A DNA stretch of 64,000 bases, taken from the sequence record OQ223305.1; one strand, written 5' to 3'. A model generated the notes under the pieces. That model saw nothing but the letters and a program-made list of their open reading frames with translations. It searched no databases and was not told where the DNA came from. This document shows positions 1-64,000 of this stretch, piece after piece. The DNA comes from Escherichia phage EO1. Position 1 is the first letter of the stretch. Every line of letters begins with the position of its first letter. The position numbers and the translations under genes were made by a program.

Positions 1-60
1 AGACTAAGAAAGCAGTGAGCGCTTGGTTCAGTGGAAAAAATTGTGAAAGAAGTTTCTTTT

Positions 61-125
61 AGTTGTTTACAAGACTGTTCCTCTGTGGTACTATACAACT
101 ATCAACTACGGAGGAACAGAAAATG
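61..125 (+). repeat. 65-bp promoter cassette, copy 1 (copy 2 at 52673-52737)
   Basis: 60 of 65 positions identical between the copies; all 5 differences lie in one 8-bp block of the -10 region. Confidence 0.8.
65..96 (+). promoter_or_regulatory. early promoter cassette (-35 GTTTAC, -10 region GGTACTATAC) flanked by inverted repeat
   Basis: GTTTAC at 65-70; -10 region 87-96; inverted repeat CTGTTCCTC (75-83) / GAGGAACAG (111-119) brackets it. Confidence 0.65.
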
Positions 126-650
126 AACGCTAAAGATATTTTCAACTTGGTAAACTACAATGATGGTAAATTTAAATCTGAAGCACAAAGTAAGTTCTTT
201 AATGACATCTCAATCGGAGGTGAAATCACTGTTGATGGAGGACAAATTTACAAATCCCGTTGGAATTGGATCGTTATTATTGATGAGATTGGTATTGTAG
301 AAATTTACAAAAATACGAATAAAAATCGTACATTACACTGGTCTCGTGATACTAACGAACAGTACAAAAAGGATAAAGCATCTAAGTTATCTCGTGTAAC
401 TCAAGAAGATATTGAGTTCATCAAGAAAGATATTTTGATGTATGATAACTTAATTGCTGAAGAGCAAGCTGTTATTGATAAATTTGATGAGATTAAAGCT
501 TCTCATAAAATTCCTGATTTTATGAAAGAATCAGTAAATGAACGATACACTCTCATTTCAGAGCGTATTGAAACTTACAAAAAGCAAAGAGCTGAACGCC
601 AGAATACTCTTCGGAAGTTTGAAGAACGGTTAAAGACGGTACTCGCATAA
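123..650 (+). CDS. hypothetical early protein, helical/coiled C-terminus (175 aa)
   Basis: ATG 123 lies 6 nt after GGAGG and just downstream of an early promoter; the six-frame ORF 63-650 N-terminal extension is read-through of the promoter. No recognisable domain. Confidence 0.55.
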   Translation: MNAKDIFNLVNYNDGKFKSEAQSKFFNDISIGGEITVDGGQIYKSRWNWIVIIDEIGIVEIYKNTNKNRTLHWSRDTNEQYKKDKASKLSRVTQEDIEFIKKDILMYDNLIAEEQAVIDKFDEIKASHKIPDFMKESVNERYTLISERIETYKKQRAERQNTLRKFEERLKTVLA

Positions 651-705
651 CCGCTTTATACCAAGGATGGTATAATGGTTCTAAGCCCTTTTAATTGAGA
701 TTATT

Positions 706-1113
706 ATGAAACAGCTGATAATTAAAAGATTGAATTTATTGATATGTTGTTTATGTATAGTAATTGCATATGGTTATTACGCAATTAATGATTATATGCA
801 TTATAAAGATTATGATGTTACTGTAGTTAATACCCTTACAGGAACTCAAGGAAAGGGGTCTAGTTTATCGTTTATTGCCGTATATGAACTCAAAGACGGT
901 TATAGATTTAGCGAATATATTTCCCCAGAGATGTATTCATCAATAGAAAAAGGCGATAATATTACTGTAAGTTTACGTCCTTTCGACGTAAAACAGACAC
1001 TGTTTGATAATATTGTTTGGTTCTTTGGAATGGTATTAGTTCAATCTGTGTGTGGTGCTTATATAGTCTGTTCCATCTTATTCTGTATATTTAGTAAAAT
1101 TGAAATTGAGTGA
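706..1113 (+). CDS. hypothetical small membrane protein (135 aa)
   Basis: ORF with hydrophobic N- and C-terminal segments (LLICCLCIVIAYGYY; FFGMVLVQSVCGAYIVCSILFCIF); preceded by a TATAAT-like -10 at 671-676. Confidence 0.5.
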   Translation: MKQLIIKRLNLLICCLCIVIAYGYYAINDYMHYKDYDVTVVNTLTGTQGKGSSLSFIAVYELKDGYRFSEYISPEMYSSIEKGDNITVSLRPFDVKQTLFDNIVWFFGMVLVQSVCGAYIVCSILFCIFSKIEIE

Positions 1114-1120
1114 GGAAAAT

Positions 1121-2008
1121 ATGTCAGTAGTAATTAATAATGTCAATGCAGTAATTAAATCTTTAGTTAATAAAAAATTGAATGAATGGACTGTACTTCG
1201 TCGTGGAGAGCCAGATAAATTTTTTCATAGATTTAACCCAACTTTGGATTTGAATGTTATTGACAGAGATGTTCATACAGAAATTTTAGATAAATTTAAA
1301 GTTGATATTGGATTTGGATTAGAAAAACATTTACAGCGAACAAACGGGTCTGGAATGGGTTTATCTAATCGCATCATGAAAGCCCTTAATAAAATTGGAG
1401 CATTGTCTCGTATTAACGCGAGTGAAATCCTTCGTAATTATAATAAAGGATATGACCTTTATGGCCGACTAATGCCGAAATTGTCATTCGATCAAATGAT
1501 TGCGGATTTGTGGGAAAATCAACGACGATTATTAGCATTAGGCGCTAGATTAGCTAAAGGTCTAGATAAACAAATGATTTTTAAAACTAATAATACAGAA
1601 GACCTTAAATGCTTTAAATTTAGTACTCGTGGAGATGACTATTACATCAGAGCTCACTCTACAGATTATGTCAATATGGGGCATCATCTCTGTTTAGCTT
1701 TTGAAGTTTTAAAAGAAGCCGGAACATTAGAATATTCATCTGGGGCAAAATGCCCGATTGGTTCAAATTGTATTTTAATTTATCGCCCGAATGAATCCAG
1801 TTCAACTAAATTGCCTACAAAACCTGTACCAGTTCGTAGTAACGAAAAACATTCTGAGCAAATTGATTATTTTAATAAGCAAATTGAAGAACTGAATATT
1901 TCTATTCAACAATATGACGATGAAATCTTTAGACTATCTGGATTGAGTAGTAAAGCTAAATCTGAGCGTGAAAAGTTAATTAAAATTGTTGATTTACTTA
2001 AATCTTAA
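1121..2008 (+). CDS. hypothetical protein, member 1 of coiled-coil-tailed ORF array (295 aa)
   Basis: ATG 1121 follows GAGGAA; C-terminal ~45 aa are heptad-like (IEELNISIQQYDDEIFRL...EREKLIKIVDLLKS). Confidence 0.6.
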   Translation: MSVVINNVNAVIKSLVNKKLNEWTVLRRGEPDKFFHRFNPTLDLNVIDRDVHTEILDKFKVDIGFGLEKHLQRTNGSGMGLSNRIMKALNKIGALSRINASEILRNYNKGYDLYGRLMPKLSFDQMIADLWENQRRLLALGARLAKGLDKQMIFKTNNTEDLKCFKFSTRGDDYYIRAHSTDYVNMGHHLCLAFEVLKEAGTLEYSSGAKCPIGSNCILIYRPNESSSTKLPTKPVPVRSNEKHSEQIDYFNKQIEELNISIQQYDDEIFRLSGLSSKAKSEREKLIKIVDLLKS

Positions 2009-2016
2009 GGAATACC

Positions 2017-3036
2017 ATGAAAACTCGTTCTCAAATTGAAGATATGGTTCGTAATGCCAGCTATACCCGTAATGTTATGACATTTTTGTGCCAAAATAAT
2101 TTAGACCCTGATAGAGTTAATAGTTCCATTCACTTTAAGTATATGAATAGCAGTGAATGGTTACGTCATTTTAGTAAAGCGGGATATATTACACAAATGA
2201 CTGCTCGTGAGCAGCTCACCGATTTCTGTAAAACTATTGATTATAAAAATCCTCTATTTGTTCAAGGCGTTGGTCAGAGTAAGGTTGATTTATCAACAGG
2301 ATTTTTTAATCCAAATCATTATCGTATTGAATGGAGATTTATTGCTCTATTCCGTAAACAATTAAAGCAAATTTTGTCTACTGCTAGTCGATTAAAAGGT
2401 TCTGACATTAACTTAAAGAACCTGAAATTCGATGGTTATACTCTTCAGATGGAAGTAAGACCATTAAAAGAAAATAATAGAACTGCACGAATTAGCTTTA
2501 AACCTAATACAAAAAATTCTCTTTCAATTTGTGAATGCCTTAAATCACAGTTGACAGAAGCATTTAAGTATATGGATGTTGTTGCCGCTGTTCATTCTAA
2601 GATTTTACCTCATTTTGAGCGAAATTGGGAACATACAACAACGTATGAACTTGATATGATCGTTTCATTTAAATACGATTTTTTGAGAAAGGATGAAGTC
2701 CCGCAAGAGAAAAAGCAGGAAGTACAAGATAACTTAAATTTATCTAATTGCTCATCAAACTATCCTAAATTTTGGATGTATAGCTCAGGTAATGAGGATG
2801 CATGGAAATTCAATAAAGTGAATTTTCTTCCTGTTGAAAATCCGAGTCTTAAACCTGTTGAAAAATGGCACGCGGATGCGATTGAGAAGTCTCTTAAGGC
2901 AGTAGATGATGAACTCGTTAAAGCGACCAATGAAGTGCTAGAAGCTGAAAAGATGCTAGAAAAAGCACAAGAAAAAGTCAAAAATCTTACGAAGCAACGT
3001 TCTAAACTGAACAGTGCACTAAATGCACTGAACTAG
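2017..3036 (+). CDS. hypothetical protein, member 2 of coiled-coil-tailed ORF array (339 aa)
   Basis: ATG 2017 follows TAAGGA; C-terminus LVKATNEVLEAEKMLEKAQEKVKNLTKQRSKLNSALNALN is strongly heptad/charged. Confidence 0.6.
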   Translation: MKTRSQIEDMVRNASYTRNVMTFLCQNNLDPDRVNSSIHFKYMNSSEWLRHFSKAGYITQMTAREQLTDFCKTIDYKNPLFVQGVGQSKVDLSTGFFNPNHYRIEWRFIALFRKQLKQILSTASRLKGSDINLKNLKFDGYTLQMEVRPLKENNRTARISFKPNTKNSLSICECLKSQLTEAFKYMDVVAAVHSKILPHFERNWEHTTTYELDMIVSFKYDFLRKDEVPQEKKQEVQDNLNLSNCSSNYPKFWMYSSGNEDAWKFNKVNFLPVENPSLKPVEKWHADAIEKSLKAVDDELVKATNEVLEAEKMLEKAQEKVKNLTKQRSKLNSALNALN

Positions 3037-3065
3037 TTTACTTTGCCACAAGGATGTGGTATAAT
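3036..3065 (+). promoter_or_regulatory. early promoter cassette (GTTTAC, CCACAAGGATGTGG hairpin, TATAAT)
   Basis: GTTTAC 3036-3041, inverted repeat CCACA/TGTGG 3046-3059, TATAAT 3060-3065; 18-bp spacer; drives ORF at 3094. Confidence 0.65.
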
Positions 3066-3093
3066 GTTCTTACTTTCTACTGAGGAGATTAAT

Positions 3094-4095
3094 ATGACTC
3101 GTAACGAATATATCAAATCATTCAATAGAGTTATTGATGATAAAGTTAAACCCATGTCTAGTCAGAACGCTGTTCTTTCTATTATCAATCAATGGCTCAG
3201 CAGTATTGATGCAAGTATTGTTTCTTCCAGTAAATTTATTCATGAAGTTCGTGAAATTTCTAGCCGTGTAGATAAAGATGATATTAAGATAATCTTTAAA
3301 GGGTCTCGTCTTCTTTCATATTTAGTTAATCGGGATATTCTTGGTAATTTTGGGAAAGAAATTAAACGAACCAAAGATGTAATAGGATACAATTGGTTCG
3401 GTGATGTTAATTCTTATCATCTTAATAATAAAGAAGACCCTGAGAATATTTTTACTCGTCGTTGGATTAGTAATTTCAGACTTTTTAAAGGACAAATTCT
3501 AAAATCAGCTTCTAAATTATGTTATGGCGATTATCGTCAAATTCATCCTTTGGCTTCTGATATGATTATCGTAAAAGAATATGAGCTTGATAAAAATAAA
3601 GTAGCTATTTTTGTGAATTACGAATTTTTTACACCAAACGCTAACCAAAAGAATATTAATAAATTTTTCTCAATTGCTAGCACTATAACTCATCAATTAG
3701 AGACGGCTTTGGATTGTATGGAAACTGTAAAAAGTATTCATACTTATCCTTTTAAGAATATGTGTGGTTGGGAAGGATACAAAATTGTAGTTAGTCTTCG
3801 TGAAGTGAAATGTGCTTATTCACCTACTGATAAAGAAATTTATCAACAAAAATGTGAGGAAATTGTGAATACTCCTAAAGAAGAAACTACCCTTGAGGAA
3901 CTAATGGAATGTCTTGATGATTCACCTGAACCGGTAGAAATTCGTCCAGAAGTTATTGCATTAGAAAAAGCTTATAAAGAAGTTCTAGAAATTTCTAATA
4001 AAGCGCAGAAAGAATACGAGCAGGCTAAAAAGATTTGGGAAGAATCTGTCAATCGCTTGGATCGTCTTGAACAAGCTTTACAGTTAATTAAGTAA
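3094..4095 (+). CDS. hypothetical protein, member 3 of coiled-coil-tailed ORF array (333 aa)
   Basis: ATG 3094 follows GAGGAG and its own promoter cassette (3036-3065); the six-frame start at 3043 is a TTG inside the promoter. C-terminal coiled coil (EKAYKEVLEISNKAQKEYEQAKKIWEESVNRLDRLEQALQLIK). Confidence 0.6.
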   Translation: MTRNEYIKSFNRVIDDKVKPMSSQNAVLSIINQWLSSIDASIVSSSKFIHEVREISSRVDKDDIKIIFKGSRLLSYLVNRDILGNFGKEIKRTKDVIGYNWFGDVNSYHLNNKEDPENIFTRRWISNFRLFKGQILKSASKLCYGDYRQIHPLASDMIIVKEYELDKNKVAIFVNYEFFTPNANQKNINKFFSIASTITHQLETALDCMETVKSIHTYPFKNMCGWEGYKIVVSLREVKCAYSPTDKEIYQQKCEEIVNTPKEETTLEELMECLDDSPEPVEIRPEVIALEKAYKEVLEISNKAQKEYEQAKKIWEESVNRLDRLEQALQLIK

Positions 4096-4147
4096 TTTAA
4101 AGCCAAGGATGGCTCGGAGCATAAATCATTAACCAAGTGAGAAGAAC

Positions 4148-5074
4148 ATGAAAACTCGTAAACATTATATTGATTATTTTGACAGTCTTATTACTAAACA
4201 TCGTAATTATCAGATAGGACACAGAGCAGTAATCAATAATATTCTTCGTGATTTTTTAGACTATATTGGATGGGAAAACCATATTTGTAAAGATACACAA
4301 AATGCGTATTCACATTCTCTTGGTTCTTTGCTCGAGTGGTTCAAACGTTCCCGATTACTATCTTCTGTGATAGCTGTTAATAATGTTAAAAAATTTATGT
4401 ATCCAAGCTACATTAAGACTAATGTATCAAATGCTAGTGTTGTTACATTTAATATTATTAACGACGTGAAAAGAACTTATTTAGAAGAATGGTTTTCTAA
4501 AGATAGTAAAGAAAAATTTGCCAGTGAATTTTCACACGAATTCAATAATAACGTGAATATGCTTTTTAAGCATTCTCGTAGACTGTTTTGTCATGGTGAT
4601 AATCGTACTATTAATGTGAATGTAAAAGACTGGGTTACGGCTAAATTCACTCCATCGTCCCAGAATGGACAATTTGATTTGTCAATTATCATTTGTGCTC
4701 CGCATGAGATATATAAAAATCTTCCGTATATGAAACCACGCGAAGCTAATAAACACAATGAAACTATTAGTTCTTTGTCTTATAATTTGCATGAGTTATT
4801 ATCTAATATGGATGTAGTTAAATCATTTGATGATAATACGAATTATGGTCTTTCACTGTTTGAAACTAAATTTGTTATTAAGTTAAAGGACCCTAGTGAA
4901 TTTAAATCTGCACCAAAACCTAATCATGGGAATGATACTATGAAAGAAGAACGTGAATATCTCAATGCCCGTTTGATTGAAGTTGAAAAACAAATTGAAG
5001 AGCATACTAAAGTTCTTAAGGCTTTAACCGCCAAAGCAAATGGTTTACGTAATGCTATTGAGGTATTGAAATGA
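4148..5074 (+). CDS. hypothetical protein, member 4 of coiled-coil-tailed ORF array (308 aa)
   Basis: ATG 4148; C-terminus [42 protein letters not shown]; stop overlaps next ATG (ATGA). Confidence 0.6.
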   Translation: MKTRKHYIDYFDSLITKHRNYQIGHRAVINNILRDFLDYIGWENHICKDTQNAYSHSLGSLLEWFKRSRLLSSVIAVNNVKKFMYPSYIKTNVSNASVVTFNIINDVKRTYLEEWFSKDSKEKFASEFSHEFNNNVNMLFKHSRRLFCHGDNRTINVNVKDWVTAKFTPSSQNGQFDLSIIICAPHEIYKNLPYMKPREANKHNETISSLSYNLHELLSNMDVVKSFDDNTNYGLSLFETKFVIKLKDPSEFKSAPKPNHGNDTMKEEREYLNARLIEVEKQIEEHTKVLKALTAKANGLRNAIEVLK

Positions 5075-5460
5075 AAAAGCGTTTATTAGAAGACATTGCA
5101 GCTTCAAGTAATTCCAGTCTAATTAAAATTATTATGGCTGGTGAAGAAGACGATTTGGAAATGCGTGGAAAGATTCACGGCTGCGACGATTTAGATTTTA
5201 AACCTCCAGCATGGGATGCTATTATGGCTATGGTTGAACGGCGTGAAAGAGCTTCTAAAAACGTTCCTAATTGCCCTGAATGCGGTACTGAACAAGTTCA
5301 ATTGATTAACTGGCGTAAACCAGAGCTTGAATATAAATGCCGTCAATGTAAACATAAATTCAGTAAGCATGCTCCGGAAATGGTTAAATTGCCTGACTCT
5401 ACTGAGTTCTTTAAAGAACTTGTGAGTGTTCAACCAATGCCTAATAATATTTTGGATTAA
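5071..5460 (+). CDS. hypothetical zinc-ribbon protein (129 aa)
   Basis: Paired Cys motifs CPECG...CRQC typical of a zinc ribbon; translationally coupled to the upstream ORF. Confidence 0.5.
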
Positions 5461-5462
5461 AA

Positions 5463-5705
5463 ATGACCAAGCGTAAAGAATATATGGAGGCTGCTGAAAA
5501 GGCAGTCCGTGAATTAGCAATAGCTTATTATAATGAACATGGTAAATTTCCTGATAGATACAGCGTGCTTAAATCTGCTTTAACTCGTTCATATAAAAAT
5601 ATGCTATCAGAAGTAAGTGATATTATATACAAACATAAAGAACAAACGGGCCAAAGTCTTGATTACGACGAGACTTTTAAACAAGTACTAGGAATTAAGG
5701 AATAA
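5463..5705 (+). CDS. hypothetical protein (80 aa)
   Basis: ORF immediately upstream of nrdC, typical T4-like tight packing. Confidence 0.45.
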
Positions 5706-5706
5706 T

Positions 5707-5970
5707 ATGTTTAAAGTATATGGTTATGATAGCAACATCCATAAATGTGTGTATTGTGATAATGCAAAACGTCTTTTGACCGTGAAGAAACAGCCGTTTG
5801 AATTTATCAACATTATGCCGGAAAAAGGTGTTTTTGATGATGAGAAAATCGCTGAGCTTCTGACTAAACTAGGTCGTGATACTCAAATCGGCTTGACAAT
5901 GCCCCAGGTATTTGCTCCTGATGGAAGTCATATTGGTGGATTTGACCAACTGCGAGAATATTTTAAATGA
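5707..5970 (+). CDS. nrdC: phage thioredoxin/glutaredoxin NrdC (87 aa)
   Basis: N-terminus MFKVYGYDSNIHKCVYCDNAKRLL with CVYC redox motif matches T4 NrdC as recalled; 87 aa as in T4. Confidence 0.85.
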   Translation: MFKVYGYDSNIHKCVYCDNAKRLLTVKKQPFEFINIMPEKGVFDDEKIAELLTKLGRDTQIGLTMPQVFAPDGSHIGGFDQLREYFK

Positions 5971-6182
5971 TGCTCGAAGGAACTGACTATATTCATGATT
6001 ACCGCGGAAGCGCGGTATATGTAGGTGATGAAGTTGCAGTTTATTATGGGTATGGAACTTTGATGACAGCCAAGGTTATTCAAATTAAAAATAATCGTGC
6101 TAAACTCGAAGTTTATTATTCTAATGGTGAAAAGTCTATTTCTAAGTGGAAATACGGCGATTGTATGGTTAAATTGGGGTAA
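5967..6182 (+). CDS. hypothetical protein (71 aa)
   Basis: ATG overlaps nrdC stop (ATGA); ORF only. Confidence 0.4.
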   Translation: MMLEGTDYIHDYRGSAVYVGDEVAVYYGYGTLMTAKVIQIKNNRAKLEVYYSNGEKSISKWKYGDCMVKLG

Positions 6183-6184
6183 AT

Positions 6185-6355
6185 ATGATTTACGATATTA
6201 GTGTATCAAGAACTCCGTCAATGGTTACTATTCCAGCCGAAGAACTAGATCGTCTTCAGAAAATTGAAGAACTTCTTTGGGAAATTGAATGTGCCCTGCC
6301 ATCAGGACTAGAATCCTGGATTGACGATGAAGAACTTAATAAATTGCGAAATTAA
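6185..6355 (+). CDS. hypothetical protein (56 aa)
   Basis: Short ORF, acidic C-terminus; below the six-frame track length cut-off. Confidence 0.3.
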   Translation: MIYDISVSRTPSMVTIPAEELDRLQKIEELLWEIECALPSGLESWIDDEELNKLRN

Positions 6356-6365
6356 TTGGTGAAAA

Positions 6366-6686
6366 ATGACTATTGAAAATAAATTAGATGTTGATGCAGT
6401 TCTGAGCGAAATCATTGAAGACCATGATGCATTTTCGGAAAACTATGATTTCGATTTTTCCGATTATCTTAAACCTGTCGAAATAGAAGACTGGGTGCAA
6501 GATGGTAAATGCCAATATCGTCAGTGTGTTTACTTTAGTCCAAAACATAATGTACATGTAGCGGTAAATGAATCTCGGTCAGGTTCTTATCATTCTGACT
6601 GGTATTATGCAGTTCCGACTGTTGAACTAGTCGAGCCCCGTGAACGTGTAGTAACTCAGATAGTACGAGAATGGATTACGCTATAA
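6366..6686 (+). CDS. hypothetical protein (106 aa)
   Basis: ORF with start 4 nt after GGTGAAAA; no recognisable motif. Confidence 0.45.
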   Translation: MTIENKLDVDAVLSEIIEDHDAFSENYDFDFSDYLKPVEIEDWVQDGKCQYRQCVYFSPKHNVHVAVNESRSGSYHSDWYYAVPTVELVEPRERVVTQIVREWITL

Positions 6687-6809
6687 AACCTTGGTGGGCG
6701 GCTAGATGGGAAACTGTAGAGCCAGAGCTGGAAGAACCGGTTTACACTGATGAAGAAACAGTATATAATGAACCAACGATAAATGACTTAATTGATATGG
6801 AGATGGGAC

Positions 6810-7295
6810 ATGATTACAGTAGATAAGTGGTTTAGAATTAATCGTGCTGATACGGGGCTGTGTAATTACTGGCCGGAACTTAGTGCAGGTACTGTCTTTA
6901 AAGTTCGTGAACTTGCAAAAGAATGTGAAGATGATATAGAGCCTGACACTGGAATTATTGAAATTGAACTTTCTGATGGAAAGATTATTAACATCTACGA
7001 TAAGCCAATTACGTATTGGTGCTTGTGGAATACTGAATCAGTCGAAAATGGCGAAATTGAAGAAGTTGTAGAGCGAACTAATCAAGTTGTTCAGAAGCCT
7101 AAAGCCGATTTTCAAGGTGAACGTATTTCATACGCATTAGCTAAATTAGCTGCGCAAGAAAATAACGATGGCTATGAAGGTAACCTGATGCAAGCTGCCG
7201 CAGAATACATTGAATGGCTTGAAACTCAAATTTCTTTTTCTGACCAAAAGATTCGGCAATATAAGCGATTGAATCAAATGTTTTACAATACTTGA
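6810..7295 (+). CDS. pin: Pin-like protein (protease inhibitor position, 161 aa)
   Basis: ATG 6810 follows GGAG; 161 aa and position between nrdC and gene 49 match T4 pin. Assignment is by size and synteny only. Confidence 0.45.
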   Translation: MITVDKWFRINRADTGLCNYWPELSAGTVFKVRELAKECEDDIEPDTGIIEIELSDGKIINIYDKPITYWCLWNTESVENGEIEEVVERTNQVVQKPKADFQGERISYALAKLAAQENNDGYEGNLMQAAAEYIEWLETQISFSDQKIRQYKRLNQMFYNT

Positions 7296-7307
7296 AAATA
7301 ATAAATA

Positions 7308-7337
7308 CCCTTATCTATTTAAGGTAAGGGTTTTATT
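7308..7337 (+). terminator. rho-independent terminator after the pin-like ORF
   Basis: Stem CCCTTA (7308-7313) / TAAGGG (7325-7330) followed by TTTTATT. Confidence 0.55.
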
Positions 7338-7811
7338 ATGTTATTGACTGGCAAATTATATAAAGAAGAAAAACAGAAATTTTATGATGCACAAAACGGT
7401 AAATGCTTAATTTGCCAACGAGAACTAAATCCTGATGTTCAAGCTAATCACCTTGACCATGACCATGAATTAAATGGACCAAAAGCAGGAAAGGTACGTG
7501 GATTGCTTTGTAATCTCTGCAATGCCGCAGAAGGTCAAATGAAGCATAAATTTAATCGTTCTGGCTTAAAGGGACAAGGTGTTGATTATCTTGAATGGTT
7601 AGAAAATTTACTTACTTATTTAAAATCCGATTACACCCAAAATAATATTCACCCTAACTTTGTTGGAGATAAATCAAAGGAATTTTCTCGTTTAGGAAAA
7701 GAGGAAATGATGGCCGAGATGCTTCAAAGAGGATTTGAATATAATGAATCTGACACTAAAACACAATTAATAGCTTCATTTAAGAAGCAGCTTAGAAAGA
7801 GTTTAAAATGA
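7338..7811 (+). CDS. 49: endonuclease VII (Holliday junction resolvase), gp49
   Basis: 157 aa; MLLTGKLYKEEKQKFYDAQNGKCLICQRELNPDVQANHLDHDHEL matches T4 endo VII as recalled. Confidence 0.85.
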   Translation: MLLTGKLYKEEKQKFYDAQNGKCLICQRELNPDVQANHLDHDHELNGPKAGKVRGLLCNLCNAAEGQMKHKFNRSGLKGQGVDYLEWLENLLTYLKSDYTQNNIHPNFVGDKSKEFSRLGKEEMMAEMLQRGFEYNESDTKTQLIASFKKQLRKSLK

Positions 7812-9625
7812 CAATTGAAAAAGAAATTGAAGGATTGATTCATAAAACTAATAAAGACCTTTTAAACGAGAATGCTAATAAAGATTCTCGTGTTTTTCCA
7901 ACTCAACGGGACCTTATGGCTGGTATTGTGTCTAAACACATTGCCAAAAATATGGTCCCGTCTTTTATTATGAAAGCGCATGAAAGCGGAATTATTCATT
8001 TCCACGATATTGATTATTCCCCTGCTCTTCCATTTACTAATTGTTGTTTAGTAGATTTAAAAGGAATGCTTGAGAACGGATTTAAGCTTGGTAATGCGCA
8101 GATTGAAACTCCTAAATCAATCGGTGTTGCTACTGCAATTATGGCACAAATTACTGCACAGGTTGCTTCCCATCAATATGGCGGAACGACTTTTGCGAAT
8201 GTAGATAAAGTACTTTCTCCTTATGTTAAACGCACCTATGCAAAACATATTGAAGATGCAGAAAAATGGCAAATCGCTGATGCGTTGAATTATGCTCAAT
8301 CTAAAACAGAAAAAGACGTATACGATGCATTCCAAGCTTATGAATATGAAGTAAATACTCTCTTTAGCTCAAACGGACAAACACCTTTTGTAACAATTAC
8401 ATTTGGTACAGGAACTGACTGGACTGAACGAATGATTCAGAAAGCAATTCTGAAAAATCGTATTAAAGGTCTTGGTCGTGATGGGATAACTCCTATTTTC
8501 CCTAAACTTGTTATGTTCGTTGAAGAAGGTGTTAATCTTTATAAAGACGACCCGAACTATGATATTAAGCAGCTTGCTTTAGAGTGCGCAAGCAAAAGAA
8601 TGTATCCTGACATCATTTCGGCTAAGAACAATAAAGCTATCACCGGCTCATCTATTCCTGTTTCTCCAATGGGTTGTCGTAGTTTCTTGAGCGTATGGAA
8701 AGATTCGACTGGCAATGAAATTCTTGATGGACGTAATAATCTCGGTGTTGTAACACTGAATCTTCCTCGTATCGCATTAGATTCTTATATTGGAACACAG
8801 TTCAATGAACAGAAATTTGTTGAATTATTCAATGAACGAATGGATTTATGTTTTGAAGCTTTGATGTGTAGAATTAGTTCCTTAAAAGGAGTTAAAGCGA
8901 CTGTTGCTCCTATTCTTTACCAAGAAGGTGCATTCGGGGTTCGTCTTAAACCTGATGACGATATAATTGAGTTATTTAAAAATGGCAGAAGTTCAGTGTC
9001 TCTAGGATACATTGGTATTCACGAATTAAATATTCTTGTCGGTCGTGATATTGGACAGGAAATTTTAACTAAAATGAATGCTCGTCTTAAACAGTGGACT
9101 GAAAGAACTGGGTTTGCTTTTAGCTTGTATTCTACTCCTGCTGAAAACCTTTGTTATCGCTTCTGTAAACTTGATACCGAAAAATATGGAAGTGTAAAGG
9201 ATGTTACCGATAAAGGTTGGTACACTAACAGTTTCCATGTTTCAGTAGAAGAAAATATTACTCCGTTTGAAAAGATTTCTCGCGAAGCACCATATCATTT
9301 CATTGCGACAGGTGGTCACATTTCTTATGTTGAACTTCCAGATATGAAAAATAACTTAAAAGGTCTTGAGGCTGTATGGGATTATGCTGCACAACATTTA
9401 GACTATTTTGGTGTTAATATGCCAGTAGATAAATGTTTTACATGTGGAAGTACCCATGAAATGACTCCTACTGAAAACGGATTTGTTTGTTCTATTTGTG
9501 GAGAAACTGATCCTAAAAAGATGAACACAATAAGAAGAACATGTGGTTATTTGGGAAATCCGAACGAACGCGGATTTAATCTCGGCAAAAATAAAGAAAT
9601 CATGCATAGGGTTAAACACCAATGA
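7808..9625 (+). CDS. nrdD: anaerobic ribonucleoside-triphosphate reductase NrdD (605 aa), uninterrupted
   Basis: 605 aa; C-terminal glycyl-radical region (RRTCGYLG) and Zn-ribbon cysteines (CFTCGS...CSICG); no intron or intron-encoded endonuclease ORF interrupts it. Confidence 0.9.
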   Translation: MTIEKEIEGLIHKTNKDLLNENANKDSRVFPTQRDLMAGIVSKHIAKNMVPSFIMKAHESGIIHFHDIDYSPALPFTNCCLVDLKGMLENGFKLGNAQIETPKSIGVATAIMAQITAQVASHQYGGTTFANVDKVLSPYVKRTYAKHIEDAEKWQIADALNYAQSKTEKDVYDAFQAYEYEVNTLFSSNGQTPFVTITFGTGTDWTERMIQKAILKNRIKGLGRDGITPIFPKLVMFVEEGVNLYKDDPNYDIKQLALECASKRMYPDIISAKNNKAITGSSIPVSPMGCRSFLSVWKDSTGNEILDGRNNLGVVTLNLPRIALDSYIGTQFNEQKFVELFNERMDLCFEALMCRISSLKGVKATVAPILYQEGAFGVRLKPDDDIIELFKNGRSSVSLGYIGIHELNILVGRDIGQEILTKMNARLKQWTERTGFAFSLYSTPAENLCYRFCKLDTEKYGSVKDVTDKGWYTNSFHVSVEENITPFEKISREAPYHFIATGGHISYVELPDMKNNLKGLEAVWDYAAQHLDYFGVNMPVDKCFTCGSTHEMTPTENGFVCSICGETDPKKMNTIRRTCGYLGNPNERGFNLGKNKEIMHRVKHQ

Positions 9626-10092
9626 ATTACGATAGATTTTATCCCTGTGATTTTGTGAATGGCCCTGGATGCAGGGTCGTTCTTTTCGTTACAGGTTGTT
9701 TGCATAAATGTGAAGGGTGTTATAATAAATCAACATGGAATGCTAGAAATGGTATTCCATTCACTGGAGAGACACTAGAGCAATTAATTGAATGTTTGAA
9801 TAATGATTATATAGAAGGATTAACTATAACTGGGGGTGACCCTCTTTATCCTGATAACAGAGACGTGATTCACTCTGTGGTTCAAACAGTAAAAAATCTT
9901 TATCCCAATAAAAGCATTTGGTTGTGGACAGGACATAAGTTTGAAGATATTAAACAACTAGAAATGCTTAAATATGTTGATGTTATTATTGATGGGAAGT
10001 ATGAAAAAAATCTTCCGACTAAAAAGCTGTGGCGAGGATCAGATAATCAGCGACTTTGGTCAAATACCGATGGGGTGTGGACACATGATTAA
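9622..10092 (+). CDS. nrdG: anaerobic RNR activating protein NrdG (radical SAM)
   Basis: 156 aa; cysteine cluster GCLHKCEGCYNK near the N-terminus; follows nrdD with overlapping stop/start. Confidence 0.85.
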   Translation: MNYDRFYPCDFVNGPGCRVVLFVTGCLHKCEGCYNKSTWNARNGIPFTGETLEQLIECLNNDYIEGLTITGGDPLYPDNRDVIHSVVQTVKNLYPNKSIWLWTGHKFEDIKQLEMLKYVDVIIDGKYEKNLPTKKLWRGSDNQRLWSNTDGVWTHD

Positions 10093-10207
10093 ATTGAATT
10101 ACATTATTGATACTATAAATGATATGATTTTTCATTTTGGTCCAGAATTTTATTCGCAATATAGTTTAGTGCTTATCAATGCTTGGTTAATCAATTAAGG
10201 GTAAAAT

Positions 10208-10423
10208 ATGTATAAATTTCGTAAAGGTTTAGCTGATTTTCTTACAACTGTAACATTCTTTCTGTTTATGGCAGTTGGAGCTATTTTCCTTATTCCTTTT
10301 ATTGTTGTATTTTTCGTTATTAGTTTAATTTCTCCAGAAAAGGGCTTATCTTCTAGTGAGTTCAATGAGCGTCTGGATAAAATTACTAACAAGCTGAATG
10401 CTGTTCTTGATAAAAAGGCTTAA
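10208..10423 (+). CDS. hypothetical small membrane protein (71 aa)
   Basis: Long hydrophobic stretch TVTFFLFMAVGAIFLIPFIVVFFVISLI; ATG follows AAGGGTAAAA. Confidence 0.45.
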   Translation: MYKFRKGLADFLTTVTFFLFMAVGAIFLIPFIVVFFVISLISPEKGLSSSEFNERLDKITNKLNAVLDKKA

Positions 10424-10425
10424 TT

Positions 10426-10737
10426 ATGATTAGTTTTGAGCGGTATGTAGTAGAGAGTTGGAATGGTTTTGATATGTTCGGTAATGACTATTATTTCTAT
10501 GAATGTAGTCTGAACCCAAGCTTCTGGGCTGGACGTGAACAAGACCTCGAAGAAATTAATGCTCGTGCCGATTTGTTAGGTGAATTGCCTACTACTTATT
10601 TCACCTTTGATGAATCCGGCTTCGTTATCCAGGTTTATTTTCCTGAAGAAAACTCTGGTGAGGATTCTGTTAACCCGCCATACTGGGCTTATCAAGGAAT
10701 TATTTCTCGTGGAACAAAACTCGAACTTAAAGAATAA
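10426..10737 (+). CDS. hypothetical protein (103 aa)
   Basis: ORF with T4-like codon usage; contains an NPPY tetrapeptide but is far too short for a methyltransferase. Confidence 0.45.
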   Translation: MISFERYVVESWNGFDMFGNDYYFYECSLNPSFWAGREQDLEEINARADLLGELPTTYFTFDESGFVIQVYFPEENSGEDSVNPPYWAYQGIISRGTKLELKE

Positions 10738-11032
10738 GATTGAAGTCTATGGAATTCCAGATGAAGTAGGTCGTTGTCCTGGATGTCAATCAGTTACAAA
10801 ACTTCTAAAGGAGCTCAATGCTCCTTTTACTTTCTATAAAGTTCTTACTAATAATGGTAAGATTGAGTACGATCGCCCATTGATTGTATCTCTTGCCAAA
10901 CGCGCCGGATTCACATCTCTTAATATTCGGTATCCTGTCATTTTCATTAATGATTCTAGACAAAAGAACATTAAACAATTCAAAGAAACTCTCATTTCAC
11001 TTGGATATGATAGAGATATCATAGAAGACTAA
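10709..11032 (+). CDS. nrdH: glutaredoxin/thioredoxin-like redoxin (NrdH position); start uncertain
   Basis: CPGC redox motif (IEVYGIPDEVGRCPGCQSV); no in-frame ATG nearby, GTG at 10709 preceded by AAGGA is proposed. The six-frame ORF start at 10580 overlaps the upstream ORF and is unlikely. Confidence 0.5.
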   Translation: MEQNSNLKNKIEVYGIPDEVGRCPGCQSVTKLLKELNAPFTFYKVLTNNGKIEYDRPLIVSLAKRAGFTSLNIRYPVIFINDSRQKNIKQFKETLISLGYDRDIIED

Positions 11033-11035
11033 GAC

Positions 11036-11059
11036 GGGCCCTCTGGGCCTTTCTTTCTT
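11036..11059 (+). terminator. rho-independent terminator candidate after nrdH
   Basis: GC hairpin GGGCCCTCTGGGCC followed by TTTCTTTCTT. Confidence 0.5.
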
Positions 11060-11130
11060 ACATTCTGTATATTACCATTCTAAGCTATCGTTCCCTTCTT
11101 ATCATTCCCTAAAATAATTTTCACAAAGTT

Positions 11131-11160
11131 GTTTACAACGAGCTCAAACTGTGGTATTAT
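11131..11160 (+). promoter_or_regulatory. early promoter (GTTTAC ... GTGGTATTAT)
   Basis: GTTTAC 11131-11136 and TATTAT 11155-11160 with 18-bp spacer; follows the nrdH terminator. Confidence 0.6.
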
Positions 11161-11190
11161 TAACACATGAATTGCCTTTGAGGAATTGAT

Positions 11191-11373
11191 ATGGTTGTGG
11201 TTGATAAAGAAATTAAAAAGGGACAGTATTATCTCATTAATGGTAATGTTGTTCGTGTTACTTACGTAAATGGTTATGATGTTTATTATCTTATACTTAA
11301 GTTATATAAACACATGATTTGTGACCGTGCTGTATTTAGTTCAGTTGCTAAGGAAATTAAACTCCATGGGTAA
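11191..11373 (+). CDS. hypothetical protein (60 aa)
   Basis: First ORF after the early promoter at 11131-11160; SD GAGGAA. Confidence 0.4.
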   Translation: MVVVDKEIKKGQYYLINGNVVRVTYVNGYDVYYLILKLYKHMICDRAVFSSVAKEIKLHG

Positions 11374-11659
11374 AACGTATCGTCGTAAAGACTTAAAAGT
11401 GCGTGATTATGACTATTTCGGAAAGCGTAAAGCTCCTGATGGGGTAAGTTATAAAGATATGGTTGAAAACATTTTTCGCTCAGATAAATGGCGTAGAATG
11501 AAAGGTATTGATTCAGAAGTTAAAGATGAGCTAAATCGCCAATTACGTGGTGAAGTAAGAAAGTTGAAAAAATCAGTTTACATTGACGATGATTTTGATT
11601 ATAATACTTCTCAACGAGTTGCTAAACGTAAATCAAACGAGTGTTATCGTTACAGCTGA
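11366..11659 (+). CDS. hypothetical basic protein (97 aa)
   Basis: Lys/Arg-rich ORF; ATG 11366 overlaps the upstream stop. Confidence 0.4.
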   Translation: MGKTYRRKDLKVRDYDYFGKRKAPDGVSYKDMVENIFRSDKWRRMKGIDSEVKDELNRQLRGEVRKLKKSVYIDDDFDYNTSQRVAKRKSNECYRYS

Positions 11660-11666
11660 GGAAATT

Positions 11667-11798
11667 ATGAATATCAAACGAATGCTTTTTAAGCAAGGGC
11701 TATATACTTTAAATGTTATTCCAAAAGGCGATACAACTAAGTGGTCAGTAAATGACTGGATTAAATTCATTGATGAAAACGGTAATTGGAAAATTTAA
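11667..11798 (+). CDS. hypothetical protein (43 aa)
   Basis: ATG 11667 after GAGGAAATT; short ORF. Confidence 0.3.
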   Translation: MNIKRMLFKQGLYTLNVIPKGDTTKWSVNDWIKFIDENGNWKI

Positions 11799-11999
11799 AT
11801 GAATCCTGAATCTAAATTATCGCAGCGAATTGCTGAAGCTCGTCGTCAGTTCTTTGAAAATATGATAGCACAAGGTATTGATGACGAAGTTTTTCTGAAC
11901 TGGTTTTGGAATCACAAATACTCAAAATGCTCAGGAGCAATATTAATATCAGCCGCAATGATGTACGAAGGCTGGAAGGGTGCCAAAAAGTTTAGCTAA
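11799..11999 (+). CDS. hypothetical protein (66 aa)
   Basis: ORF followed directly by the terminator at 12000-12017. Confidence 0.4.
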   Translation: MNPESKLSQRIAEARRQFFENMIAQGIDDEVFLNWFWNHKYSKCSGAILISAAMMYEGWKGAKKFS

Positions 12000-12017
12000 G
12001 GGCTTCGGCCCTTTTTT
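12000..12017 (+). terminator. rho-independent terminator (GGGCTTCGGCCC + T6)
   Basis: UUCG-tetraloop hairpin 12000-12011 followed by TTTTTT. Confidence 0.8.
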
Positions 12018-12052
12018 GGATAATAAAATTTTAATGCAATTGAGGATAATGT

Positions 12053-12379
12053 ATGACTATTCAAATTAAAAACGCCATCAATTCTTACGCATATGATAAA
12101 GTAGTTTCTTTGTTAGAAAAAGGCGATATTGTAACTCCTCAAATTTTAGATAAATGGGAAAAAGAGCTTCATCAGATGATGAAACAGAATGATCAGAAGA
12201 TTGGACGCAATACTGTCCGTGAATTGTTGGTTCAATATATCTTGTCAGAATTTGATGTTAAAGCTTTTGGCGTAGAATCTAAAGCTTATCAAAAGCATGA
12301 AATTTCCGATAAAACTATTCGTCGCATGAAAAATCAACGCAAGAAAAAATTTGCAGACCTGAAAATTACTAAGGTATAA
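12053..12379 (+). CDS. hypothetical protein (108 aa)
   Basis: ORF with SD GAGGATAA upstream. Confidence 0.45.
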   Translation: MTIQIKNAINSYAYDKVVSLLEKGDIVTPQILDKWEKELHQMMKQNDQKIGRNTVRELLVQYILSEFDVKAFGVESKAYQKHEISDKTIRRMKNQRKKKFADLKITKV

Positions 12380-12381
12380 TT

Positions 12382-12597
12382 ATGAACGAAGCTCTTATTA
12401 ACGATTTACGTCTTGCTGGATATGAAGTAAATACAAATGGCATTGGTTTAACTCAAATTGAAGGAAACGGATTCATCCTTGAGTATGAATTTAGCCAATG
12501 GTGGTTATATGCCAATTATGGCGAATTGATTGAATATGTTGACCAATTTGATTCACTAGATGCAGCTCTTGGAGCGGCTAAGCTGATGAATGTATGA
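12382..12597 (+). CDS. hypothetical protein (71 aa)
   Basis: Tightly packed ORF, acidic. Confidence 0.4.
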   Translation: MNEALINDLRLAGYEVNTNGIGLTQIEGNGFILEYEFSQWWLYANYGELIEYVDQFDSLDAALGAAKLMNV

Positions 12598-12863
12598 AAT
12601 TTATTAATATTTCTATTACTATTGAAAATTATGGCATTTTCTATGTTGACCAATACATGAAAATTTCATTTTTCCCAAATAAGACTGGTGTTGGATATTG
12701 GGAAAGTCATGTTTCTGAATTAAATGAAAGTGAATATGTTAGCACACATGAAAAGTTTTTAGACTTTTTATATCATGCTGATTTAACTAGTCATTACATA
12801 GATATTCATGAATTTAAAAAGATGATGGAGAAAGTGTTCCAAGCATACTGCTTACTTAGATAA
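12594..12863 (+). CDS. hypothetical protein (89 aa)
   Basis: ORF overlapping the upstream stop (ATGA). Confidence 0.4.
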   Translation: MKFINISITIENYGIFYVDQYMKISFFPNKTGVGYWESHVSELNESEYVSTHEKFLDFLYHADLTSHYIDIHEFKKMMEKVFQAYCLLR

Positions 12864-12876
12864 CTGATATCCTCTA

Positions 12877-12904
12877 TGCTTTAAGATAGATCTTCAAATA
12901 TTAT
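12877..12904 (+). promoter_or_regulatory. middle (MotA-dependent) promoter candidate for gene 55
   Basis: MotA-box-like TGCTTTA at 12877-12883 with TATTAT at 12899-12904. Confidence 0.45.
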
Positions 12905-12941
12905 GATATAATAGATCTATGAATTGAGCTAAGAGGTGAAA

Positions 12942-13499
12942 ATGTCAGAAACTAAGCCTAAATATAATTACGTAAACAATAAAGAGCTTTTACAAGCTAT
13001 TATTGATTGGAAAACAGAATTAGCAAATAATAAAGACCCAAATAAAGTAGTTCGTCAGAATGATACTATCGGATTAGCCATTATGCTTATTGCAGAAGGC
13101 TTATCTAAACGTTTCAACTTTTCAGGATACACCCAGTCTTGGAAACAAGAAATGATTGCAGATGGTATAGAAGCTTCTATTAAGGGGCTTCATAATTTTG
13201 ATGAAACGAAATATAAAAACCCACATGCATATATAACTCAAGCTTGTTTTAATGCATTCGTCCAACGTATTAAAAAAGAACGTAAGGAAGTTGCAAAGAA
13301 ATATAGTTACTTCGTTCACAATGTCTATGACAGCCGTGACGACGATATGGTTGCGTTAGTAGATGAAACTTTTATTCAAGACATCTATGATAAAATGACG
13401 CATTACGAAGAATCAACCTATAGAACACCGGGGGCTGAAAAGAAAAGTGTTGTAGACGATTCTCCTAGTTTGGATTTTTTATATGAGGCTAACGATTAA
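12942..13499 (+). CDS. 55: late-transcription sigma factor gp55 (185 aa)
   Basis: [24 protein letters not shown] and 185-aa length match T4 gp55 as recalled; ATG 12942 follows GAGGTGAAA (the six-frame start at 12936 is a GTG). Confidence 0.85.
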
Positions 13500-13701
13500 C
13501 CTCTCCGGATTCTTGGAAGAAATACCTGAAGTTGAAGCTATTCCCTATTTACTTAAAATGTATCTCAGGGAAGTTTTAGCTCTTGACATTGATATTGATC
13601 CAGAAAATCCGTATGATACCGCTTTTAAATCTAATGGTGTAGAATTAAACTATCGGTATCATTTAACAGATGATGATTTTTATTTTATATTAGAGAAATA
13701 A
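13483..13701 (+). CDS. hypothetical protein (72 aa); start uncertain
   Basis: ORF overlapping the end of gene 55; no clear SD. Confidence 0.3.
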
Positions 13702-13702
13702 T

Positions 13703-14020
13703 ATGACTGATAAACCCGAAATTAATGATGAAGTGGAAAAGCTTATTTCTTCTATTGAAGAAAAGAACCGTCTTGAAGCAGAAAGAAAAGCAAATAAGTT
13801 ATTGTCTAAAAACAAACGCGAACTGAATCGTCTTTATAAGCACGCTCAGATTGCAGCTGAAAATAATAATTTTGCTCAATACGAATATGCTATCAAGAAA
13901 AGTCGGGATATTCTAAAACAGCCATATAACGATGAACTCATCAGTATTCTTTGGAAGACTACTAGATCGCAGATTGAGGATATGATTGATGCTTACACAC
14001 GTAAAATTCAAGCGTCTTAA
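13703..14020 (+). CDS. hypothetical protein, charged/helical (105 aa)
   Basis: ORF with Lys/Glu-rich helical composition. Confidence 0.4.
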   Translation: MTDKPEINDEVEKLISSIEEKNRLEAERKANKLLSKNKRELNRLYKHAQIAAENNNFAQYEYAIKKSRDILKQPYNDELISILWKTTRSQIEDMIDAYTRKIQAS

Positions 14021-14192
14021 AATTAATGCAGGATTTACTGAATCTTTGAATGGTCATCTTTGTGTGAAAATTTCTGAAAAAGAATACCATGATAGTTCAA
14101 TTAAAGAAGTTAATCCTCCTATTGTAAGAGCAGACCCTAATATGAAAGTGTGGGTTGATTCTTATCAAGTCAAAAAATGGTGGCAGTTATGA
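13989..14192 (+). CDS. hypothetical protein (67 aa); start uncertain
   Basis: ORF overlapping the previous ORF end; ATG at 13989 chosen over the six-frame TTG at 13986. Confidence 0.3.
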   Translation: MLTHVKFKRLKINAGFTESLNGHLCVKISEKEYHDSSIKEVNPPIVRADPNMKVWVDSYQVKKWWQL

Positions 14193-14252
14193 AAGATGAA
14201 CACCCAGACTTCTGAAATAGATTATAATAAAGTTCGTTCCTTTAAAGAGGAA

Positions 14253-14282
14253 ATCATGAGACTCTTTAAAGAGTCTCATGAT
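14253..14282. repeat. 30-bp perfect palindrome
   Basis: ATCATGAGACTCTTTAAAGAGTCTCATGAT equals its own reverse complement; lies in the gene 55 / alpha-gt intergenic region. Confidence 0.85.
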
Positions 14283-14368
14283 AAAGCTAAAGCAGAAGGA
14301 ACTATAACATATAAGCGCATAAAATTTAAAAGTTCTAACGAGCCTCTGTATGGCGTATTATGTGGATA

Positions 14369-14390
14369 GGAGCTTCGGCTCCTATATTGC
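14369..14390 (+). terminator. terminator-like hairpin (GGAGCTTCGGCTCC)
   Basis: UUCG-tetraloop hairpin 14369-14382 followed by a weak U-tract. Confidence 0.45.
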
Positions 14391-14435
14391 TTTATAAATT
14401 TTTGGTAAAATAAACCAAAACAAAGAGGATATTAA

Positions 14436-15638
14436 ATGAAAGTATGTATTTTTATGGCTCGAGGTCTTGAAGGTTGTGGTGTAACAAAATTCTCACTCGA
14501 GCAACGTGATTGGTTTATTAAAAATGGTCATAAAGTGACTTTGGTTTATGCTAAAGATAAATCATTTACTCGTAACTGTGCACATGATTATAAATCATTT
14601 TCAATTCCGGTTTTATTGGCAAAAGAATACGATAAAACACTTAAGCTGGTAAATGATTGTGATATTCTAATTATCAATTCAGTTCCTGCTACTTCAGTTG
14701 AAGAAGACACTATTAATAACTATAAAAAAATTATTGATAACATTAAACCTTCTGTTCGTGTTGTAGTTTATCAACATGACCATTCTTCTCTTTCTTTGCG
14801 CCGAAATTTGGGATTAGAAGAAACTGTTCGTCGAGCTGATGTTATTTTTAGCCATTCTGATAATGGTGATTTTAATAAAGTTCTGATGAAAGAGTGGTAT
14901 CCAGAAACTGTTTCTCTGTTTGATGATATTGAAGAAGCACCGACCGTATATAACTTTCAGCCTCCTATGGATATTGCGAAGGTTCGGTCAACTTACTGGA
15001 AAGATGTTTCTGAAATTAACATGAATATCAACCGTTGGATTGGTCGTACGACTACATGGAAAGGTTTTTATCAGATGTTTGATTTTCACGAAAAACATCT
15101 TAAACCTGCAGGACTAAGTACTATTATGGAAGGTCTGGAACGTTCTCCAGCATTCATTCCTATTAAAGAAAAAGGAATTCCATATGAGTATTATCGTCTT
15201 CATCAAGTAGACCAAATTAAAATTGCTCCTAATTTGCCAACGCAAATTCTCGACCGTTATGTAAATAGCGAAATGCTTGAGCGCATGAGTAAATCCGGAT
15301 TTGGTTATCAGCTGAGTAAATTAGATAAAAAATATCTACAGCGTTCTTTAGAATACACTCATCTCGAGCTTGGTGCATGCGGAACAATTCCAGTATTTTG
15401 GAAATCTACTGGCGAAAATTTAAAATTCCGTGTTGATAATACTCCTTTGACCTCGCATGATAGCGGTATCATTTGGTTTGATGAAAATGATATGGAATCA
15501 ACATTTGAACGTATTAAAGAACTGTCATCTGACCGAGCTCTTTATGACCGTGAACGTGAAAAAGCTTATGAATTTTTGTATCAGCATCAAGATTCAAGCT
15601 TCTGCTTTAAAGAACAGTTTGACATTATTACAAAATAA
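14436..15638 (+). CDS. a-gt: DNA alpha-glucosyltransferase (hmC glucosylation), 400 aa
   Basis: 400 aa; sequence closely resembles T4 alpha-gt as recalled (…CIFMARGLEGCGVTKFSLEQRDWFIKNGH…); flanked by terminators. Confidence 0.8.
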   Translation: MKVCIFMARGLEGCGVTKFSLEQRDWFIKNGHKVTLVYAKDKSFTRNCAHDYKSFSIPVLLAKEYDKTLKLVNDCDILIINSVPATSVEEDTINNYKKIIDNIKPSVRVVVYQHDHSSLSLRRNLGLEETVRRADVIFSHSDNGDFNKVLMKEWYPETVSLFDDIEEAPTVYNFQPPMDIAKVRSTYWKDVSEINMNINRWIGRTTTWKGFYQMFDFHEKHLKPAGLSTIMEGLERSPAFIPIKEKGIPYEYYRLHQVDQIKIAPNLPTQILDRYVNSEMLERMSKSGFGYQLSKLDKKYLQRSLEYTHLELGACGTIPVFWKSTGENLKFRVDNTPLTSHDSGIIWFDENDMESTFERIKELSSDRALYDREREKAYEFLYQHQDSSFCFKEQFDIITK

Positions 15639-15639
15639 A

Positions 15640-15656
15640 GGGCTTCGGCCCTTTAG
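15640..15656 (+). terminator. rho-independent terminator after alpha-gt
   Basis: GGGCTTCGGCCC 15640-15651 followed by TTT. Confidence 0.7.
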
Positions 15657-15677
15657 CTTTATACGGAGTTTGATATA

Positions 15678-15818
15678 ATGATATTTCTTGGATATGTGAT
15701 ACTTTTTCTTGCATTTTATCTATTCACTAGAGCATGTTGGATTGGGTTCTTTAGCACACCAGATGGATTTATTTCAATAATTTTATTTTGCATTTCAATG
15801 ACGGTTCTTGATATATGA
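15678..15818 (+). CDS. hypothetical small membrane peptide (46 aa)
   Basis: ATG 15678 is 9 nt after ACGGAG; hydrophobic; stop overlaps the homing endonuclease start. Confidence 0.3.
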   Translation: MIFLGYVILFLAFYLFTRACWIGFFSTPDGFISIILFCISMTVLDI

Positions 15819-16438
15819 AAAAATATATAACTTATTTAACAATATATAGTGGAGATAAACTTCCTCCTTTTTATATTGGATCTACGTCTTTAGATAGGCA
15901 TTTAGCTGGATATCATGGTTCAGTTTTATCTAAAAAGTATAAGAAAATTTATAATAAAGAGCTTTCAGATAATCCTCACTTATTTGATTCATGCATTTTA
16001 GCTGAATTTGATACGCGTGAAGAAGCTATTAAATGCGAGTTATATTATCAACGATTGCATGATGCAGTTAAAAATCCATTATTCTTTAATATGTCATATG
16101 CTGCTCCAGAAGGTTCATTTGGAAGAGATAATAAAGGACAAAATCATCCATTATATGGTTCTCATAATTGTAAAGGAAATATACATTCACATGATCCATT
16201 AACAGGAAAATCTGCCTTTTTGCCTTATATTCCAGAAGGTTATGTAAAAGGAAGGTCAAATAAATTTAAAGCTTCATCACATAATAAAGGTAAAAAATGG
16301 TATAATAACGGAGTTAAGCAAATGTTATGTCATGAACCTCCTGGTCCTGAATGGACAAAAGGAAAAATTAAAGAACTGGTTTCAAAAGCAGCTAAATTAG
16401 GATGGAAAAGACACCATGAAAATACTAAACTTGGGTGA
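15815..16438 (+). CDS. freestanding GIY-YIG homing endonuclease (Seg-like)
   Basis: N-terminal YITYLTIYSG...FYIGSTS (GIY-YIG), conserved R/E/N positions, C-terminal NHPLYG motif; very AT-rich; 3' end overlaps the gene 47 start. Confidence 0.7.
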   Translation: MKKYITYLTIYSGDKLPPFYIGSTSLDRHLAGYHGSVLSKKYKKIYNKELSDNPHLFDSCILAEFDTREEAIKCELYYQRLHDAVKNPLFFNMSYAAPEGSFGRDNKGQNHPLYGSHNCKGNIHSHDPLTGKSAFLPYIPEGYVKGRSNKFKASSHNKGKKWYNNGVKQMLCHEPPGPEWTKGKIKELVSKAAKLGWKRHHENTKLG

Positions 16439-17435
16439 TTGGCATTTAGGCGTTAAAGCTGATGATGAGTGGATTCGCGGTATTCAAATTGATGGAATTA
16501 AGCAAGCGATAGAATATTCTAAGAAAAATGGAATTACTGTATGGATTCAATATGGTGATATTTTTGATGTGCGAAAAGCAATCACACATAAAACTATGGA
16601 GTTTGCCCGTGAAATAGTTCAAATGCTTGATGACGCTGGAATCACATTACATACTATTGTAGGAAATCACGATCTCCACTACAAAAATGTAATGCATCCA
16701 AATGCCTCTACTGAGCTTTTGGCTAAATATCCTAATGTTAAAGTATATGATAAGCCTACTACAGTAGATTTTGACGGATGTTTGATTGATTTGATTCCTT
16801 GGATGTGCGAAGAAAATACTGGTGAAATTCTTGAGCACATCAAAACTTCATCTGCTTCTTTTTGTGTTGGTCACTGGGAACTGAATGGATTTTATTTTTA
16901 TAAAGGAATGAAATCTCACGGTCTTGAACCTGATTTCCTTAAGACTTATAAAGAAGTGTGGTCTGGTCACTTCCATACTATCTCTGAGGCTGCTAACGTT
17001 AGATATATTGGGACACCATGGACACTAACTGCAGGTGACGAGAATGACCCTCGTGGGTTCTGGATGTTTGATACAGAAACAGAACGAATGGAATTTATTC
17101 CAAACAATACTACCTGGCATCGTAGAATTCATTATCCATTTAAAGGAAAAATTGACTATAAAGATTTTACAAATCTATCAGTACGTGTTATAGTAACTGA
17201 AGTAGACAAAAATCTGACGAAGTTCGAATCTGAACTAGAAAAAGTTGTGCATTCATTACGAGTTGTGTCAAAGATTGATAACTCTGTCGAGTCAGATGAC
17301 AGTGAAGAAGTTGAAGTTCAATCTCTTCAGACATTGATGGAAGAATACATTAATGCAATTCCAGACATCACTGATTCTGACCGTGAAGCACTTATTCAAT
17401 ATGCAAATCAGCTATATGTAGAGGCAACACAATGA
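16416..17435 (+). CDS. 47: recombination endonuclease subunit gp47 (Mre11-like), 339 aa
   Basis: 339 aa; phosphoesterase motifs (GDWHLG, GNHD, GHWE); followed by gp46. Confidence 0.85.
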   Translation: MKILNLGDWHLGVKADDEWIRGIQIDGIKQAIEYSKKNGITVWIQYGDIFDVRKAITHKTMEFAREIVQMLDDAGITLHTIVGNHDLHYKNVMHPNASTELLAKYPNVKVYDKPTTVDFDGCLIDLIPWMCEENTGEILEHIKTSSASFCVGHWELNGFYFYKGMKSHGLEPDFLKTYKEVWSGHFHTISEAANVRYIGTPWTLTAGDENDPRGFWMFDTETERMEFIPNNTTWHRRIHYPFKGKIDYKDFTNLSVRVIVTEVDKNLTKFESELEKVVHSLRVVSKIDNSVESDDSEEVEVQSLQTLMEEYINAIPDITDSDREALIQYANQLYVEATQ

Positions 17436-17695
17436 CTTTTGATGAATTTAAAAATGTTATGATGAGTCAGCATTTTGAATGCGAAGTAAAAGATGATATT
17501 GGACATAAAGAAATTATTGAATATTGGTTTGAACCGCTAGAGGTTGAAGATAATTGTATTAAAAAGGTCACGGTCTGCACTGACTGGGCTGTATCTTTTA
17601 ACTTCAACATTTTAGATAATGACACACCTAAATCATTACGAGATATGGCTGTATCTTGTATTAAGGATGCATACTGTGAAGTTTTCGACATTTGA
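17432..17695 (+). CDS. hypothetical protein (87 aa)
   Basis: ORF translationally coupled to gene 47. Confidence 0.4.
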   Translation: MTFDEFKNVMMSQHFECEVKDDIGHKEIIEYWFEPLEVEDNCIKKVTVCTDWAVSFNFNILDNDTPKSLRDMAVSCIKDAYCEVFDI

Positions 17696-17882
17696 CATTA
17701 ATGATGAATTCATAGCAAACATTGATTATACCGAAGAAGATTCTAGATATGTTGGAATAATTTATATCACATCAAAAACAGCACAAGGTGTTGTTTGCAT
17801 GGCTGAATTTGATGAATACTTTTTAGATTATGATGATATGATAGAATGGTCTAAAAGATACATTAAAAGGAATCTTTTGTGA
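17619..17882 (+). CDS. hypothetical protein (87 aa); start uncertain
   Basis: ORF overlapping the previous one; alternative ATG at 17667. Confidence 0.3.
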   Translation: MTHLNHYEIWLYLVLRMHTVKFSTFDINDEFIANIDYTEEDSRYVGIIYITSKTAQGVVCMAEFDEYFLDYDDMIEWSKRYIKRNLL

Positions 17883-19561
17883 AGAATTTTAAACTTAATA
17901 GAGTAAAATATAAAAATATAATGTCAGTTGGTCAAAATGGGATTGACATTCAATTAGATAAGGTTCAAAAAACTCTTATTACTGGACGAAATGGCGGTGG
18001 TAAGTCTACTATGCTAGAAGCCATCACATTTGGGCTTTTTGGCAAGCCATTTCGTGATGTAAAGAAAGGTCAATTAATAAACAGCACAAATAAGAAAGAA
18101 CTTTTAGTTGAACTGTGGATGGAATATGATGAGAAAAAGTACTATATCAAAAGAGGACAAAAACCGAACGTTTTCGAAATCACCGTTAACGGTACACGTC
18201 TTAATGAATCTGCCAGCAGTAAAGATTTCCAAGCAGAATTTGAACAGCTTATCGGAATGTCATATGCCAGTTTCAAGCAGATTGTTGTCCTTGGTACAGC
18301 AGGGTATACCCCTTTCATGGGTTTGTCGACCCCTGCGCGAAGAAAGCTTGTGGAAGACCTGCTCGAGGTAGGAACATTAGCTGAAATGGATAAGCTTAAT
18401 AAAGCACTAATACGTGAATTAAATTCACAAAACCAAGTGCTTGATGTTAAAAAAGATAGTATTATCCAACAAATTAAAATATATAATGATAACGTTGAAC
18501 GCCAGAAAAAATTAACGGGTGACAACCTTACTCGTCTTCAAAATATGTATGATGATTTGGCAAAAGAAGCTAGAACGCTAAAATCGGAAATAGAAGAAGC
18601 TAATGAAAGATTAGTTAATATTGTTTTAGACGAAGACCCGACTGATGCATTTAATAAAATCGGCCAAGAAGCAGTTTTAATTAAATCAAAAATTGACTCG
18701 TATAATAAAGTCATTAATATGTATCACGAAGGTGGATTATGTCCAACCTGTTTGTCACAATTAAGTTCTGGTGATAAAGTTGTTTCTAAAATTAAAGATA
18801 AAGTTTCTGAATGCACGCATTCGTTTGAACAGCTTTCAACACATCGTGATAATTTAAAAGTTCTTGTTGATGAATACCGAGATAATATTAAAACCCAGCA
18901 GTCGCTGGCAAATGATATTCGCAATAAAAAGCAATCTCTAATCACGACGGTAGATAAAGCTAAAAAGGTTAAAGCGGCTATAGAAAAAGCATCTTCTGAG
19001 TTTATTGACCATGCTGATGAAATAGCATTGCTTCAAGAAGAACTTGATAAAATTGTTAAGACAAAAACTAATTTAGTAATGGAAAAATACCACCGAGGAA
19101 TTTTGACTGATATGCTCAAAGATTCTGGTATTAAAGGTGCTATTATTAAAAAGTACATTCCATTATTTAATAAGCAGATTAACCATTATCTTAAAATAAT
19201 GGAAGCGGATTATGTGTTTACATTAGATGAAGAATTTAATGAGACAATTAAATCCCGTGGTCGTGAAGATTTTAGTTATGCTTCATTTAGTGAAGGTGAA
19301 AAAGCAAGAATTGATATTGCTCTTTTATTTACTTGGCGTGATATTGCTTCTATTGTATCTGGTGTTAGTATTAGTACATTAATACTCGATGAAGTGTTTG
19401 ATGGGTCATTTGATGCCGAAGGTATTAAAGGTGTAGCTAATATTATAAATTCAATGAAAAACACTAATGTTTTTATAATTTCGCATAAAGACCATGACCC
19501 GCAAGAATACGGTCAGCATCTTCAAATGAAGAAAGTTGGTCGATTTACTGTAATGGTTTAA
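17879..19561 (+). CDS. 46: recombination endonuclease subunit gp46 (Rad50/SbcC-like ATPase), 560 aa
   Basis: 560 aa; Walker A GRNGGGKST, central coiled coil with CPTC zinc hook, C-terminal signature/Walker B; GTG start as in T4. Confidence 0.85.
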   Translation: MKNFKLNRVKYKNIMSVGQNGIDIQLDKVQKTLITGRNGGGKSTMLEAITFGLFGKPFRDVKKGQLINSTNKKELLVELWMEYDEKKYYIKRGQKPNVFEITVNGTRLNESASSKDFQAEFEQLIGMSYASFKQIVVLGTAGYTPFMGLSTPARRKLVEDLLEVGTLAEMDKLNKALIRELNSQNQVLDVKKDSIIQQIKIYNDNVERQKKLTGDNLTRLQNMYDDLAKEARTLKSEIEEANERLVNIVLDEDPTDAFNKIGQEAVLIKSKIDSYNKVINMYHEGGLCPTCLSQLSSGDKVVSKIKDKVSECTHSFEQLSTHRDNLKVLVDEYRDNIKTQQSLANDIRNKKQSLITTVDKAKKVKAAIEKASSEFIDHADEIALLQEELDKIVKTKTNLVMEKYHRGILTDMLKDSGIKGAIIKKYIPLFNKQINHYLKIMEADYVFTLDEEFNETIKSRGREDFSYASFSEGEKARIDIALLFTWRDIASIVSGVSISTLILDEVFDGSFDAEGIKGVANIINSMKNTNVFIISHKDHDPQEYGQHLQMKKVGRFTVMV

Positions 19562-19616
19562 TTTATAAGAGATTATGCTTTAATTTATTAGAGTATAATC
19601 TCTATGGAGGAAAAAC

Positions 19617-19805
19617 ATGGAATATTCAACTGGACAGCATCTATTAACTTTTCCTGAAATAAAACGATATATTCTGAGAAATAATTTTTCTAATGAAGAG
19701 CATATAGTTACTGAATCTATGCTTAGGAATGCATTTAAAGCAGAATATACAAAAATAATGTCCAATAGAAATGAAGCTTGGACTGTTACTGATTATTATG
19801 ACTAA
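19617..19805 (+). CDS. hypothetical protein (62 aa)
   Basis: ATG 19617 after GGAGG. Confidence 0.4.
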   Translation: MEYSTGQHLLTFPEIKRYILRNNFSNEEHIVTESMLRNAFKAEYTKIMSNRNEAWTVTDYYD

Positions 19806-19814
19806 AGGTGTATT

Positions 19815-20204
19815 ATGACTAAAATTACTGTGAATTATAACGTTGATGTAAAAGATATTCAGCCAAAACACGTGCGTTCTGAATCAAATCCACAAAACCA
19901 AAATAAAATTCGTCGAGCATGGGTTTTGTCTCTTTCTGATAACGCAATGGAAGTTATTCAAAACAAAATTAAATCTGCACCTGCTCGTCATGCGTATTAT
20001 GAAGCTATCGATCGTGAAGTAAGTAATAAATGGATTGAACTAATGCGCAAACATACTACAGAATCCCTAAACGCCGGTGCTAAATTTATTATGACTTCAT
20101 GTGGTGAACGCCTTGAAGATGATTATTGCGGTAATGCAGATGAACGTCTAATTGTTGCTGCTCAAATTGTTGCGGAAACAATTGCGGCTGATTTTAATCG
20201 TTAA
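19815..20204 (+). CDS. rpbA: RNA polymerase binding protein RpbA (129 aa)
   Basis: 129 aa, located between 46 and 45 as in T4. Confidence 0.65.
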
Positions 20205-20205
20205 T

Positions 20206-20228
20206 TGCTTTATTAAATTAGTTATAAA
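20206..20228 (+). promoter_or_regulatory. middle (MotA-dependent) promoter candidate for gene 45
   Basis: TGCTTTA at 20206-20212 and TATAAA at 20223-20228 upstream of gene 45. Confidence 0.45.
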
Positions 20229-20259
20229 ATTAAATCTCATTTGAATTGAAGGAAATTAC

Positions 20260-20946
20260 ATGAAACTGTCTAAAGATACTACTGCTCTGCTTAAAAATTT
20301 CGCTACTATTAACTCCGGTATTATGCTTAAATCCGGTCAATTTATTATGACTCGCGCAGTTAATGGTACAACTTACGCAGAAGCAAATATTTCTGACACT
20401 ATTGATTTTGATGTAGCAATTTACGATTTGAACGGTTTTCTCGGTATTCTGTCCCTAGTTAATGACGATGCAGAAATTTCCCAGTCAGAAGATGGAAATA
20501 TTAAAATTGCTGATGCCCGTTCAACAATTTTTTGGCCAGCAGCCGATCCGAGTACAGTAGTTGCTCCTAATAAACCAATTCCATTCCCGGTAGCATCTGT
20601 TGTTACTGAAATTAAAGCTGAAGACCTTCAACAACTGTTGCGTGTATCTCGTGGTCTGCAGATTGATACAATTGCTATCACGGTAAAAGAAGGTAAAATC
20701 GTAATTAACGGTTTTAATAAAGTGGAAGATTCTGCTTTGACCCGTGTTAAATATTCTTTGACTCTTGGTGATTATGATGGTGAAAATACATTTAATTTCA
20801 TTATCAATATGGCAAATATGAAAATGCAACCAGGAAATTATAAACTTCTGCTCTGGGCAAAAGGTAAACAAGGTGCTGCTAAATTTGAAGGTGAACATGC
20901 GAATTATGTAGTAGCTCTTGAAGCTGATTCTACCCACGATTTTTAA
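20260..20946 (+). CDS. 45: sliding clamp gp45 (228 aa)
   Basis: 228 aa; MKLSKDTTALLKNFATINSGIMLKSGQFIMTRAVNGTTYAE matches T4 gp45 as recalled. Confidence 0.9.
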   Translation: MKLSKDTTALLKNFATINSGIMLKSGQFIMTRAVNGTTYAEANISDTIDFDVAIYDLNGFLGILSLVNDDAEISQSEDGNIKIADARSTIFWPAADPSTVVAPNKPIPFPVASVVTEIKAEDLQQLLRVSRGLQIDTIAITVKEGKIVINGFNKVEDSALTRVKYSLTLGDYDGENTFNFIINMANMKMQPGNYKLLLWAKGKQGAAKFEGEHANYVVALEADSTHDF

Positions 20947-20950
20947 TAGA

Positions 20951-20965
20951 GGGCTTCGGCCCTTT
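20951..20965 (+). terminator. rho-independent terminator after gene 45
   Basis: GGGCTTCGGCCC 20951-20962 followed by TTT. Confidence 0.7.
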
Positions 20966-20997
20966 ATAATTTACACTAAAACTTGAATGAGGAAATT

Positions 20998-21957
20998 ATG
21001 ATTACCGTAAATGAAAAAGAACACATTCTTGAACAGAAATATCGTCCATCTACTATCGATGAATGTATTCTTCCCGCCTTTGATAAAGAAACCTTTAAAT
21101 CTATTACAAGTAAAGGTAAGATTCCACATATTATTCTTCATTCTCCTTCTCCAGGAACAGGTAAAACAACTGTAGCGAAAGCATTGTGTCATGATGTAAA
21201 TGCTGATATGATGTTTGTAAATGGATCAGACTGTAAAATTGATTTCGTTCGTGGTCCTTTGACTAATTTTGCTAGCGCCGCTTCATTTGATGGGCGTCAA
21301 AAAGTAATCGTTATTGATGAATTTGACCGTTCAGGTTTAGCAGAATCTCAGCGACATCTTCGTTCCTTTATGGAAGCTTATAGTTCAAACTGTAGTATTA
21401 TTATTACTGCTAACAATATTGATGGTATTATTAAACCTCTCCAGTCACGCTGCCGAGTTATTACATTCGGTCAACCGACCGATGAAGATAAAATTGAAAT
21501 GATGAAGCAGATGATTCGTCGATTGACTGAAATCTGCAAGCATGAAGGAATTGCTATAGCTGATATGAAAGTTGTAGCAGCTTTGGTTAAAAAGAATTTT
21601 CCTGATTTTCGTAAAACTATTGGCGAGCTCGATAGTTATTCATCTAAAGGTGTTTTGGATGCTGGTATTTTATCACTGGTTACTAACGATCGTGGTGCTA
21701 TTGATGATGTTCTTGAGTCTCTCAAAAATAAAGATGTTAAACAACTCAGAGCTTTAGCACCAAAATATGCGGCTGATTATTCGTGGTTCGTTGGTAAACT
21801 TGCCGAAGAAATCTATTCGCGTGTAACTCCACAAAGTATTATTCGTATGTACGAAATTGTCGGCGAAAATAATCAGTATCATGGTATTGCAGCTAATACT
21901 GAATTGCATCTAGCTTATCTTTTCATTCAGTTAGCATGTGAAATGCAGTGGAAGTGA
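20998..21957 (+). CDS. 44: clamp loader large subunit gp44 (319 aa)
   Basis: ATG 20998 (six-frame start at 20983 is TTG); Walker [11 protein letters not shown]; 319 aa as in T4. Confidence 0.9.
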
Positions 21958-21958
21958 T

Positions 21959-22522
21959 ATGAGCTTATTTGAAGATGATATTCAATTAAACGAGCATCAA
22001 GTTGCTTGGTATTCAAAAGATTGGACAGCTGTCCAATCCGCTGCTGATTCTTTTAAAGAAAAAGCTGAAAATGAATTTTTTGAAATAATTGGAGCTATTA
22101 ATAATAAAACTAAATGCTCTATTGCTCAAAAAGATTATTCAAAATTCATGGTCGAAAATGCATTATCACAATTTCCGGAGTGCATGCCAGCTGTATATGC
22201 TATGAATTTAATTGGATCAGGTTTAAGTGATGAAGCCCATTTTAATTATCTGATGGCTGCAGTTCCTCGTGGTAAAAGATATGGTAAATGGGCAAAACTG
22301 GTCGAAGATTCCACCGAAGTATTGATTATTAAGTTACTTGCTAAGCGGTATCAAGTTAATACAAATGATGCAATTAACTATAAATCAATTCTTACTAAAA
22401 ATGGAAAACTTCCTTTAGTATTAAAAGAACTAAAAGGTTTAGTCACGGATGATTTTTTGAAAGAAGTGACTAAGAACGTAAAAGAACAGAAACAACTCAA
22501 AAAACTAGCATTGGAATGGTAA
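21959..22522 (+). CDS. 62: clamp loader small subunit gp62 (187 aa)
   Basis: ATG 21959 overlaps the gp44 stop; 187 aa as in T4. Confidence 0.8.
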
Positions 22523-22523
22523 A

Positions 22524-22892
22524 ATGATTGAAATTACTCTTAAAAAACCTGAAGATTTTCTGAAAGTAAAAGAAACTTTGACTCGTATGGGAATTGCTAA
22601 TAATAAAGATAAAGTTCTGTATCAGTCCTGTCATATTCTTCAGAAAAAAGGACTATACTATATCGTTCATTTTAAAGAAATGCTTCGTATGGATGGTCGC
22701 CAGGTTGAAATGACAGAAGAAGATGAAGTTCGTCGTGATTCAATTGCATGGCTGTTAGAAGATTGGGAACTGATTGAAATCGTTCCTGGTCAAAGAACTT
22801 TTATGAAAGATTTAACTAATAACTTCCGCGTTATTTCTTTTAAACAAAAACATGAATGGAAACTCGTTCCTAAATATACGATTGGTAATTAA
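22524..22892 (+). CDS. regA: translational repressor RegA (122 aa)
   Basis: 122 aa; MIEITLKKPEDFLKVKETLTRMGIANNKDKVLYQSCHILQKKGLYYIVHFKEMLRMDGRQ matches T4 RegA as recalled. Confidence 0.85.
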   Translation: MIEITLKKPEDFLKVKETLTRMGIANNKDKVLYQSCHILQKKGLYYIVHFKEMLRMDGRQVEMTEEDEVRRDSIAWLLEDWELIEIVPGQRTFMKDLTNNFRVISFKQKHEWKLVPKYTIGN

Positions 22893-22896
22893 GCAA

Positions 22897-22916
22897 GGGG
22901 CTTCGGCCCCTTATTT
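22897..22916 (+). terminator. rho-independent terminator after regA
   Basis: GGGGCTTCGGCCCC 22897-22910 followed by TTATTT. Confidence 0.7.
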
Positions 22917-22970
22917 GGAGTATAATATATCAAGAGCCTAATAACTCGGGCTATAAACTAAGGAATATCT

Positions 22971-25667
22971 ATGAAAGAATTTTATATCTCTATTGAAACA
23001 GTCGGAAATAACATTGTTGAACGTTATATTGATGAAAACGGAAAGGAACGTACTCGTGAAGTAGAATATCTTCCAACTATGTTTAGGCATTGTAAGGAAG
23101 AGTCAAAATACAAAGACATCTATGGTAAAAATTGTGCTCCTCAAAAATTTCCATCAATGAAAGATGCTCGAGATTGGATGAAACGAATGGAAGACATCGG
23201 TCTCGAAGCTCTCGGTATGAACGATTTTAAACTCGCTTATATCAGTGATACATATGGTTCAGAAATTGTTTATGACCGAAAATTTGTTCGTGTAGCTAAC
23301 TGTGACATTGAGGTTACTGGTGATAAATTTCCTGACCCAATGAAAGCTGAATATGAAATTGATGCTATCACTCATTACGATTCAATTGACGATCGTTTTT
23401 ATGTTTTCGACCTTTTGAATTCAATGTATGGTTCAGTATCAAAATGGGATGCAAAGTTAGCTGCTAAGCTTGACTGTGAAGGTGGTGATGAAGTTCCTCA
23501 AGAAATTCTTGACCGAGTAATTTATATGCCATTCGATAATGAGCGTGATATGCTCATGGAATATATTAATCTTTGGGAACAGAAACGACCTGCTATTTTT
23601 ACCGGTTGGAATATTGAGGGATTTGACGTTCCGTATATCATGAATCGCGTTAAAATGGTTCTCGGTGAACGTAGTATGAAACGCTTCTCTCCAATCGGTC
23701 GAGTAAAATCTAAATTAATTCAAAATATGTACGGTAGCAAAGAAATTTATTCTATTGATGGCGTATCTATTCTTGATTATTTAGATTTGTACAAGAAATT
23801 CGCTTTTACTAATTTGCCGTCATTCTCTTTGGAATCAGTTGCTCAACATGAAACCAAAAAAGGTAAATTACCATACGACGGTCCTATTAATAAACTTCGT
23901 GAGACTAATCATCAACGATACATTAGTTATAACATCATTGACGTAGAATCAGTTCAAGCAATTGATAAAATTCGCGGGTTTATCGATCTAGTTTTAAGTA
24001 TGTCTTATTACGCTAAAATGCCTTTTTCCGGTGTAATGAGTCCTATTAAAACTTGGGATGCTATTATTTTTAACTCATTGAAAGGTGAACATAAGGTTAT
24101 TCCTCAACAAGGTTCGCACGTTAAACAGAGTTTTCCGGGTGCATTTGTATTTGAACCTAAACCAATTGCTCGTCGATATATTATGAGTTTTGACTTGACG
24201 TCTCTGTATCCGAGCATTATTCGTCAGGTTAACATTAGTCCTGAAACTATTCGTGGTCAGTTTAAAGTTCATCCAATTCATGAATATATCGCAGGAACAG
24301 CTCCTAAACCGAGTGATGAATATTCTTGTTCTCCGAATGGATGGATGTATGATAAGCATCAAGAAGGTATCATTCCAAAGGAAATCGCTAAAGTATTTTT
24401 CCAGCGTAAAGACTGGAAAAAGAAAATGTTCGCTGAAGAAATGAATGCCGAAGCTATTAAAAAGATTATTATGAAAGGCGCAGGGTCTTGTTCAACTAAA
24501 CCTGAAGTTGAACGATATGTTAAGTTCAGTGATGATTTCTTAAATGAACTATCGAATTATACTGAATCTGTTCTCAATAGTTTGATTGAAGAATGTGAAA
24601 AAGCAGCTACACTTGCTAATACAAATCAGCTGAACCGTAAAATTCTTATTAACAGTCTTTATGGTGCTCTTGGTAATATTCATTTCCGTTACTATGATTT
24701 GCGAAATGCTACTGCTATCACAATTTTCGGCCAAGTTGGTATTCAGTGGATTGCTCGTAAAATTAATGAATACCTGAATAAGGTGTGTGGAACTAATGGC
24801 GAAGATTTCATCGCAGCAGGTGATACTGATTCGGTATATGTTTGTGTAGATAAAGTTATTGAAAAAGTAGGTCTTGACCGCTTTAAAGAACAAAATGATT
24901 TAGTTGAATTCATGAATCAGTTCGGTAAGAAAAAGATGGAACCTATGATTGATGTTGCATATCGTGAGTTATGTGATTATATGAATAACCGCGAGCATCT
25001 GATGCATATGGACCGTGAAGCTATTTCTTGTCCTCCGCTCGGTTCAAAGGGTGTTGGTGGATTTTGGAAAGCGAAAAAACGTTATGCTCTGAACGTTTAT
25101 GATATGGAAGATAAGCGATTTGCTGAACCGCATCTAAAAATCATGGGTATGGAAACTCAGCAAAGTTCAACACCAAAAGCAGTACAAGAAGCTCTTGAAG
25201 AAAGTATTCGTCGTATTCTTCAGGAAGGTGAAGAGTCTGTCCAAGAATATTACAAGAACTTCGAGAAAGAATATCGTCAACTTGACTATAAAGTTATTGC
25301 TGAAGTAAAAACTGCGAACGATATAGCGAAATATGATGATAAAGGTTGGCCAGGGTTTAAATGCCCGTTCCATATTCGCGGTGTGCTAACTTATCGTCGA
25401 GCTGTTAGCGGTCTGGGTGTAGCTCCAATTTTGGATGGAAATAAAGTAATGGTTCTTCCATTACGTGAAGGAAATCCATTTGGCGACAAGTGCATTGCTT
25501 GGCCGTCGGGTACGGAACTTCCAAAAGAAATTCGTTCTGATGTACTGTCTTGGATTGACTACTCAACTTTGTTCCAAAAATCGTTTGTTAAACCGCTTGC
25601 GGGCATGTGTGAATCGGCTGGTATGGACTATGAAGAAAAAGCTTCGTTAGACTTCCTGTTTGGCTGA
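22971..25667 (+). CDS. 43: DNA polymerase gp43 (family B), 898 aa
   Basis: 898 aa; exonuclease and polymerase motifs (DIE, YGDTDS); uninterrupted. Confidence 0.95.
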   Translation: MKEFYISIETVGNNIVERYIDENGKERTREVEYLPTMFRHCKEESKYKDIYGKNCAPQKFPSMKDARDWMKRMEDIGLEALGMNDFKLAYISDTYGSEIVYDRKFVRVANCDIEVTGDKFPDPMKAEYEIDAITHYDSIDDRFYVFDLLNSMYGSVSKWDAKLAAKLDCEGGDEVPQEILDRVIYMPFDNERDMLMEYINLWEQKRPAIFTGWNIEGFDVPYIMNRVKMVLGERSMKRFSPIGRVKSKLIQNMYGSKEIYSIDGVSILDYLDLYKKFAFTNLPSFSLESVAQHETKKGKLPYDGPINKLRETNHQRYISYNIIDVESVQAIDKIRGFIDLVLSMSYYAKMPFSGVMSPIKTWDAIIFNSLKGEHKVIPQQGSHVKQSFPGAFVFEPKPIARRYIMSFDLTSLYPSIIRQVNISPETIRGQFKVHPIHEYIAGTAPKPSDEYSCSPNGWMYDKHQEGIIPKEIAKVFFQRKDWKKKMFAEEMNAEAIKKIIMKGAGSCSTKPEVERYVKFSDDFLNELSNYTESVLNSLIEECEKAATLANTNQLNRKILINSLYGALGNIHFRYYDLRNATAITIFGQVGIQWIARKINEYLNKVCGTNGEDFIAAGDTDSVYVCVDKVIEKVGLDRFKEQNDLVEFMNQFGKKKMEPMIDVAYRELCDYMNNREHLMHMDREAISCPPLGSKGVGGFWKAKKRYALNVYDMEDKRFAEPHLKIMGMETQQSSTPKAVQEALEESIRRILQEGEESVQEYYKNFEKEYRQLDYKVIAEVKTANDIAKYDDKGWPGFKCPFHIRGVLTYRRAVSGLGVAPILDGNKVMVLPLREGNPFGDKCIAWPSGTELPKEIRSDVLSWIDYSTLFQKSFVKPLAGMCESAGMDYEEKASLDFLFG

Positions 25668-25680
25668 TAGAATAAATCTA

Positions 25681-25701
25681 GGGACCTCCAGGTCCCTTTT
25701 T
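25681..25701 (+). terminator. rho-independent terminator after gene 43
   Basis: GGGACCTCCAGGTCCC 25681-25696 followed by TTTTT. Confidence 0.8.
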
Positions 25702-25783
25702 CATACAAGTAATATAAATCTATACTTATGAAAAACAGATGATTCTGGACATTTAGAATTCCCTAAAAAATTTTCACAAAACT

Positions 25784-25815
25784 GTTTACAAGAATGTTCT
25801 TCCATGGTACTATAC
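25784..25815 (+). promoter_or_regulatory. early promoter cassette with conserved 32-bp core
   Basis: GTTTAC 25784-25789; core GGTACTATACAACTATCAACTACTGATACGGA at 25806-25837. Confidence 0.65.
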
Positions 25816-25850
25816 AACTATCAACTACTGATACGGATTTGGATAATAAA

Positions 25851-26087
25851 ATGAAAATTGTTATGGGTTGCTTAGCAGTTTGTTTAGTTGCATTAGCAGC
25901 AGTTCCATTTGTTAGTGTTGAAAATGATACTCAACCTGTGATTGAATCTAGCACTGTTATTCACACTAATGGTAAAATATCAGTTAAAATTGATGATAAT
26001 CTTCATGTGAATACAAATGGATCTTTAGGTGTGCAAATGGGTAATACCTGCATAAGCACTACTGGAGTAATTACTACTTGCATTTGA
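25851..26087 (+). CDS. hypothetical secreted small protein (78 aa)
   Basis: ATG 25851 after promoter core and GGAT; N-terminal signal-like segment MKIVMGCLAVCLVALAAVPFVSV. Confidence 0.45.
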   Translation: MKIVMGCLAVCLVALAAVPFVSVENDTQPVIESSTVIHTNGKISVKIDDNLHVNTNGSLGVQMGNTCISTTGVITTCI

Positions 26088-26097
26088 GGAAATTATT

Positions 26098-26478
26098 ATG
26101 AAAATCGCTATTTTGGTTATTGCATTAGGTCTTACTGGTTGTGTGGCTCAAGGACCGGTAGTAAATCAGTCTGATGCAGGAAAAATTGTAAACTGTTCAA
26201 GCAAGTTTTATAATCCTAATGTCAAGTGTTATAAAGAAGCTCCAAAGCAAACAGTCGAACAAATGCAGGCGAATTTTGACGAAGCTATTCGTCCAGATGA
26301 ATCTGCTCAAGCATATCGTAATTCGGATGTAATTACACGCGAAGAAAAAATTGAAAACTACTGCGCCGAGCTTTGGGCAAATTGGGCTAATAATTACCAA
26401 TGGCGTACCGGTAAAAATGCTCCGATGGAGTATGTAGTGAATTCTTATAATTCATGCGTAAAAAATTTGACTAAGTGA
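26098..26478 (+). CDS. hypothetical lipoprotein (126 aa)
   Basis: Signal peptide with lipobox-like LTGC (MKIAILVIALGLTGCVAQG); adjacent to imm. Confidence 0.5.
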   Translation: MKIAILVIALGLTGCVAQGPVVNQSDAGKIVNCSSKFYNPNVKCYKEAPKQTVEQMQANFDEAIRPDESAQAYRNSDVITREEKIENYCAELWANWANNYQWRTGKNAPMEYVVNSYNSCVKNLTK

Positions 26479-26485
26479 GGAAAAC

Positions 26486-26737
26486 ATGGAAACTTTAGTA
26501 GCAGGTTCAATTTTTATGGTTTTAGTTTCAGGTGTGTTGGCTATTATTATATACATGCTTCCATGGTTTATCGCCTTGATGCGTGGGTCAAAATCGACAG
26601 TAGGAATCTTTTTCACATCTTTACTGTTTAACTGGTCAATTATTGGTTGGTTTATTACATTTATTTGGTCAATTGCGGGTGAAACTAAAAAGTCTGCACA
26701 ACCAAATCAGGTAATTATCATCAGAGAGAAGGAATGA
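26486..26737 (+). CDS. imm: superinfection immunity protein Imm (83 aa membrane protein)
   Basis: 83 aa, two hydrophobic helices, located between 43 and 42 as in T4. Confidence 0.7.
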   Translation: METLVAGSIFMVLVSGVLAIIIYMLPWFIALMRGSKSTVGIFFTSLLFNWSIIGWFITFIWSIAGETKKSAQPNQVIIIREKE

Positions 26738-26883
26738 AAAGCAAAATTATAGCAGTGTTGCTTTTAATCTTGATGATTATAATAAGTATATACTATAGTG
26801 TAACGGTTCCTCTTATGATTCCAACTATTATTTTAGGTTGGGGTTTATTACTGTTACAAGTTAAATATGAATGTATCAATTGA
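26734..26883 (+). CDS. hypothetical small membrane protein (49 aa)
   Basis: ATG overlaps the imm stop (ATGA); hydrophobic. Confidence 0.35.
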   Translation: MKSKIIAVLLLILMIIISIYYSVTVPLMIPTIILGWGLLLLQVKYECIN

Positions 26884-26890
26884 GGTTTAA

Positions 26891-27631
26891 ATGATTAGTG
26901 ACTCTATGACAGTTGAAGAAATCCGTCTTCATTTGGGGCTTGCATTAAAAGAAAAAGATTTCGTAGTTGATAAAACCGGTGTTAAAACTATTGAAATTAT
27001 TGGCGCATCATTTGTAGCAGATGAACCGTTTATTTTTGGCGCTCTTAATGATGAATACATTCAGCGTGAACTTGAATGGTATAAATCTAAGAGCTTGTTT
27101 GTTAAAGATATTCCAGGTGAAACACCAAAGATTTGGCAGCAGGTAGCATCTTCTAAAGGCGAAATTAACTCGAATTATGGTTGGGCTATTTGGTCAGAAG
27201 ATAACTATGCCCAGTATGATATGTGTTTAGCTGAACTTGGTCAAAATCCTGATTCTCGGCGTGGTATCATGATTTATACTCGTCCATCCATGCAATTTGA
27301 CTACAATAAAGATGGTATGTCAGATTTCATGTGTACTAATACAGTACAGTACCTGATTCGTGATAAGAAAGTCAATGCGGTTGTTAGCATGAGAAGCAAT
27401 GATTGCTGGGCAGGCTATCGTAATGATTATGCTTGGCAAAAATACGTACTAGATAAATTAGTATCTGATTTGAATGCAGGCGACCCATCGCGGCAATATA
27501 AAGCAGGTTCTATTATATGGAACGTTGGAAGTCTTCATGTGTACGAAAATCAGTTTTATTTAGTTGACCATTGGTGGAATACTGGCGAAACTCATATTGT
27601 GAAAAAAGACTATAAAGGTGAGTGGAAATGA
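26891..27631 (+). CDS. 42: dCMP hydroxymethylase gp42 (246 aa)
   Basis: 246 aa; thymidylate-synthase-like sequence matching T4 gp42 as recalled (MISDSMTVEEIRLHLGLALKEKDF…). Confidence 0.9.
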   Translation: MISDSMTVEEIRLHLGLALKEKDFVVDKTGVKTIEIIGASFVADEPFIFGALNDEYIQRELEWYKSKSLFVKDIPGETPKIWQQVASSKGEINSNYGWAIWSEDNYAQYDMCLAELGQNPDSRRGIMIYTRPSMQFDYNKDGMSDFMCTNTVQYLIRDKKVNAVVSMRSNDCWAGYRNDYAWQKYVLDKLVSDLNAGDPSRQYKAGSIIWNVGSLHVYENQFYLVDHWWNTGETHIVKKDYKGEWK

Positions 27632-28470
27632 TTCAATTCGTAATTCCAAGTTATCAGCGTGTCGGGGCAGTTTCTGCCCTTGATATGTTTCCGACTAATT
27701 ATGAACCCCATATTGTAGTGCGTGAACATGAAGAAAAAGCTTATTATGATGCCTATGGGTCTAGAGCTAAAATTATAACTATTCCTGACGATGTAAATGG
27801 AATTGCTGGTACTCGTAAAGCAATTACTGATATGTATGCAGGTCAACGAATCTGGATGATTGACGATGATACTACTATTCGTATGAGTTCAATGCGAAAA
27901 AGAGATGACCGTCGTTGTGTAGATAAAGTCAATCAATTAACCCGTGAACAGTTCTATGAATTGATTCAATACGTCGAAGATGCCATGGATTGCGGGTATT
28001 ATCATGGCCATGCTCGTCTACCTATTTTTAAAATTACTTCATCTTGGGGTAATTATCGTGAAAATTCATATGGATTCACGAATACATGGTATGACCTCGG
28101 AAAACTTACGACAGAACAAATTGGGTATGGAAAAATTGATTTATGCGAAGATATGTATGCATTTCTCAATTTAATTAATCAAGGTTATCCGCATTTGGCC
28201 TTGTTCAAATATCTGGTTGTATCTGGAAAAGCACAAGCTCCTGGCGGGTGTAGTTCAATTCGTAGTAATTCTAAACATAATAGAGCGCTTGAGCAAATCA
28301 ATAGAGAGTTTCCAGAGCAAGCTCGTTGGAAAACGTCGAATATTGAAAAACGAAAATCGTTGGGTGAAGAAGACGAGCCATTAAAGGTTCTTCGTATGTG
28401 TGTTTCGCGCAAAGAAAAATCAGAAGCATTTCATAAGTTTAATGCTATTCATCCGATAGCAGTTGATTAA
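27628..28470 (+). CDS. glycosyltransferase with DxD (GT-A-like) motif at the beta-gt locus; possible beta-alpha-glucosyl transferase
   Basis: ATG 27628 overlaps the gp42 stop; motif IWMIDDDTTI; sequence does not resemble T4 beta-gt as recalled. Confidence 0.55.
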   Translation: MIQFVIPSYQRVGAVSALDMFPTNYEPHIVVREHEEKAYYDAYGSRAKIITIPDDVNGIAGTRKAITDMYAGQRIWMIDDDTTIRMSSMRKRDDRRCVDKVNQLTREQFYELIQYVEDAMDCGYYHGHARLPIFKITSSWGNYRENSYGFTNTWYDLGKLTTEQIGYGKIDLCEDMYAFLNLINQGYPHLALFKYLVVSGKAQAPGGCSSIRSNSKHNRALEQINREFPEQARWKTSNIEKRKSLGEEDEPLKVLRMCVSRKEKSEAFHKFNAIHPIAVD

Positions 28471-28525
28471 TGCCTAAATTTATTGTGTTATAATTACTCT
28501 ATCTTTAACCAGTGAGGAAAATATA

Positions 28526-28582
28526 ATGATGCCTATGGAAAAAATGAATGTCTATTGTAGATTTAAAATCCCGTTTGATTAA
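28526..28582 (+). CDS. upstream ORF (18 codons) overlapping the uvsX start
   Basis: ATG 28526 sits 8 nt after GAGGAA, whereas the uvsX ATG (28548) has no good SD; uORF MMPMEKMNVYCRFKIPFD ends 34 nt into uvsX in another frame. Confidence 0.3.
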   Translation: MMPMEKMNVYCRFKIPFD

Positions 28583-29729
28583 AGCTTCCACTTCTAAAAT
28601 GACTGCTGAACTGACTACATCTAAATTCTTTAATGAAAAGGATGTAATCCGTACAAAAATTCCAATGCTGAATATTGCTATTTCTGGTGCGATTGATGGC
28701 GGCATGCAGTCTGGTTTAACTATTTTTGCAGGTCCTTCTAAACACTTTAAATCAAATATGTCTTTGACTATGGTTGCGGCATATTTGAACAAATATCCTG
28801 ACGCGGTTTGTCTATTCTATGATAGCGAATTTGGTATTACTCCAGCTTATTTGCGATCCATGGGAGTTGACCCGGAACGAGTAATTCATACGCCAATCCA
28901 GTCAGTTGAACAGCTGAAAATTGATATGGTGAACCAGCTTGAAGCTATTGAGCGGGGTGAAAAAGTTATTGTATTCATCGACTCAATTGGTAATATGGCT
29001 TCTAAGAAAGAAACGGAAGATGCCTTGAATGAAAAATCTGTGGCAGATATGACTCGTGCTAAATCACTGAAGTCATTATTCCGTATTGTTACTCCTTACT
29101 TTAGCATTAAAAATATTCCATGTGTTGCGGTTAACCATACAATTGAAACAATTGAAATGTTTAGTAAAACCGTGATGACAGGCGGTACAGGCGTAATGTA
29201 TTCGGCTGATACTGTATTCATTATCGGTAAACGTCAAATTAAAGATGGTTCTGATCTTCAGGGGTATCAATTTGTTCTAAATGTAGAAAAATCTCGTACC
29301 GTTAAAGAAAAAAGTAAATTCTTTATTGATGTTAAATTTGACGGTGGTATCGATCCTTATTCTGGATTGTTAGATATGGCTCTAGAATTAGGATTTGTAG
29401 TAAAACCTAAGAATGGTTGGTATGCTCGTGAATTTCTTGACGAAGAAACCGGCGAGATGATTCGCGAAGAAAAATCTTGGCGTGCAAAAGATACTAACTG
29501 CACTACATTCTGGGGTCCTTTATTTAAGCATCAACCATTCCGAGATGCTATTAAACGTGCTTACCAGTTAGGTGCTATTGATAGTAATGAAATTGTTGAA
29601 GCTGAAGTTGATGAATTGATTAACTCAAAGGTTGAAAAATTTAAATCTCCAGAAAGTAAAAGTAAATCAGCAGCTGATTTAGAAACTGACCTCGAACAGT
29701 TAAGTGATATGGAAGAATTTAATGAGTAA
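28548..29729 (+). CDS. uvsX: recombinase UvsX (RecA-like), 393 aa
   Basis: Near-identical to T4 UvsX as recalled (…DLKSRLIKASTSK…, GPSKHFKSN Walker A). Confidence 0.9.
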   Translation: MSIVDLKSRLIKASTSKMTAELTTSKFFNEKDVIRTKIPMLNIAISGAIDGGMQSGLTIFAGPSKHFKSNMSLTMVAAYLNKYPDAVCLFYDSEFGITPAYLRSMGVDPERVIHTPIQSVEQLKIDMVNQLEAIERGEKVIVFIDSIGNMASKKETEDALNEKSVADMTRAKSLKSLFRIVTPYFSIKNIPCVAVNHTIETIEMFSKTVMTGGTGVMYSADTVFIIGKRQIKDGSDLQGYQFVLNVEKSRTVKEKSKFFIDVKFDGGIDPYSGLLDMALELGFVVKPKNGWYAREFLDEETGEMIREEKSWRAKDTNCTTFWGPLFKHQPFRDAIKRAYQLGAIDSNEIVEAEVDELINSKVEKFKSPESKSKSAADLETDLEQLSDMEEFNE

Positions 29730-30066
29730 AGATGATTTAGATTTAGATCTAGAAATTATCGATGAATCCCCCTCTTCGGAGGGGGAAGAAGAAAGAAAAG
29801 AACGTCTTTTTAATGAATCTCTTAAGATAATTAAATCCGCTATGGAAAATGTTATCCAGGAGATTGTCATTAAACTAGAAGATGGTTCTACACATATAGT
29901 GTATGTGACAAAATTAGATTGGGTTGATGGAAAGGTTGTAATGGACTTTGCTGTTCTTGACCAAGAAAGAAAAGCTGAGTTAGCTCCTCATGTAGAAAAA
30001 TGTATTACAATGCAACTACAAGATGCATTTAATAAAAGGTCAAAGAAAAAATTTAAATTCTTTTAA
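29722..30066 (+). CDS. 40: head vertex assembly chaperone gp40 (114 aa)
   Basis: ATG 29722 overlaps the uvsX stop; size and position match T4 gene 40. Confidence 0.65.
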   Translation: MSKDDLDLDLEIIDESPSSEGEEERKERLFNESLKIIKSAMENVIQEIVIKLEDGSTHIVYVTKLDWVDGKVVMDFAVLDQERKAELAPHVEKCITMQLQDAFNKRSKKKFKFF

Positions 30067-30075
30067 GGAGTAAGT

Positions 30076-31503
30076 GTGGTAGAAATTATTCTTTCTCATC
30101 TCATATTTGATCAAGCTTATTTTTCAAAAGTTTGGCCATATATGGATTCAGAATATTTTGAAAGTGGTCCAGCTAAAAATACATTCAAATTAATTAAATC
30201 TCATGTTAATGAGTACCATAGCGTTCCATCTATTAATGCGTTAAATGTTGCATTAGAAAATAGTTCATTTACTGAAACAGAATATTCTGGTGTAAAAACA
30301 CTTATTTCAAAACTGGCTGATTCTCCAGAAGACCACAGCTGGTTAGTAAAAGAAACAGAAAAATATGTTCAGCAAAGGGCGATGTTTAACGCCACATCTA
30401 AAATAATTGAAATTCAAACTAATGCTGAGCTTCCTCCAGAAAAACGAAATAAGAAAATGCCAGATGTTGGTGCTATTCCTGACATCATGCGACAAGCATT
30501 ATCAATTTCATTTGATAGTTATGTTGGTCATGATTGGATGGATGACTACGAAGCACGTTGGCTATCTTATATGAATAAAGCTCGTAAGGTTCCATTTAGA
30601 CTCAAAATTCTAAATAAAATTACTAAAGGCGGAGCTGAGACTGGAACACTGAACGTTTTAATGGCTGGCGTTAACGTTGGTAAATCATTAGGACTTTGTT
30701 CATTAGCAGCAGATTATTTGCAGCTTGGTCATAACGTTCTTTATATCTCCATGGAAATGGCAGAAGAAGTCTGTGCTAAACGTATTGATGCTAATATGCT
30801 CGATGTTTCTCTTGATGACATTGATGATGGACATATTTCTTATGCCGAGTATAAAGGAAAAATGGAAAAATGGCGTGAGAAATCTACTCTCGGTCGTTTA
30901 ATCGTTAAACAGTACCCTACTGGTGGAGCAGACGCTAATACATTCAGGTCTCTCTTGAATGAATTGAAGCTCAAAAAGAATTTTGTTCCAACAATCATTA
31001 TTGTCGACTATCTAGGTATTTGTAAATCTTGCCGCATTAGAGTTTACTCAGAAAATAGTTACACAACTGTTAAAGCCATTGCAGAGGAATTGCGTGCTCT
31101 TGCTGTTGAAACCGAAACTGTTCTTTGGACTGCAGCACAGGTTGGTAAGCAAGCTTGGGATTCTTCTGATGTTAACATGAGCGATATTGCAGAATCTGCC
31201 GGTCTTCCAGCAACAGCCGATTTTATGCTTGCGGTCATTGAAACCGAGGAGTTAGCAGCTGCTGAACAACAACTAATTAAGCAAATCAAATCACGATATG
31301 GTGATAAGAATAAATGGAATAAGTTTTTGATGGGTGTTCAAAAGGGAAATCAGAAATGGGTAGAAATTGAACAAGATTCTACTCCAACTGAAGTGAGTGA
31401 AGTAGCAGGTTCACAACAGATTCAGGCTGAACAGAATCGCTATCAAAGAAATGAATCTACTCGAGCTCAGTTAGATGCTTTGGCAAATGAATTAAAATTT
31501 TAG
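30076..31503 (+). CDS. 41: replicative DNA helicase gp41 (DnaB-like), 475 aa
   Basis: 475 aa, GTG start; Walker A GVNVGKS; matches T4 gp41 as recalled. Confidence 0.9.
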   Translation: MVEIILSHLIFDQAYFSKVWPYMDSEYFESGPAKNTFKLIKSHVNEYHSVPSINALNVALENSSFTETEYSGVKTLISKLADSPEDHSWLVKETEKYVQQRAMFNATSKIIEIQTNAELPPEKRNKKMPDVGAIPDIMRQALSISFDSYVGHDWMDDYEARWLSYMNKARKVPFRLKILNKITKGGAETGTLNVLMAGVNVGKSLGLCSLAADYLQLGHNVLYISMEMAEEVCAKRIDANMLDVSLDDIDDGHISYAEYKGKMEKWREKSTLGRLIVKQYPTGGADANTFRSLLNELKLKKNFVPTIIIVDYLGICKSCRIRVYSENSYTTVKAIAEELRALAVETETVLWTAAQVGKQAWDSSDVNMSDIAESAGLPATADFMLAVIETEELAAAEQQLIKQIKSRYGDKNKWNKFLMGVQKGNQKWVEIEQDSTPTEVSEVAGSQQIQAEQNRYQRNESTRAQLDALANELKF

Positions 31504-31537
31504 TTTACAAGCTGACGAGACTATGGTATAGTAGTCT
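31503..31537 (+). promoter_or_regulatory. early promoter for dmd with -10 inside a stem-loop
   Basis: GTTTAC 31503-31508; TATAGT 31527-31532 lies between inverted repeat AGACTA (31518-31523) / TAGTCT (31532-31537). Confidence 0.6.
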
Positions 31538-31561
31538 TGTTGGTTAAATGAGGAGATTGTT

Positions 31562-31744
31562 ATGGAATTGGTAAAGGTAGTTTTTATGGGGTGGTTTAAG
31601 AATGAAAGCATGTTTACTAAAGAAACCACAATGATGAAAGATGACGTTCAATGGGCTACTACTCAGTATGCTGAAGTTAATAAAGCATTAGTTAAAGCTT
31701 TCATTGATGACAAGAAAGTATGTGAAGTGGATTGCCGAGGATAA
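31562..31744 (+). CDS. dmd: Dmd (discriminator of mRNA degradation; antitoxin against RnlA/LsoA), 60 aa
   Basis: 60 aa, first gene after 41 behind its own early promoter, as for T4 dmd (61.5). Confidence 0.65.
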   Translation: MELVKVVFMGWFKNESMFTKETTMMKDDVQWATTQYAEVNKALVKAFIDDKKVCEVDCRG

Positions 31745-31745
31745 T

Positions 31746-32003
31746 ATGCATATTGTTTTATTTAAACCTACTCCGTATAACGTTAGGAAAAATACTCAAT
31801 TCAAAGCACTTATTGCAGATACGTGGGAATTGGTGTTAGATATTCCATCAGAAGAAAGTCCTCCATTTGGTCGAGTGGAATTTATTAAGTTTGCTGTGCG
31901 CCCTACGAAGCGACAGATTCGTCAGTGTAAAAGGTATTTTCGTAAGATTGTTAAGCTAGAGAAACAGTTTGTAACATGTGATTATGCAGAAGTTTTAAAA
32001 TAA
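31746..32003 (+). CDS. hypothetical basic protein (85 aa), 61.4 position; possible TifA-like anti-toxin factor
   Basis: ATG 31746 overlaps the dmd stop; basic C-terminal half. Functional call is positional only. Confidence 0.4.
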   Translation: MHIVLFKPTPYNVRKNTQFKALIADTWELVLDIPSEESPPFGRVEFIKFAVRPTKRQIRQCKRYFRKIVKLEKQFVTCDYAEVLK

Positions 32004-32061
32004 TTGTTTACTTTTATTGGAAATTGAGATACTATAAACATAAACTACTGAGGAGATTATC

Positions 32062-32355
32062 ATGAAAAAATTTATCTTTGCTGCAATTTTTGCTTTATCT
32101 TCTTGTGCTGCTCAGCCTGCTATGGCAGGTTATGATAAAGATTTGTGTGAGTGGTCTATGACTGCAGACCAGACTGAGGTTGAAACTCAAATTGAAGCAG
32201 ATATTATGAATATCGTTGAGCGTGATCGTCCTGAAATGAAAGCTGAGGTGCAAAAACAACTTAAGTCTGGTGGTGTAATGCAGTATAATTATGTTCTGTA
32301 TTGCGATAAAAACTTTAATAATAAAAATATCATCGCTGAAGTGGTAGGTGAATAA
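32062..32355 (+). CDS. sp: Spackle (periplasmic superinfection-exclusion protein), 97 aa
   Basis: 97 aa with N-terminal signal peptide MKKFIFAAIFALSSCAAQPAMA; size and position match T4 sp (61.3). Confidence 0.6.
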   Translation: MKKFIFAAIFALSSCAAQPAMAGYDKDLCEWSMTADQTEVETQIEADIMNIVERDRPEMKAEVQKQLKSGGVMQYNYVLYCDKNFNNKNIIAEVVGE

Positions 32356-32981
32356 TGCTCTATCAAATGCACAAGTGTAAAGATACATACAAATATAAAG
32401 GTGCCCAGTGTTATATCATTAATCGTGAAAACGCGGGTCCGGGTCATTCACATCAATCACGGTTTGTATTCGTTAAAAACAATGAAATTATAGCAGTTGC
32501 TAATTATATGCTTGTGACTAATGATGTTAATCCGGTGCCTTTTACATATTATAATCTAATGGATTTGGCGTACGATTATAATTGGTTTAATCATGATAAT
32601 TTGGCTCATATTGAAGGCGTAGGATTTGACATCTCTTATTCTAGTTACTCGTTATGTCCTATAAGCAGAGCTCATAAAGAGCCTGAATATTTTTCATTTC
32701 GTCGGCGTGTAGATTTTAAACACAGCACAGAGTATGTCGGTGGAATCTTTGTTAAAGATGATCGAATTACTCGCATTATTTATCCTTTGGGCTGTGGTCA
32801 AAAAGATATTGATGTTGATTTAGACTTTACTGAAAACATCATTAATCATATTGCTTCTGTGTATTTTGATATTGATCACAAAATTGTAATATGTGGATAT
32901 GAATTACCATCAGAAAAACAGTCTAAAGTAGATGTTTCTATTGATGACCAAATTTTTAATGCTTTTATGAATAGAGGTTAA
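32355..32981 (+). CDS. hypothetical protein (208 aa), gp61.2 position (AdfA-like anti-DarT candidate)
   Basis: ATG overlaps the sp stop; 208 aa; positional equivalent of T4 61.2. Confidence 0.45.
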   Translation: MLYQMHKCKDTYKYKGAQCYIINRENAGPGHSHQSRFVFVKNNEIIAVANYMLVTNDVNPVPFTYYNLMDLAYDYNWFNHDNLAHIEGVGFDISYSSYSLCPISRAHKEPEYFSFRRRVDFKHSTEYVGGIFVKDDRITRIIYPLGCGQKDIDVDLDFTENIINHIASVYFDIDHKIVICGYELPSEKQSKVDVSIDDQIFNAFMNRG

Positions 32982-32982
32982 T

Positions 32983-33147
32983 ATGAAAACATATAAAGAA
33001 TTTATTAAAGAAGATATGGTAGCTGGAGATTCAGGTGGTAATCCTGAAAATATCTCCACTGGAACAACGTCAGGTGCTGTAGTAAATAAAGGTCCTGAAC
33101 AGATTCCTAAAAAGAAAAAAGAGGAATCTAAAGAAAAAGAAGAGTAA
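32983..33147 (+). CDS. hypothetical protein (54 aa)
   Basis: Short ORF with Gly/Lys/Glu-rich tail, immediately upstream of gene 61. Confidence 0.35.
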   Translation: MKTYKEFIKEDMVAGDSGGNPENISTGTTSGAVVNKGPEQIPKKKKEESKEKEE

Positions 33148-33149
33148 AA

Positions 33150-34178
33150 ATGTCATCAATACCTTGGATTGATAATGAGTTTGCATACCGTGCATTGGCT
33201 CATTTACCTAAATTCGCACAAGTAAATAATAGTTCAACTTTTAAATTACGGTTTAGATGTCCTGTTTGTGGAGATTCAAAAACCGACCAAAATAAAGCCC
33301 GTGGATGGTATTATGGCGATAATAATGAAGGAAATATTCATTGTTATAATTGCAACTATCATGCACCAATCGGAATATATTTAAAGGAGTTTGAACCCGA
33401 TTTATATCGTGAGTATATCTTTGAAATAAGAAAAGAAAAAGGTAAAAGTCGTCCAGTAGAAAAACCTAAAGAACTTCCTAAACAACCTGAGAAGAAAATA
33501 ATTAAATCTCTTCCGTCATGTATTAGATTAGATAAACTGGCGGAAGACCATCCAATTATAAAATATGTAAAAGCTCGTTGTATTCCAAAGGATAAATGGA
33601 AATATCTTTGGTTTACAACCGAATGGCCTAAATTAGTTAATAGCATAGCACCGGGAACATACAAAAAGGAAATTTCTGAGCCTCGTCTTGTTATTCCAAT
33701 TTATAATGCTAATGGAAAAGCTGAGTCTTTTCAAGGACGTGCATTAAAGAAAGATGCTCCTCAAAAATATATCACCATTAAAGCTTATCCTGAGGCAACA
33801 AAAATTTACGGTGTTGAACGAGTTAAAGATGGCGATGTATATGTTCTAGAAGGACCTATAGATTCACTTTTTATTGAAAATGGTATAGCTATTACGGGTG
33901 GTCAATTAGACCTAGAAGTTGTTCCATTTAAAGATAGGCGTGTGTGGGTCTTAGATAATGAACCTCGTCATCCTGACACTATTAAGCGAATGACTAAATT
34001 AGTTGATGCAGGAGAAAGGGTTATGTTTTGGGATAAATCTCCCTGGAAATCAAAAGATGTTAATGATATGATTAGAAAGGAAGGTGCAACCCCTGAACAA
34101 ATTATGGAATATATGAAAAATAATATTGCCCAGGGATTGATGGCTAAAATGCGGCTATCTAAATATGCTAAGATTTAA
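33150..34178 (+). CDS. 61: DNA primase gp61 (342 aa)
   Basis: 342 aa; N-terminal zinc-binding cysteines (CPVCGDS...CYNC) and TOPRIM region. Confidence 0.9.
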   Translation: MSSIPWIDNEFAYRALAHLPKFAQVNNSSTFKLRFRCPVCGDSKTDQNKARGWYYGDNNEGNIHCYNCNYHAPIGIYLKEFEPDLYREYIFEIRKEKGKSRPVEKPKELPKQPEKKIIKSLPSCIRLDKLAEDHPIIKYVKARCIPKDKWKYLWFTTEWPKLVNSIAPGTYKKEISEPRLVIPIYNANGKAESFQGRALKKDAPQKYITIKAYPEATKIYGVERVKDGDVYVLEGPIDSLFIENGIAITGGQLDLEVVPFKDRRVWVLDNEPRHPDTIKRMTKLVDAGERVMFWDKSPWKSKDVNDMIRKEGATPEQIMEYMKNNIAQGLMAKMRLSKYAKI

Positions 34179-34375
34179 ATTAACCCAACTAAAGCAAATG
34201 CTAAATCTACAAATGTATCAAGAGTAACTACTGGAATATTAATACCATGCGCAATTGCAACAGGTGATAGAATAAAGTTCCAGAGTAAAATTCCTACCAT
34301 AGCAGAAATAGTAAAAGCTATACGTTTTTTATTACCTTTTATGGCATTAACAAGTGCCATTAATTTTTGTACCAT
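34175..34375 (-). CDS. hypothetical small membrane protein on the opposite strand (66 aa)
   Basis: Minus-strand ORF with strong SD (GGAGG, 4 nt spacer) and T4-like codon usage; two hydrophobic segments; stop overlaps the gene 61 stop. Confidence 0.4.
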   Translation of the reverse strand: MVQKLMALVNAIKGNKKRIAFTISAMVGILLWNFILSPVAIAHGINIPVVTLDTFVDLAFALVGLI

Positions 34376-34388
34376 ATGTCCTCCTTAT

Positions 34389-34412
34389 TGCTTTATATAT
34401 TTATTGTATAAT
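34389..34412 (+). promoter_or_regulatory. middle (MotA-dependent) promoter candidate for gene 56
   Basis: TGCTTTA at 34389-34395, 11-bp spacer, TATAAT at 34407-34412. Confidence 0.5.
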
Positions 34413-34448
34413 TAATCTACTAACCCATGAATTGAAAGGAAAAATAAC

Positions 34449-34967
34449 ATGCCACATTTCAACGAATGTAGTCAACTGATCGAAGGCGCTGATAAAGCTC
34501 AAAATGAATATTGGGATATTCTCGGTGATGAAAAAGACCCGCTGCAGGTAATGCTTGACATGCAGAAATCTCTGCAAATTCGTTTAGCTAAAGATAAACC
34601 TGAATATAATCGTCATCCTGATGACTTGGCTACTGCCGGTGAAGTTGTTGATTGGTTGCGTAATCAGAAAGATTATATTGACGATGAATTCCGTGAACTT
34701 CTGACTTCTCTTGGTGGTATGAGTAATGGTGAAAAAGACGCATCTGCTGTATGGAAACCTTGGAAGTCGCAGCATGGTGAGCGTCGTGAAACTCTGATTA
34801 CTGATTTGTCTCCGCAAGACCAGTTAGAAATTAAATTTGAAATGATTGATATTCTTCATTTCGTTCTGAATATGTTCCAGGGTCTTGGTCTTACAGCTGA
34901 AGAAATCTTTAAACTTTATTACCTGAAAAATGCTGAAAATTTCGCACGTCAGGACCGAGGTTATTAA
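34449..34967 (+). CDS. 56: dCTPase/dUTPase gp56 (MazG-like), 172 aa
   Basis: 172 aa; position after 61 and a MotA-box promoter upstream. Confidence 0.7.
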   Translation: MPHFNECSQLIEGADKAQNEYWDILGDEKDPLQVMLDMQKSLQIRLAKDKPEYNRHPDDLATAGEVVDWLRNQKDYIDDEFRELLTSLGGMSNGEKDASAVWKPWKSQHGERRETLITDLSPQDQLEIKFEMIDILHFVLNMFQGLGLTAEEIFKLYYLKNAENFARQDRGY

Positions 34968-35107
34968 TGTCTCGTTTAAATAAACGTCAACTCAAAAAGT
35001 TGAATAAGAAAAGGGCGAAAGCCCTTACTGCTTTATTACGTAATGAAATAACTAAAGAAATAGACCAAGAGATTATTGAACAACTCTGGAAAGCCGCTAA
35101 ATTGTAA
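34967..35107 (+). CDS. hypothetical basic peptide (46 aa); may be non-coding
   Basis: ORF overlapping the gp56 stop; contains GGGCGAAAGCCC hairpin at 35013-35024. Confidence 0.25.
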   Translation: MSRLNKRQLKKLNKKRAKALTALLRNEITKEIDQEIIEQLWKAAKL

Positions 35108-35109
35108 GT

Positions 35110-35117
35110 TATAAATA
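35110..35117 (+). promoter_or_regulatory. late promoter (TATAAATA) for soc
   Basis: Exact TATAAATA 32 nt upstream of the soc ATG. Confidence 0.7.
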
Positions 35118-35148
35118 CACCTGTAATTAAACAATAAAGGAGTTTATT

Positions 35149-35385
35149 ATGGGTGGTTTCGTTAACATCAAGACCTTTACTCATCCAGCAGGTGAAGGCA
35201 AAGAAGTTAAAGGTATGGAAGTTTCTGTAGCATTTGATGTATATTCAAATGAACACCGTATTGCAGATTCTCATTATCAAATCTTTCCGTCAGAAAAAGC
35301 AGCTTATTCTGATGTAGTTTCCGATGCAGCAACTTGGAAAACTAAGAATGCTGCAATGTTTACGCCTACAGAAATAGGTGGTTAA
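35149..35385 (+). CDS. soc: small outer capsid protein Soc (78 aa)
   Basis: VNIKTF...VSVAF...HYQIFPSEKAAYS matches T4 Soc as recalled; late promoter TATAAATA upstream and strong terminator downstream. Confidence 0.75.
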   Translation: MGGFVNIKTFTHPAGEGKEVKGMEVSVAFDVYSNEHRIADSHYQIFPSEKAAYSDVVSDAATWKTKNAAMFTPTEIGG

Positions 35386-35393
35386 TAATTCAA

Positions 35394-35417
35394 GGACTCC
35401 CTAGGGAGTCCTTTTTT
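35394..35417 (+). terminator. rho-independent terminator after soc
   Basis: GGACTCCCTAGGGAGTCC 35394-35411 followed by TTTTTT. Confidence 0.85.
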
Positions 35418-35483
35418 CATTTTACCGGTTTACTTTCCAAAATGAGTATGGTATAATAAAATTATCTTATAGAGGAGAGCACT

Positions 35484-35690
35484 ATGTTAAATCGTTGGAT
35501 TAAACCAAATGAAGATTTAGATATTATCATTTCACGACATGTAATGAAGAAATATGAACTGCAGCCATGGTCCACAGAAGTTGTTGTGCATTCATTTATG
35601 ATGTACGCAGATGGTTCTGTCGAATTTAATGCAGAGATTCGATATGATTATGGCGAGAAGCAAGTTGAATTCAAGAGAGGTTTTTTGTAG
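35484..35690 (+). CDS. hypothetical protein (68 aa)
   Basis: ORF after GGAGAG SD. Confidence 0.4.
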   Translation: MLNRWIKPNEDLDIIISRHVMKKYELQPWSTEVVVHSFMMYADGSVEFNAEIRYDYGEKQVEFKRGFL

Positions 35691-36022
35691 TGTTTATCTT
35701 TAATTGGTTTAAAAGTTTCTTTACGGATTTTTTCTCTACGACTCCTGGGGAAGGTGTAGTTCCTATTTCAAATGACTACCTTCCTTTAACTGTAGTTGAG
35801 TATGTTTATATGGGAGATGGAACAGTAGAAGCAGTTACTATGACTTATGAAGAAGCCCAAGAATATTATAAAAATCCTTGGCGATGGTCAGTACCTACAT
35901 CTTCTAACGAAGTTAAAAGTTCTAATTCTTCATATGATACAAATGTTCCTGTTCACGTATGGGCAAGTGATTCATGCGGAAGTTCTTGTGATTCTAGTTG
36001 TTCATCTACATCTTGTGATTGA
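35690..36022 (+). CDS. hypothetical protein with Cys/Ser-rich C-terminal tail (110 aa)
   Basis: GTG start overlapping the upstream stop; C-terminus [18 protein letters not shown]. Confidence 0.35.
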
Positions 36023-36030
36023 GGAAAATT

Positions 36031-36516
36031 ATGGAAGCAATTTTGTTTGAAATGTTTATTAATAGTATTAGTATGGCGTTTGTCAAGGATGTTCCAATTA
36101 CTGTAGCAGTAATGATTGACAAAAGATATGACAATAGCATGTATCTAGTAGAAGATTTTATTTCAATGCCAGTTCCAGAAGATGTTGAAATAAAACTTAA
36201 AAAGATCGGAATTATTGAAACTGTACAAAATTCTCCATTTACGTCAATTCAAGCATTTACTAAATCTAACTATATTGATGTTGGTGAAGCATTTTATAAC
36301 AATAAACCGCTGTCCTTCTATTCATATGATTCAGTACATGACTGGAAAATAGATAAGGGAAATAAATTCATAATTGCGGAAGAAATTGCGCTATCATATT
36401 TTATTACTTCTTTATGGAATAAATTAACTCCAAATTTGCTAAAAATTCATAAATTTGACGATGCTCCTACTATTGTTTTAGGTAAAATGAATGAAAGTCC
36501 TAAAGAAAATATTTGA
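36031..36516 (+). CDS. hypothetical protein (161 aa)
   Basis: ATG 36031 after GAGGAAAATT. Confidence 0.45.
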
Positions 36517-36694
36517 ATGGTTTAATCGACCAAACTCAATGTATATTGATGATGGCTGGGTTGAACAAGCAAATAAAGAAATGCAGAATGAATCAGAAGA
36601 GTGGATGAAATCTATGATTAAAGCTGAGCAAGAAAAGAAATTAGAGCGCTCAGCGCTTAAATTGATGAGAGACATCTATGGTGATAAATCATGA
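36491..36694 (+). CDS. hypothetical protein (67 aa)
   Basis: ORF overlapping the previous one; Glu/Lys-rich. Confidence 0.35.
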
Positions 36695-36855
36695 CCAAAG
36701 ATATGACGTTAGAAGAGGCTAAAGCTAAAGCAAATGAAGCCTTAGATTTGCTTCTTAAAATCGGTAGTAAAATGATGGAAGAAAATGAGAAGTATATCCA
36801 GGAAAATAAAATTCCTGACGGTCCATTAGTAGGCAAAAGGAAATCACATGATTGA
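36691..36855 (+). CDS. hypothetical protein (54 aa)
   Basis: Short ORF, ATGA overlap with the upstream gene. Confidence 0.3.
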
Positions 36856-37318
36856 AGTAGCAAAATTATATTCAATAGAATTTATGTCTAAAGAAGGTAA
36901 ATCAGTAAATACACTTGATAAAAAGTGCTCATTAATTATTCCTTTAGCAGAAAATCCAGATATTTTAATTAAAAATATAAAAGAAAGAAAATATCCAGAA
37001 AATGTTATTCTAATTATAAAGCATACTGAAGATATTTTGCAGAATACAGATTCACCATTTTCTTCTTCTGAAGCTTTAACTATTAAAGGCTATAAAAGAG
37101 CTCATGAATATGGTCTTTTTGACATGTTTGAAGACGATAAAGTTAAATTAGCGAGTCAACCTTCTAAAAGTAAAACATTCATTATTGAAGATATTAAAGA
37201 TATAAATGCATTTGTTAGGATGGTCTGGGCTCATTTTGATGTTGGACTACGCTGGAGAATGTCCGAAGAAGAAAGAAAGATCATTGAAACTAATCGTAAA
37301 TTTGGTTTTTATCGCTAG
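36848..37318 (+). CDS. hypothetical protein (156 aa)
   Basis: ORF after AAAGGAAATCAC. Confidence 0.45.
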
Positions 37319-37326
37319 GAATTAAT

Positions 37327-37509
37327 ATGGATTTATTTGAGATGTTAGAAGATAATCATTCTACGAATATCCAGAATGATTCTAGTGATTATAAAAAAGA
37401 GTACCGTATAGTATTACAGAATTATGGAATTGAAGCCCCAGATGCTCTTCTAGAAGAACTAGCTTCATACCATCTTGACCCTCCGCCTTGGGCTCCCTGG
37501 GCAAAATAA
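37327..37509 (+). CDS. hypothetical acidic protein (60 aa)
   Basis: ORF; C-terminus PPPWAPWAK. Confidence 0.35.
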   Translation: MDLFEMLEDNHSTNIQNDSSDYKKEYRIVLQNYGIEAPDALLEELASYHLDPPPWAPWAK

Positions 37510-37520
37510 TTCAAAAAGTT

Positions 37521-37576
37521 GTTTACTTTCCTTTCTAACGATGATATGATAGCTTCTGAAGTATACGGAGGCTATC
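37521..37576 (+). promoter_or_regulatory. early promoter and leader hairpin upstream of the first mod-family gene
   Basis: GTTTAC 37521-37526, -10-like TATGAT 37545-37550; inverted repeat GATAGC (37548-37553) / GCTATC (37571-37576) brackets the SD GGAGG. Confidence 0.55.
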
Positions 37577-38200
37577 ATGATTATTAATCCTGCAGATGTT
37601 GAACAGTTATCTATAAAAGCTGAAAGCGTTGATTTTCAATATGATATGTATAAAAAAGTCTGTGAAAAATTTACTGACTTTGAGCAGTCTGTTCTTTGGC
37701 AATGTATGGAAGCCAAAAAGAATGAAGCTCTTCATCAGCAGTTGAATAAAATCGTTAAAAAGCATTTAACTAAATCACCTTATCAGCTATATCGTGGTAT
37801 ATCAAAATCGACAAAAGAACTCATTAAAGATTTACAAGTTGGAGAAGTGTTTTCAACGAACAGGGTAGATTCATTTACTACTAGTTTGCACACAGCATGT
37901 GGTTTTTCTTATGTTGAGTATTTCACTGAAATAATATTTCGCTTAAAAACTGATAAAGCTTTTAATTATTCTGACTATATCAGCGATATTATACTTTCTT
38001 CTCCTAATACTGAGTTTAAGTACACGTATGAAGATACTGACGGGTTAGATTCAGAAAGAACTGATAACTTAATGATGATTGTACATGAACAAGAATGGAT
38101 GATTCCAATTGGAAAGTATAGAATAACTTCTATTTCAAAAGAAAAATTACACGATTCATTTGGAACATTTAAAGTTTATGATATTGAGGTAGTTGAATGA
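37577..38200 (+). CDS. ADP-ribosyltransferase, ModA/ModB family (207 aa)
   Basis: R-S-E signature (LYRGIS, FTTSL, HEQEWMIP); own early promoter; located between soc and dda as T4 modA/modB. Confidence 0.6.
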   Translation: MIINPADVEQLSIKAESVDFQYDMYKKVCEKFTDFEQSVLWQCMEAKKNEALHQQLNKIVKKHLTKSPYQLYRGISKSTKELIKDLQVGEVFSTNRVDSFTTSLHTACGFSYVEYFTEIIFRLKTDKAFNYSDYISDIILSSPNTEFKYTYEDTDGLDSERTDNLMMIVHEQEWMIPIGKYRITSISKEKLHDSFGTFKVYDIEVVE

Positions 38201-38799
38201 AATACTCAATAATGCAACTAAAAGATTTTAAAATAAAATCAATGGATGCATCGGTGCGTGCTTCTATTCGTGAAGAATTGCTTTCTGAAGGGTTTAATTT
38301 ATCTGAAATTGAACTTTTAATTCATTGTATTACCAATAAGCCAGATGACCATACTTGGTTAAATGAAATAATCAAATCTCGTTTGGTTCCAAACGATAAA
38401 CCTCTTTGGAGAGGTGTTCCAGTTGAGACTAAACAGGTGTTAAATCAAGGAATTGATATTATTACATTTGATAAAGTAGTATCAGCTTCATATGATAAAA
38501 ATATAGCTCTACATTTTGCTTCTGGATTAGAATACAACACACAAGTTATTTTTGAATTCAAAGCTCCTATGGTGTTTAATTTCCAGGAGTATGCTATAAA
38601 AGCTTTACGTTGTAAAGAATATAGTCCGAGTTTTAAGTTTCCGGATAGCCATCGCTATCGTAATATGGAATTAGTTTCAGATGAACAAGAAGTAATGATA
38701 CCAGCTGGAAGTGTATTTAGAATTGCGGATAGATACGAGTATAAAAAGTATTCAACATACACTATCTATACTCTTGATTTTGAAGGATTTAATCTATAA
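38197..38799 (+). CDS. ADP-ribosyltransferase, ModA/ModB family paralog (200 aa)
   Basis: Same motif pattern (LWRGVP, VVSASYD, DEQEVMIPAGS); translationally coupled to the upstream paralog. Confidence 0.6.
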   Translation: MKYSIMQLKDFKIKSMDASVRASIREELLSEGFNLSEIELLIHCITNKPDDHTWLNEIIKSRLVPNDKPLWRGVPVETKQVLNQGIDIITFDKVVSASYDKNIALHFASGLEYNTQVIFEFKAPMVFNFQEYAIKALRCKEYSPSFKFPDSHRYRNMELVSDEQEVMIPAGSVFRIADRYEYKKYSTYTIYTLDFEGFNL

Positions 38800-38855
38800 T
38801 GGAAGGACTTAGATTCATTATACCATGAAAGTTTTAAAGCATTTTTCATAAAGTT

Positions 38856-38885
38856 GTTTACAAGCTGAAGTAAAAATGTTATAAT
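38856..38885 (+). promoter_or_regulatory. early promoter (GTTTAC ... TATAAT) for the srd-position gene
   Basis: GTTTAC 38856-38861, TATAAT 38880-38885, 18-bp spacer. Confidence 0.65.
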
Positions 38886-38915
38886 ATAAGTAGTTAACCC
38901 GTCCGTGAGAAAAAT

Positions 38916-39662
38916 ATGAAACTGTCTAAAAATCAAATTCGTAAAATTACACGTCGTCTAGAGCACACTCAGGCATCTGCTAAAAGACGTTCTAAAGATT
39001 TTAACTTAGACTTCAATTACATTAAGAACATTTTAGATCAGAAAGTTTGCGCTTACTCAGGAGAACCTTTTGATAATCGTATTGAAGGAGAGAAATTATC
39101 ATTAGAACGTTTTGATAATAACGTTGGATACATTAAAGGGAATGTTATTGCAGTAAAGAAAAAGTATAATACATTTCGTTCTGATTATACTTTAGAAGAG
39201 TTGATTGAAAAGCGTGATTTATTTGCTTTGCGAATTGGTCGTTCATCTGCGAAAAAAGTTCATAAACTAAATTTAGATGAAAAGAAATGGGCTAAAATCA
39301 AAAAGACTTATAATCAAATTAAAGCTATACAGAAAAAACGTGAAAACCGAATTGAACACATTTCTCAGCTTTCTAAATCAAAACAAACCTCTGACGTTAA
39401 GCTAACGATTGTATCACTCAAAGCTCGTATTGATGGTTCTCGTATAGCAGAAGGCGCTGAAGTTGTTAAACTGAACGTTCTTCTTAAAGGCTCGGATTGG
39501 AAAATTGTGAAAAAGTTGTCAGAAGCAGAAATGCAATATGATATGTGTGATAAAATTATTCAAGGTGTAGAGCGGTATCAAAATTTGTCTTTTATTGATA
39601 AACTTAAACTGAAAAGAGGATATCCGCTAAATTGTTCAATTTTTAAACTTATCCGAGGATAA
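38916..39662 (+). CDS. hypothetical protein at the srd position (248 aa)
   Basis: Own early promoter (38856-38885); size and position fit T4 srd. No motif confirmed. Confidence 0.4.
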   Translation: MKLSKNQIRKITRRLEHTQASAKRRSKDFNLDFNYIKNILDQKVCAYSGEPFDNRIEGEKLSLERFDNNVGYIKGNVIAVKKKYNTFRSDYTLEELIEKRDLFALRIGRSSAKKVHKLNLDEKKWAKIKKTYNQIKAIQKKRENRIEHISQLSKSKQTSDVKLTIVSLKARIDGSRIAEGAEVVKLNVLLKGSDWKIVKKLSEAEMQYDMCDKIIQGVERYQNLSFIDKLKLKRGYPLNCSIFKLIRG

Positions 39663-39663
39663 T

Positions 39664-39975
39664 ATGGTTTATGTATATGCGATAGTTTACCGAGACAAAG
39701 ACGGATTTACGGCGCCAGTTCCGCTTGATGAACATCGTCCTGCTGTGTTTTTTGAAAGAGAGATTGCTGATAGAGTTTTTACTACTCTCAAAGACCAATA
39801 TAAACTAGCTTTAGGTATGGGAATTCCAAGACTAGTTGAGACTCCACGCAAGTTTTGGTTTAATAAAATAGAAGTTAAACATGTTAAGCCTGATGTAGAT
39901 ACACAAAGATTATATCAACGAATTCTAGATACTGGGCGTATTGTTAGTATTCCAATTGCAGGGACTTTCCGATGA
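39664..39975 (+). CDS. hypothetical protein (103 aa)
   Basis: ORF immediately upstream of dda. Confidence 0.4.
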   Translation: MVYVYAIVYRDKDGFTAPVPLDEHRPAVFFEREIADRVFTTLKDQYKLALGMGIPRLVETPRKFWFNKIEVKHVKPDVDTQRLYQRILDTGRIVSIPIAGTFR

Positions 39976-41291
39976 CATTTGATGATTTGACAGAAGGCCA
40001 GAAAAATGCCTTTAACATCGTTATGAGGGCTATTAAAGAAAAGAAACATCATGTAACTATTAATGGACCTGCTGGTACTGGTAAGACTACTCTTACTAAG
40101 TTCATCATTGAAGCTTTAATATCTACGGGTGAAACTGGTATTATTTTAGCAGCTCCTACTCATGCAGCTAAAAAGATTCTTTCAAAACTGTCGGGGAAAG
40201 AAGCGAGTACTATTCACAGTATTCTTAAAATTAACCCAGTTACGTATGAAGAAAACGTTCTTTTTGAACAAAAAGAAGTACCAGATTTAGCTAAATGCAG
40301 GGTATTAATCTGCGACGAAGTGTCAATGTATGATAGAAAGCTCTTCAAAATTTTGCTTTCAACTATCCCACCGTGGTGTACTATAATTGGAATAGGCGAT
40401 AATAAGCAAATTAGACCTGTTGACCCAGGAGAAAATACTGCTTATATCAGTCCATTCTTTACACACAAAGATTTTTATCAGTGTGAACTTACTGAAGTTA
40501 AACGCAGTAATGCTCCTATTATTGATGTAGCTACTGATGTTCGCAACGGTAAGTGGATTTATGATAAAGTTGTTGACGGGCATGGAGTACGTGGATTTAC
40601 TGGTGATACCGCTTTACGTGATTTTATGGTAAATTATTTTTCAATCGTAAAATCATTAGATGATTTGTTTGAAAATCGCGTAATGGCATTTACGAATAAA
40701 TCTGTTGACAAGTTAAATAGCATTATTCGTAAAAAGATTTTTGAAACTGATAAAGATTTTATTGTTGGTGAAATTATTGTAATGCAGGAACCATTAATTA
40801 AAACATATAAAATTGATGGAAAGCCTGTATCAGAAATTATTTTTAATAATGGACAATTAGTTCGTATTATAGAAGCAGAGTATACATCAACATTTGTTAA
40901 AGCTCGTGGTGTTCCTGGAGAATATCTAATTCGTCATTGGGACTTAACAGTAGAAACTTACGGCGATGATGAATATTATCGTGAAAAGATTAAAATAATT
41001 TCATCTGATGAAGAGCTATATAAGTTTAACCTATTTTTAGGTAAAACGGCAGAAACTTATAAAAATTGGAACAAAGGCGGAAAAGCTCCATGGAGTGATT
41101 TTTGGGATGCTAAATCACAGTTCAGTAAAGTGAAAGCACTTCCTGCATCAACATTCCATAAAGCTCAGGGTATGTCTGTAGACCGTGCTTTCATTTATAC
41201 GCCTTGTATTCATTATGCAGATGCTGAATTAGCTCAACAACTTCTTTACGTTGGTGTAACACGTGGTCGTTATGATGTGTTTTATGTGTGA
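39972..41291 (+). CDS. dda: Dda DNA helicase (SF1), 439 aa
   Basis: 439 aa; Walker A GPAGTGKTT; MTFDDLTEGQKNAFNIVMRAI matches T4 Dda as recalled. Confidence 0.85.
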   Translation: MTFDDLTEGQKNAFNIVMRAIKEKKHHVTINGPAGTGKTTLTKFIIEALISTGETGIILAAPTHAAKKILSKLSGKEASTIHSILKINPVTYEENVLFEQKEVPDLAKCRVLICDEVSMYDRKLFKILLSTIPPWCTIIGIGDNKQIRPVDPGENTAYISPFFTHKDFYQCELTEVKRSNAPIIDVATDVRNGKWIYDKVVDGHGVRGFTGDTALRDFMVNYFSIVKSLDDLFENRVMAFTNKSVDKLNSIIRKKIFETDKDFIVGEIIVMQEPLIKTYKIDGKPVSEIIFNNGQLVRIIEAEYTSTFVKARGVPGEYLIRHWDLTVETYGDDEYYREKIKIISSDEELYKFNLFLGKTAETYKNWNKGGKAPWSDFWDAKSQFSKVKALPASTFHKAQGMSVDRAFIYTPCIHYADAELAQQLLYVGVTRGRYDVFYV

Positions 41292-41297
41292 GGCTAT

Positions 41298-41558
41298 ATG
41301 ATTAACATCAATTCAAAATATTTAAATCGTCTAATAGATGGTATAAGGAAGCATACTAATAAGCAAGATAATCTCGATGTTATGGTAACAGGAGCTGAGC
41401 TCCTTCATAAGCTTTATCTTATAAGTGATACTATATTAGCAATTAAACGAATTGAAAAACAATCATATCACAGTAATACAGATACGGTAATTACACTAGA
41501 TGAAAGTGTCTGTAAATTACTAATTAAATTTGAGGAAGCTATTCGTGGAAATAACTAA
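41298..41558 (+). CDS. hypothetical protein (86 aa), member of a local paralog trio
   Basis: ORF after dda; same size class as the two following ORFs. Confidence 0.4.
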   Translation: MININSKYLNRLIDGIRKHTNKQDNLDVMVTGAELLHKLYLISDTILAIKRIEKQSYHSNTDTVITLDESVCKLLIKFEEAIRGNN

Positions 41559-41790
41559 AGATCAGTTTTATCTGCTTCAAGATAAAGTGAGCGAAATTTA
41601 TGAAATAGCTTATAGTAAAAATCGTAGAAATGTAAAAATTGAATCTAGTAAGTTGAGGCTTCAATTAGAAGAAATTGAACGAGATTTAATTGCGTTAGAA
41701 TTCTTTTGTGGTGAAGTGAAAACTGTTACAATCAGTGATTATGTTTTAGGCGAAATTAGCCATCTTTATAAGGCGATTATTAATGATTGA
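41530..41790 (+). CDS. hypothetical protein (86 aa), paralog
   Basis: C-terminus TISDYVLGEISHLYKAI resembles the next ORF. Confidence 0.4.
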   Translation: MRKLFVEITKDQFYLLQDKVSEIYEIAYSKNRRNVKIESSKLRLQLEEIERDLIALEFFCGEVKTVTISDYVLGEISHLYKAIIND

Positions 41791-42025
41791 ATTAAGTTGG
41801 TATCAGTTTAAATCTCTTATGGCAAATGTTAAAGCTGTCATTGAAGAAAATCCGGGTCCTGAAAATATTACTATTCGCGAAAAAGCTTCAAAGATAGTAT
41901 ACAGTCTTGAAGAGATACAAAAAGACATTGAATCTATGGCAAAATTTATTGATGAGCCTATTAATAAAGTTTATATTCAAGACTATACTGTAGGTCAAAT
42001 TCGCGATTTAGCAAGGAAAATTTAA
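41783..42025 (+). CDS. hypothetical protein (80 aa), paralog
   Basis: C-terminus YIQDYTVGQIRDLARKI resembles the previous ORF. Confidence 0.4.
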   Translation: MIELSWYQFKSLMANVKAVIEENPGPENITIREKASKIVYSLEEIQKDIESMAKFIDEPINKVYIQDYTVGQIRDLARKI

Positions 42026-42709
42026 TGTTTGATTTTATTATAGATTTTGAAACAATGGGAAGCGGCGAAAAGGCAGCTGTTATTGATTTAGCTGTAATTG
42101 CTTTTGACCCTAATCCAGAAGTCGTTGAAACATTCGATGAATTAGTTTCACGTGGCATTAAAATCAAATTTGATTTAAAAAGCCAAAAAGGACATCGTCT
42201 TTTTACTAAAAGCACTATCGAATGGTGGAAGAATCAATCCCCTGAAGCTCGAAAAAAATATTGCACCGTCAGATGAAGATGTAAGCACTATTGATGGTAT
42301 TGCAAAATTCAATGATTACATCAATGCGCATAATATAGATCCTTGGAAATCTCAGGGTTGGTGCCGTGGAATGTCGTTTGATTTTCCAATTTTAGTCGAT
42401 CTCATTCGTGATATTCAACGTTTTAATGGCGTTTCTGAGAATGAACTTGACACATTTAAGTTAGAACCATGTAAATTCTGGAATCAGCGTGATATTCGTA
42501 CCAGAATTGAAGCACTTCTGCTCGTTCGTGATATGACCACATGTCCTCTTCCAAAGGGAACTTTAGATGGATTTGTTGCACATGATTCTATTCATGACTG
42601 TGCGAAAGATATTCTGATGATGAAGTATGCTTTGCGATATGCTATGGGTCTTGAAGATCCTCCGTCAGAGGAAGAGTGCGATCCTCTATCTCTTCCAACA
42701 AAACGATAA
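42025..42709 (+). pseudogene. dexA: dexA (exonuclease A) interrupted by a +1 frameshift in an A7 run
   Basis: N-terminal 83-aa ORF (MFDFIIDFETMGSGEKAAVIDLAVIAF) stops at 42276; continuation is in another frame to 42709. Removing one A from the run at 42252-42258 gives one ~227-aa reading frame. Confidence 0.6.
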
Positions 42710-42715
42710 AAAGTT

Positions 42716-42745
42716 GTTTACTTCCTCGGTTAGTTGTGGTATTAT
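42716..42745 (+). promoter_or_regulatory. early promoter (GTTTAC ... GTGGTATTAT)
   Basis: GTTTAC 42716-42721, TATTAT 42740-42745. Confidence 0.6.
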
Positions 42746-42772
42746 AACACCATAGCTACTGAGGATAATAAA

Positions 42773-43273
42773 ATGAAAATTTATCGTGTTGAATCATCGT
42801 TTAGTATTCTTGATTATGAAGATGCTATAACAATACGTCGAAATCTTTGTGTTCAAATAACGCCGTACAGGAGTATAATAGATTCATGGAGCGAAGAGTG
42901 GCTATTACACGTAGGTTATGACAGACCTAATTTTATGCATCATAGCGATAATAATAAAAGAATTCCTTTACCACACGAAGATAAACTATTAGTTAAAAAC
43001 GCTAATATAGTAATTAATACTAAGTTCAAGAAAGATTATGTTGGAGTAGAATATCATATTCCAGGATGGTTTATAGCTCTTTATCATTTTGCTTTCGCTA
43101 GTGAGTATGATATGATGAGATGGTTCACACGAGAAGAGCGGGAAGAATTATCTTCTAAAGGATTTTATCTCGCTGTATACGAAGTTCCTGAAGATGAAGT
43201 TATCATTGGTGGGCACCAAGTAATGTTCCGCAAATCGCATGCTGAACTCGTAGATTTTATTGAAATGAGATAA
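42773..43273 (+). CDS. hypothetical early protein (166 aa), motB-region
   Basis: ATG 42773 behind an early promoter (42716-42745); the six-frame start at 42734 lies in the promoter. Confidence 0.45.
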   Translation: MKIYRVESSFSILDYEDAITIRRNLCVQITPYRSIIDSWSEEWLLHVGYDRPNFMHHSDNNKRIPLPHEDKLLVKNANIVINTKFKKDYVGVEYHIPGWFIALYHFAFASEYDMMRWFTREEREELSSKGFYLAVYEVPEDEVIIGGHQVMFRKSHAELVDFIEMR

Positions 43274-43393
43274 TTATGAAATTTAATTATAATCCTGAAT
43301 ACACACCAAATCCGGTAGCTAAACTGATTGATTTTGATGTTGTAAAGCACTTATGTATGCCCTGTTAAACCACTGGAAATTAAGGAACCTACT

Positions 43394-43816
43394 ATGACTA
43401 CCGCCATTGAAATCGGCAAAACCTACAAACTGGTTGAAACTGAAATTAAAACTACTGAACTAAATTTGGGTTATAAAGCATTGACTAATGCTTTTGGTGA
43501 AGGCGAGTTTGTGGTTAAAAGCTTTTCAAAAAGTAACTGGTATGATAAGAATAAAGCTTACGTGATTCGAGTACGCCGTTTAGATAATGATGAAGTAATT
43601 AAAACTATAGTTTTTGAAGCAGAGTTCATCCTCTTTCAAGAATGCGATCCTACTGACCTTCTAACTCATGCGGTAGCTATCAAGACCCCATTTATTTCGG
43701 TTTGTGGTTGGGTAACAGACCAATGGATTGAAGATGGTGTTGAACTTCTGAACGTTGTTCATGCAGGTGATTTTAGCGTAGTACCTCGTAGTGCAGTGGT
43801 AGCTATTTTGAATTAA
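43394..43816 (+). CDS. hypothetical protein (140 aa), paralog A
   Basis: C-terminal region VCGWVTDQWIEDGVELLNVVHAGDFSVVP resembles the next ORF. Confidence 0.45.
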   Translation: MTTAIEIGKTYKLVETEIKTTELNLGYKALTNAFGEGEFVVKSFSKSNWYDKNKAYVIRVRRLDNDEVIKTIVFEAEFILFQECDPTDLLTHAVAIKTPFISVCGWVTDQWIEDGVELLNVVHAGDFSVVPRSAVVAILN

Positions 43817-43818
43817 TA

Positions 43819-43853
43819 GTTTACAAACTCTTGGGACCAGAGTATAATGGTCC
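43819..43853 (+). promoter_or_regulatory. early promoter with TATAAT in a stem-loop
   Basis: GTTTAC 43819-43824; TATAAT 43843-43848 bracketed by inverted repeat GGACCA (43834-43839) / TGGTCC (43848-43853). Confidence 0.65.
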
Positions 43854-43892
43854 TGTGGAGTATAAAATCTTTTTAACAAGTGAGAGATAACT

Positions 43893-44390
43893 ATGATTAT
43901 TAATATTGGTGAAATTGCTCGTGTATCTGATAAATCCCGTTCTAAAGCAGCAGGAAAATTGGTCGAAATTGTAAGCATTCAGCTTAAACACGGCGTTAAA
44001 GATGAAGATTCTGAAGTAAAAGTGCGTATCATTCCTAAAGATGGAAAGTCTAAACCTCAGTTTGGTTATGTTCGATGGAAATTTCTTGAGCCTGCGTTTT
44101 TGAAAGCTGTTCCCGCTAAAGGAATTGAAACGATTGATACTTCGCATGTAGGTGTAGACTTTAAGTGGAAACTCGGTCAGGCTATTAAGTTCGTTGCTCC
44201 TTATGAATTCGAATTTACTGAAGATGAGGAAGGGGTTGTTCAAAAACACCGTACTCGCGCTATGTGTGCATACATTACTGATCAATGGGTAGAAGACGGT
44301 GTTAAGCTGTACAACGCGGTATTTTTAGGAACATACAAAGTCATTCCTGAAAGTTGGATTAAACACTACAGCAAAGCTCGCTGTGCATAA
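43893..44390 (+). CDS. hypothetical protein (165 aa), paralog B
   Basis: C-terminal region MCAYITDQWVEDGVKLYNAVFLGTYKVIP resembles the previous ORF; own promoter at 43819-43848. Confidence 0.45.
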   Translation: MIINIGEIARVSDKSRSKAAGKLVEIVSIQLKHGVKDEDSEVKVRIIPKDGKSKPQFGYVRWKFLEPAFLKAVPAKGIETIDTSHVGVDFKWKLGQAIKFVAPYEFEFTEDEEGVVQKHRTRAMCAYITDQWVEDGVKLYNAVFLGTYKVIPESWIKHYSKARCA

Positions 44391-44424
44391 AGTTTAAATT
44401 TTTTTTTTTCATAAAACTATATAC

Positions 44425-44467
44425 ATCAGTAGTTGATTATGGTACTATATCAATATCAACTACTGAT
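44425..44467 (+). promoter_or_regulatory. promoter-like stem-loop element: 13-bp perfect inverted repeat bracketing a -10 region
   Basis: ATCAGTAGTTGAT (44425-44437) and ATCAACTACTGAT (44455-44467) flank TATGGTACTATAT; variant of the 32-bp core; no GTTTAC -35. Confidence 0.5.
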
Positions 44468-44491
44468 ACAGAAAATAACTTGGAGAATAAA

Positions 44492-44761
44492 ATGGAAAAT
44501 TTAATTATCATCGAGCAATCTTTCAATGATTATGGTATGGCTTACGGTTATCGTGCGATAATGGAAGATTCTCGTGGATGTGTTATCGATATTGCTGAAT
44601 GTAAAGATTTACTGCAGCTTTTGAAGATTGTTCGCAAAAATTGGGATTGTGAAAACATTAAAGCTCGTGTTGTAACGGAAGAAGAAACTGTTTTTCATGA
44701 TGTAAAATTCGCCAAAGGTGCTGCTACTCTTCTGAAACGCATTGCTCCACTGTTCAATTAA
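44492..44761 (+). CDS. hypothetical protein (89 aa)
   Basis: ATG 44492 after TTGGAGAATAAA downstream of a promoter stem-loop. Confidence 0.4.
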   Translation: MENLIIIEQSFNDYGMAYGYRAIMEDSRGCVIDIAECKDLLQLLKIVRKNWDCENIKARVVTEEETVFHDVKFAKGAATLLKRIAPLFN

Positions 44762-44774
44762 TGAGGAAATTGTA

Positions 44775-44990
44775 ATGAAACGTAAAATTGTTCAGAATTG
44801 CACTAATGACGAATTTGAAGATGTATTATTCGATCCAGATTTGGTAGTAGTTCAAAAGGAACACACCATCAAGTTTACTCACTTGACTTCGGTTTATGTG
44901 TATGAAAAGGTTGGTGATAAACAACCAATTTACGGTGTATTTCGTGAAATTACTGAAGATGGCACAACTTACTGGAAGGAAATTTATTAA
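44775..44990 (+). CDS. hypothetical protein (71 aa)
   Basis: ATG 44775 after GAGGAAATTGTA. Confidence 0.4.
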
Positions 44991-45415
44991 TGGCTATTAA
45001 ATTTGAAGTTAATAAATGGTATCAATTTAAAAATAAACAAGCTCAAGAAAATTTTATTAAAGACCATACTGATAACGGAATCTATGCACGCCGTTTAGGT
45101 ATGCATCCTTTTAAAATTTTAGATGTTGACCATCTTGGTCGTCCTACTAAAATTGTGACATCTACTGGCACAGTTGGATATGCAACACATGGTGATATCC
45201 TTGACGAAAACTTTATCTGGCTTTCTACTACCGAAGCTGGGTTCTTTGATGAAGTGGAAAATCCATACCAGGCAGCTGAAGAGCAAGAGCAGGAAGAGAA
45301 AGAGCAAGAACAAATAGAAGATTTCACAGAATTCCCGGTCATGAAAGTTACTATTGAAAATAATGAACAGGCATGGTCTTTGTATCAGATGTTGAAAGCA
45401 CACTTTAAGGAATAA
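44990..45415 (+). CDS. hypothetical protein with acidic low-complexity segment (141 aa)
   Basis: ORF with [12 protein letters not shown] tract. Confidence 0.4.
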
Positions 45416-45417
45416 TT

Positions 45418-45594
45418 ATGCCAATGTATGATTATAAATGCCAATCCGAAGATTGCGGGCATGAATATGAAAAAATTAAAAAGATTTCTGAACGAGAAAA
45501 TGATGTTTGCCCTAAATGTCATCGTTTGTCTACTCGTCGGCCTTCTGCTCCTAAGCATGTGAATGGCGGTTTTTACGATTTACTTAAAGGGTGA
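45418..45594 (+). CDS. small zinc-ribbon protein (58 aa)
   Basis: CxxC...CPxC arrangement (YKCQSEDCGHEY...DVCPKCH). Confidence 0.4.
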   Translation: MPMYDYKCQSEDCGHEYEKIKKISERENDVCPKCHRLSTRRPSAPKHVNGGFYDLLKG

Positions 45595-45596
45595 TT

Positions 45597-45971
45597 ATGT
45601 TTAAAATCGGTAAGAAATATCGTGTTCGCGAAGGTGAAGAAAAGAAATATCTACTTTCTGCTAGTAATAGGAATGGTTCTATTAATGCCGTAATATCTAC
45701 AAGCGAATTTATCGTTGAAGATATGAAAGGTCATAATGTTACAATGATTAGTACAGCAACTAGCAGAAATGCTGGAAAAATTCTTCACAGTCTGCGGAGT
45801 GAAGTTCTAATTTATGATGAAGAATTTGACTTCTTCGAAGAAGTCACTGAAGATTTTGATTTTGAATGCACTATCACTATGAAATCTGGCGACCCTCTTT
45901 CTTTTACAGTTAAAGATGAAAGAAGTCGCTTGAGAATTATTAGTCTTCTTCAAGCCATTAAATTTGAGTGA
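45597..45971 (+). CDS. hypothetical protein (124 aa)
   Basis: ATG 45597; no recognisable motif. Confidence 0.4.
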   Translation: MFKIGKKYRVREGEEKKYLLSASNRNGSINAVISTSEFIVEDMKGHNVTMISTATSRNAGKILHSLRSEVLIYDEEFDFFEEVTEDFDFECTITMKSGDPLSFTVKDERSRLRIISLLQAIKFE

Positions 45972-45975
45972 AATT

Positions 45976-46236
45976 ATGAAATATATTAATCGTTCTATCG
46001 CAGCATTAGTATTAGCAGTGTCTTTAGCAGGATGTACTGATGCTGATAATGCAACCAAAATTTTGTCATCAAGCGGTTTTACTAATATTGAAATCACTGG
46101 ATACAATTGGTTCGGTTGCTCTGAAAATGATTTCCAACATACTGGATTTCGTGCTATTGGACCTACTGGGCAGAAAGTAGAAGGAACAGTATGTTCTGGG
46201 TTGTTCTTTAAGGATTCAACTATTCGTTTTAAATAA
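45976..46236 (+). CDS. hypothetical lipoprotein (86 aa)
   Basis: Signal peptide with lipobox LAGC (MKYINRSIAALVLAVSLAGCTD); followed by a terminator. Confidence 0.45.
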   Translation: MKYINRSIAALVLAVSLAGCTDADNATKILSSSGFTNIEITGYNWFGCSENDFQHTGFRAIGPTGQKVEGTVCSGLFFKDSTIRFK

Positions 46237-46237
46237 A

Positions 46238-46254
46238 AGGCCTTCGGGCCTTTA
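46238..46254 (+). terminator. rho-independent terminator upstream of gene 39
   Basis: AGGCCTTCGGGCCT 46238-46251 followed by TT. Confidence 0.6.
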
Positions 46255-46305
46255 GCTTTATGATTACCGGAGTATAATATTCCCGAAACCAAACGAGGAT
46301 AAGTG

Positions 46306-48123
46306 ATGATTAAGAATGAAATTAAAATTCTGAGCGATATTGAACATATCAAAAAGCGTAGTGGCATGTACATTGGCTCTTCTGCTAATGAAATGCATGA
46401 GCGCTTTCTGTTTGGTAAATGGGAAAGTGTTCAGTATGTACCTGGTCTTGTTAAGCTTATTGATGAAATTATCGATAACTCAGTCGATGAAGGTATTCGT
46501 ACTAAGTTTAAATTCGCGAATAAAATTAATGTTACCATTAAAAATAATCAGGTAACAGTTGAAGATAACGGTCGTGGTATTCCACAAGCGATGGTTAAAA
46601 CACCTACCGGTGAAGAAATTCCTGGTCCAGTTGCTGCTTGGACTATTCCAAAAGCGGGTGGTAACTTTGGTGATGATAAAGAACGTGTCACCGGTGGTAT
46701 GAATGGTGTTGGTTCTAGTTTAACTAACATTTTTTCTGTGATGTTTGTCGGTGAAACTGGCGATGGTCAAAATAATATTGTAGTTCGTTGTTCAAATGGT
46801 ATGGAAAATAAATCCTGGGAAACTATTCCTGGAAAATGGAAAGGAACTCGTGTTACTTTCATTCCTGATTTTATGTCATTTGAAACTAATGAGCTGTCCC
46901 AGGTTTATCTTGACATTACACTGGATCGTCTCCAGACACTTGCTGTCGTTTATCCTGATATTCAATTTACCTTTAATGGTAAAAAGGTTCAGGGCAATTT
47001 TAAGAAATATGCACGACAGTATGATGAACATGCTATCGTTCAAGAACAAGAAAATTGTTCTATTGCGGTTGGTCGTTCACCGGATGGATTTCGTCAATTA
47101 ACTTACGTGAATAACATTCACACTAAGAATGGTGGTCATCACATTGATTGTGTTATGGATGATATTTGTGAAGACCTTATTCCACAAATCAAACGTAAAT
47201 TCAAAATTGATGTAACTAAAGCACGCGTTAAAGAATGTTTGACTATCGTTATGTTTGTTCGTGATATGAAAAACATGCGATTTGATTCTCAAACTAAAGA
47301 GCGTTTGACTTCTCCATTTGGCGAAATTCGTAGTCATATTCAACTTGATGCTAAAAAGATTTCACGCGCTATTCTAAATAATGAAGCAATTTTAATGCCG
47401 ATTATTGAAGCTGCGTTGGCTCGTAAATTGGCGGCAGAAAAAGCAGCAGAAACTAAAGCAGCTAAAAAGGCTTCTAAAGCTAAGGTTCATAAACATATCA
47501 AAGCGAATCTCTGTGGTAAAGATGCTGACACTACTCTTTTCTTGACTGAGGGTGATTCTGCTATCGGATATCTTATTGATGTTCGTGATAAAGAACTTCA
47601 TGGTGGTTATCCATTGCGTGGTAAAGTTCTCAACAGTTGGGGTATGTCATATGCTGATATGCTTAAAAACAAAGAACTATTTGATATTTGCGCAATCACT
47701 GGATTAGTTCTTGGTGAAAAAGCTGAAAACTTGAATTATCATAATATTGCTATTATGACCGATGCTGACCATGATGGTTTAGGAAGCATTTATCCTTCTC
47801 TGCTCGGATTTTTTAGTAATTGGCCAGAATTGTTTGAGCAAGGACGAATTCGCTTTGTCAAAACTCCTGTAATCATCGCTCAGGTCGGTAAAAAACAAGA
47901 ATGGTTTTATACAGTCGCTGAATATGAGAGTGCTAAAGATGCTCTACCTAAACATAGCATCCGTTATATTAAAGGACTTGGCTCTTTGGAAAAATCTGAA
48001 TATCGTGAGATGATTCAAAATCCAGTATATGATGTTGTTAAACTTCCTGAGAACTGGAAAGAGCTTTTTGAAATGCTCATGGGAGATAATGCTGACCTTC
48101 GTAAAGAATGGATGAGCCAGTAG
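46306..48123 (+). CDS. 39: DNA topoisomerase II large (ATPase) subunit gp39, uninterrupted 605-aa form
   Basis: GHKL ATPase motifs (IDNSVDEG, GRGIP) and TOPRIM region (LTEGDSA) in one ORF; 605 aa, i.e. not split into 39 + 60. Confidence 0.9.
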   Translation: MIKNEIKILSDIEHIKKRSGMYIGSSANEMHERFLFGKWESVQYVPGLVKLIDEIIDNSVDEGIRTKFKFANKINVTIKNNQVTVEDNGRGIPQAMVKTPTGEEIPGPVAAWTIPKAGGNFGDDKERVTGGMNGVGSSLTNIFSVMFVGETGDGQNNIVVRCSNGMENKSWETIPGKWKGTRVTFIPDFMSFETNELSQVYLDITLDRLQTLAVVYPDIQFTFNGKKVQGNFKKYARQYDEHAIVQEQENCSIAVGRSPDGFRQLTYVNNIHTKNGGHHIDCVMDDICEDLIPQIKRKFKIDVTKARVKECLTIVMFVRDMKNMRFDSQTKERLTSPFGEIRSHIQLDAKKISRAILNNEAILMPIIEAALARKLAAEKAAETKAAKKASKAKVHKHIKANLCGKDADTTLFLTEGDSAIGYLIDVRDKELHGGYPLRGKVLNSWGMSYADMLKNKELFDICAITGLVLGEKAENLNYHNIAIMTDADHDGLGSIYPSLLGFFSNWPELFEQGRIRFVKTPVIIAQVGKKQEWFYTVAEYESAKDALPKHSIRYIKGLGSLEKSEYREMIQNPVYDVVKLPENWKELFEMLMGDNADLRKEWMSQ

Positions 48124-48152
48124 TTTACTTTACCACAAGGATGTGGTATAAT
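48123..48152 (+). promoter_or_regulatory. early promoter cassette (second copy of the 3036-3065 type)
   Basis: GTTTAC 48123-48128, CCACAAGGATGTGG 48133-48146, TATAAT 48147-48152; differs from the 3034-3065 copy by one base. Confidence 0.65.
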
Positions 48153-48177
48153 TAATTGGGCAAATGAGGATATTGAA

Positions 48178-48381
48178 ATGAAATCATATAGAGTAAATTT
48201 AGAACTTTTTGATAAAGCAGTTCATCGAGAATATAGAATCATTCAACGCTTTTTCGATATGGGAGAAGCCGAAGAATTTAAAAACCGCTTTAAAGATATT
48301 AGAGATAAAATTCAATCCGACACCGCAACTAAAGATGAACTACTAGAAGTTGCTGAAGTTATTAAGCGTAATATGAATTAA
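48178..48381 (+). CDS. hypothetical protein (67 aa), rIIA.1 position
   Basis: ORF between gene 39 and rIIA behind a promoter cassette. Confidence 0.4.
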
Positions 48382-48391
48382 TGAGGAAATT

Positions 48392-50569
48392 ATGATTATC
48401 ACCACTGAAAAAGAAACAATTCTTGGTAATGGTTCTAAATCAAAAGCATTTAGCATCACAGCATCTCCTAAAGTATTTAAAATTCTGTCATCTGATTTGT
48501 ATACAAACAAAATTCGCGCAGTAGTCCGTGAATTGATTACCAACATGATTGATGCTCATGCACTTAATGGAAATCCTGAAAAATTTATCATACAAGTTCC
48601 TGGACGTTTAGATCCACGATTTGTTTGCCGAGATTTTGGTCCGGGTATGAGTGATTTTGATATTCAAGGTGATGATAATTCTCCTGGGTTGTATAATTCA
48701 TACTTCAGTTCATCTAAGGCTGAATCTAACGATTTCATTGGCGGATTTGGTTTAGGTTCTAAATCTCCGTTTAGTTATACTGATACGTTTAGTATTACTT
48801 CGTATCATAAAGGTGAAATTCGTGGTTATGTAGCTTACATGGATGGTGATGGTCCACAGATTAAACCTACATTCGTAAAAGAAATGGGTCCAGATGATAA
48901 AACTGGTATTGAAATCGTAGTTCCAGTTGAAGAAAAAGACTTTAGAAACTTTGCTTATGAAGTTTCTTATATCATGCGACCGTTCAAAGATTTGGCTATC
49001 ATTAATGGTCTTGACCGCGAAATTGATTATTTTCCGGATTTTGATGACTATTACGGTGTAAATCCAGAAAGATACTGGCCAGATCGCGGTGGATTATATG
49101 CTATCTATGGCGGTATTGTTTATCCTATCGATGGTGTTATTAGAGACCGTAACTGGCTAAGCATTCGCAATGAAGTGAATTACATTAAGTTTCCAATGGG
49201 TTCACTTGATATTGCTCCATCACGTGAAGCTCTTTCATTGGATGATCGCACTCGTAAAAATATTATTGAACGAGTTAAAGAGCTTAGTGAGAAAGCATTT
49301 AATGAAGATGTAAAACGATTTAAAGAATCTACATCTCCCCGTCACACATATCGTGAATTGATGAAGATGGGGTATTCTGCTCGAGATTATATGATTAGTA
49401 ATTCAGTCAAATTCACGACTAAAAATCTGTCATATAAAAAGATGCAGAGTATGTTTGAACCTGACAGTAAGTTATGTAATGCAGGCGTGGTGTATGAAGT
49501 AAATCTTGACCCTCGACTGAAGCGCATTAAGCAAAGTCATGAAACATCAGCCGTTGCGTCAAGTTATCGTCTGTTTGGTATTAATACAACAAAAATTAAT
49601 ATCGTTATTGATAATATTAAAAATCGTGTTAATATTGTCCGTGGATTAGCACATGCGTTAGATGATAGTGAATTTAATAACACTTTAAATATTCATCACA
49701 ATGAGCGTCTTCTGTTTATTAATCCGGAAGTAGAATCGCAGATTGATTTACTACCTGATATTATGGCAATGTTTGAAAGTGATGAAGTTAACATTCATTA
49801 TTTGTCAGAAATTGAAGCTTTAGTAAAAAGTTATATTCCAAAGGTAGTTAAAAGTAAAGCTCCTCGTCCTAAAGCTGCTACAGCATTTAAGTTTGAAATT
49901 AAAGACGGGCGCTGGGAAAAAGAGGAATTATTTACGCTCACATCAGAAGCAGATGAAATTACTGGTTATGTAGCGTATATGCATCGTTCTGATATTTTCT
50001 CTATGGATGGTACTACATCACTTTGTCATCCATCTATGAATATTTTGATTCGTATGGCTAATCTTATTGGCATTAATGAATTTTATGTTATTCGTCCGCT
50101 TTTACAGAAAAAGGTAAAAGAACTCGGTCAGTGCCAATGTATTTTTGAAGCTTTACGTGATTTATATGTAGATGCTTTTGATGATGTAGATTATGATAAG
50201 TACGTAGGTTATTCAAGTTCAGCTCAACGATATATTGATAAAATTATCAAGTATCCTGAACTAGATTTTATGATGAAGTACTTCAGTACAGATGAAGTTT
50301 CTGAAGAATATACACGACTCGCTAATATAGTTAGTTCATTGCGTGGTGTATATTTTAATGGTGGAAAAGATACCATCGGTCATGACATCTGGACAGTAAC
50401 TAATCTTTTTGATGTATTATCAAATAATGCTTCAAAAAACAGTGATAAAATGGTTGCTGAGTTTACCAAGAAATTCCGTATTGTTTCCGACTTCATCGGA
50501 TATCGCAACTCTTTAAGTGATGATGAAGTTTCCCAAATCGCTAAAACTATGAAGGCCCTTGCGGCCTAA
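48392..50569 (+). CDS. rIIA: rIIA protein (725 aa)
   Basis: 725 aa as T4 rIIA; N-terminal GHKL-like region; followed by rIIB. Confidence 0.85.
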
Positions 50570-50580
50570 TAAGGAAAATT

Positions 50581-51519
50581 ATGTACAATATTAAATGCCT
50601 GACCAAAAACGAACAAGCTGAAATTGTTAAACTGTATTCAAGCGGTAATTATACTCAGCAGGAATTGGCTGATTGGCAAGGTGTATCAGTTGATACAATC
50701 CGTCGTGTTTTGAAAAATGCTGAAGAAGCTAAACGCTCTAAAGTTACTATTAGCGGTGATATTACAGTTAAAGTTAATAGCGATGCAGTTATTGCTCCAG
50801 TTACTAAATCTGACATTATTTGGAATGCATCTAAAAAATTCATTTCGATTACTGTCGATGGTGTAACTTATAATGCAACACCTAATACTCATTCAAACTT
50901 TCAGGAAATTCTCAATCTGCTTGTAGCGGATAAGCTGGAAGAAGCGGCACAAAAAATTAATGTTCGTCGCGCTGTTGAAAAATATATTTCCGGCGATGTT
51001 CGAATTGAAGGTGGAAGCTTATTCTATCAAAATATTGAATTGCGGTCTGGTTTGGTTGATCGTATTCTTGATTCGATGGAAAAAGGCGAAAACTTTGAAT
51101 TTTATTTTCCGTTCTTGGAAAATCTGCTGGAAAACCCAAGCCAGAAAGCGGTATCTCGACTTTTTGATTTCTTGGTAGCAAACGATATTGAAATCACCGA
51201 AGATGGTTACTTCTATGCTTGGAAAGTAGTTCGTGACAACTACTTTGACTGTCACTCAAACACCTTTGATAACAGTCCGGGTAAAGTAGTTAAAATGCCG
51301 CGTACTCGTGTGAATGACGATGATACACAAACTTGTTCTCGTGGTCTGCATGTGTGTTCTAAATCTTATATTCGTCATTTTGGCAGTTCAACCAGCCGAG
51401 TTGTAAAAGTTAAAGTTCATCCTCGCGATGTAGTATCAATTCCGATTGATTACAACGACGCTAAAATGCGTACCTGCCAATACGAAGTAGTTGAAGACGT
51501 TACTGAACAATTTAAATAA
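50581..51519 (+). CDS. rIIB: rIIB protein (312 aa)
   Basis: 312 aa as T4 rIIB; follows rIIA. Confidence 0.85.
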   Translation: MYNIKCLTKNEQAEIVKLYSSGNYTQQELADWQGVSVDTIRRVLKNAEEAKRSKVTISGDITVKVNSDAVIAPVTKSDIIWNASKKFISITVDGVTYNATPNTHSNFQEILNLLVADKLEEAAQKINVRRAVEKYISGDVRIEGGSLFYQNIELRSGLVDRILDSMEKGENFEFYFPFLENLLENPSQKAVSRLFDFLVANDIEITEDGYFYAWKVVRDNYFDCHSNTFDNSPGKVVKMPRTRVNDDDTQTCSRGLHVCSKSYIRHFGSSTSRVVKVKVHPRDVVSIPIDYNDAKMRTCQYEVVEDVTEQFK

Positions 51520-51534
51520 GGGCTTCGGCCCTTA
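51520..51534 (+). terminator. terminator-like hairpin after rIIB
   Basis: GGGCTTCGGCCC 51520-51531; weak U-tract. Confidence 0.5.
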
Positions 51535-51547
51535 ACTAAGGAAAATT

Positions 51548-51742
51548 ATGTTAGGTTATCAAGCACGAGTAAAAGAAGAATACGATCAATTAATGCTCAA
51601 AATTAATGCACTGAGTAAATTTTTAGAAAGCGCAAAGTTTCTAACGGTTAGTGCAGTTGAGCAAGAACTGTTACTTTCGCAGTTTATCTCAATGAAATCT
51701 TATGCTGAGTGTCTAGAGAAAAGAATTGCGCAATTCAAATAA
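51548..51742 (+). CDS. hypothetical protein (64 aa)
   Basis: Small ORF flanked by two GGGCTTCGGCCC terminator hairpins. Confidence 0.4.
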   Translation: MLGYQARVKEEYDQLMLKINALSKFLESAKFLTVSAVEQELLLSQFISMKSYAECLEKRIAQFK

Positions 51743-51747
51743 AATAA

Positions 51748-51763
51748 GGGCTTCGGCCCTTTT
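51748..51763 (+). terminator. rho-independent terminator
   Basis: GGGCTTCGGCCC 51748-51759 followed by TTTT. Confidence 0.7.
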
Positions 51764-51824
51764 GTTTTAAGAGAAATTATGATTTATATGAATATCAGTG
51801 ATTCCGACATAAAGGAAAGTTTAA

Positions 51825-52382
51825 ATGCAGAAAACGAATCCGGGGCTACAGAGACTATTTCAGATTCCGACATTTACCCTATCGAACAGTGACTTGACTA
51901 GTGAAATGAAAGTCAAAATTGCTGATACAGCAAGATACTCTTTAAAACAAAACCCGAACCAGGATAAGGCAGAAGTTATCGAAAGATGCCGTATCGCTGT
52001 GTACGCAGAGTTTTTTGTAGCAGATTGGTTAAGCGGGTATGTTAATAAAGGTCAAGAAGATGTCGATGATCCGTACACATATGCATGGGATGTATTGGCG
52101 CATCCAAAATACTGTGGGCTTCGTGTAGAAGTCAAAACACATCAAACTGACTCACGATGGATTTCGGTAACAACCGGATGCAGCGGAGAGTATCCATACG
52201 GTTCTGGAATAAATCTAGGGCCCATTCTGAATCACCAAGTCGCTGACTGTATAATTATATTCAACACTAAAGAAATTCACCCAGGTGTCATCCAGTACAC
52301 TCCGAAATTCATCGGTGATAGAGAAGACCTTCGTAAGGTTGTAAGAAAAAGCAACTACAACGGATGGTATCTTTCCATTTAA
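51825..52382 (+). CDS. denB: endonuclease IV DenB-like (185 aa)
   Basis: 185 aa and position next to rIIB match T4 denB; assignment by size and synteny. Confidence 0.55.
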   Translation: MQKTNPGLQRLFQIPTFTLSNSDLTSEMKVKIADTARYSLKQNPNQDKAEVIERCRIAVYAEFFVADWLSGYVNKGQEDVDDPYTYAWDVLAHPKYCGLRVEVKTHQTDSRWISVTTGCSGEYPYGSGINLGPILNHQVADCIIIFNTKEIHPGVIQYTPKFIGDREDLRKVVRKSNYNGWYLSI

Positions 52383-52397
52383 AAATTTCACAAAACA

Positions 52398-52451
52398 GTT
52401 TACATACCACAAGGACCGTGGTACTATACAACTATCAACTACTGATACAGA
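52398..52451 (+). promoter_or_regulatory. chimeric early promoter cassette
   Basis: GTTTAC 52398-52403, CCACAAGGACCGTGG 52407-52421 (second cassette type) fused to the 32-bp core at 52420-52451. Confidence 0.6.
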
Positions 52452-52570
52452 TTTGGAGAATAAAATGAAAATCGCTGAGATTGAACTATGAGTTCATTAT
52501 GGTGGTGTTTTGTTTGGTTAATTAGTATTCCAGTAATTTGTTTAACATTTACTTTTGTGATGAGGTTATT

Positions 52571-52669
52571 ATGAAAATTTTGAATTCTGTACTTATTGCT
52601 TGTGCGTGGTGGGTTGCGCAAGTTTCAGCAGTAGTAGTTGGTATTCACATTTATTACGAATATTTTTAA
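52571..52669 (+). CDS. hypothetical hydrophobic peptide (32 aa)
   Basis: ATG after GAGG; single hydrophobic helix. Confidence 0.25.
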   Translation: MKILNSVLIACAWWVAQVSAVVVGIHIYYEYF

Positions 52670-52672
52670 AAA

Positions 52673-52737
52673 AGTTGTTTACAAGACTGTTCCTCTGTGG
52701 TATTATTACCCTATCAACTACGGAGGAACAGAAAATG
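52673..52737 (+). repeat. 65-bp promoter cassette, copy 2
   Basis: AGTTGTTTACAAGACTGTTCCTCTGTGGTA[TTATTACC]CTATCAACTACGGAGGAACAGAAAATG, versus CTATACAA in copy 1. Confidence 0.8.
52677..52731 (+). promoter_or_regulatory. early promoter cassette, duplicate of the 61-125 element
   Basis: GTTTAC 52677-52682; inverted repeat CTGTTCCTC (52687-52695) / GAGGAACAG (52723-52731); -10 block GGTATTATTACC. Confidence 0.65.
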
Positions 52738-52848
52738 AAAAAGATTGTTAAAGCTATATGGAATGTAGTTATAATACTAGTAGTTTTGAGTATATTCCCA
52801 ATCGTTTTAATGATTGATGTATTAAACGTTTACTTTGGATTTATGTGA
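52735..52848 (+). CDS. hypothetical hydrophobic peptide (37 aa)
   Basis: ATG 52735 after GGAGG, behind a duplicated promoter cassette; hydrophobic. Confidence 0.35.
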   Translation: MKKIVKAIWNVVIILVVLSIFPIVLMIDVLNVYFGFM

Positions 52849-52855
52849 GGAAAAT

Positions 52856-53053
52856 ATGAAGCGTAAACGCAGTGCTTTTACATTTATTGAATGGTTTTTC
52901 GATAATATTTTTCCGGCTTTATTCATTTTCATGCTGATTTTTGCCTTAGGTTCAGTTGTAGTTGGAATCTATTTGATGGCAGTAGTCGGAATGGATATTC
53001 ATCAAAATGGTTTAAAATCCGCGGTTGAAACAATTTGGAATGGTGTAAAATAA
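52856..53053 (+). CDS. hypothetical small membrane protein (65 aa)
   Basis: ATG 52856 after GAGGAAAAT; two hydrophobic segments. Confidence 0.4.
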   Translation: MKRKRSAFTFIEWFFDNIFPALFIFMLIFALGSVVVGIYLMAVVGMDIHQNGLKSAVETIWNGVK

Positions 53054-53156
53054 GCATTTGGTTTTATATTCTTATGTTTTACATTGGTGCAAATTTTCCA
53101 TATTGGATGGGATGGTCAACAACTGCATTTGGATTTTATACTCCTTGAGGTGAATT

Positions 53157-53372
53157 ATGAAAAGTTTTAAAGATGTAAAAGTTGGTGAAATTTTCTGTTT
53201 AGATAACGGTGATCAGTTAATTCGTATTTCACCTCTTAAGAGCACTAGCGAGAAACCGACAGTTAATGCTACTTTAGCAAATAACAGTAATGAACGTTTC
53301 TGTATTGAAAATGATACTGAAACTTATACCGTAGAAGAGTTTTGGGAATTGAGCGTCGACTGCGACGATTAA
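53157..53372 (+). CDS. hypothetical protein (71 aa)
   Basis: ATG after GAGGTGAATT. Confidence 0.4.
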   Translation: MKSFKDVKVGEIFCLDNGDQLIRISPLKSTSEKPTVNATLANNSNERFCIENDTETYTVEEFWELSVDCDD

Positions 53373-53432
53373 TTTAATGGCTGCGTGTATTCATGCGGCC
53401 TTGGAGTAGAAAATAATTTAGAGGAAATTAAT

Positions 53433-53891
53433 ATGAAATATATGACTGTTACTGATCTGAATAATGCAGGCGCTACTGTTATTGGTACAATCAAGGGCGG
53501 TGAGTGGTTTTTGGGAACTCCACATAAAGACATTTTATCTAAACCTGGATTTTACTTTTTAGTGAGCAAATTAGATGGTCGTCCATTTAGTAATCCATGT
53601 GTGTCTGCACGATTTTATGTAGGTAATCAACGTTCTAAGCAAGGATTCAGCGCAGTTCTAAGTCATATTCGTCAACGTCGGTCTCAGCTTGCACGTACTA
53701 TTGCAAATAACAATGTTCCATACACAGTATTTTATCTGCCTGCTTCTAAGATGAAACCTCTGACGACGGGATTTGGAAAAGGACAGTTAGCTTTAGCGTT
53801 TACTCGTAATCATCATTCCGAGTATCAAACACTTGAAGAAATGAATCGTATGTTGGCTGATAACTTTAAATTCGTTTTGCAGGCATATTAA
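53433..53891 (+). CDS. ndd: nucleoid disruption protein Ndd-like (152 aa)
   Basis: ATG 53433 after GAGGAAATTAAT; size and position (immediately upstream of stp) match T4 ndd. Confidence 0.55.
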
Positions 53892-53971
53892 TGAGTAATT
53901 TCCACAACGAACATGTGATGCAGTTCTATCGCAACAATCTTAAAACTAAAGGCGTCTTCGGACGCCAGTGA
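53891..53971 (+). CDS. stp: Stp peptide (26 aa)
   Basis: Translation [26 protein letters not shown] matches the T4 Stp peptide as recalled. Confidence 0.75.
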
Positions 53972-53978
53972 GGAAAAT

Positions 53979-54137
53979 ATGAATATCGCAAAATTATTAG
54001 GAGTTATTTCATTTATTTGTTGGATAGTAGCATGTGTTTTAACTATCTGTATCGATGCTAGCAGTGTGTTTTCACAAGCTTTAGCCCAGGGTATGTGTGC
54101 ATATTTAACATTTGTGTTGTTATCTACTAATGATTAA
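53979..54137 (+). CDS. ac: Ac (acriflavine sensitivity) small membrane protein (52 aa)
   Basis: 52-aa hydrophobic ORF between stp and gene 52, as T4 ac. Confidence 0.5.
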   Translation: MNIAKLLGVISFICWIVACVLTICIDASSVFSQALAQGMCAYLTFVLLSTND

Positions 54138-54270
54138 GAAAATCTTGGGCTATTCACTAGCCCTTGCTATTTTATTGATAGCATTATATTATGGAGTAAT
54201 GTTCGGATTAATTCAAGTCGTGCTTTTCATTTCTGATGTTATTATGGCACTACATTCACTAGTATGGTAA
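54130..54270 (+). CDS. hypothetical small membrane protein (46 aa)
   Basis: Hydrophobic ORF overlapping the ac 3' end, immediately upstream of gene 52. Confidence 0.3.
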   Translation: MIKKILGYSLALAILLIALYYGVMFGLIQVVLFISDVIMALHSLVW

Positions 54271-54274
54271 ATTT

Positions 54275-55603
54275 ATGCAACTGAATAATCGCGATTTAAA
54301 AAGTATCATTGATAATGAAGCATTGGCTTATGCTATGTACACGGTTGAAAATCGTGCCATTCCAAATATGATTGATGGATTTAAGCCAGTTCAACGATTT
54401 GTTATTGCTCGAGCTCTTGATTTGGCACGAGGAAATAAAGATAAGTTTCACAAACTCGCTTCTATCGCAGGTGGTGTAGCGGACCTTGGATATCATCATG
54501 GTGAAAACTCTGCACAAGACGCAGGTGCTTTGATGGCTAACACTTGGAATAATAACTTTCCTCTGTTAGATGGTCAAGGAAACTTTGGTTCTCGTACCGT
54601 CCAAAAAGCAGCAGCAAGTCGTTATATTTTTGCTCGTGTAAGTAAAAATTTCTATAACGTATATAAAGATACTGAATATGCTCCGGTACATCAAGATAAA
54701 GAACACATTCCGCCTGCTTTCTATTTGCCTATTATTCCTACTGTTCTTCTTAATGGTGTTTCCGGTATTGCAACTGGTTATGCAACTTACATTCTTCCTC
54801 ATAGTGTTTCTTCTGTCAAGAAAGCTGTATTACAAGCTCTTCAAGGAAAGAAAGTAACTAAACCGAAGGTAGAATTCCCAGAATTTCGTGGTGAAGTCGT
54901 TGAAATTGACGGGCAATATGAAATTCGTGGAACATATAAGTTTACTTCACGAACTCAAATGCATATCACTGAGATTCCGTATAAGTATGATCGTGAAACT
55001 TATGTGAGTAAAATCTTAGACCCACTTGAAGATAAAGGCTTCATTACATGGGATGATGCTTGTGGTGAGCATGGTTTTGGCTTTAAAGTTAAATTCCGTA
55101 AAGAATATTCTTTGAGCGATAATGAAGAAGAACGTCATGCAAAAATTATGAAAGACTTCGGGTTGATTGAGCGTCGTTCCCAGAATATTACCGTTATTAA
55201 TGAGAAAGGAAAACTACAAGTTTACGATAACGTAGTTGATTTAATCAAAGACTTCGTCGAAGTTCGTAAAACTTATGTCCAAAAACGAATTGATAATAAA
55301 ATTAAAGAAACTGAGTCAGCTTTTCGTTTAGCTTTTGCCAAGGCACATTTCATTAAGAAAGTAATTTCAGGTGAAATCGTTGTGCAGGGTAAAACTCGTA
55401 AAGAACTGACCGAAGAACTTTCTAAAATTGATATGTATTCTTCTTATGTTGATAAACTAGTTGGAATGAATATTTTTCATATGACTTCCGACGAAGCAAA
55501 GAAACTTGCTGAAGAAGCTAAAGCTAAAAAAGAAGAAAACGAATATTGGAAAACTACTGATGTAGTTACAGAATACACCAAAGATTTAGAGGAAATCAAA
55601 TGA
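54275..55603 (+). CDS. 52: DNA topoisomerase II medium subunit gp52 (442 aa)
   Basis: 442 aa; gyrase-A-like region with active-site Tyr context; matches T4 gp52 as recalled. Confidence 0.9.
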   Translation: MQLNNRDLKSIIDNEALAYAMYTVENRAIPNMIDGFKPVQRFVIARALDLARGNKDKFHKLASIAGGVADLGYHHGENSAQDAGALMANTWNNNFPLLDGQGNFGSRTVQKAAASRYIFARVSKNFYNVYKDTEYAPVHQDKEHIPPAFYLPIIPTVLLNGVSGIATGYATYILPHSVSSVKKAVLQALQGKKVTKPKVEFPEFRGEVVEIDGQYEIRGTYKFTSRTQMHITEIPYKYDRETYVSKILDPLEDKGFITWDDACGEHGFGFKVKFRKEYSLSDNEEERHAKIMKDFGLIERRSQNITVINEKGKLQVYDNVVDLIKDFVEVRKTYVQKRIDNKIKETESAFRLAFAKAHFIKKVISGEIVVQGKTRKELTEELSKIDMYSSYVDKLVGMNIFHMTSDEAKKLAEEAKAKKEENEYWKTTDVVTEYTKDLEEIK

Positions 55604-55749
55604 GTCCATTCATAGGTATTACAAGCGCAGCGCTAGTATCTGGAGGTGTTTTGCTAGCTGGTCTAGGTGTTGTTCCAGCCGTAGCAGGAGGTCTTCTTGC
55701 GTTCGGCATTCAACGTGTTATCATGACAGTTATCACAGTCATGCAGTAA
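55600..55749 (+). CDS. hypothetical Gly-rich hydrophobic peptide (49 aa)
   Basis: ATG overlaps the gp52 stop; GxxxG-type helix (SGGVLLAGLGVVPAVAGGLLAFG); followed by a strong terminator. Confidence 0.35.
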   Translation: MSPFIGITSAALVSGGVLLAGLGVVPAVAGGLLAFGIQRVIMTVITVMQ

Positions 55750-55754
55750 TTTTA

Positions 55755-55780
55755 GGGAGAGCCGAGGCTCTCCCTTTTTT
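55755..55780 (+). terminator. rho-independent terminator upstream of the motA promoter
   Basis: GGGAGAGCCGAGGCTCTCCC 55755-55774 followed by TTTTTT. Confidence 0.85.
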
Positions 55781-55806
55781 ATTTCAAAAATTTTTTTCAC
55801 AAAAAG

Positions 55807-55860
55807 GTTTACAACCAAAGCATACTGTGGTACTATACAACTATCAACTACTGATACAGA
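55807..55860 (+). promoter_or_regulatory. early promoter of motA with conserved 32-bp core
   Basis: GTTTAC 55807-55812; core GGTACTATACAACTATCAACTACTGATACAGA at 55829-55860. Confidence 0.65.
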
Positions 55861-55877
55861 ATTACGGAGATTAGAAA

Positions 55878-56513
55878 ATGTCTAAAGTAACTTACATCAT
55901 CAAAGCTTCTAACGATGTTCTGAATGAAAAAACTGCTGCGATTTTAATTACTATTGCTAAGAAAGATTTCATTACAGCCGCAGAAGTTCGTGAGGTGCAT
56001 CCAGATTTAGGTAACGCAGTAGTTAATAGTAATATTGGGGTATTGATTAAAAAAGGCCTGGTGGAGAAATCTGGTGATGGATTAATCATTACTGGTGAAG
56101 CTCAGGATATTATTTCAAATGCAGCAACTTTATATGCACAGGAAAATGCTCCGGAACTGCTGAAAAAACGAGCAACTCGTAAAGCTCGCGAGATTACTTC
56201 CGATATGGAAGAAGATAAAGACCTCATGTTAAAACTTTTAGATGAAAATGGATTTGTTCTTAAAAAGGTTGAAACTTATCGTAGTAATTATCTTGCTATT
56301 TTAGAAAAACGCACTTACGGAATTCGCAATTTTGAAATTAACAACAATGGAAACATGCGAATTTTTGGATACAAAATGATGGAACATCATATTCAGAAAT
56401 TTACTGATATCGGAATGTCTTGTAAAATCGCTAAAAACGGTAATGTGTATCTTGACATTAAACGTTCGGCAGAAAACATTGAAGCAGTAATCACTGTAGC
56501 ATCTGAACTGTGA
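55878..56513 (+). CDS. motA: middle-transcription activator MotA (211 aa)
   Basis: 211 aa; MSKVTYIIKASNDVLNEKTAAILITIAKKDFITAAEVREVHPDLGNAV matches T4 MotA as recalled. Confidence 0.85.
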   Translation: MSKVTYIIKASNDVLNEKTAAILITIAKKDFITAAEVREVHPDLGNAVVNSNIGVLIKKGLVEKSGDGLIITGEAQDIISNAATLYAQENAPELLKKRATRKAREITSDMEEDKDLMLKLLDENGFVLKKVETYRSNYLAILEKRTYGIRNFEINNNGNMRIFGYKMMEHHIQKFTDIGMSCKIAKNGNVYLDIKRSAENIEAVITVASEL

Positions 56514-56523
56514 GGAATAAATA

Positions 56524-56853
56524 ATGAACAAGTTAGAAATTGTTAATGAACTTCGTCGTTGCGCAGAACCCACTCAAGAGGGTTGGGACATCTGGTATCA
56601 TGGAGCTTATCTTGGAACTATTGTAAAGATTAAGACTGGTAAATACATGATTATTCGTGAAAGTAAAGATGCTCCAGTAGGTATTCGCAATAATTTTATG
56701 GCAGCGATAAGTTCATTTACGGATGCAGCTTACGAAATTTACCTTGCTGATTATAAAGAATTCCAGGAATCTCAACCAGTTATTCGTTCAATTGGTGTTA
56801 ACAAAGCTCAACAGAAAACGTTGTGGCAGCGTATTAAAGGATGGTTTAAATGA
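56524..56853 (+). CDS. hypothetical protein (109 aa)
   Basis: ORF after GAGGAATAAATA. Confidence 0.4.
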
Positions 56854-57311
56854 AAACTTTTAAAGAACGTTTAGCTCTGTTAGATAAAGCTTTGTTACGT
56901 GAGACTCCGGAAAGTCTGGCTGCTAAATTAGCTTCTTACGGCGGTGAATATACAAAACAAAATGTTTTAGATGAAGTTCCTGAAATCTGTTGGCAGACTG
57001 CATATTGGGATGAAAATCAAAAGTATCAACGACGAATTGTCTGTGCAGCCAACCGTTTTAAATTAAAAGATGGACGAACTCTTATTATTCCAGGTGCTCG
57101 TCATTATTCTAAAGATATGGCAGAAGTTTTAGATGTAGTTAAACCTCAATTAGTTACTCAACAAGTTTGTGATGATGACCAAGGGTTTATTGACCAATAT
57201 AGTAATTATTGGACACGTGAAGAAGCAATGATTATTGCAACTTACGCTGGACAAGTACGTATTGAACGTGGTGGTAGTGAAAAAGAACTTTACTCTGAGG
57301 ACCTTTACTAA
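56850..57311 (+). CDS. hypothetical protein (153 aa)
   Basis: ORF; no motif I can name. Confidence 0.4.
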
Positions 57312-57607
57312 TGAATATTAAAAAGTTTCAAATCGATGGAATTATGAATCAAATCCAGGCGTTGGAATATGCCAATAAAATGATGTCAACTAATTGGGGA
57401 ATTTATACCAATGAGCCGGCATTTAAATTTTGTGATATGGAATTTGCCAAAAAGCTTGTAGGAAAAGATTATGTATGTCCATTTAGTTTTCCAGTAAATG
57501 GAATGCTAAAACCTGCTTTACGCGATCTTTATATTGCGATGAACGAAGAAATGATAAAAGAATTAAAACGTCAACTGAAGGTGATTCAATTTGGCCAGGG
57601 AAATTAA
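57311..57607 (+). CDS. hypothetical protein (98 aa)
   Basis: Translationally coupled ORF. Confidence 0.4.
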   Translation: MNIKKFQIDGIMNQIQALEYANKMMSTNWGIYTNEPAFKFCDMEFAKKLVGKDYVCPFSFPVNGMLKPALRDLYIAMNEEMIKELKRQLKVIQFGQGN

Positions 57608-57809
57608 TTCAAAATCTGATTATTTTAATTCTCTCAATGATAAAGATAAAAATCTAATACGGCATTTTATTGTTGAGATGGGATATACCGATACACGCGA
57701 TTTAAGAGAACATATATTTGAATGTGGTGTAGCTAAAAAGTTTTCATTCACATGCAAATGTTTGAGAGAGGTAATTCAGCACTATGAACAATTTAGTCGC
57801 AAAACATAA
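57591..57809 (+). CDS. hypothetical protein (72 aa); start uncertain
   Basis: ORF overlapping the previous one. Confidence 0.3.
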   Translation: MAREINSKSDYFNSLNDKDKNLIRHFIVEMGYTDTRDLREHIFECGVAKKFSFTCKCLREVIQHYEQFSRKT

Positions 57810-57892
57810 TTTTAATAAAGCTTCTGTTCATAAAGATAAGAAGAAAGCGTTTAAAGAATCTAATCGCAAACAGAAACATAAGGGGAAGGTCT

Positions 57893-58171
57893 ATGATTAT
57901 TGATTCTCAGTCCGTGGTTCAATACACAATCAAAATTGATATTCTAGAAAAGCTATATAAGTTTCTACCAAATTTATACCACTCAATTGTTAATGAATTA
58001 GTTGAAGAACTACATCTCGAGAATAATGATTTCTTGATTGGAACTTATAAAGACCTCTCAAAAGCAGGATATTTTTACGTAATTCCAGCTCCAGGAAAAA
58101 GTATTGATGATGTATTAAAAACTATAATGATTTATGTCCATGATTATGAAATTGAAGATTATTTCGAATGA
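57893..58171 (+). CDS. arn: Arn-like protein (92 aa)
   Basis: 92 aa and position between motA and asiA match T4 arn; acidic. Confidence 0.55.
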   Translation: MIIDSQSVVQYTIKIDILEKLYKFLPNLYHSIVNELVEELHLENNDFLIGTYKDLSKAGYFYVIPAPGKSIDDVLKTIMIYVHDYEIEDYFE

Positions 58172-58320
58172 GTCATAATCTTGAAAAAGTAATCGAGCAT
58201 AATGTAGCTCAGGAACGTGAGTCGTTCAAGGAATTCGTAGAAAAAATTTTTCAAGAAAATAACACAGACCAGTTTACAAAACAAACGTCTGATGATATTA
58301 TAACAAAGTCAACTAATTGA
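58168..58320 (+). CDS. hypothetical protein (50 aa)
   Basis: ATG overlaps the arn stop. Confidence 0.3.
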   Translation: MSHNLEKVIEHNVAQERESFKEFVEKIFQENNTDQFTKQTSDDIITKSTN

Positions 58321-58332
58321 GTGGTATAGTTA

Positions 58333-58605
58333 ATGAATAAAAATATTGATACAGTTCGTGAAATTATTACCGTTGCGTCTATTTTGATTAAATTTTCCAG
58401 AGAAGATATTGTTGAAAATCGTGCTAATTTTATTGCATTTCTGAATGAGATTGGAGTAACGCATGAAGGTAGAAAATTAAATCAGAATTCATTCCGTAAA
58501 ATTGTTTCTGAATTAACTCAAGAAGATAAGAAAACCCTCATCGACGAATTCAACGAGGGTTTTGAGGGTGTATATCGATATCTAGAGATGTATACGAACA
58601 AATAA
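58333..58605 (+). CDS. asiA: anti-sigma70 factor AsiA (90 aa)
   Basis: 90 aa; MNKNIDTVREIITVASILIKFSREDIVENRANFIAFLNEIGVTHEGRKLNQNSFRKIVSELTQEDKKTLIDEF matches T4 AsiA as recalled. Confidence 0.85.
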   Translation: MNKNIDTVREIITVASILIKFSREDIVENRANFIAFLNEIGVTHEGRKLNQNSFRKIVSELTQEDKKTLIDEFNEGFEGVYRYLEMYTNK

Positions 58606-59262
58606 TTATTTAGCCCTTCCTAATATTCTGGCCGCCTGAGCACATATTGATTCAAGGCGGTCATTACTTATATGATCATTTCTATACCAGTACATAGTTA
58701 TCGTTCCAGCATAGATATTATCCAAATTAAAATATGGACAACTGTACATGTAGTTTATTTCGGGAGTAGGCTTTTTAGTTGGTAAAAAAGCAAATTTTGA
58801 GTTGGAATAATAATGACGTCCATTTAAATGAACTGTATATTCATCCATAGTTTTATCAACAGGATATCCTCCAAGTGATTTTTCACTTATTGTTGAAGGT
58901 AATTTTCCTTCATATGCTATAATATCAACAAAATAGTTTAAGTTTTTAGGGCGGAAAGAATACACCGCACTAAAGTCTGCCTCAGATGATATATGAACTA
59001 TCTGGAGTTGTTCCAGGGCGACAGATTCAAAGCGTGCATTTCTTTCCTTTTCAATAATTTCACTGTATGTTTCATACTTTGATTGCTTATAGTACTCAAA
59101 GAAACTATCTCCCCTATACCAAACAATCGCCATTATAAACAAAAGAATTACGACAGCTACCCGGGAAGCAAGAACATTCCCGGTAGCGTTATCTTTGAAC
59201 AAGCGATCTAGAACACCCAACAGAATATCAGAGGGCGAAAATGATATTCTAGGTACTGCCAT
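58606..59262 (-). CDS. t: holin T (218 aa)
   Basis: 218 aa; one N-terminal transmembrane segment and large C-terminal domain; late promoter TATAAATA and AGGAGG SD upstream on the minus strand. Confidence 0.85.
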   Translation of the reverse strand: MAVPRISFSPSDILLGVLDRLFKDNATGNVLASRVAVVILLFIMAIVWYRGDSFFEYYKQSKYETYSEIIEKERNARFESVALEQLQIVHISSEADFSAVYSFRPKNLNYFVDIIAYEGKLPSTISEKSLGGYPVDKTMDEYTVHLNGRHYYSNSKFAFLPTKKPTPEINYMYSCPYFNLDNIYAGTITMYWYRNDHISNDRLESICAQAARILGRAK

Positions 59263-59280
59263 AGACCCTCCTTTTAAGGA

Positions 59281-59288
59281 TATTTATA
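59281..59288 (-). promoter_or_regulatory. late promoter (TATAAATA) for holin t
   Basis: Minus-strand TATAAATA (plus-strand TATTTATA at 59281-59288), followed by AGGAGG SD and the ATG at 59262. Confidence 0.7.
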
Positions 59289-59307
59289 TGCTGAGAGGTA
59301 TTACCAT

Positions 59308-60087
59308 TTAAATCCAGGAACCGTAGATCGTGCCTGTTGCACCCCATGATGGTGAAGAACCAAATACCGCTCTACCTGGAGCACCACCGCCGGATCTAGA
59401 TAAGTGATTACCCCATCCATCTCCACCCCGACCTCCAGCATCACCGCCATTGCCTCCGCCGAATTGGGAAGTGTAACCGGCACCGCCCGGGGCGTCATAA
59501 CTAGCATTACCACCCGGCCAATTAACGCCGCCTCCGCCGATGCCAAATGGTCTACCACCACCGCCACCTGCTGTAGCATTTGGCGCCCAGCTATTCTGTA
59601 ATGACACTGCACCACCACCACCGCCGCCTGATGCAATAACGCCATAGTTCCAAATACGAAGTCTTCCGCCGATATCATTTTGGATTACATCGCCGCCATT
59701 TGTGCCTGGGTTTCCGTTTACAGTACCGTTACCACCTCGTCCCCACATATGAACTCCACCATGAATATTCAAAGTAACATATTCATTTGGCGTATCGCCA
59801 TACATAAAGAATAATGGAACATCTTTACTATATGATACCAAATTTCCGGTGATATTAAACACTATAGGTGCACTACCTGCCTCAAAACATCTATCTCGGA
59901 ACCATTGACCATTGAAGTTATGGTCTGCTCCAAGCGTGTGAATAATTTCTCGTGAGCGACCTGCAAATTGACTCATCCAGCAAGGAACACCCAATCTTAA
60001 TTGACCAGCCGCTTGACTCATCCAGCGCTGTCCAGTTTCATTTGCGGCTGAACTTCCAATCCAACCAGGAACACTAACTACTGCCAT
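59308..60087 (-). CDS. 38: receptor-recognising adhesin gp38, T2-type with glycine-rich motifs (259 aa)
   Basis: Poly-Gly tracts ([39 protein letters not shown]) separating variable segments; immediately downstream of gene 37. Confidence 0.8.
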
Positions 60088-60123
60088 AATTTATACTCCA
60101 AAGGGGGCGTTGCCCCCTTGTTG

Positions 60124-63100
60124 TTAGAATTTAAAATATTTACTAATTTTTCGAGCAATTTTAGTAAAGAAAGGCGTTTTCAATTCTTTAATTTCCTCAC
60201 TCATTTCCTGAATAGCCTTAATTAAAAGAGCATTCACAGCAGAGTTAGAAATTGTCAGAACATCAGATCCATCAACTTCAACTTTAGATACAGCTTCCAG
60301 TAATTCCTTTTCAAGGTCCTGAGCAATAATACCAACTTCACGTTTAATAACACTACGGTCTTTAATAGACTTAACTTTATCGTAAGTATAAACTTTCAGA
60401 CGGCATACTTTTTCAAGTGCTCCGTTTTCTAACTCTTCTTTATTAATCTTAAGACGATCATCAGAACGAATATAAACATCGTTAAAGTTACCATTACCAG
60501 GACAGTAAAAAGTACCATCATGATGGAACTCGAATACAGCTTGAGGATGACCAGCCGCTGGCGAGTTCTCCGCAGATCCAACACGAATGATTGCTTGCCC
60601 CCAATTTTGAGGAACACGACGCATACCAAAATCTACGGCAGTTGTATATCCTTGATTGGTGATTAAACTTCTGCCTTTAATAATTGGATAATAGCTATCC
60701 GGTCCAACATAGCCATGATCGACGAATATCGGAGCTTCTAAGCCCCATTGGTCGTTCCAACCTCCAGATTGACTAGCAGTCCAACGTTCACCATGAACAT
60801 AGAATCGAACGTTATTGACATGAGTCATTTCGATGCCTTTTGGACTTAGCGCGATATCCCCTCCGTTTGTAATGTATATACCGCCTTGCGTAACGTAACT
60901 GTAAAAACCTAGACCATTGTTTGCGCCACCTTTACCAATATACCAATTATTGACCCCGGCCGTATCAGAACGAATAAATGATGAATCACTGGCCAAAGGA
61001 GGATTAAGAACTATTCCAGCAGCATCTTTATTAATCCAAAGAGCGCCGGTCATCGTATCGCCTTCTTTGGCAACACGAGTAGCTATTGCATCACGAATAT
61101 TTGTAGTGTCTCCCGCAGAAGTAAACGTTTTCCAAATATCCGAGAAAATATTACCATTGCGAGCAATAGTAGCTTCACCGCCGCCGACCTGAACGTTATT
61201 GGGGAAATTAACTGTACCATCAGCATTAAATCTTGATGTATGGCCCTGTGATCCATCTTCTTTCAGATGATGTAAAACAAATGTACCCGAATTAATTTCA
61301 GTACCTAAAGACCAAACAGCTTTACTGTTTAAAAACTTCTGTTTAACAATAGGATAATATTTACTTACTGCGTCATCATCGATTTCCTGGAAAATAGGAG
61401 CTGCTTGAACATATTGAATATCATAACCACCAGCGCCTGCGCCGTGACCAGTAAATTTAATATAGCCGTTTGCTGCGAACGTATTGTAACTTGATTGTAA
61501 ATCTGGAATAGTAACTTTACCGGTATCTAAAGCCATACTAAACGGGCGAAGTGGACCGATATCACCATGTTTACCTTCACCATAAGCAGTTGGAATAATA
61601 TGAAGACTACCTTCTGAACGTCTAAAAATGGCTCCATAATCTGCATTCCAAATGCGAAGTGCATTCACAGCCCCAGATGAAATTTCGCCTGTTGTGTGAA
61701 CTCCTCTATTTCCAGCAGTAACACCAGATGATTCAAATGAACCGTTAACGTTCATTTCTATTTCACCGGTAGTAAGTCTTTGAATATAGCTCATCCAGCT
61801 AGTTGCATCGGAAATTTCCATGACATTTTTGCGATTACCTTCGCTAGGATTAGTAAATGTATTACCCCACACAGAAATTGTCATGTTATCCACAGAACTA
61901 CTACCTGTTGTGTTACCTCTAAACATCAGTGTAGAAGCATTATTTCTACCATCGATATTAACAGAACCACCAATAACGTCAATATTGCCTGGAGTAACTA
62001 ACAAACCGCCGTGAGTATTAATGTTTGTAGTGCCCTTGCCGCGGAAATAATGATGATAGTTACCGCCTTGATAATATCCTAAAAGAGTCTGACCATCTCC
62101 AAACGCGTTATTATCATGATATGTAACAACAGTAGCAAGAGCATAATTTTCAGTTGGAGGAGTAGTTAAATCGGTTCCGTTAGTAGAATATCCAGCTACA
62201 AATTTTCTTAGGCTAGTTGTTTCGCTAGGACTAAATAAAAACGTTTTTGTTCCATTATTAACGCTAAAATAATATCCATCTTGATGCCATTTAAATCCAG
62301 TATCATTATCTCCTAAAGCAATACTAGATGGTCCTAATATTGAATAATCTTTATTACCAGGTGTTAAACCAATAGAAATTGAGTGACTTGATTTAATTCC
62401 GCCGCTCCAAGTAAATGACCAAAGATAGGTGTCAAGTCCATCACCTGCATACCAAGTTATTCCATCATTATCTTTAACTTCATGGAAAATACCAGAACCA
62501 ACGGCATTACGCATGACACGAAGATGATTAATAGCAGTAGTGCTTTCAGACAATGGAACATTGTCTGCCATCGAATAGATGTCATAATCACCCGTAGATT
62601 TATTATTAGTAATGACTTTGTTGGTCAGAATTTGTGGAGACGAAATAGATTTCCATGCTGATACTTCAGGTGAAGTAAATAGTCCACTGCCTGAAAATGC
62701 ATAAGTGCTTTCGCTACCAGCGGCGTAGTCTTGAACCCTGATATTAAGTACTTGTGTAGTTAAACCATCATTAGCCGGGGCATAAATGATTCCGCGTTCG
62801 CGACTATTGTTATCGAAAAAACGAACATGCGCTGTACCTGAACTTTTTGTAATAAGTTCTCCGCCTTCAGTCATAATCTGCCCGGCGGCAATAATATCGC
62901 GAGTTACTCGAGCAATACCAGTTAAATTAAAATTACCAGTCTGAGTGAAGACGCCATTTAAAGTATAATCGCCAGTTTGGTTATAATTGCCTGTATGAAT
63001 AACATTCCCGTCAATACTACCGCCTTTAGCAAAACCCAGATCAATAATATTTCCTTGGTCATCTTTAGTAAAAAGTACACGGTCTTTTAAGTTTATAGCC

Positions 63101-63186
63101 AATTCACCTTCGGCTAATACTGAAGCGGCAGGACGTGCTCCTGCAGTTTTGCTTCTTTTAAATTGTATTTGTTTTAAAGTAGCCAT
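60124..63186 (-). CDS. 37: long tail fibre distal subunit gp37 (1020 aa)
   Basis: 1020 aa; N-terminus MATLKQIQFKRSKTAGARPAASVLAEGELAINLKDRVLF; order 36-37-38. Confidence 0.9.
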   Translation of the reverse strand: MATLKQIQFKRSKTAGARPAASVLAEGELAINLKDRVLFTKDDQGNIIDLGFAKGGSIDGNVIHTGNYNQTGDYTLNGVFTQTGNFNLTGIARVTRDIIAAGQIMTEGGELITKSSGTAHVRFFDNNSRERGIIYAPANDGLTTQVLNIRVQDYAAGSESTYAFSGSGLFTSPEVSAWKSISSPQILTNKVITNNKSTGDYDIYSMADNVPLSESTTAINHLRVMRNAVGSGIFHEVKDNDGITWYAGDGLDTYLWSFTWSGGIKSSHSISIGLTPGNKDYSILGPSSIALGDNDTGFKWHQDGYYFSVNNGTKTFLFSPSETTSLRKFVAGYSTNGTDLTTPPTENYALATVVTYHDNNAFGDGQTLLGYYQGGNYHHYFRGKGTTNINTHGGLLVTPGNIDVIGGSVNIDGRNNASTLMFRGNTTGSSSVDNMTISVWGNTFTNPSEGNRKNVMEISDATSWMSYIQRLTTGEIEMNVNGSFESSGVTAGNRGVHTTGEISSGAVNALRIWNADYGAIFRRSEGSLHIIPTAYGEGKHGDIGPLRPFSMALDTGKVTIPDLQSSYNTFAANGYIKFTGHGAGAGGYDIQYVQAAPIFQEIDDDAVSKYYPIVKQKFLNSKAVWSLGTEINSGTFVLHHLKEDGSQGHTSRFNADGTVNFPNNVQVGGGEATIARNGNIFSDIWKTFTSAGDTTNIRDAIATRVAKEGDTMTGALWINKDAAGIVLNPPLASDSSFIRSDTAGVNNWYIGKGGANNGLGFYSYVTQGGIYITNGGDIALSPKGIEMTHVNNVRFYVHGERWTASQSGGWNDQWGLEAPIFVDHGYVGPDSYYPIIKGRSLITNQGYTTAVDFGMRRVPQNWGQAIIRVGSAENSPAAGHPQAVFEFHHDGTFYCPGNGNFNDVYIRSDDRLKINKEELENGALEKVCRLKVYTYDKVKSIKDRSVIKREVGIIAQDLEKELLEAVSKVEVDGSDVLTISNSAVNALLIKAIQEMSEEIKELKTPFFTKIARKISKYFKF

Positions 63187-63194
63187 AAGTCCTC

Positions 63195-63851
63195 TTAATA
63201 ATAGCCGAAATCTTGAACAGAATCCTTAATAACAATTTGGTCAAATCGTGGAACATGCGAGGGTTGAGATGCAGGATTCTGTGAAAAAAGGTTTGGCGCA
63301 GTTAAATTTCCTGTCATAGTGTCTCCAGAGCGTAATACCCTAGAGTTTGCGTTTGCGGTAACAATATTTATTGCTCCATCAACATAATCTTTCCGCGTAA
63401 GGTCATAATTATTTACTGGTGATAACGAAGTTACACGGATTTGTGATGCTTCAATTACGCCCTTTGAACTAATATCTCCGTTTCGCGTGTTAATTACTAC
63501 AGTTCTACCTGCTGCCCCTTGTGATGATTTAAAGCCGATACCATACCATGAAACAATATCCATATTTGTAGTATCATATGTGGCATTATCACCAGGACCG
63601 GCAAAAATGCCGTTGTCACCTGACCCAGCACCAGGAACAGTCATTCCTTTATTAAAAATTACTTTATTTAAATAAGTACCACCATTAGCTTTAGAAACGA
63701 AATCGTTATCAGTTGCTTGTGGTTTATTATATTCTGAATATATTTTAAATGATTTATAGAGTACATCGTCACCGGCTGGATTCAATGGAAAATTTCCTTG
63801 ATGCCAAATGACAGAGCCTCCAGTTGTTGAACCTACTTTTAAATCAGCCAT
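63195..63851 (-). CDS. 36: long tail fibre distal connector gp36 (218 aa)
   Basis: 218 aa; late promoter TATAAATA (rc at 63875-63882) upstream; precedes gene 37. Confidence 0.8.
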   Translation of the reverse strand: MADLKVGSTTGGSVIWHQGNFPLNPAGDDVLYKSFKIYSEYNKPQATDNDFVSKANGGTYLNKVIFNKGMTVPGAGSGDNGIFAGPGDNATYDTTNMDIVSWYGIGFKSSQGAAGRTVVINTRNGDISSKGVIEASQIRVTSLSPVNNYDLTRKDYVDGAINIVTANANSRVLRSGDTMTGNLTAPNLFSQNPASQPSHVPRFDQIVIKDSVQDFGYY

Positions 63852-63874
63852 TGTATGCCCCTTTATTTTAATAG

Positions 63875-63882
63875 TATTTATA
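63875..63882 (-). promoter_or_regulatory. late promoter (TATAAATACTATT) for gene 36
   Basis: Minus-strand TATAAATA (plus TATTTATA 63875-63882) between the gene 35 terminator and the gene 36 ATG. Confidence 0.7.
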
Positions 63883-63883
63883 A

Positions 63884-63908
63884 AGAAAAAGGGAACCCGA
63901 AGGCTCCC
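63884..63908 (-). terminator. rho-independent terminator after gene 35
   Basis: Minus-strand GGGAGCCTTCGGGTTCCC (plus 63891-63908) followed by TTTTTC on the minus strand. Confidence 0.7.
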
Positions 63909-63913
63909 TCAAT

Positions 63914-64000
63914 TTAAACTTCTCTAAATTCTTGTCCAAACACTTTACCAGTTTTAGACGATGCTTGTGTAGGAAGTACCATTATATCTGGAGGCGAAGC
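63914..64000 (-). CDS. 35: long tail fibre hinge protein gp35, C-terminal 28 codons (5' end outside window)
   Basis: Open frame from the window edge to a stop at 63914-63916 on the minus strand, followed by a terminator hairpin; upstream neighbour of gene 36. Confidence 0.5.
   Translation of the reverse strand, partial: ASPPDIMVLPTQASSKTGKVFGQEFREV

Follow-up and report, generated by a model that had tools for sequence, protein, structure and literature searches.

Uninterrupted gene 39 and nrdD in T2/T6-like DNA of Escherichia phage EO1

Gene 39 and its counterparts in T2, T4 and T6

The stretch analysed here (64,000 nucleotides of Escherichia phage EO1, sequence record OQ223305.1; hereafter the window) is T2/T6-like Tequatrovirus DNA, with its orientation reversed relative to the T4 reference. 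The best phage records in the phage collection are 97-99% identical to it, with the best match changing along the window, and none is identical. Positions from 50.6 to 64 kb were examined by ORF lists together with Pfam and PHROG scans and the remainder by alignment with T4, and the genes and sites discussed below are collected in Table 1.

Table 1. Genes and empty insertion sites in the window (positions count from its first nucleotide)
Feature	Position	Strand	Evidence or description
nrdD, class III anaerobic ribonucleotide reductase large subunit	7808..9625	+	single uninterrupted ORF, 605 aa
Empty group I intron insertion site in nrdD	8316..8376	+	junction 8345/8346; T4 intron missing
nrdG, activase	9622..10092	+	Pfam Fer4_12, Radical_SAM
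Empty mobB site between a-gt.2 and a-gt	14420..14445	+	T4 38679-37817 without counterpart (blastn); MobB tblastn negative
Gene 47.1, 46 aa	15678..15818	+	tblastn 100% identity to T4 over 46 aa
Seg-like free-standing putative GIY-YIG homing endonuclease gene, 207 aa	15815..16438	+	Pfam/PHROG matches, motif columns
Gene 47, SbcD-like nuclease subunit, directly 3' of the seg-like gene	16416..17435	+	Pfam Metallophos
Empty segF site between 56 and soc	34967..35110	+	T4 16270-15610 opposite 143 nt (blastn); SegF tblastn negative
Gene 39, unsplit GyrB-like large subunit of phage topoisomerase II	46306..48123	+	single ORF, 605 aa; ATPase, transducer and TOPRIM regions
51-nt 'parental' segment, empty MobA target region	47724..47774	+	blastn break points; gene positions 1419-1469
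Gene 52, GyrA-like topoisomerase II subunit, gp39 partner	54275..55603	+	Pfam DNA_topoisoIV 9.1e-77, 259 bits

The ORF list gives gene 39 as a frame of 606 aa that starts at a GTG (46303..48123) and has no in-frame stop between 46306 and 48123; the ATG at 46306, from which a 605-aa product is read, agrees with the annotated start of T4 gp39 (MIKNEIK). Pfam searches with this product revealed HATPase_c at residues 47-149 (38.4 bits, cut-off 26.4), DNA_gyraseB at residues 250-384 (51.1 bits, cut-off 27) and TOPRIM_C at residues 519-604, the ATPase and TOPRIM regions thus lying in one polypeptide, and the metal-binding residues of the TOPRIM E...DxD signature (E415, D486 and D488) are intact and have the same surroundings as their T6 counterparts. 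The T2/T6 topoisomerase II is a two-subunit enzyme, and structures of T6 gp39 have been deposited (PDB 8YLU, 8YO1 and 8YOD; PMC11461880). Compared to T2 gp39, the window protein has the same 605-aa length and only 2 residue differences (62 of 1818 nucleotide positions differ in the gene), and the match to T6 gp39 (PDB 8ylu_C) spans residues 1-605 with 1388 bits. Domain order and metal site are alike in the three phages and the gp52 partner is encoded in the window, leaving no visible functional difference. By these features the gene 39 product is an unsplit T2/T6-type gp39, the GyrB-like subunit of a type IIA topoisomerase. The reading of gene 39 as one continuous 605-aa frame with ATPase and TOPRIM regions, put forward in a preliminary description of this DNA, is thereby borne out by the ORF list, by the Pfam domains and by colinearity with the T4, T2 and T6 proteins.

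To relate this frame to T4, we aligned the two phages at the protein and nucleotide levels and found that the gene 39 product equals T4 gp39 residues 1-473, followed by 18 residues and then by T4 gp60 residues 47-160. Both flanking parts, window residues 1-473 and 492-605, show near-identity to their T4 counterparts in gp39 and gp60, and the same enzyme is encoded. By blastn, window 45974-47723 corresponds to T4 5661-3911 and window 47775-48581 to T4 2806-2000, such that 1104 nt of T4 (3910-2807) stand opposite the 51 nt at 47724-47774. This T4 block comprises the tail of gene 39, a mobA remnant, 60.1, the head of gene 60 and the 50-nt bypass, all of which the window lacks. T4T and RB55 are T4-type phages in which mobA is intact. 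According to Bonocora et al. 2011, as cited in bioRxiv 10.1101/2022.08.31.505936, T4 genes 39 and 60 represent a MobA homing-endonuclease / 50-nt translational bypass cassette, and window gene 39 corresponds to what the latter study terms 'parental' Topo2L. The 51-nt parental segment covers the TOPRIM DxD motif and the bases immediately preceding it, a position consistent with the insert limits published there (nt 1399-1419 for the 5' end, the position directly following D490/G491 for the 3' end). Relative to T2 it differs by one synonymous base (ACC versus ACT), and a second synonymous change (TTA versus CTA) is located at 47775, one base past the segment.

None of the hallmarks of the cassette was detected in window gene 39: tblastn with the T4 mobA fragment and gp60.1 gave nothing below E = 0.7, revealing no mobA ORF or remnant; the C-terminal (gp39) and N-terminal (gene 60) extensions that belong to the cassette are absent from the protein alignment; and there is no 50-nt coding gap and no take-off GGA with stop codon, as the window reads GAT GGT TTA GGA AGC in frame. 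The T4 alignment therefore presents a fused frame devoid of the cassette, in agreement with the earlier statement that gene 39 is not split into 39 and 60 with a bypass as in T4.

nrdD, its intron insertion site and allele frequencies

The nrdD product was recognised over its full length by Pfam NRDD (1.2e-171, 572.7 bits), as well as by Gly_radical (90.5 bits) and by NCBIfam NF006732 (908.9 bits, cut-off 657), and a radical-SAM activase gene is adjacent, so that an NrdD catalytic domain, a C-terminal glycyl-radical domain and the activase are all represented. The frame aligns colinearly with spliced T4 NrdD, from which it differs by 4 amino acids and 77 nucleotides. Since the start of nrdG overlaps the stop of nrdD by 4 nt, neither mobC nor segH lies between them.

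The T4 nrdD intron (T4 45847..44815, 1033 nt), which carries I-TevII, is absent here, its junction falling at window 8345|8346. We placed the T4 splice junction by sequence (the exon ends in ...GAGT and the intron in ...ATTG); an open-frame test of 1033-nt deletions was uninformative for this placement, as every in-frame deletion stays open. Compared to the intron-bearing nrdD genes of T4 (sunY) and of the HY03 type, the host gene and the insertion point (Y-E|Y-E) are the same, but the window has no intron. A tblastn search of the window with T4 I-TevII gave a best E of 1.1, an nhmmer profile of the T4 and HY03 intron cores found nothing in the window, and no Rfam family was detected there at the gathering threshold or at E <= 1, whereas the control T4 intron was detected at 105 bits. 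Because the Rfam group I model missed a genuine HY03-type nrdD intron, the Rfam result by itself is weak evidence, and we base the absence of an intron on the colinearity with spliced T4 and on the nhmmer intron-core profile. This conclusion covers the window; td and nrdB lie outside it and could still have introns. On these grounds nrdD is, as had been proposed, an uninterrupted 605-aa frame with neither intron nor intron endonuclease, and nucleotide alignment with T4 uncovered no intron or bypass element in gene 39 or nrdD.

To see how common these alleles are, we searched 50,697 phage records. The mobA cassette occurs in 43 of about 570 gene-39 matches (about 7-8%). The flanking exons of nrdD are present in about 690 records, and about 69 of these (about 10%) carry an intron, 25 being T4-type and 44 of the divergent HY03 type, a class that was revealed by adding 100-nt exon flanks to the query and was counted separately. 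Hundreds of independent records, 95-99% identical, share the uninterrupted arrangement. Given the low frequencies of cassette and intron, the uninterrupted state is the norm and T4 the exception, as published; the lack of interruptions in gene 39 and nrdD is not unusual but the majority state among sequenced relatives, and the current counts restate the published view that the model phage T4 is atypical.

The densest synonymous divergence from T4 within nrdD is found at the intron insertion site itself, where 8 of 30 nt differ and each change is synonymous (p = 0.007 by permutation). On the 5' exon side the window has GAA, as do 18 of 18 intronless alleles sampled from IMG/VR, in place of the GAG that stands beside both intron types; on the 3' exon side 7 synonymous positions within 23 nt differ from T4. 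All 18 sampled alleles are window-like and none has the T4-type exon sequence, and the exons of the HY03-type intron are window-like on their 3' side. Because of these 8 differences from the T4 exon junction, the susceptibility of window nrdD to I-TevII is uncertain. A tentative reading, which we regard as rather unlikely, is that the intronless allele in the window, like the 18 environmental alleles sampled, may be a naturally I-TevII-refractory target, its synonymous cluster having been selected by the endonuclease to block cutting and so helping to keep the intron rare. That the gene's highest density of T4 differences coincides with the insertion site, and that T4-type exon sequence is missing from all 18 intronless alleles, is consistent with such selection, and a refractory allele would help to explain why only about one in ten sequenced Tequatroviruses has an nrdD intron. 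However, co-conversion of the flanking T4 exon together with the intron, or adjustment of that exon to pair with it, would be expected to produce such a pattern too, and the window-like 3' exon of the HY03 type suggests that sequences resembling the window represent the general background and not a particular resistant form. It is an equally simple alternative that the unusual exon flanks of T4 nrdD hitch-hiked with the intron by co-conversion.

Search for homing endonuclease genes in the window

The preliminary description also held that a free-standing GIY-YIG gene is the only homing endonuclease encoded in the window. We scanned ORFs of at least 55 aa up to position 50600 and of at least 75 aa beyond it. 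Up to 50600 the ORFs either match non-endonuclease genes of T4 or belong to a group of seven that are window-specific, and among these seven the GIY-YIG ORF alone is endonuclease-like. Between 50600 and 64000 the scanned ORFs match the T4 gene families DenB, Ndd, MotA, Arn, AsiA, T2-type gp38 and gp52; a 312-aa ORF has weak helix-turn-helix matches only, and three further ORFs (58606-59262, 60124-63186 and 63195-63851) occupy holin/tail-fibre positions and are assigned by size and position only. When the window was searched by tblastn with T4 mobA, 60.1, segF, segA, mobB, mobC and I-TevII, nothing better than E = 0.07 was obtained, and no paralogues or remnants of the T4 homing endonucleases were found elsewhere in the window. 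The mobB and segF sites are empty (Table 1), segA is absent from the window, and T4 43518-42916, the mobC region, has no window counterpart by blastn, in line with a MobC tblastn that gave nothing below E = 0.07. The GIY-YIG ORF is thus left as the sole homing-endonuclease-like gene of the 64-kb window, as the ORF scan and the negative T4 tblastn searches uphold.

This ORF matches Pfam GIY-YIG at E = 3e-4 (21.4 bits, just under the 22.6-bit cut-off), PHROG 10820 at 3.9e-94 and PHROG 314 ('homing endonuclease') at 4.5e-18; NCBIfam and PDB sequence searches returned no match. An alignment with T4 SegA, SegF and I-TevII shows no variation in the motif columns T6/Y7, Y20/G22, E75 and N92. Relative to T4, the ORF is a precise 601-nt insertion at the junction of 47.1 and 47, with its start codon overlapped by the gene 47.1 stop as ATGA and its last 23 nt overlapping the start of gene 47. 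Gene 47 differs from its T4 counterpart at 29 nucleotides, including 4 within its first 21 nt (16416-16436); these four changes are synonymous and may be candidates for self-protection. The GC content of the ORF is 0.30 versus 0.34-0.36 in the flanking genes. At least 95% identical sequences are present in 67 phage records, adjoining gene 47 in all such records listed, and T4 lacks the gene, so that an intergenic insertion is accompanied by presence/absence polymorphism among close relatives. In database records this ORF is often mislabelled as 'HNH endonuclease'.

The T-even phages are known to carry free-standing Seg (GIY-YIG) homing endonucleases, SegA-G, that engage in 'intronless homing' (PMC2988022). 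The window gene is like them in its GIY/YIG, Glu and Asn columns, its location between two conserved genes, its ATGA overlap, its lower GC content and its presence/absence polymorphism. Unlike the T4 Segs, it is orthologous to none of them (the best blastp match, to SegA, has E = 0.19) and occupies a site between 47.1 and 47 that is empty in T4. Judged from its sequence and setting, we predict it to be a Seg-like homing endonuclease gene.

Unoccupied alleles and their likely history

Whole gene 39 and whole nrdD are the usual and well-described condition in T4 relatives such as T2 and T6, whose biology is already known. From the continuity of both frames, their colinearity with T4, the absence of the elements and the database frequencies, all of them observed, we consider it about 95% probable that both genes represent ordinary alleles, unoccupied by such elements ('empty-site' or parental), of a T2/T6-like Tequatrovirus. 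Activity of the window proteins is to be expected from their near-identity to the studied proteins of T2, T4 and T6: unsplit gp39 and gp52 would form a two-subunit (A2B2) type IIA topoisomerase and, with the whole GyrB-like subunit in one polypeptide that pairs with gp52, neither ribosomal bypass nor gp60 would be needed; similarly, nrdD would be translated from an unspliced mRNA and its product would work with that of the adjacent nrdG. T4 differs through invasion by two selfish elements, the MobA cassette, which brings its own recoded copy of the target along with the 50-nt bypass, and the I-TevII group I intron. In a co-infection with a T4-like phage, the window phage would probably act as recipient and not as donor: the uninterrupted MobA target, in the part of gene 39 that encodes the TOPRIM region, would be nicked by that enzyme, nrdD might be cleaved by I-TevII close to 8345|8346, and repair from the T4 copy would then bring the element in. 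MobA nicking and cassette insertion have been reported in phage T2, as cited in the literature, and the MobA target region of the window is nearly identical to that of T2.

It is conceivable, though quite improbable, that the present state instead arose by secondary loss, an ancestor having carried the mobA-bypass cassette, the nrdD intron or both, which were later precisely removed. Such elements do decay, T4 mobA being itself a remnant, and 'hit and run' clades retain cassette-derived extensions after loss of the endonuclease (bioRxiv 10.1101/2022.08.31.505936). Moreover, Tequatrovirus genomes are mosaic, as the changing best records (97-99%) along the window illustrate, and an occupied allele could therefore be swapped for an empty one by recombination. 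However, when the cassette inserts, 55-75 nt of the parental gene are lost and a diverged copy is gained, as well as C- and N-terminal extensions (same preprint), and window gene 39 is parental and essentially T2-identical, with no trace of extensions, diverged copy or gap. At nrdD, the 5' exon GAA shared with the 18 of 18 intronless alleles, rather than the GAG of both intron types, likewise speaks against a former intron. Given the parental gene 39 sequence and the GAA exon, any loss would have been a replacement of the whole allele, which would leave the present state and function unchanged.

T4 gene 60 was once mis-annotated, before the bypass was recognised. That the continuity seen here is an artefact of assembly or frame choice, hiding recoding or a short interruption, is a reading for which we found no support and which is effectively refuted by the mechanical ORF calls that give uninterrupted frames, by gap-free residue-by-residue colinearity with the T4, T2 and T6 proteins and by the hundreds of independent records with the same arrangement at 95-99% identity.

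For annotation, the empty-site reading means that gene 39 is to be entered as one topoisomerase II large-subunit gene, without gene 60 or recoding, and nrdD as one exon; beyond such correct annotation the importance of the finding is small. The window can serve as a reference showing the MobA target and the nrdD intron site in their ancestral 'parental' state. It is also an example of T-even DNA with few homing endonucleases, having one such gene compared to six endonuclease-related elements in the same interval of T4, and this scarcity naturally suits it as a recipient in experiments on homing and marker exclusion.

Gene 39 as one undivided frame

Megablast of the gene 39 region, nrdD and the first 25 kb of the window retrieved hundreds of Tequatrovirus (T4-like, Straboviridae) records at 95-99% identity, none of them identical to the window. 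The T4 reference (NC_000866) and the window have opposite orientations, and the gene order in the window is nrdC cluster, 49, nrdD, nrdG, 55, a-gt, 47, 46, 43, uvsX, 41, 61, 56, dda, 39, rIIA, followed by rIIB, denB, ndd, 52, motA, asiA, t, 38 and 37. Three marks make it T2/T6-like rather than T4-like: the adhesin gp38 is of the T2 type; a ba-gt gene, as in T2/T6-type phages, stands where T4 has b-gt and the segA block; and the dam methyltransferase gene is missing, as T4 17725-16825 faces ~20 nt (window 34386-34407) between gene 61-side sequence and gene 56, and tblastn with T4 Dam found no match anywhere in the window. Divergence of a-gt from T4 is uneven (13-19 differences per 60 nt at gene positions ~660-900, 0-3 per 60 nt in its last 400 nt and in 47.1), indicating a mosaic recombination boundary inside a-gt.

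Features of the window and their coordinates
Feature	Coordinates	Strand	Remarks
small ORF	5967-6355		no T4 counterpart
nrdD	7808-9625	+	605 aa
small ORF	12594-12863		no T4 counterpart
a-gt	14436-15638
GIY-YIG ORF	15815-16438	+	207 aa; seg-like, between 47.1 and 47
ba-gt	27622-28470		beta-glucosyl-HMC-alpha-glucosyltransferase, 282 aa; PHROG 842, 2.4e-89
small ORF	41298-41558		no T4 counterpart
ORF upstream of gene 39	45591-45971		126 aa; PHROG 622 (unknown function)
gene 39	46306-48123	+	605 aa
gene 52	54275-55603		gp52, GyrA-like partner of gp39 (Pfam)

The preliminary description had read gene 39 as one continuous frame covering the ATPase and TOPRIM regions, and the ORF finder returned just such a frame (46303..48123), whose ATG at 46306 is the start annotated for T4 gp39. 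Pfam recognised the GHKL ATPase, the GyrB transducer and the domain after TOPRIM, PHROG 543 ('DNA topoisomerase II large subunit') matched the product end to end, and the product keeps its metal-binding residues, E415, D486 and D488.

T4 nucleotide and protein alignments bore out that the gene is not divided into 39 and 60. By blastn, T4 5661-3911 corresponds to window 45974-47723 and T4 2806-2000 to window 47775-48581; between these blocks T4 has 1104 nt, comprising the gene 39 3' tail, the mobA remnant, 60.1, the gene 60 5' part and the 50-nt bypass (together, the cassette), versus 51 nt in the window. The window protein reads as T4 gp39 residues 1-473, ENLNYHNIAIMTDADHDG, and T4 gp60 residues 47-160. 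In line with the preliminary description, this alignment showed no bypass element in gene 39: where T4 has GAT GGA TAG and then the 50-nt gap, the window continues uninterrupted with GAT GGT TTA GGA AGC. The break points, at gene 39 positions 1419 and 1470, coincide with the ends of the MobA element mapped by Manning and Atkins (5' at nt 1399-1419, 3' just after D490/G491; bioRxiv 10.1101/2022.08.31.505936).

T2 gene 39 is of equal length and differs by 2 amino acids; within the segment replaced in T4 the only difference from T2 is 1 synonymous base, and the next base past that segment also differs, again synonymously. The window protein also matches the solved chain of T6 gp39 over residues 1-605. 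MobA nicking and insertion are reported in T2. The T4 enzyme is described as the only three-subunit member of the type IIA topoisomerases (PMC11461880). The additional ORF just upstream of gene 39, between the 39.2 and 39.1 homologues, is weakly like goF-type proteins and absent from T4 at that position.

The intron site of nrdD

Likewise, nrdD is one ORF with full-length NRDD and glycyl-radical domains, and its stop lies in a 4-nt overlap with nrdG, the activase gene. T4 45849-44815 is flanked by sequence that aligns to window 6359-8343 and 8346-9642; with the T4 splice junction placed by sequence (exon end ...GAGT, intron end ...ATTG), the T4 intron is 1033 nt (T4 45847..44815) and the window junction is 8345|8346. 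Spliced T4 nrdD is equal in length to the window gene and differs from it at 77 nucleotides and 4 amino acids. Nucleotide alignment with T4 thus upheld the absence of an intron from nrdD, and tblastn with I-TevII found no match in the window, in keeping with the claim that no intron endonuclease is present.

A second, divergent group I intron occupies T4's site in Escherichia phage HY03 (NC_031047 77715-78759); it carries an I-TevII-like ORF, and its core is ~80% identical to the T4 core. An nhmmer profile built from both cores detected no nrdD intron core in the window, and no Rfam family reached its gathering threshold there, with the T4 nrdD intron detected at 105 bits as a positive control. 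The sole Rfam match at E <= 1, a 23-bit CrcZ fragment, is meaningless. The Rfam Intron_gpI model did not match the HY03 intron even at E <= 1.

The density of differences from T4 nrdD peaks exactly at the insertion site (8316-8376), where 30 nt hold 8 synonymous changes (p ~0.007 in a permutation test for such a cluster anywhere in nrdD). A degenerate-pattern search of IMG/VR found 18/18 intronless alleles to be window-like and 0 T4-like, and alleles with an intron of either type (T4 or HY03) carry GAG in place of GAA 2 nt upstream of the splice site. The cluster fits co-conversion of T4 flanks with the intron, adjustment of the exon for intron pairing, or selection of uncuttable targets, three readings that the present data do not separate.

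Frequency and expected behaviour of the empty sites

Among 50,697 phage records, ~570 matched the gene 39 region, 43 of these with the T4 cassette, and ~690 matched the nrdD exon flanks, 25 with the T4-type intron and 44 with the HY03-type. An intact gene is therefore the usual state, in some 92% of records for gene 39 and 90% for nrdD. These counts agree with published surveys of homing endonuclease genes (15 in T4, one in T2, none in several T-even genomes). The uninterrupted state of gene 39 and nrdD is thus real, but it is a known and typical trait of these phages. The observation is confirmed, and the interpretation given in the preliminary description is supported.

Both genes are continuous and their products near-identical to proteins of known biochemistry and structure; we infer from this that gp39 and gp52 would form an ordinary two-subunit topoisomerase II with no need for recoding, and NrdD/NrdG an ordinary reductase with no need for splicing. 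The two sites are 'empty' homing sites. If a phage bearing the cassette or the intron infected the same cell, they would be expected to be cut and converted in the way reported for T4 x T2 crosses. Cutting and conversion of the gene 39 site by MobA is likely, because the target is near-identical to that of T2; at the nrdD site, the same by I-TevII is uncertain.

Endonuclease genes across the window

Over the interval shared with the window, six elements of T4 are related to endonucleases (the mobA remnant, segF, segA, mobB, mobC and I-TevII), each a T4-only block in the blastn map; tblastn with each of the proteins gave no match in the window better than E = 0.07. Among all ORFs of at least 55 aa lacking a T4 counterpart up to 50600, seven were real candidates. 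The GIY-YIG ORF alone was endonuclease-like, as it was among all ORFs scanned, sustaining the claim that it is the only homing endonuclease found in the window; the remainder were the ba-gt gene and small ORFs in PHROGs of unknown function. Between 50.6 and 64 kb each ORF of at least 75 aa matches a T4 gene in position and size, most being confirmed by Pfam/PHROG scans and the holin and tail-fibre ORFs being assigned by position and size only. None of the small ORFs listed without T4 counterpart is endonuclease-like (PHROGs 2112, 3402, labelled 'antitoxin', 1822 and 4967).

The GIY-YIG ORF scores slightly below the curated Pfam cut-off and shares the Tyr, Tyr-x-Gly, Glu and Asn columns with SegA, SegF and I-TevII, yet is orthologous to none of the T4 Segs. 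Relative to T4 it is a precise 601-nt insertion at the ATGA overlap of 47.1 and 47. The ORF is poorer in GC than the genes around it and shares its last 23 nt with gene 47. It occurs at >= 95% identity in 67 phage records, adjoining gene 47 in each of those listed. Public records label the protein inconsistently, often as 'HNH endonuclease', as does PHROG 10820; this label is wrong, the motifs being GIY-YIG. The opening 21 nt of gene 47 (16416-16436), which the end of the ORF overlaps, hold 4 synonymous differences from T4 (ATA/ATT, CTA/TTA, AAC/AAT, TTG/TTA), versus 29 differences in the whole gene (1020 nt); this cluster may mark the target site of the neighbouring endonuclease or its self-protection.

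Follow-up and report, generated by a model that had tools for sequence, protein, structure and literature searches.

Early membrane micro-genes between denB and ndd of Escherichia phage EO1 correspond to T4 ndd.6 to ndd.2

The initial annotation of a 64,000-nucleotide stretch of Escherichia phage EO1 (OQ223305.1), hereafter the window, drew attention to a cluster of three short ORFs of 32, 37 and 65 aa between denB and ndd. The window belongs to Tequatrovirus, and its segment from denB to ndd.1 is 100% identical to phage ECP52 and ~96% identical to T4 at the nucleotide level. All three ORFs are present where they had been placed, and the comparison with T4 ndd.1-ndd.6 that had been proposed identifies them as orthologues of ndd.5, ndd.4, and ndd.3 plus ndd.2a, the latter two in one 65-aa gene (Table 1). 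The region is the catalogued T4 set of early membrane micro-genes from ndd.6 to ndd.2, and as such is already known and ordinary; it probably represents the section with micro-genes in the non-essential "D region" of T-even phages, which extends from rIIB to gene 52. While the three ORFs do lie within the extent originally claimed (52571-53053), the cluster itself is wider, as ndd.6, an 8-codon ORF and a remnant of ndd.2 had been omitted. Five small genes are thus found here: ndd.6, ndd.5, ndd.4, the 65-aa gene (termed DUF7248 gene after its Pfam family) and a decayed ndd.2. Synteny is kept in Gaprivervirus, Dhakavirus, Kanagawavirus and Winklervirus. All ORFs match PHROG families, and no NCBIfam model matches any of the micro-peptides; the IMG/VR scan yielded 5 loci only.

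Table 1. Features of the micro-gene interval and its flanks, in window coordinates.
Feature	Position	Strand	Description
P1, T4-type early promoter	52398-52434	+	-35 GTTTAC 52398-52403; TG-extended -10 TACTAT 52422-52427; predicted start near 52434
Leader motif CTATCAACTAC after P1	52432-52442	+	Conserved
SD GGAG inside GGAGAATAAAA	52455-52465	+	Agrees exactly with the RegB/S1 cleavage consensus from the literature
8-codon ORF MKIAEIEL	52465-52491	+	Read as scar of an in-frame deletion in an 87-aa gene (PST ORF268 family); stop overlaps ndd.6 start as ATGA
ndd.6	52488-52574	+	28 aa, one predicted membrane helix; hydropathy maximum 2.33; PHROG 8851, E = 1.6e-17
ndd.5	52571-52669	+	32 aa, one predicted membrane helix; SD GAGG 52562-52565; hydropathy maximum 2.17; PHROG 5011, E = 3.6e-26
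P2, T4-type early promoter	52677-52713	+	-35 GTTTAC 52677-52682; TG-extended -10 TATTAT 52701-52706; predicted start near 52713
Leader motif CTATCAACTAC after P2	52711-52721	+	Followed by SD GGAGG 52722-52726
ndd.4	52735-52848	+	37 aa, one predicted membrane helix; SD GGAGG 52722-52726, 8 nt before ATG; PHROG 3098, E = 2.3e-21
DUF7248 gene	52856-53053	+	65 aa; T4 ndd.3 + ndd.2a as one gene; SD GAGG 52847-52850, 5 nt before ATG
ndd.2 remnant	53035-53148	+	Start-less; TTG without SD, or internal ATG at 53074, remains; PHROG 4135, E = 2.2e-23
ndd.1	53157-53372	+	71 aa, acidic, soluble (GRAVY -0.54); last cistron of the packed string; SD GAGG overlaps ndd.2 stop; PHROG 2183, E = 2.5e-38
G+C-rich hairpin closing the string before ndd	53373-53405	+	-16.8 kcal/mol, z = -3.8; annotated as stem_loop in X75802

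The genes are arranged in two compact strings, both preceded by a canonical T4 early promoter. In the first, the 8-codon ORF, ndd.6 and ndd.5 are linked through ATGA overlaps, the ndd.5 start overlapping the ndd.6 stop; ndd.6 lacks a separate SD, and an overlap of the same kind couples it to the ORF before it, as is also the case for its homologue in JS98 (orf261). The second string runs from ndd.4 through the DUF7248 gene and the ndd.2 remnant to ndd.1, with every SD within or beside the previous stop codon. As originally noted, the ORFs of 32, 37 and 65 aa each possess their own SD (GAGG, GGAGG and GAGG, located 5, 8 and 5 nt before the ATG, respectively).

The two promoter cassettes that had been reported are likewise both present, 279 bp apart, and coincide base for base with the promoter features at 1017-1053 (P1) and 1296-1332 (P2) of the T4 record X75802. 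A generic sigma-70 scan returned 13 promoters against 11.5 expected, with no excess over chance; a T4-specific pattern matched 21 times where chance predicts 2.0, almost always on the + strand. P1 and P2 both fit GTTTAC-N14-GTGGTAnTAT with 0 mismatches, carry the A/T-rich block upstream of the -35 element that is a criterion for T4 early promoters, and conform to the published PST/T4 consensus TTTACW-N17-TAYWAT (PMC2839356, PMC4122927). The unit of promoter, leader and SD occurs in six near-identical copies within the window, and the pairs 65/52677 and 25784/52398 also have leader and SD in common. In the P2 cassette, ~60 nt, SD and ATG included, are nearly identical to the cassette at 65-125 (nrdC.8); independently, CRISPRi-ART off-target tables pair nrdC.8 with ndd.4, and imm.1 with ndd.6 (PMC11879866). 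The cassette is a general T4 early repeat, found in front of motA, nrdC.8 and further ordinary genes as well. The second cassette heads ndd.4 here and, as a P2-type cassette, in Gaprivervirus and Dhakavirus too. The first is not reserved for micro-peptides: in most relatives it lies before a soluble-protein gene of 87 aa, one of 68 aa, or both.

Gene gain and loss occur immediately downstream of the first cassette. The spacer between denB and ndd.1 measures 763 nt here, 775 nt in T4 and IME340, and ~988, 1010 or 1220 nt in other relatives, and the indels among close relatives sit directly downstream of P1. Because of these indels, per-site variability at P1 and its leader is unreliable in the 17-sequence alignment and was left out of the results. 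At the position of the 8-codon ORF, EC128, fPS-65, AR1, Lutter, slur02 and PST encode MKFKF...NEMKIAEIEL followed by a stop, with an identical SD and ATGA junction, while the short form is common to T4, IME340, T2 and RB27; from this sequence comparison we read the 8-codon ORF as a deletion scar. Cassette-associated shuffling has been illustrated with the denB-ndd locus before (Fig. 6A of PMC4122927). The exchange of ndd.4/.5 for ORF268/269 described there is better understood as an insertion or deletion, because PST keeps intact, unannotated copies of ndd.6 and ndd.5, and T4 and ECP52 keep the 8-codon ORF268 scar.

The SD in front of the scar belongs to one of only 2 exact matches to the RegB consensus in 64 kb. 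The RegB/S1 target is given as GGAGRAYARAA, 11 nt long and single-stranded, with an optimum of GGAGAAUAAAA (PMC1702504). The leader holding GGAGAATAAAA is predicted to be unstructured, and this site is a candidate for RegB cleavage. The second cassette has only a partial match, GGAGGAACAGA, with G at position 5; a G at this position (GGAGG) is reported to enhance cleavage.

The 65-aa ORF matches Pfam PF23906 (DUF7248) over its full length with 69.4 bits against a gathering cut-off of 27, residues 6-63 aligning to profile positions 4-57 of 58. It comprises an N-terminal KRKR, one long helix, a kink at N51-G52 and, at the C-terminus, a short conserved helix bearing the motif GLKSxVETIWNG, and thereby follows the family plan of a basic N-terminus, one membrane helix and a C-terminal GLKSVVExIWNG; G52, K54, W61 and G63 are invariant in an 18-member alignment. 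AlphaFold2 predicts helices at 6-51 and 53-62 (pLDDT 87). The same architecture is present in 28 representative clusters of 47-76-aa proteins, and in Winklervirus (Serratia phage) the gene also lies between denB and ndd. While the T4 reference splits the gene into ndd.3 and ndd.2a, it is a single 65-aa ORF here, in all re-sequenced versions of T4 and in 456 records. The split is a one-base error in the reference sequence; a real strain difference was rejected, as the frameshift is carried only by X75802 and two reference-genome copies. The "periplasmic" Ndd.2a corresponds to the last 40 residues of the 65-aa membrane protein, and it may be noted that the label "periplasmic protein" attached to DUF7248 descends from this truncated T4 annotation.

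We also considered whether the DUF7248 tail is homologous to the Trp repeats of tape-measure proteins, which is unsupported (hhalign probability 14.6% over 15 columns). Matches of the DUF7248 HMM in proteins of 820-976 aa arise from 5-10 short stretches, and the two such proteins that were scanned (P0011 and P0016) both carry PhageMin_Tail.

Within the cluster, ndd.4 has the widest conservation: tblastn retrieved it from 595 phage records, ~100 of them from other genera at 58-64% identity. The Pfam copy that was scanned has no ndd.4 model; precomputed hits place PF26889 on a fusion containing ndd.4. A tblastn search with ndd.5 returned no matches, not even to itself, for which low-complexity masking is the probable cause. 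A 12-nt deletion relative to T4 took away the ATGATG start of ndd.2, and since only an SD-less TTG or an internal ATG is left, ndd.2 is probably not expressed in this phage. In most relatives examined, ndd.2 is intact at 35-36 aa, and in slur02 it is frameshifted; furthermore, natural deletions fuse neighbouring micro-ORFs. The loss of ndd.2 here, the slur02 frameshift and these fusions therefore indicate that individual members are expendable even in nature.

Hydrophobic ORFs arise readily from AT-rich sequence, and it could be argued that the micro-ORFs are chance frames in an AT-rich, T-rich spacer that in reality serves regulation through its promoters and leaders, particularly as proteomics did not see the peptides, knock-down gave no phenotype, and annotators disagree: ECP52 annotates only two of the ORFs, and an 80-aa ORF reading across the second promoter is annotated in several records. 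The substitution pattern already contradicts this reading. Across the five micro-ORFs, synonymous and non-synonymous changes are found at 42:24 in frame versus 12:52 and 10:54 out of frame (Fisher, p = 2e-7 and 2e-8; p = 4e-5 and 1e-5 for the three ORFs initially described). Individually, the ratios are 4:1 versus 2:3 and 0:5 for ndd.6, 8:3 versus 1:9 and 0:10 for ndd.5, 19:11 versus 5:25 and 7:23 for the DUF7248 ORF, and 9:6 versus 1:13 and 2:12 for ndd.2. For ndd.4, the within-genus ratio (2:3) is uninformative; against VR26, phage 212 and JS98, which represent three other genera, its dN/dS is 0.12-0.20 with saturated synonymous sites, and pS reaches 0.61-0.80 in frame versus 0.11-0.33 out of frame. 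Moreover, almost all of 17 relatives retain the open frames, each start codon is served either by an SD at the proper distance or by ATGA coupling, and the ORFs belong to Pfam and PHROG families with synteny in distant genera. Chance frames are thus hardly credible, and the pattern of substitutions shows the micro-ORFs to be conserved protein-coding genes under purifying selection.

The description of the products as small membrane peptides agrees with Kyte-Doolittle 19-residue maxima of 2.17-3.05 in the three ORFs. They had been said to contain one or two helices; the hydrophobic helix is there, whereas a second is not, as each has one uncharged run of 21-30 residues. Every peptide has one strongly hydrophobic segment, which in ndd.5, ndd.4 and DUF7248 follows a basic N-terminus. 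The outer-membrane and periplasmic labels of the T4 and PHROG annotations do not fit: judged from hydropathy, nearly the whole of each 28-37-aa peptide is one hydrophobic helix, without beta-barrel character, and a cleavable signal peptide is unlikely, as no mature part would remain after any signal. The peptides are best described as putative single-pass inner-membrane proteins, with insertion and topology assigned from hydropathy and the positive-inside rule: the N-terminus is predicted to be cytoplasmic for ndd.5, for ndd.4 (KK..K) and for DUF7248.

In T4, transcripts of ndd.2 to ndd.6 belong to the early class by RNA-seq (PMC9697503, Table S2), and Ndd.1 was detected early by proteomics in the same study. 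Detectable translation, a phenotype and conservation had been proposed as tests of the cluster. The genes are clearly conserved, whereas the micro-peptides went undetected in T4 proteomics (PMC9697503), and knock-down of T4 in laboratory E. coli was without phenotype, ndd.2 to ndd.6 all being scored 'Not Fit' in the CRISPRi-ART screen (PMC11879866); no T4 ribosome profiling was found in the literature searched. Neither the failed proteomic detection nor the null knock-down rules out translation or function. Phages with the sa-delta-9 deletion, and with other deletions of the D region, are viable (PMC6071114, PMC12115623).

Considering these data together, we regard the cluster as a set of conserved early micro-genes for predicted single-helix membrane peptides, which are likely expressed from two early promoters and would act as accessory modifiers of the host envelope. 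Both strings would be transcribed by host sigma-70 RNA polymerase in the first minutes of infection, and the peptides would insert as single-pass inner-membrane proteins, with the conserved DUF7248 tail at the periplasmic face; RegB cleavage in GGAG ribosome-binding sites would then cut expression short. Their role would be of the host-range type, and they would take no part in replication or assembly. As a candidate, the most concrete is an involvement in the phage-induced change of phospholipid synthesis that is lost in sa-delta-9, and the main alternative would be protection against, or exclusion of, membrane-acting competitors.

The sa-delta-9 deletion, which spans 52.1 to denB and includes ndd.1-ndd.6, abolishes the stimulation of phosphatidylglycerol synthesis, which is lost in the overlapping rII-delta-DD2 deletion too and depends on a protein synthesised in the first 5 min; in that study, hydrophobic products of the D region are singled out as unexplained (PMC6071114). 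The micro-peptides, which are transcribed early, have a predicted inner-membrane location and share the interval with no other gene of evident lipid link, could be specific phage factors that bind inner-membrane lipid-synthesis or regulatory proteins and re-route host phospholipid synthesis (phosphatidylglycerol up, phosphatidylethanolamine down). However, the phenotype maps to a 3.4-kb interval and was measured in phages with several other mutations, and the deletion takes denB, ndd, stp, ac and 52.1 with it; the phenotype is therefore not assignable to the micro-ORFs. The products of ac and 52.1, genes which lie 0.9 kb downstream with the same transcription direction, are membrane proteins as well, loss of denB or ndd could act indirectly, and no peptide resembles any lipid-enzyme regulator, so that we consider such dedicated lipid factors distinctly unlikely. 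The specific version in which ndd.4 and DUF7248, together with ndd.5 and ndd.6, form an early T4 function bound to inner-membrane lipid enzymes, with the periplasm-facing DUF7248 tail GLKSVVETIWNG as effector surface, appears quite improbable.

A rather unlikely alternative is that the peptides serve in defence or counter-defence, excluding super-infecting or competing phages at the envelope as T4 Imm and Sp do, or neutralising membrane-acting abortive infection of the host as the nearby rIIA/rIIB do against RexAB. The genes are immediate-early and dispensable in the laboratory, and they lie in a hyperplastic stretch where genes often come and go (PMC4122927); the neighbours rIIB, stp and ac are all host-interaction genes, and the conserved part of DUF7248 is its predicted extracytoplasmic tail. 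No matching phenotype has been reported, the faint likeness of this tail to tape-measure Trp repeats is not significant, and ndd.4 and DUF7248 are conserved across genera, while arms-race genes tend towards quick turnover. A length of 28-37 aa, a single hydrophobic helix, and expression at once after infection with a putative RegB switch-off would also suit membrane-damaging toxins, type I-like in size and shape (Hok, TisB), that depolarise the inner membrane for host shut-down. However, T4 requires an energised membrane in early infection, none of the peptides matches any toxin family, and their knock-down was without effect on phage fitness. Hence, even though many immediate-early T4 small genes were lethal to the host when cloned (Kutter et al.), we hold a toxin role to be very improbable and retain accessory envelope modification as the preferred interpretation.

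As the T4 literature and databases already cover the ORFs, the promoters and the plasticity of the locus, the value of the cluster as a discovery is small. The substitution analysis nevertheless establishes all five micro-ORFs as real genes despite the lack of proteomic detection, and T4 ndd.3 and ndd.2a are merged into one DUF7248 membrane protein, with their split traced to the reference error. The odd 8-codon ORF is explained as a deletion scar that would keep a RegB-sensitive ribosome site and the coupling to ndd.6. Furthermore, a decades-old T4 phosphatidylglycerol phenotype is narrowed to a short list of small membrane peptides.

Among known systems, the T4 proteins Imm, Sp, Ac and RI are similar in being small, early, located in membrane or periplasm and non-essential in the laboratory; they differ in having known roles, and the ndd.x peptides are shorter (28-65 aa) and not known to be related to them in sequence. 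The cassettes resemble PeSL cassettes (Arbiol et al. 2010, PMC2839356; Comeau et al. 2014, PMC4122927) in the repeated early promoter, SD and start codon, in the hyperplastic setting and in flanking gene insertions and deletions. PeSL cassettes, in contrast, have a stem-loop before the promoter, whereas no convincing one was found upstream of P1 or P2, where the 66 nt are no more stably folded than shuffled sequence (-9.5 kcal/mol, z = -1.29, and -7.8 kcal/mol, z = -0.23, respectively). With early T4 mRNAs under RegB/S1 control, such as motB (Durand et al. 2006, PMC1702504), the first cassette shares the exactly optimal target and the predicted single-stranded leader, while the SDs of ndd.5 and DUF7248 differ from that type in being GAGG, without the obligatory GGA. 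From Pfam DUF7248, no difference was found in the 65-aa ORF. The closest correspondence is with T4 itself: the annotated 42-aa start of T4 ndd.4 uses an upstream ATG that is ACG here, and ndd.6, ndd.5, ndd.4, ndd.3, ndd.2a and ndd.2 all have orthologues in the same order, with two promoters in common and the same flanks, denB upstream and ndd.1, ndd, stp, ac, 52.1 and 52 downstream.

The interval between denB and ndd.1 corresponds to the micro-ORF cluster of the T4 'D region', whose gene order the surrounding part of the window shares. Its 781 bases (52380-53160) match Escherichia phage ECP52 at 100% identity, and phage T4 along with over 450 other Tequatrovirus genomes at approximately 96%. 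T4 has this region between denB and ndd.1/ndd, annotated as ndd.6, ndd.5, ndd.4, ndd.3, ndd.2a, and ndd.2. While the initial annotation, which suggested comparison with T4 ndd.1-ndd.6, was accurate, the feature is already known and annotated in T-even genomes. All three ORFs that it described (32, 37, and 65 aa) were recovered, each with its own SD. Of the one or two hydrophobic helices proposed for each, one stands and a second does not: each ORF encodes a single strongly hydrophobic segment, with Kyte-Doolittle 19-residue maxima of 2.17 (ndd.5), 3.05 (ndd.4), and 2.71 (65-aa ORF) and uncharged runs of 27, 21, and 30 residues, respectively. Moreover, the proposed bounds of the cluster (52571-53053) were too narrow, leaving out an 8-codon ORF, ndd.6, and ndd.2.

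Features of the D region and copies of the early cassette (positions in the window)
Feature	Position	Size	Remarks
rIIB	50581-51519		
denB.1	51548-51742	64 aa	
denB	51825-52382		
First early promoter	52398		
RegB consensus site	52455-52465		GGAGAATAAAA
8-codon ORF	52465-52491	8 codons	MKIAEIEL; SD GGAG at 52455-52458, directly after first promoter
ndd.6	52488-52574	28 aa	start overlaps 8-codon ORF stop as ATGA; stop overlaps ndd.5 start as ATGA
ndd.5	52571-52669	32 aa	SD GAGG, 5 nt upstream
Second early promoter	52677		
ndd.4	52735-52848	37 aa	SD GGAGG, 8 nt upstream
DUF7248 ORF	52856-53053	65 aa	SD GAGG, 5 nt upstream, overlapping ndd.4 stop
DUF7248 C-terminal tail	53009-53050		GLKSAVETIWNG
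ndd.2 remnant	53035-53148		TTG (53035) or internal ATG (53074)
ndd.1	53157-53372		
Hairpin	53373-53405		-16.8 kcal/mol, z = -3.8
ndd	starts 53433		
stp	53891-53971		
ac	53979-54137		
52.1	54112-54270		
Gene 52	starts 54275		
Other cassette copies	65-125; 25784-25845; 44419-44492; 55807-55877		early promoter-leader-SD
Second RegB consensus site	44482-44492		in cassette copy 44419

Several observations concern the neighboring features. The product of denB.1 matches Pfam PF21825 (E = 4e-19; crAss001_48 related, 'Sequestin' in precomputed hits), and the place of this gene between rIIB and denB is kept in Winklervirus. Between ndd.1 and ndd, a strong G+C-rich hairpin coincides with the stem-loop in the X75802 annotation (T4D ndd sequence); it lacks the T-run that usually marks a terminator and so may serve in processing or stability. 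In several RefSeq/GenBank records, including those of Yersinia phage PST, AR1, and RB27, ndd.4 or ndd.2 is called 'naphthalene 1,2-dioxygenase', seemingly an annotation artefact that stems from the gene symbol 'ndd' and not a homology call.

The micro-ORFs are coding, as an alignment of the denB to ndd.1 interval from 17 T-even sequences (the window's own, that of ECP52, and 16 others) demonstrated after classification of each variant codon. Summed over five ORFs, synonymous and nonsynonymous changes numbered 42:24 in frame, compared to 12:52 in frame +1 and 10:54 in frame +2 (p = 2e-7 and 2e-8, Fisher's exact test). In the same order of frames, the counts were 4:1, 2:3, and 0:5 for ndd.6; 8:3, 1:9, and 0:10 for ndd.5; 19:11, 5:25, and 7:23 for the 65-aa ORF; 9:6, 1:13, and 2:12 for ndd.2; and 2:3, 3:2, and 1:4 for ndd.4, for which they are uninformative because this gene hardly varies within the genus. 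A tblastn search matched ndd.4 in 595 phage records, approximately 100 of them from other genera at 58-64% identity, and its dN/dS was 0.12-0.20 against Gaprivervirus VR26, phage 212, and Dhakavirus JS98. With Kanagawavirus Q7622 added, where dS is saturated, pS was 0.61-0.80 and pN 0.22-0.24 in frame, compared to a pS of 0.11-0.33 in the shifted frames of the same four comparisons. Furthermore, JS98 has an ndd.6 homologue coupled to its upstream ORF via the same overlap, Q7622 has an ndd.2-like peptide, and every ORF matches a PHROG family. The possibility, raised in the initial annotation, that the peptides are unconserved therefore does not hold.

Start sites and reading frames in existing records deserve comment. 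The ndd.4 frame is open upstream across the second promoter (window 52600-52848; fPS-65 locus 760-1002; AR1 locus 748-990), and therefore an 80-aa ORF is annotated in some records (fPS-65 g264c, AR1_277, PHROG 28140), which almost certainly extends the 37-aa ndd.4 too far upstream. The 42-aa ndd.4 start of T4 is doubtful as well: it is an upstream ATG without an SD, at most ~10 nt from the inferred transcription start, and reads ACG in the window. T4 ndd.3 (26 aa) and ndd.2a (40 aa) are separated by one G missing after ATGAA (T4 locus L001, 1976-2172; window 52856-53053). The 43-mer with this deletion occurs in X75802, AF158101, and NC_000866 only, and the intact version in 456 records. The re-sequenced T4 genome MT984581 is intact, with a 198-nt CDS annotated, and the locus of another (KJ477684) is of equal length. 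By these record comparisons, the split is an error made in the 1994 sequencing, from which the reference genome took it over.

The spacer from the denB stop to the ndd.1 SD measures 763 nt in this phage; 775 nt in T4 and IME340; ~988 nt in T2 and RB27, with an additional 68-aa ORF; ~1010 nt in EC128, fPS-65, AR1, Lutter, and five IMG/VR contigs, with an additional 87-aa ORF; and ~1220 nt in slur02 and PST, which have both. The 87-aa protein, whose gene is present in most relatives, starts with MKFKF and ends with NEMKIAEIEL, and its SD and ATGA junction to ndd.6 are identical to those of the 8-codon ORF. The latter is thus a scar: an in-frame deletion ran from one ATGAAA repeat to another and spared both the ribosome-binding site and the ndd.6 coupling. 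Downstream of the 65-aa ORF, a 12-nt deletion took away the ATGATG start used by T4 ndd.2, leaving only a TTG without an SD or an internal ATG; in slur02, ndd.2 is frameshifted, and the gene seems to be decaying in some lineages. PST retains intact, unannotated copies of ndd.6 and ndd.5 on its reverse strand, flanked by ORF268 and Ndd.4; what Comeau et al. 2014 (Fig. 6A) drew as an 'exchange of ndd.4/.5 for ORF268/269' therefore seems to mean simply that ORF268/269 were inserted or deleted.

Along its entire length, the 65-aa protein fits Pfam DUF7248 (69.4 bits, cut-off 27). When 1.84 billion representative proteins were searched with a profile, 28 clusters emerged, nearly all of 47-76 aa and built alike: the N-terminus is basic, a single membrane helix follows, and a GLKSVVExIWNG motif stands at the C-terminus. 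The named members belong to T4-like phages of Serratia, Aeromonas, and Escherichia. Between denB and ndd, Serratia phage CHI14 and a related contig carry DUF7248 either alone or with one other ORF, making it the conserved core of this interval. AlphaFold2, run on the alignment from this search, predicted two helices, a long one (6-51) and a short one (53-62), with a kink at N51-G52 between them (mean pLDDT 87). By the positive-inside rule, the N-terminal KRKR would place the conserved tail on the periplasmic side. This tail resembles repeated ETVWNGIKS units placed after membrane segments of siphophage tape-measure proteins (P0011, P0016); with a profile comparison probability of just 14.6%, this is a motif resemblance and not demonstrated homology. 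Natural in-frame deletion fusions join the ndd.4 or ndd.5 helix to the DUF7248 tail (P0007, Shigella phage Sf25; P0008, a T4 record), suggesting that these helices are interchangeable anchors for it.

Early transcription and dispensability are known from the T4 literature. Transcripts of T4 ndd.2 to ndd.6 belong to the early class, and their proteins were undetected, while Ndd and Ndd.1 were detected (PMC9697503 Table S2). The whole D region is deletable: phages with sa-delta-4, 5, or 9, NB5060, or the T4GT7 deletion are viable, with a yield of approximately half of wild type for sa-delta-9. Each of ndd.2 to ndd.6 scored 'Not Fit' in a genome-wide T4 CRISPRi-ART knock-down. No paper in our literature search ascribed a role to any member of the ndd.2-ndd.6 set. 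Kutter et al. described several products of the D region as hydrophobic. We propose that host RNA polymerase would fire both early promoters immediately after infection and that two tightly coupled cistron strings would be translated, their peptides probably inserting as single-pass inner-membrane proteins; RegB would then inactivate the GGAG ribosome sites. The peptides would act as accessory host-envelope modifiers. The SD retained at the scar lies within an exact optimal RegB/S1 target of Durand et al. 2006, and the consensus has only two exact matches in 64 kb, this one included; the site sits in an unstructured leader, and the second cassette has GGAGG at its ribosome site, a G at position 5 enhancing RegB cleavage (Durand et al. 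2006). This suggests a short immediate-early expression pulse cut off by RegB. The stimulation of phosphatidylglycerol synthesis by T4 is lost in sa-delta-9 and the overlapping rII-delta-DD2, the sole phenotype mapped here without a known-gene explanation. A change in phospholipid synthesis is accordingly our leading specific candidate for what such envelope modifiers do, an unlikely one nonetheless; counter-defence or exclusion, placed next, is doubtful even as a broad class, and membrane toxicity, placed after it, is very unlikely.

Both promoters match the T4 early pattern GTTTAC-N14-GTGGTAnTAT with 0 mismatches and coincide exactly with two promoter features in X75802, bearing out the two cassettes of the initial annotation; a generic sigma-70 scan of the window did not by itself separate promoters from chance. 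In the window, 21 occurrences of the pattern were counted against 2.0 expected, almost all on the + strand, and CTATCAACTAC, downstream of the -10 in both promoters, occurs 8 times with at most 1 mismatch (~1 expected). Promoter-region alignment revealed six closely related copies (65, 25784, 44419, 52398, 52677, and 55807), of which the pairs 65/52677 and 25784/52398 are near-identical from the -35 across leader, SD, and start codon. Independently, the off-target tables of CRISPRi-ART link ndd.4 to the nrdC.8 leader and ndd.6 to that of imm.1. Ordinary genes lie behind the other copies: a 175-aa ORF (length match to T4 nrdC.8), a 78-aa secreted-looking protein, and motA. Therefore, the cassettes serve T4 early expression in general and are not peculiar to the tiny membrane peptides, for which the initial annotation noted a high cassette density. 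While the stem-loop of the promoter-early stem-loop (PeSL) cassette is absent upstream of both promoters here (z = -1.29 and -0.23), the concept is the same as that of PeSL (Arbiol et al. 2010; Comeau et al. 2014), and Fig. 6A of the latter depicts this very locus.

Follow-up and report, generated by a model that had tools for sequence, protein, structure and literature searches.

The end of stp, a gene of 26 codons, raises the question of why a stable RNA hairpin should lie wholly within coding sequence directly ahead of the next gene, and whether that hairpin is an RNA signal selected together with the peptide or a by-product of the peptide code. We addressed this question in a stretch of 64,000 nucleotides of Escherichia phage EO1 (OQ223305.1), referred to as the window throughout, in which the locus is laid out as follows.

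53433 to 53891, + strand: ndd (nucleoid disruption protein), the upstream cistron, matching Pfam PF06591 over its full length (E = 1.4e-95).
53891 to 53971, + strand: stp, an open reading frame of 26 codons whose ATG overlaps the ndd stop (TAATG) and whose stop TGA lies at 53969-53971.
53951 to 53966, + strand: the UUCG hairpin GGCGUC-UUCG-GACGCC, with six Watson-Crick pairs (five G-C, one U-A) and a C(UUCG)G tetraloop.
53969 to 53981, + strand: the junction TGAGGAAAATATG, holding the stp stop together with the Shine-Dalgarno (GAGG) and start codon of ac, and invariant in 15 of 15 distinct hairpin-bearing junctions.
53979 to 54137, + strand: ac (acridine resistance), an open reading frame for a 52-aa membrane protein, annotated as ac in T4 and RB27; the hairpin precedes its start region.
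54147 to 54163, both strands: the 52.1 hairpin, GGGCTATTCACTAGCCC followed by TTGCTATTTT, in the first codons of 52.1 (DUF7396), a weaker terminator-like site.
55754 to 55775, + strand: of the terminator-like sites past the stp hairpin on the sense strand, the strongest, a 9-bp stem followed by TTTTTATTTC, after gene 52.

The hairpin DNA (GGCGTCTTCGGACGCC on the + strand) has its 5' arm at 53951-53956, its loop TTCG at 53957-53960 and its 3' arm at 53961-53966, with the hexamer CTTCGG at 53956-53961 and the AU-rich CUUAAAACUAAA just 5' of it. It consists of stp codons 21 (beginning at 53951) to 25 and the first base of codon 26 (CAG), and the window reads AAA GGC GTC TTC GGA CGC CAG TGA GGAAAAT ATG across the hairpin and the ac start. 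The distance from the ndd stop is 59 nt, and from the 3' end of the hairpin there are 2 nt to the stp stop, 3 nt to the ac Shine-Dalgarno and 13 nt to the ac ATG; the Shine-Dalgarno GAGG overlaps the stp stop codon, with the ac AUG 8 nt past the stp UGA. The initial annotation had placed the hairpin at these coordinates, in codons 21-26 and 13 nt before the ac start, all of which agrees with the sequence and the list of open reading frames. The hairpin and the genes ndd, stp, ac and 52 are all on one (+) strand, so the loop reads UUCG in the mRNA. Nearest-neighbour prediction gives the isolated hairpin RNA a folding energy of -11.5 kcal/mol, with 98% of the ensemble in this structure and z = -3.1.

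The Stp peptide is identical to that of T4, which is annotated in NC_000866 as an activator of host PrrC, and tblastn found 422 phage records at 99% identity or more to it. Comparison with the T4 stp nucleotide sequence, which the initial annotation had proposed, showed an identical hairpin and junction in the annotated stp of the reference genome; the hairpin sequence itself is not new and has been public since T4 was sequenced. No paper connecting stp with a hairpin or with UUCG was found among those searched, nor were experimental or transcript-end data for this site or Term-seq data for T4, and the covariance models of Rfam 15 gave no match overlapping 53951-53966 even at E <= 10. The window phage is a Tequatrovirus, its 1-kb region matching Escherichia phage ECP52 at 99.5% identity and T4 at about 95%, with 547 matching phage records that are almost all Tequatrovirus. 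While its stp tail is of the T4 type, the open reading frame at the position of gene 38 (59308-60087, - strand) encodes 259 aa, a size that would be nearer to that of the T2-type gp38 adhesin than to the 183 aa of T4 gp38; if this reading of gp38 holds, the phage combines T4-like and T2-like modules in a mosaic.

As a stable G+C-rich hairpin, the element resembles the Rho-independent terminators of T4, many of which carry UUCG loops. Reading it as a sense-strand intrinsic terminator was rejected, as there is no U-tract: the stem is followed by AGUGAGGAAA, the full + strand tail being AGTGAGGAAA, whereas the UUCG-loop hairpins at 11998, 51746 and 63889 (- strand) do have a U-run. A further difference from the intrinsic terminators of T4 is that ac, 52.1 and 52 continue the unit past the stp hairpin. 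Pfam matches downstream of stp are to DUF7396 (52.1) and the topoisomerase subunit gp52, and because the strongest terminator-like site comes only after gene 52, the hairpin probably lies inside, not at the end of, an ndd-stp-ac-52.1-52 transcription unit. What some GenBank records annotate as a "terminator" is not the stp hairpin but that of 52.1, at about 54147-54163; the stem of the 52.1 hairpin is kept, with variation in the loop and in wobble pairs, across T4-, Dhaka- and Gaprivervirus-type loci.

A U-rich tail exists only in the antisense direction, where the repeat is followed by UUUAGUUUUA and might stop late antisense transcription running through the early genes. A consensus scan does call the - strand terminator-like, with six pairs, five of them G-C, and the tail TTTAGTTTTA, the - strand hairpin is predicted at -10.3 kcal/mol, and the late genes t, 38 and 37 lie to the right on the - strand with late promoters TATAAATA at 59281 and 63875. 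Transcripts leaving t would, however, first reach, at 58563-58531, a terminator-like hairpin of 14 bp. Lys-Thr-Lys, encoded by the A-rich run that supplies the antisense tail, is also conserved in siphovirus homologues that have no hairpin, and in sequence the run decays to AGUUAAUUU in Gaprivervirus-type junctions, while the special UUCG loop is present on the + strand only, as in the class as a whole, which is biased nine to none toward that strand. We therefore regard an antisense terminator as very unlikely.

The codons themselves carry the principal evidence. Among all synonymous encodings of the peptide GVFGRQ, ranked by local folding energy, the native spelling is first of 1536, with the native stp tail at -13.6 compared with a codon-usage-weighted mean of -5.1 (sd 1.4). 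Codon usage was taken from the 41 long open reading frames of the window, in which the codons of the hairpin have frequencies of 0.11 (GGC), 0.08 (GTC), 0.25 (TTC), 0.30 (GGA) and 0.10 (CGC), and GGC, GTC, TTC and CGC are called rare. The probability of the native codons given the peptide is 2.4e-5, and the codon-usage-weighted probability that a spelling of GVFGRQ folds at least as well as the native one is 9.6e-5, a per-site value that, with the stp site picked post hoc, is to be read together with an enrichment of about 50-fold for the class of hairpins described below. The runner-up spellings of GVFGRQ are exactly the variants present in other phages. As a control, the ranking was repeated for every type of stp tail, where the T4 tail (1 of 1536) is joined by those of Dhaka (1 of 768) and the Gaprivervirus-type VR7 (9 of 3072), while the siphovirus and T2-type tails have unexceptional ranks (K1ind2, 37 of 256; Kaguna-like, 208 of 256; Rtp, 226 of 256; T2, 2208 of 2304; P818, 601 of 1152). 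The proposal in the initial annotation that an RNA structure has been selected together with the peptide sequence is supported by the rank of the native spelling and by its rare codons.

Tuerk et al. (PNAS, 1988) reportedly described a class of "extraordinarily stable" C(UUCG)G hairpins in T4 mRNA, and hairpins of this kind are abundant in the window. The hexamer CTTCGG occurs 28 times compared with 12.9 expected, a count that was reached in none of 100 shuffles. Watson-Crick stems of at least 6 bp with a UUCG loop number nine on the + strand and none on the - strand, whereas 300 dinucleotide shuffles gave a mean of 0.19 for both strands together and a maximum of two, and UUCG is by far the commonest loop among the 6-bp tetraloop hairpins of the window. 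When G-U pairs are allowed, ten are found on the + strand, the sense strand for the early genes, and a single one on the - strand beside a late gene. Of the ten sense-strand hairpins, eight start at the upstream stop codon or no more than 3 nt from it, and three, at 51517, 51746 and stp, lie 12-17 nt before the next ATG. The stp hairpin is the sole one of the ten placed before the upstream stop codon.

The stp hairpin shares with the hairpins of Tuerk et al. the identical C(UUCG)G motif, a short G+C-rich stem, its location on the sense strand of T4 early mRNA and its position at a cistron boundary just 5' of the next ribosome-binding site, and it is one of at least ten in the window, a membership that the initial annotation had overlooked. 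It differs from them in being wholly coding and ending before the stop codon, and in its stem, which is GGCGUC where (A)AGGGC/GCCCU(U) is usual and which has neither an A/U extension nor a U-tract. A second UUCG hairpin in coding sequence was observed at 29767-29786 (+ strand), where TCCCCCTC-TTCG-GAGGGGGA forms 8 bp in the 5' part of gene 40 (by Pfam, a head-assembly chaperone), 37 nt past the uvsX stop; the end of uvsX and gene 40 overlap, and thus a boundary hairpin is again pushed into coding sequence. Several UUCG hairpins on the + strand (14386-14396, 15656-15664 and 46254-46262) are directly followed by (A/T)TTGCTTTA or AGCTTTAT, which resembles the MotA box of T4 middle promoters, and these may be terminator-like hairpins abutting middle promoters.

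To compare the hairpin across phages, stp loci were gathered blind to its presence by peptide tblastn, by pattern scans with the N-terminal codons (IMG/VR and metagenomes) and from the regions past ndd; a related-locus search with Ndd returned only five near-identical loci. Tequatro-, Dhaka- and Gapriverviruses have tails of the T4 type, in which ...GVFGR precedes Q, P, L or a stop. These tails comprise 15 distinct junctions with seven hairpin variants, in which 90 of 90 pair cells are paired. The variants have a UUCG or a UUUG loop (the latter replacing UUCG in some relatives, VR7 and phage 212 among them), a change from U-A to U-G, and three different changes from G-C to G-U; four of the six stem pairs vary on one side and none on both, and there are no compensatory double changes. 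Every stp found with a tail of this type has the hairpin, and the same peptide without it, the case that the initial annotation had named as refuting, was not encountered. In phage FL33 (locus L085, 301-390) a 2-nt deletion, from CAGTGAGG to CAGAGG, removes the stp stop and extends the frame as far as a TGA that overlaps the ac ATG, so that Stp has 29 aa (...GRQRKI), with the hairpin intact.

The constancy of pairing is by itself weak evidence of structure, because all synonymous transitions in the stem preserve pairing through G-U. Of the four-fold sites in the stem, three are variable and none shows a transversion; given the ndd baseline, with transversions at 5 of 16 variable four-fold sites (31%), P is about 0.33, and the comparison has no power. 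The case for selection consequently rests on codon choice and on the enrichment of the class, and not on covariation.

Other lineages carry the peptide motif with a different spelling. In siphovirus stp genes (Kagunavirus K1ind2 and ZCEC5, Rtp, and many uncultured or metagenomic contigs) the tail KGVFGK* is written GGR GTR TTT GGA AAA TGA, which folds at 0 kcal/mol with no structure and in which the stop overlaps the next start as ATGA. Here the third bases of three of the four GVFG codons differ from those of T4, precisely at the sites where the pairing arises. No hairpin is present in the T2-type tails of T-even phages (NFGILGFKK and similar), where the gene order is as in the T4 type, or in T1-like tails (RIKKILNSTNC), and no stp was found after ndd in Karam-, Mosig-, Jiaoda-, Moon-, Winkler- and Mosugukvirus or in Marfa, which are therefore uninformative here; in UPEC01, stp lies one gene further downstream. 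The hairpin is thus an overlay specific to the T4 lineage, with the peptide motif G-x-(F/L)-G kept elsewhere without structure, and was created by third-position choices, a change of Lys25 to Arg (CGC) and an added C-initial codon. Nor does Stp require it, as shown by the homologues that share the GVFG motif but have no hairpin, and since T2-type T-even phages have no hairpin at this junction, any effect of the hairpin must be modulatory. Both activities of Stp reside in its N-terminal 18 residues, loss of the last eight codons lowers these only moderately, and the tail is polymorphic among T4 relatives (PMC3014915), and being dispensable and polymorphic, the tail is free to accommodate an RNA signal.

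Beyond T4-like phages, stp is widespread, being present in Kagunavirus, Rtpvirus, Nouzillyvirus and T1-like contigs (L001-L004, L020-L061), and in siphoviruses of about 43-50 kb it reaches up to 92% peptide identity and, by eye, about 85-90% nucleotide identity. With stp missing at this locus from most other T4-like genera, this patchy distribution points to horizontal transfer of an anti-restriction micro-gene. A rival reading of the hairpin is that it is a by-product, with GVFGRQ and inherited codons happening to be palindromic without any selection on the RNA. That GVFG is conserved as a peptide without a hairpin in other phages, that other atypical stp codons are common to the siphovirus homologues, suggesting horizontal transfer, and that the comparative data hold no compensatory changes are each compatible with such an accident. 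Against this, the siphovirus third positions differ at three of the four GVFG codons, where the pairing is made; the probabilities of 2.4e-5 for the native codons and 9.6e-5 for folding as well speak against chance, as do fewer than 0.2 UUCG hairpins of this type expected per window compared with 9-10 observed. We consider a chance origin extremely improbable and an RNA hairpin of the T4 CUUCGG class, maintained by selection, very probable.

The location of the hairpin raises the further possibility that it acts on translation of ac, and the initial annotation had suggested that it perhaps governs coupling between the two genes. By this account the hairpin would close behind a ribosome terminating at the stp UGA and serve as a backstop that directs it toward the ac AUG, setting the ratio of Stp to Ac. 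The geometry fits, with the stem ending at 53966, the stop at 53969-53971, the Shine-Dalgarno GAGG overlapping that stop and the ATG at 53979; the junction TGAGGAAAATATG is invariant; the stp hairpin alone among the ten on the sense strand stands before, and not at or after, the upstream stop; and the siphovirus homologues without a hairpin overlap stop and next start directly as ATGA. On the other hand, ac has a good Shine-Dalgarno of its own at standard spacing and no need of coupling, T2-type phages keep the same gene order without the hairpin, and a copy of stp that has lost its start codon, described below, still has the hairpin before the downstream gene. The modelled opening energy of the region from the ac Shine-Dalgarno to the AUG is also independent of the hairpin. 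When all 1536 synonymous spellings were scanned in a 131-nt context, opening of this region (53970-53981) cost 2.59 kcal/mol with the native spelling, which ranks 850 of 1536 (weighted P 0.46). With the stp stop and the ac Shine-Dalgarno and ATG outside the stem and an average opening cost, the suggestion of coupling is left unsupported, and we judge it unlikely. The same scan led to rejection of the idea that the hairpin insulates the ac ribosome-binding site, a hint of which, from four hand-picked recodings, was not upheld; the native spelling does not improve accessibility of this site, and one version of the folding-anchor role considered below is thereby removed. The stp hairpin is neither a terminator nor a switch of the ribosome-binding site.

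The sequences on either side of the junction vary in a manner that suggests exchange of genes. Whereas the 13 nt of TGAGGAAAATATG are constant in 15 of 15 junctions, the 2 nt after the stem, the preceding codons and the sequence after the ATG vary. Two stp alleles (one of them QWHRHNLKLT) are found with at least five different downstream genes for membrane proteins of about 50 aa, ac-like and of a second family, in all combinations, and similarity between loci stops right after the ATG. On its far side the variable gene is bounded by the 5' end of 52.1, which is conserved and has a hairpin of its own, GGGCTAnnnnnTAGCCC. Two T4-like contigs of about 170.5 kb (L029, 6055-6575; L034, 3970-4640 on the - strand) contain a tandem duplication with two copies of stp, one a complete Gaprivervirus-type gene and the second a T4-type copy without ATG (ACGGAGTAATTCC), which is fused to a frameshifted remnant of 52.1 and keeps the hairpin and Shine-Dalgarno ahead of the downstream gene. 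The duplication apparently arose by recombination between the similar sequences ATGGAGTAAT in 52.1 and ATGAGTAAT at the start of stp.

These observations support a reading, rival or complementary, in which the conserved 31-nt block (hairpin and TGAGGAAAATATG) and the 5' end of 52.1 provide homology for gene swaps and have little function as RNA, the block persisting by hitch-hiking with successful exchanges in analogy to modular shuffling mediated by PeSL. The free combination of two stp alleles with at least five downstream genes and similarity ending after the ATG, the conservation of the 52.1 start and its hairpin at the other flank, and the duplication joint in a short homology between 52.1 and the stp start in both contigs all favor it, and PeSL, which are stem-loop/promoter cassettes associated with gene plasticity (PMC4122927), offer a precedent. 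Homology at breakpoints explains why the block is there, but not why its coding part has the best-folding spelling, nor why its loop is UUCG and, as throughout the class, lies on the sense strand; further, the block is not a PeSL, because no early promoter is attached to it. Recombination homology as the main explanation is, in our assessment, improbable. A combined possibility is that the hairpin and TGAGGAAAATATG form a portable "gene-start adaptor", at once an RNA element for whichever gene is plugged in and homology for its exchange, with the Stp tail recruited to encode it; we consider this speculative and rather unlikely.

The likeness to PeSL extends to a conserved stem-loop block flanking variable small genes in a hyperplastic region, at exchange breakpoints, and as expected of such an element, the same hairpin and TGAGGAAAATATG stand before at least five different genes and after two stp alleles. 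PeSL are, however, intergenic and consist of a terminator-like stem-loop with an early promoter (PMC2839356, PMC4122927), whereas the stp stem is coding and is followed by a Shine-Dalgarno and ATG; identity with PeSL was rejected, as the + strand has no promoter-like site from 53966 to 54100. The bypass hairpin of T4 gene 60, with a UUCG tetraloop and a GGA take-off codon (PMC3014915), is likewise a UUCG-capped coding hairpin involving GGA, and a second GGA follows that of the stp hairpin 9 nt downstream, at 53972-53974. A hop between these GGA codons was rejected, since the first (53960-53962) is followed by CGC CAG TGA and not by an immediate stop, and the product is the known Stp of 26 aa.

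A parallel is found in T1-like siphoviruses, where the last six codons of stp (NSTNC*, AATAGCACGAATTGCTAA) also coincide with a non-coding signal, although in another phage family, with another peptide tail and with another element, apparently an operator- or promoter-like repeat acting at the level of DNA. This element occurs in about five copies per locus (L011, L012, L016, L025, L037 and others; for example, L011 8257-8340) and consists of the palindrome TAGCAnnnnnTGCTA, about 10 nt, and a covarying hairpin that contains TATAGT and whose loop holds TTGnnnTATAGT, with stems such as GGGGTT/AACCCC, GGCCA/TGGCC and GGGTGT/ACACCC. It looks like an operator together with a promoter inside a hairpin. 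The repeats show a dispensable Stp tail again written over regulatory sequence, and on the adaptor reading such overwriting may be a general fate of micro-ORF tails beside regulatory signals.

For the role of the stp hairpin, the reading we prefer, which we hold with about even confidence, is that it is a T4 C(UUCG)G hairpin of the cistron-boundary type, serving as post-transcriptional punctuation of the mRNA at the border of stp and ac. The stp transcript would fold into the stable 6-bp UUCG hairpin 3 nt 5' of the ac Shine-Dalgarno, following an operon grammar in which such a hairpin marks the end of one cistron just before the next Shine-Dalgarno and the short stp frame reads through it. T4 early mRNA is cut by RegB and RNase E, which opens it to the 3' exonucleases RNase II and RNase R (PMC3014915). 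Where endonucleolytic cuts of this type open the mRNA downstream, the hairpin could block exonucleases moving 3' to 5' and spare the ndd-stp message. It may in addition, or instead, act as a folding anchor that closes off the region of ac translation initiation on its 5' side; first discovered in T4 mRNA, the UUCG hairpin is described as folding autonomously and with extraordinary stability, and it was proposed as a site of folding nucleation (PMC4371310). Message stability, the second function offered by the initial annotation, would be the most plausible one by analogy with the other UUCG hairpins of T4, and a role as decay barrier or folding anchor is plausible, with the balance slightly against it. 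Weighing against punctuation is that the stp hairpin, unlike other members of its class, lies 5' of the stop codon and is melted by each translating ribosome.

In total, the stp hairpin belongs to a class known since 1988, in which it is somewhat atypical for being fully coding, and is no new kind of element. The junction of stp and ac is a fixed joint in a hotspot of gene swapping. The role of the T4 UUCG hairpins has been vague since 1988, and T4 compared with T2-type phages, or with synonymous mutants, offers a ready system in which to test that role in vivo. The locus is a case of dual coding in which one set of bases specifies both a 16-nt RNA structure and a peptide motif, and in which natural homologues separate the two constraints.
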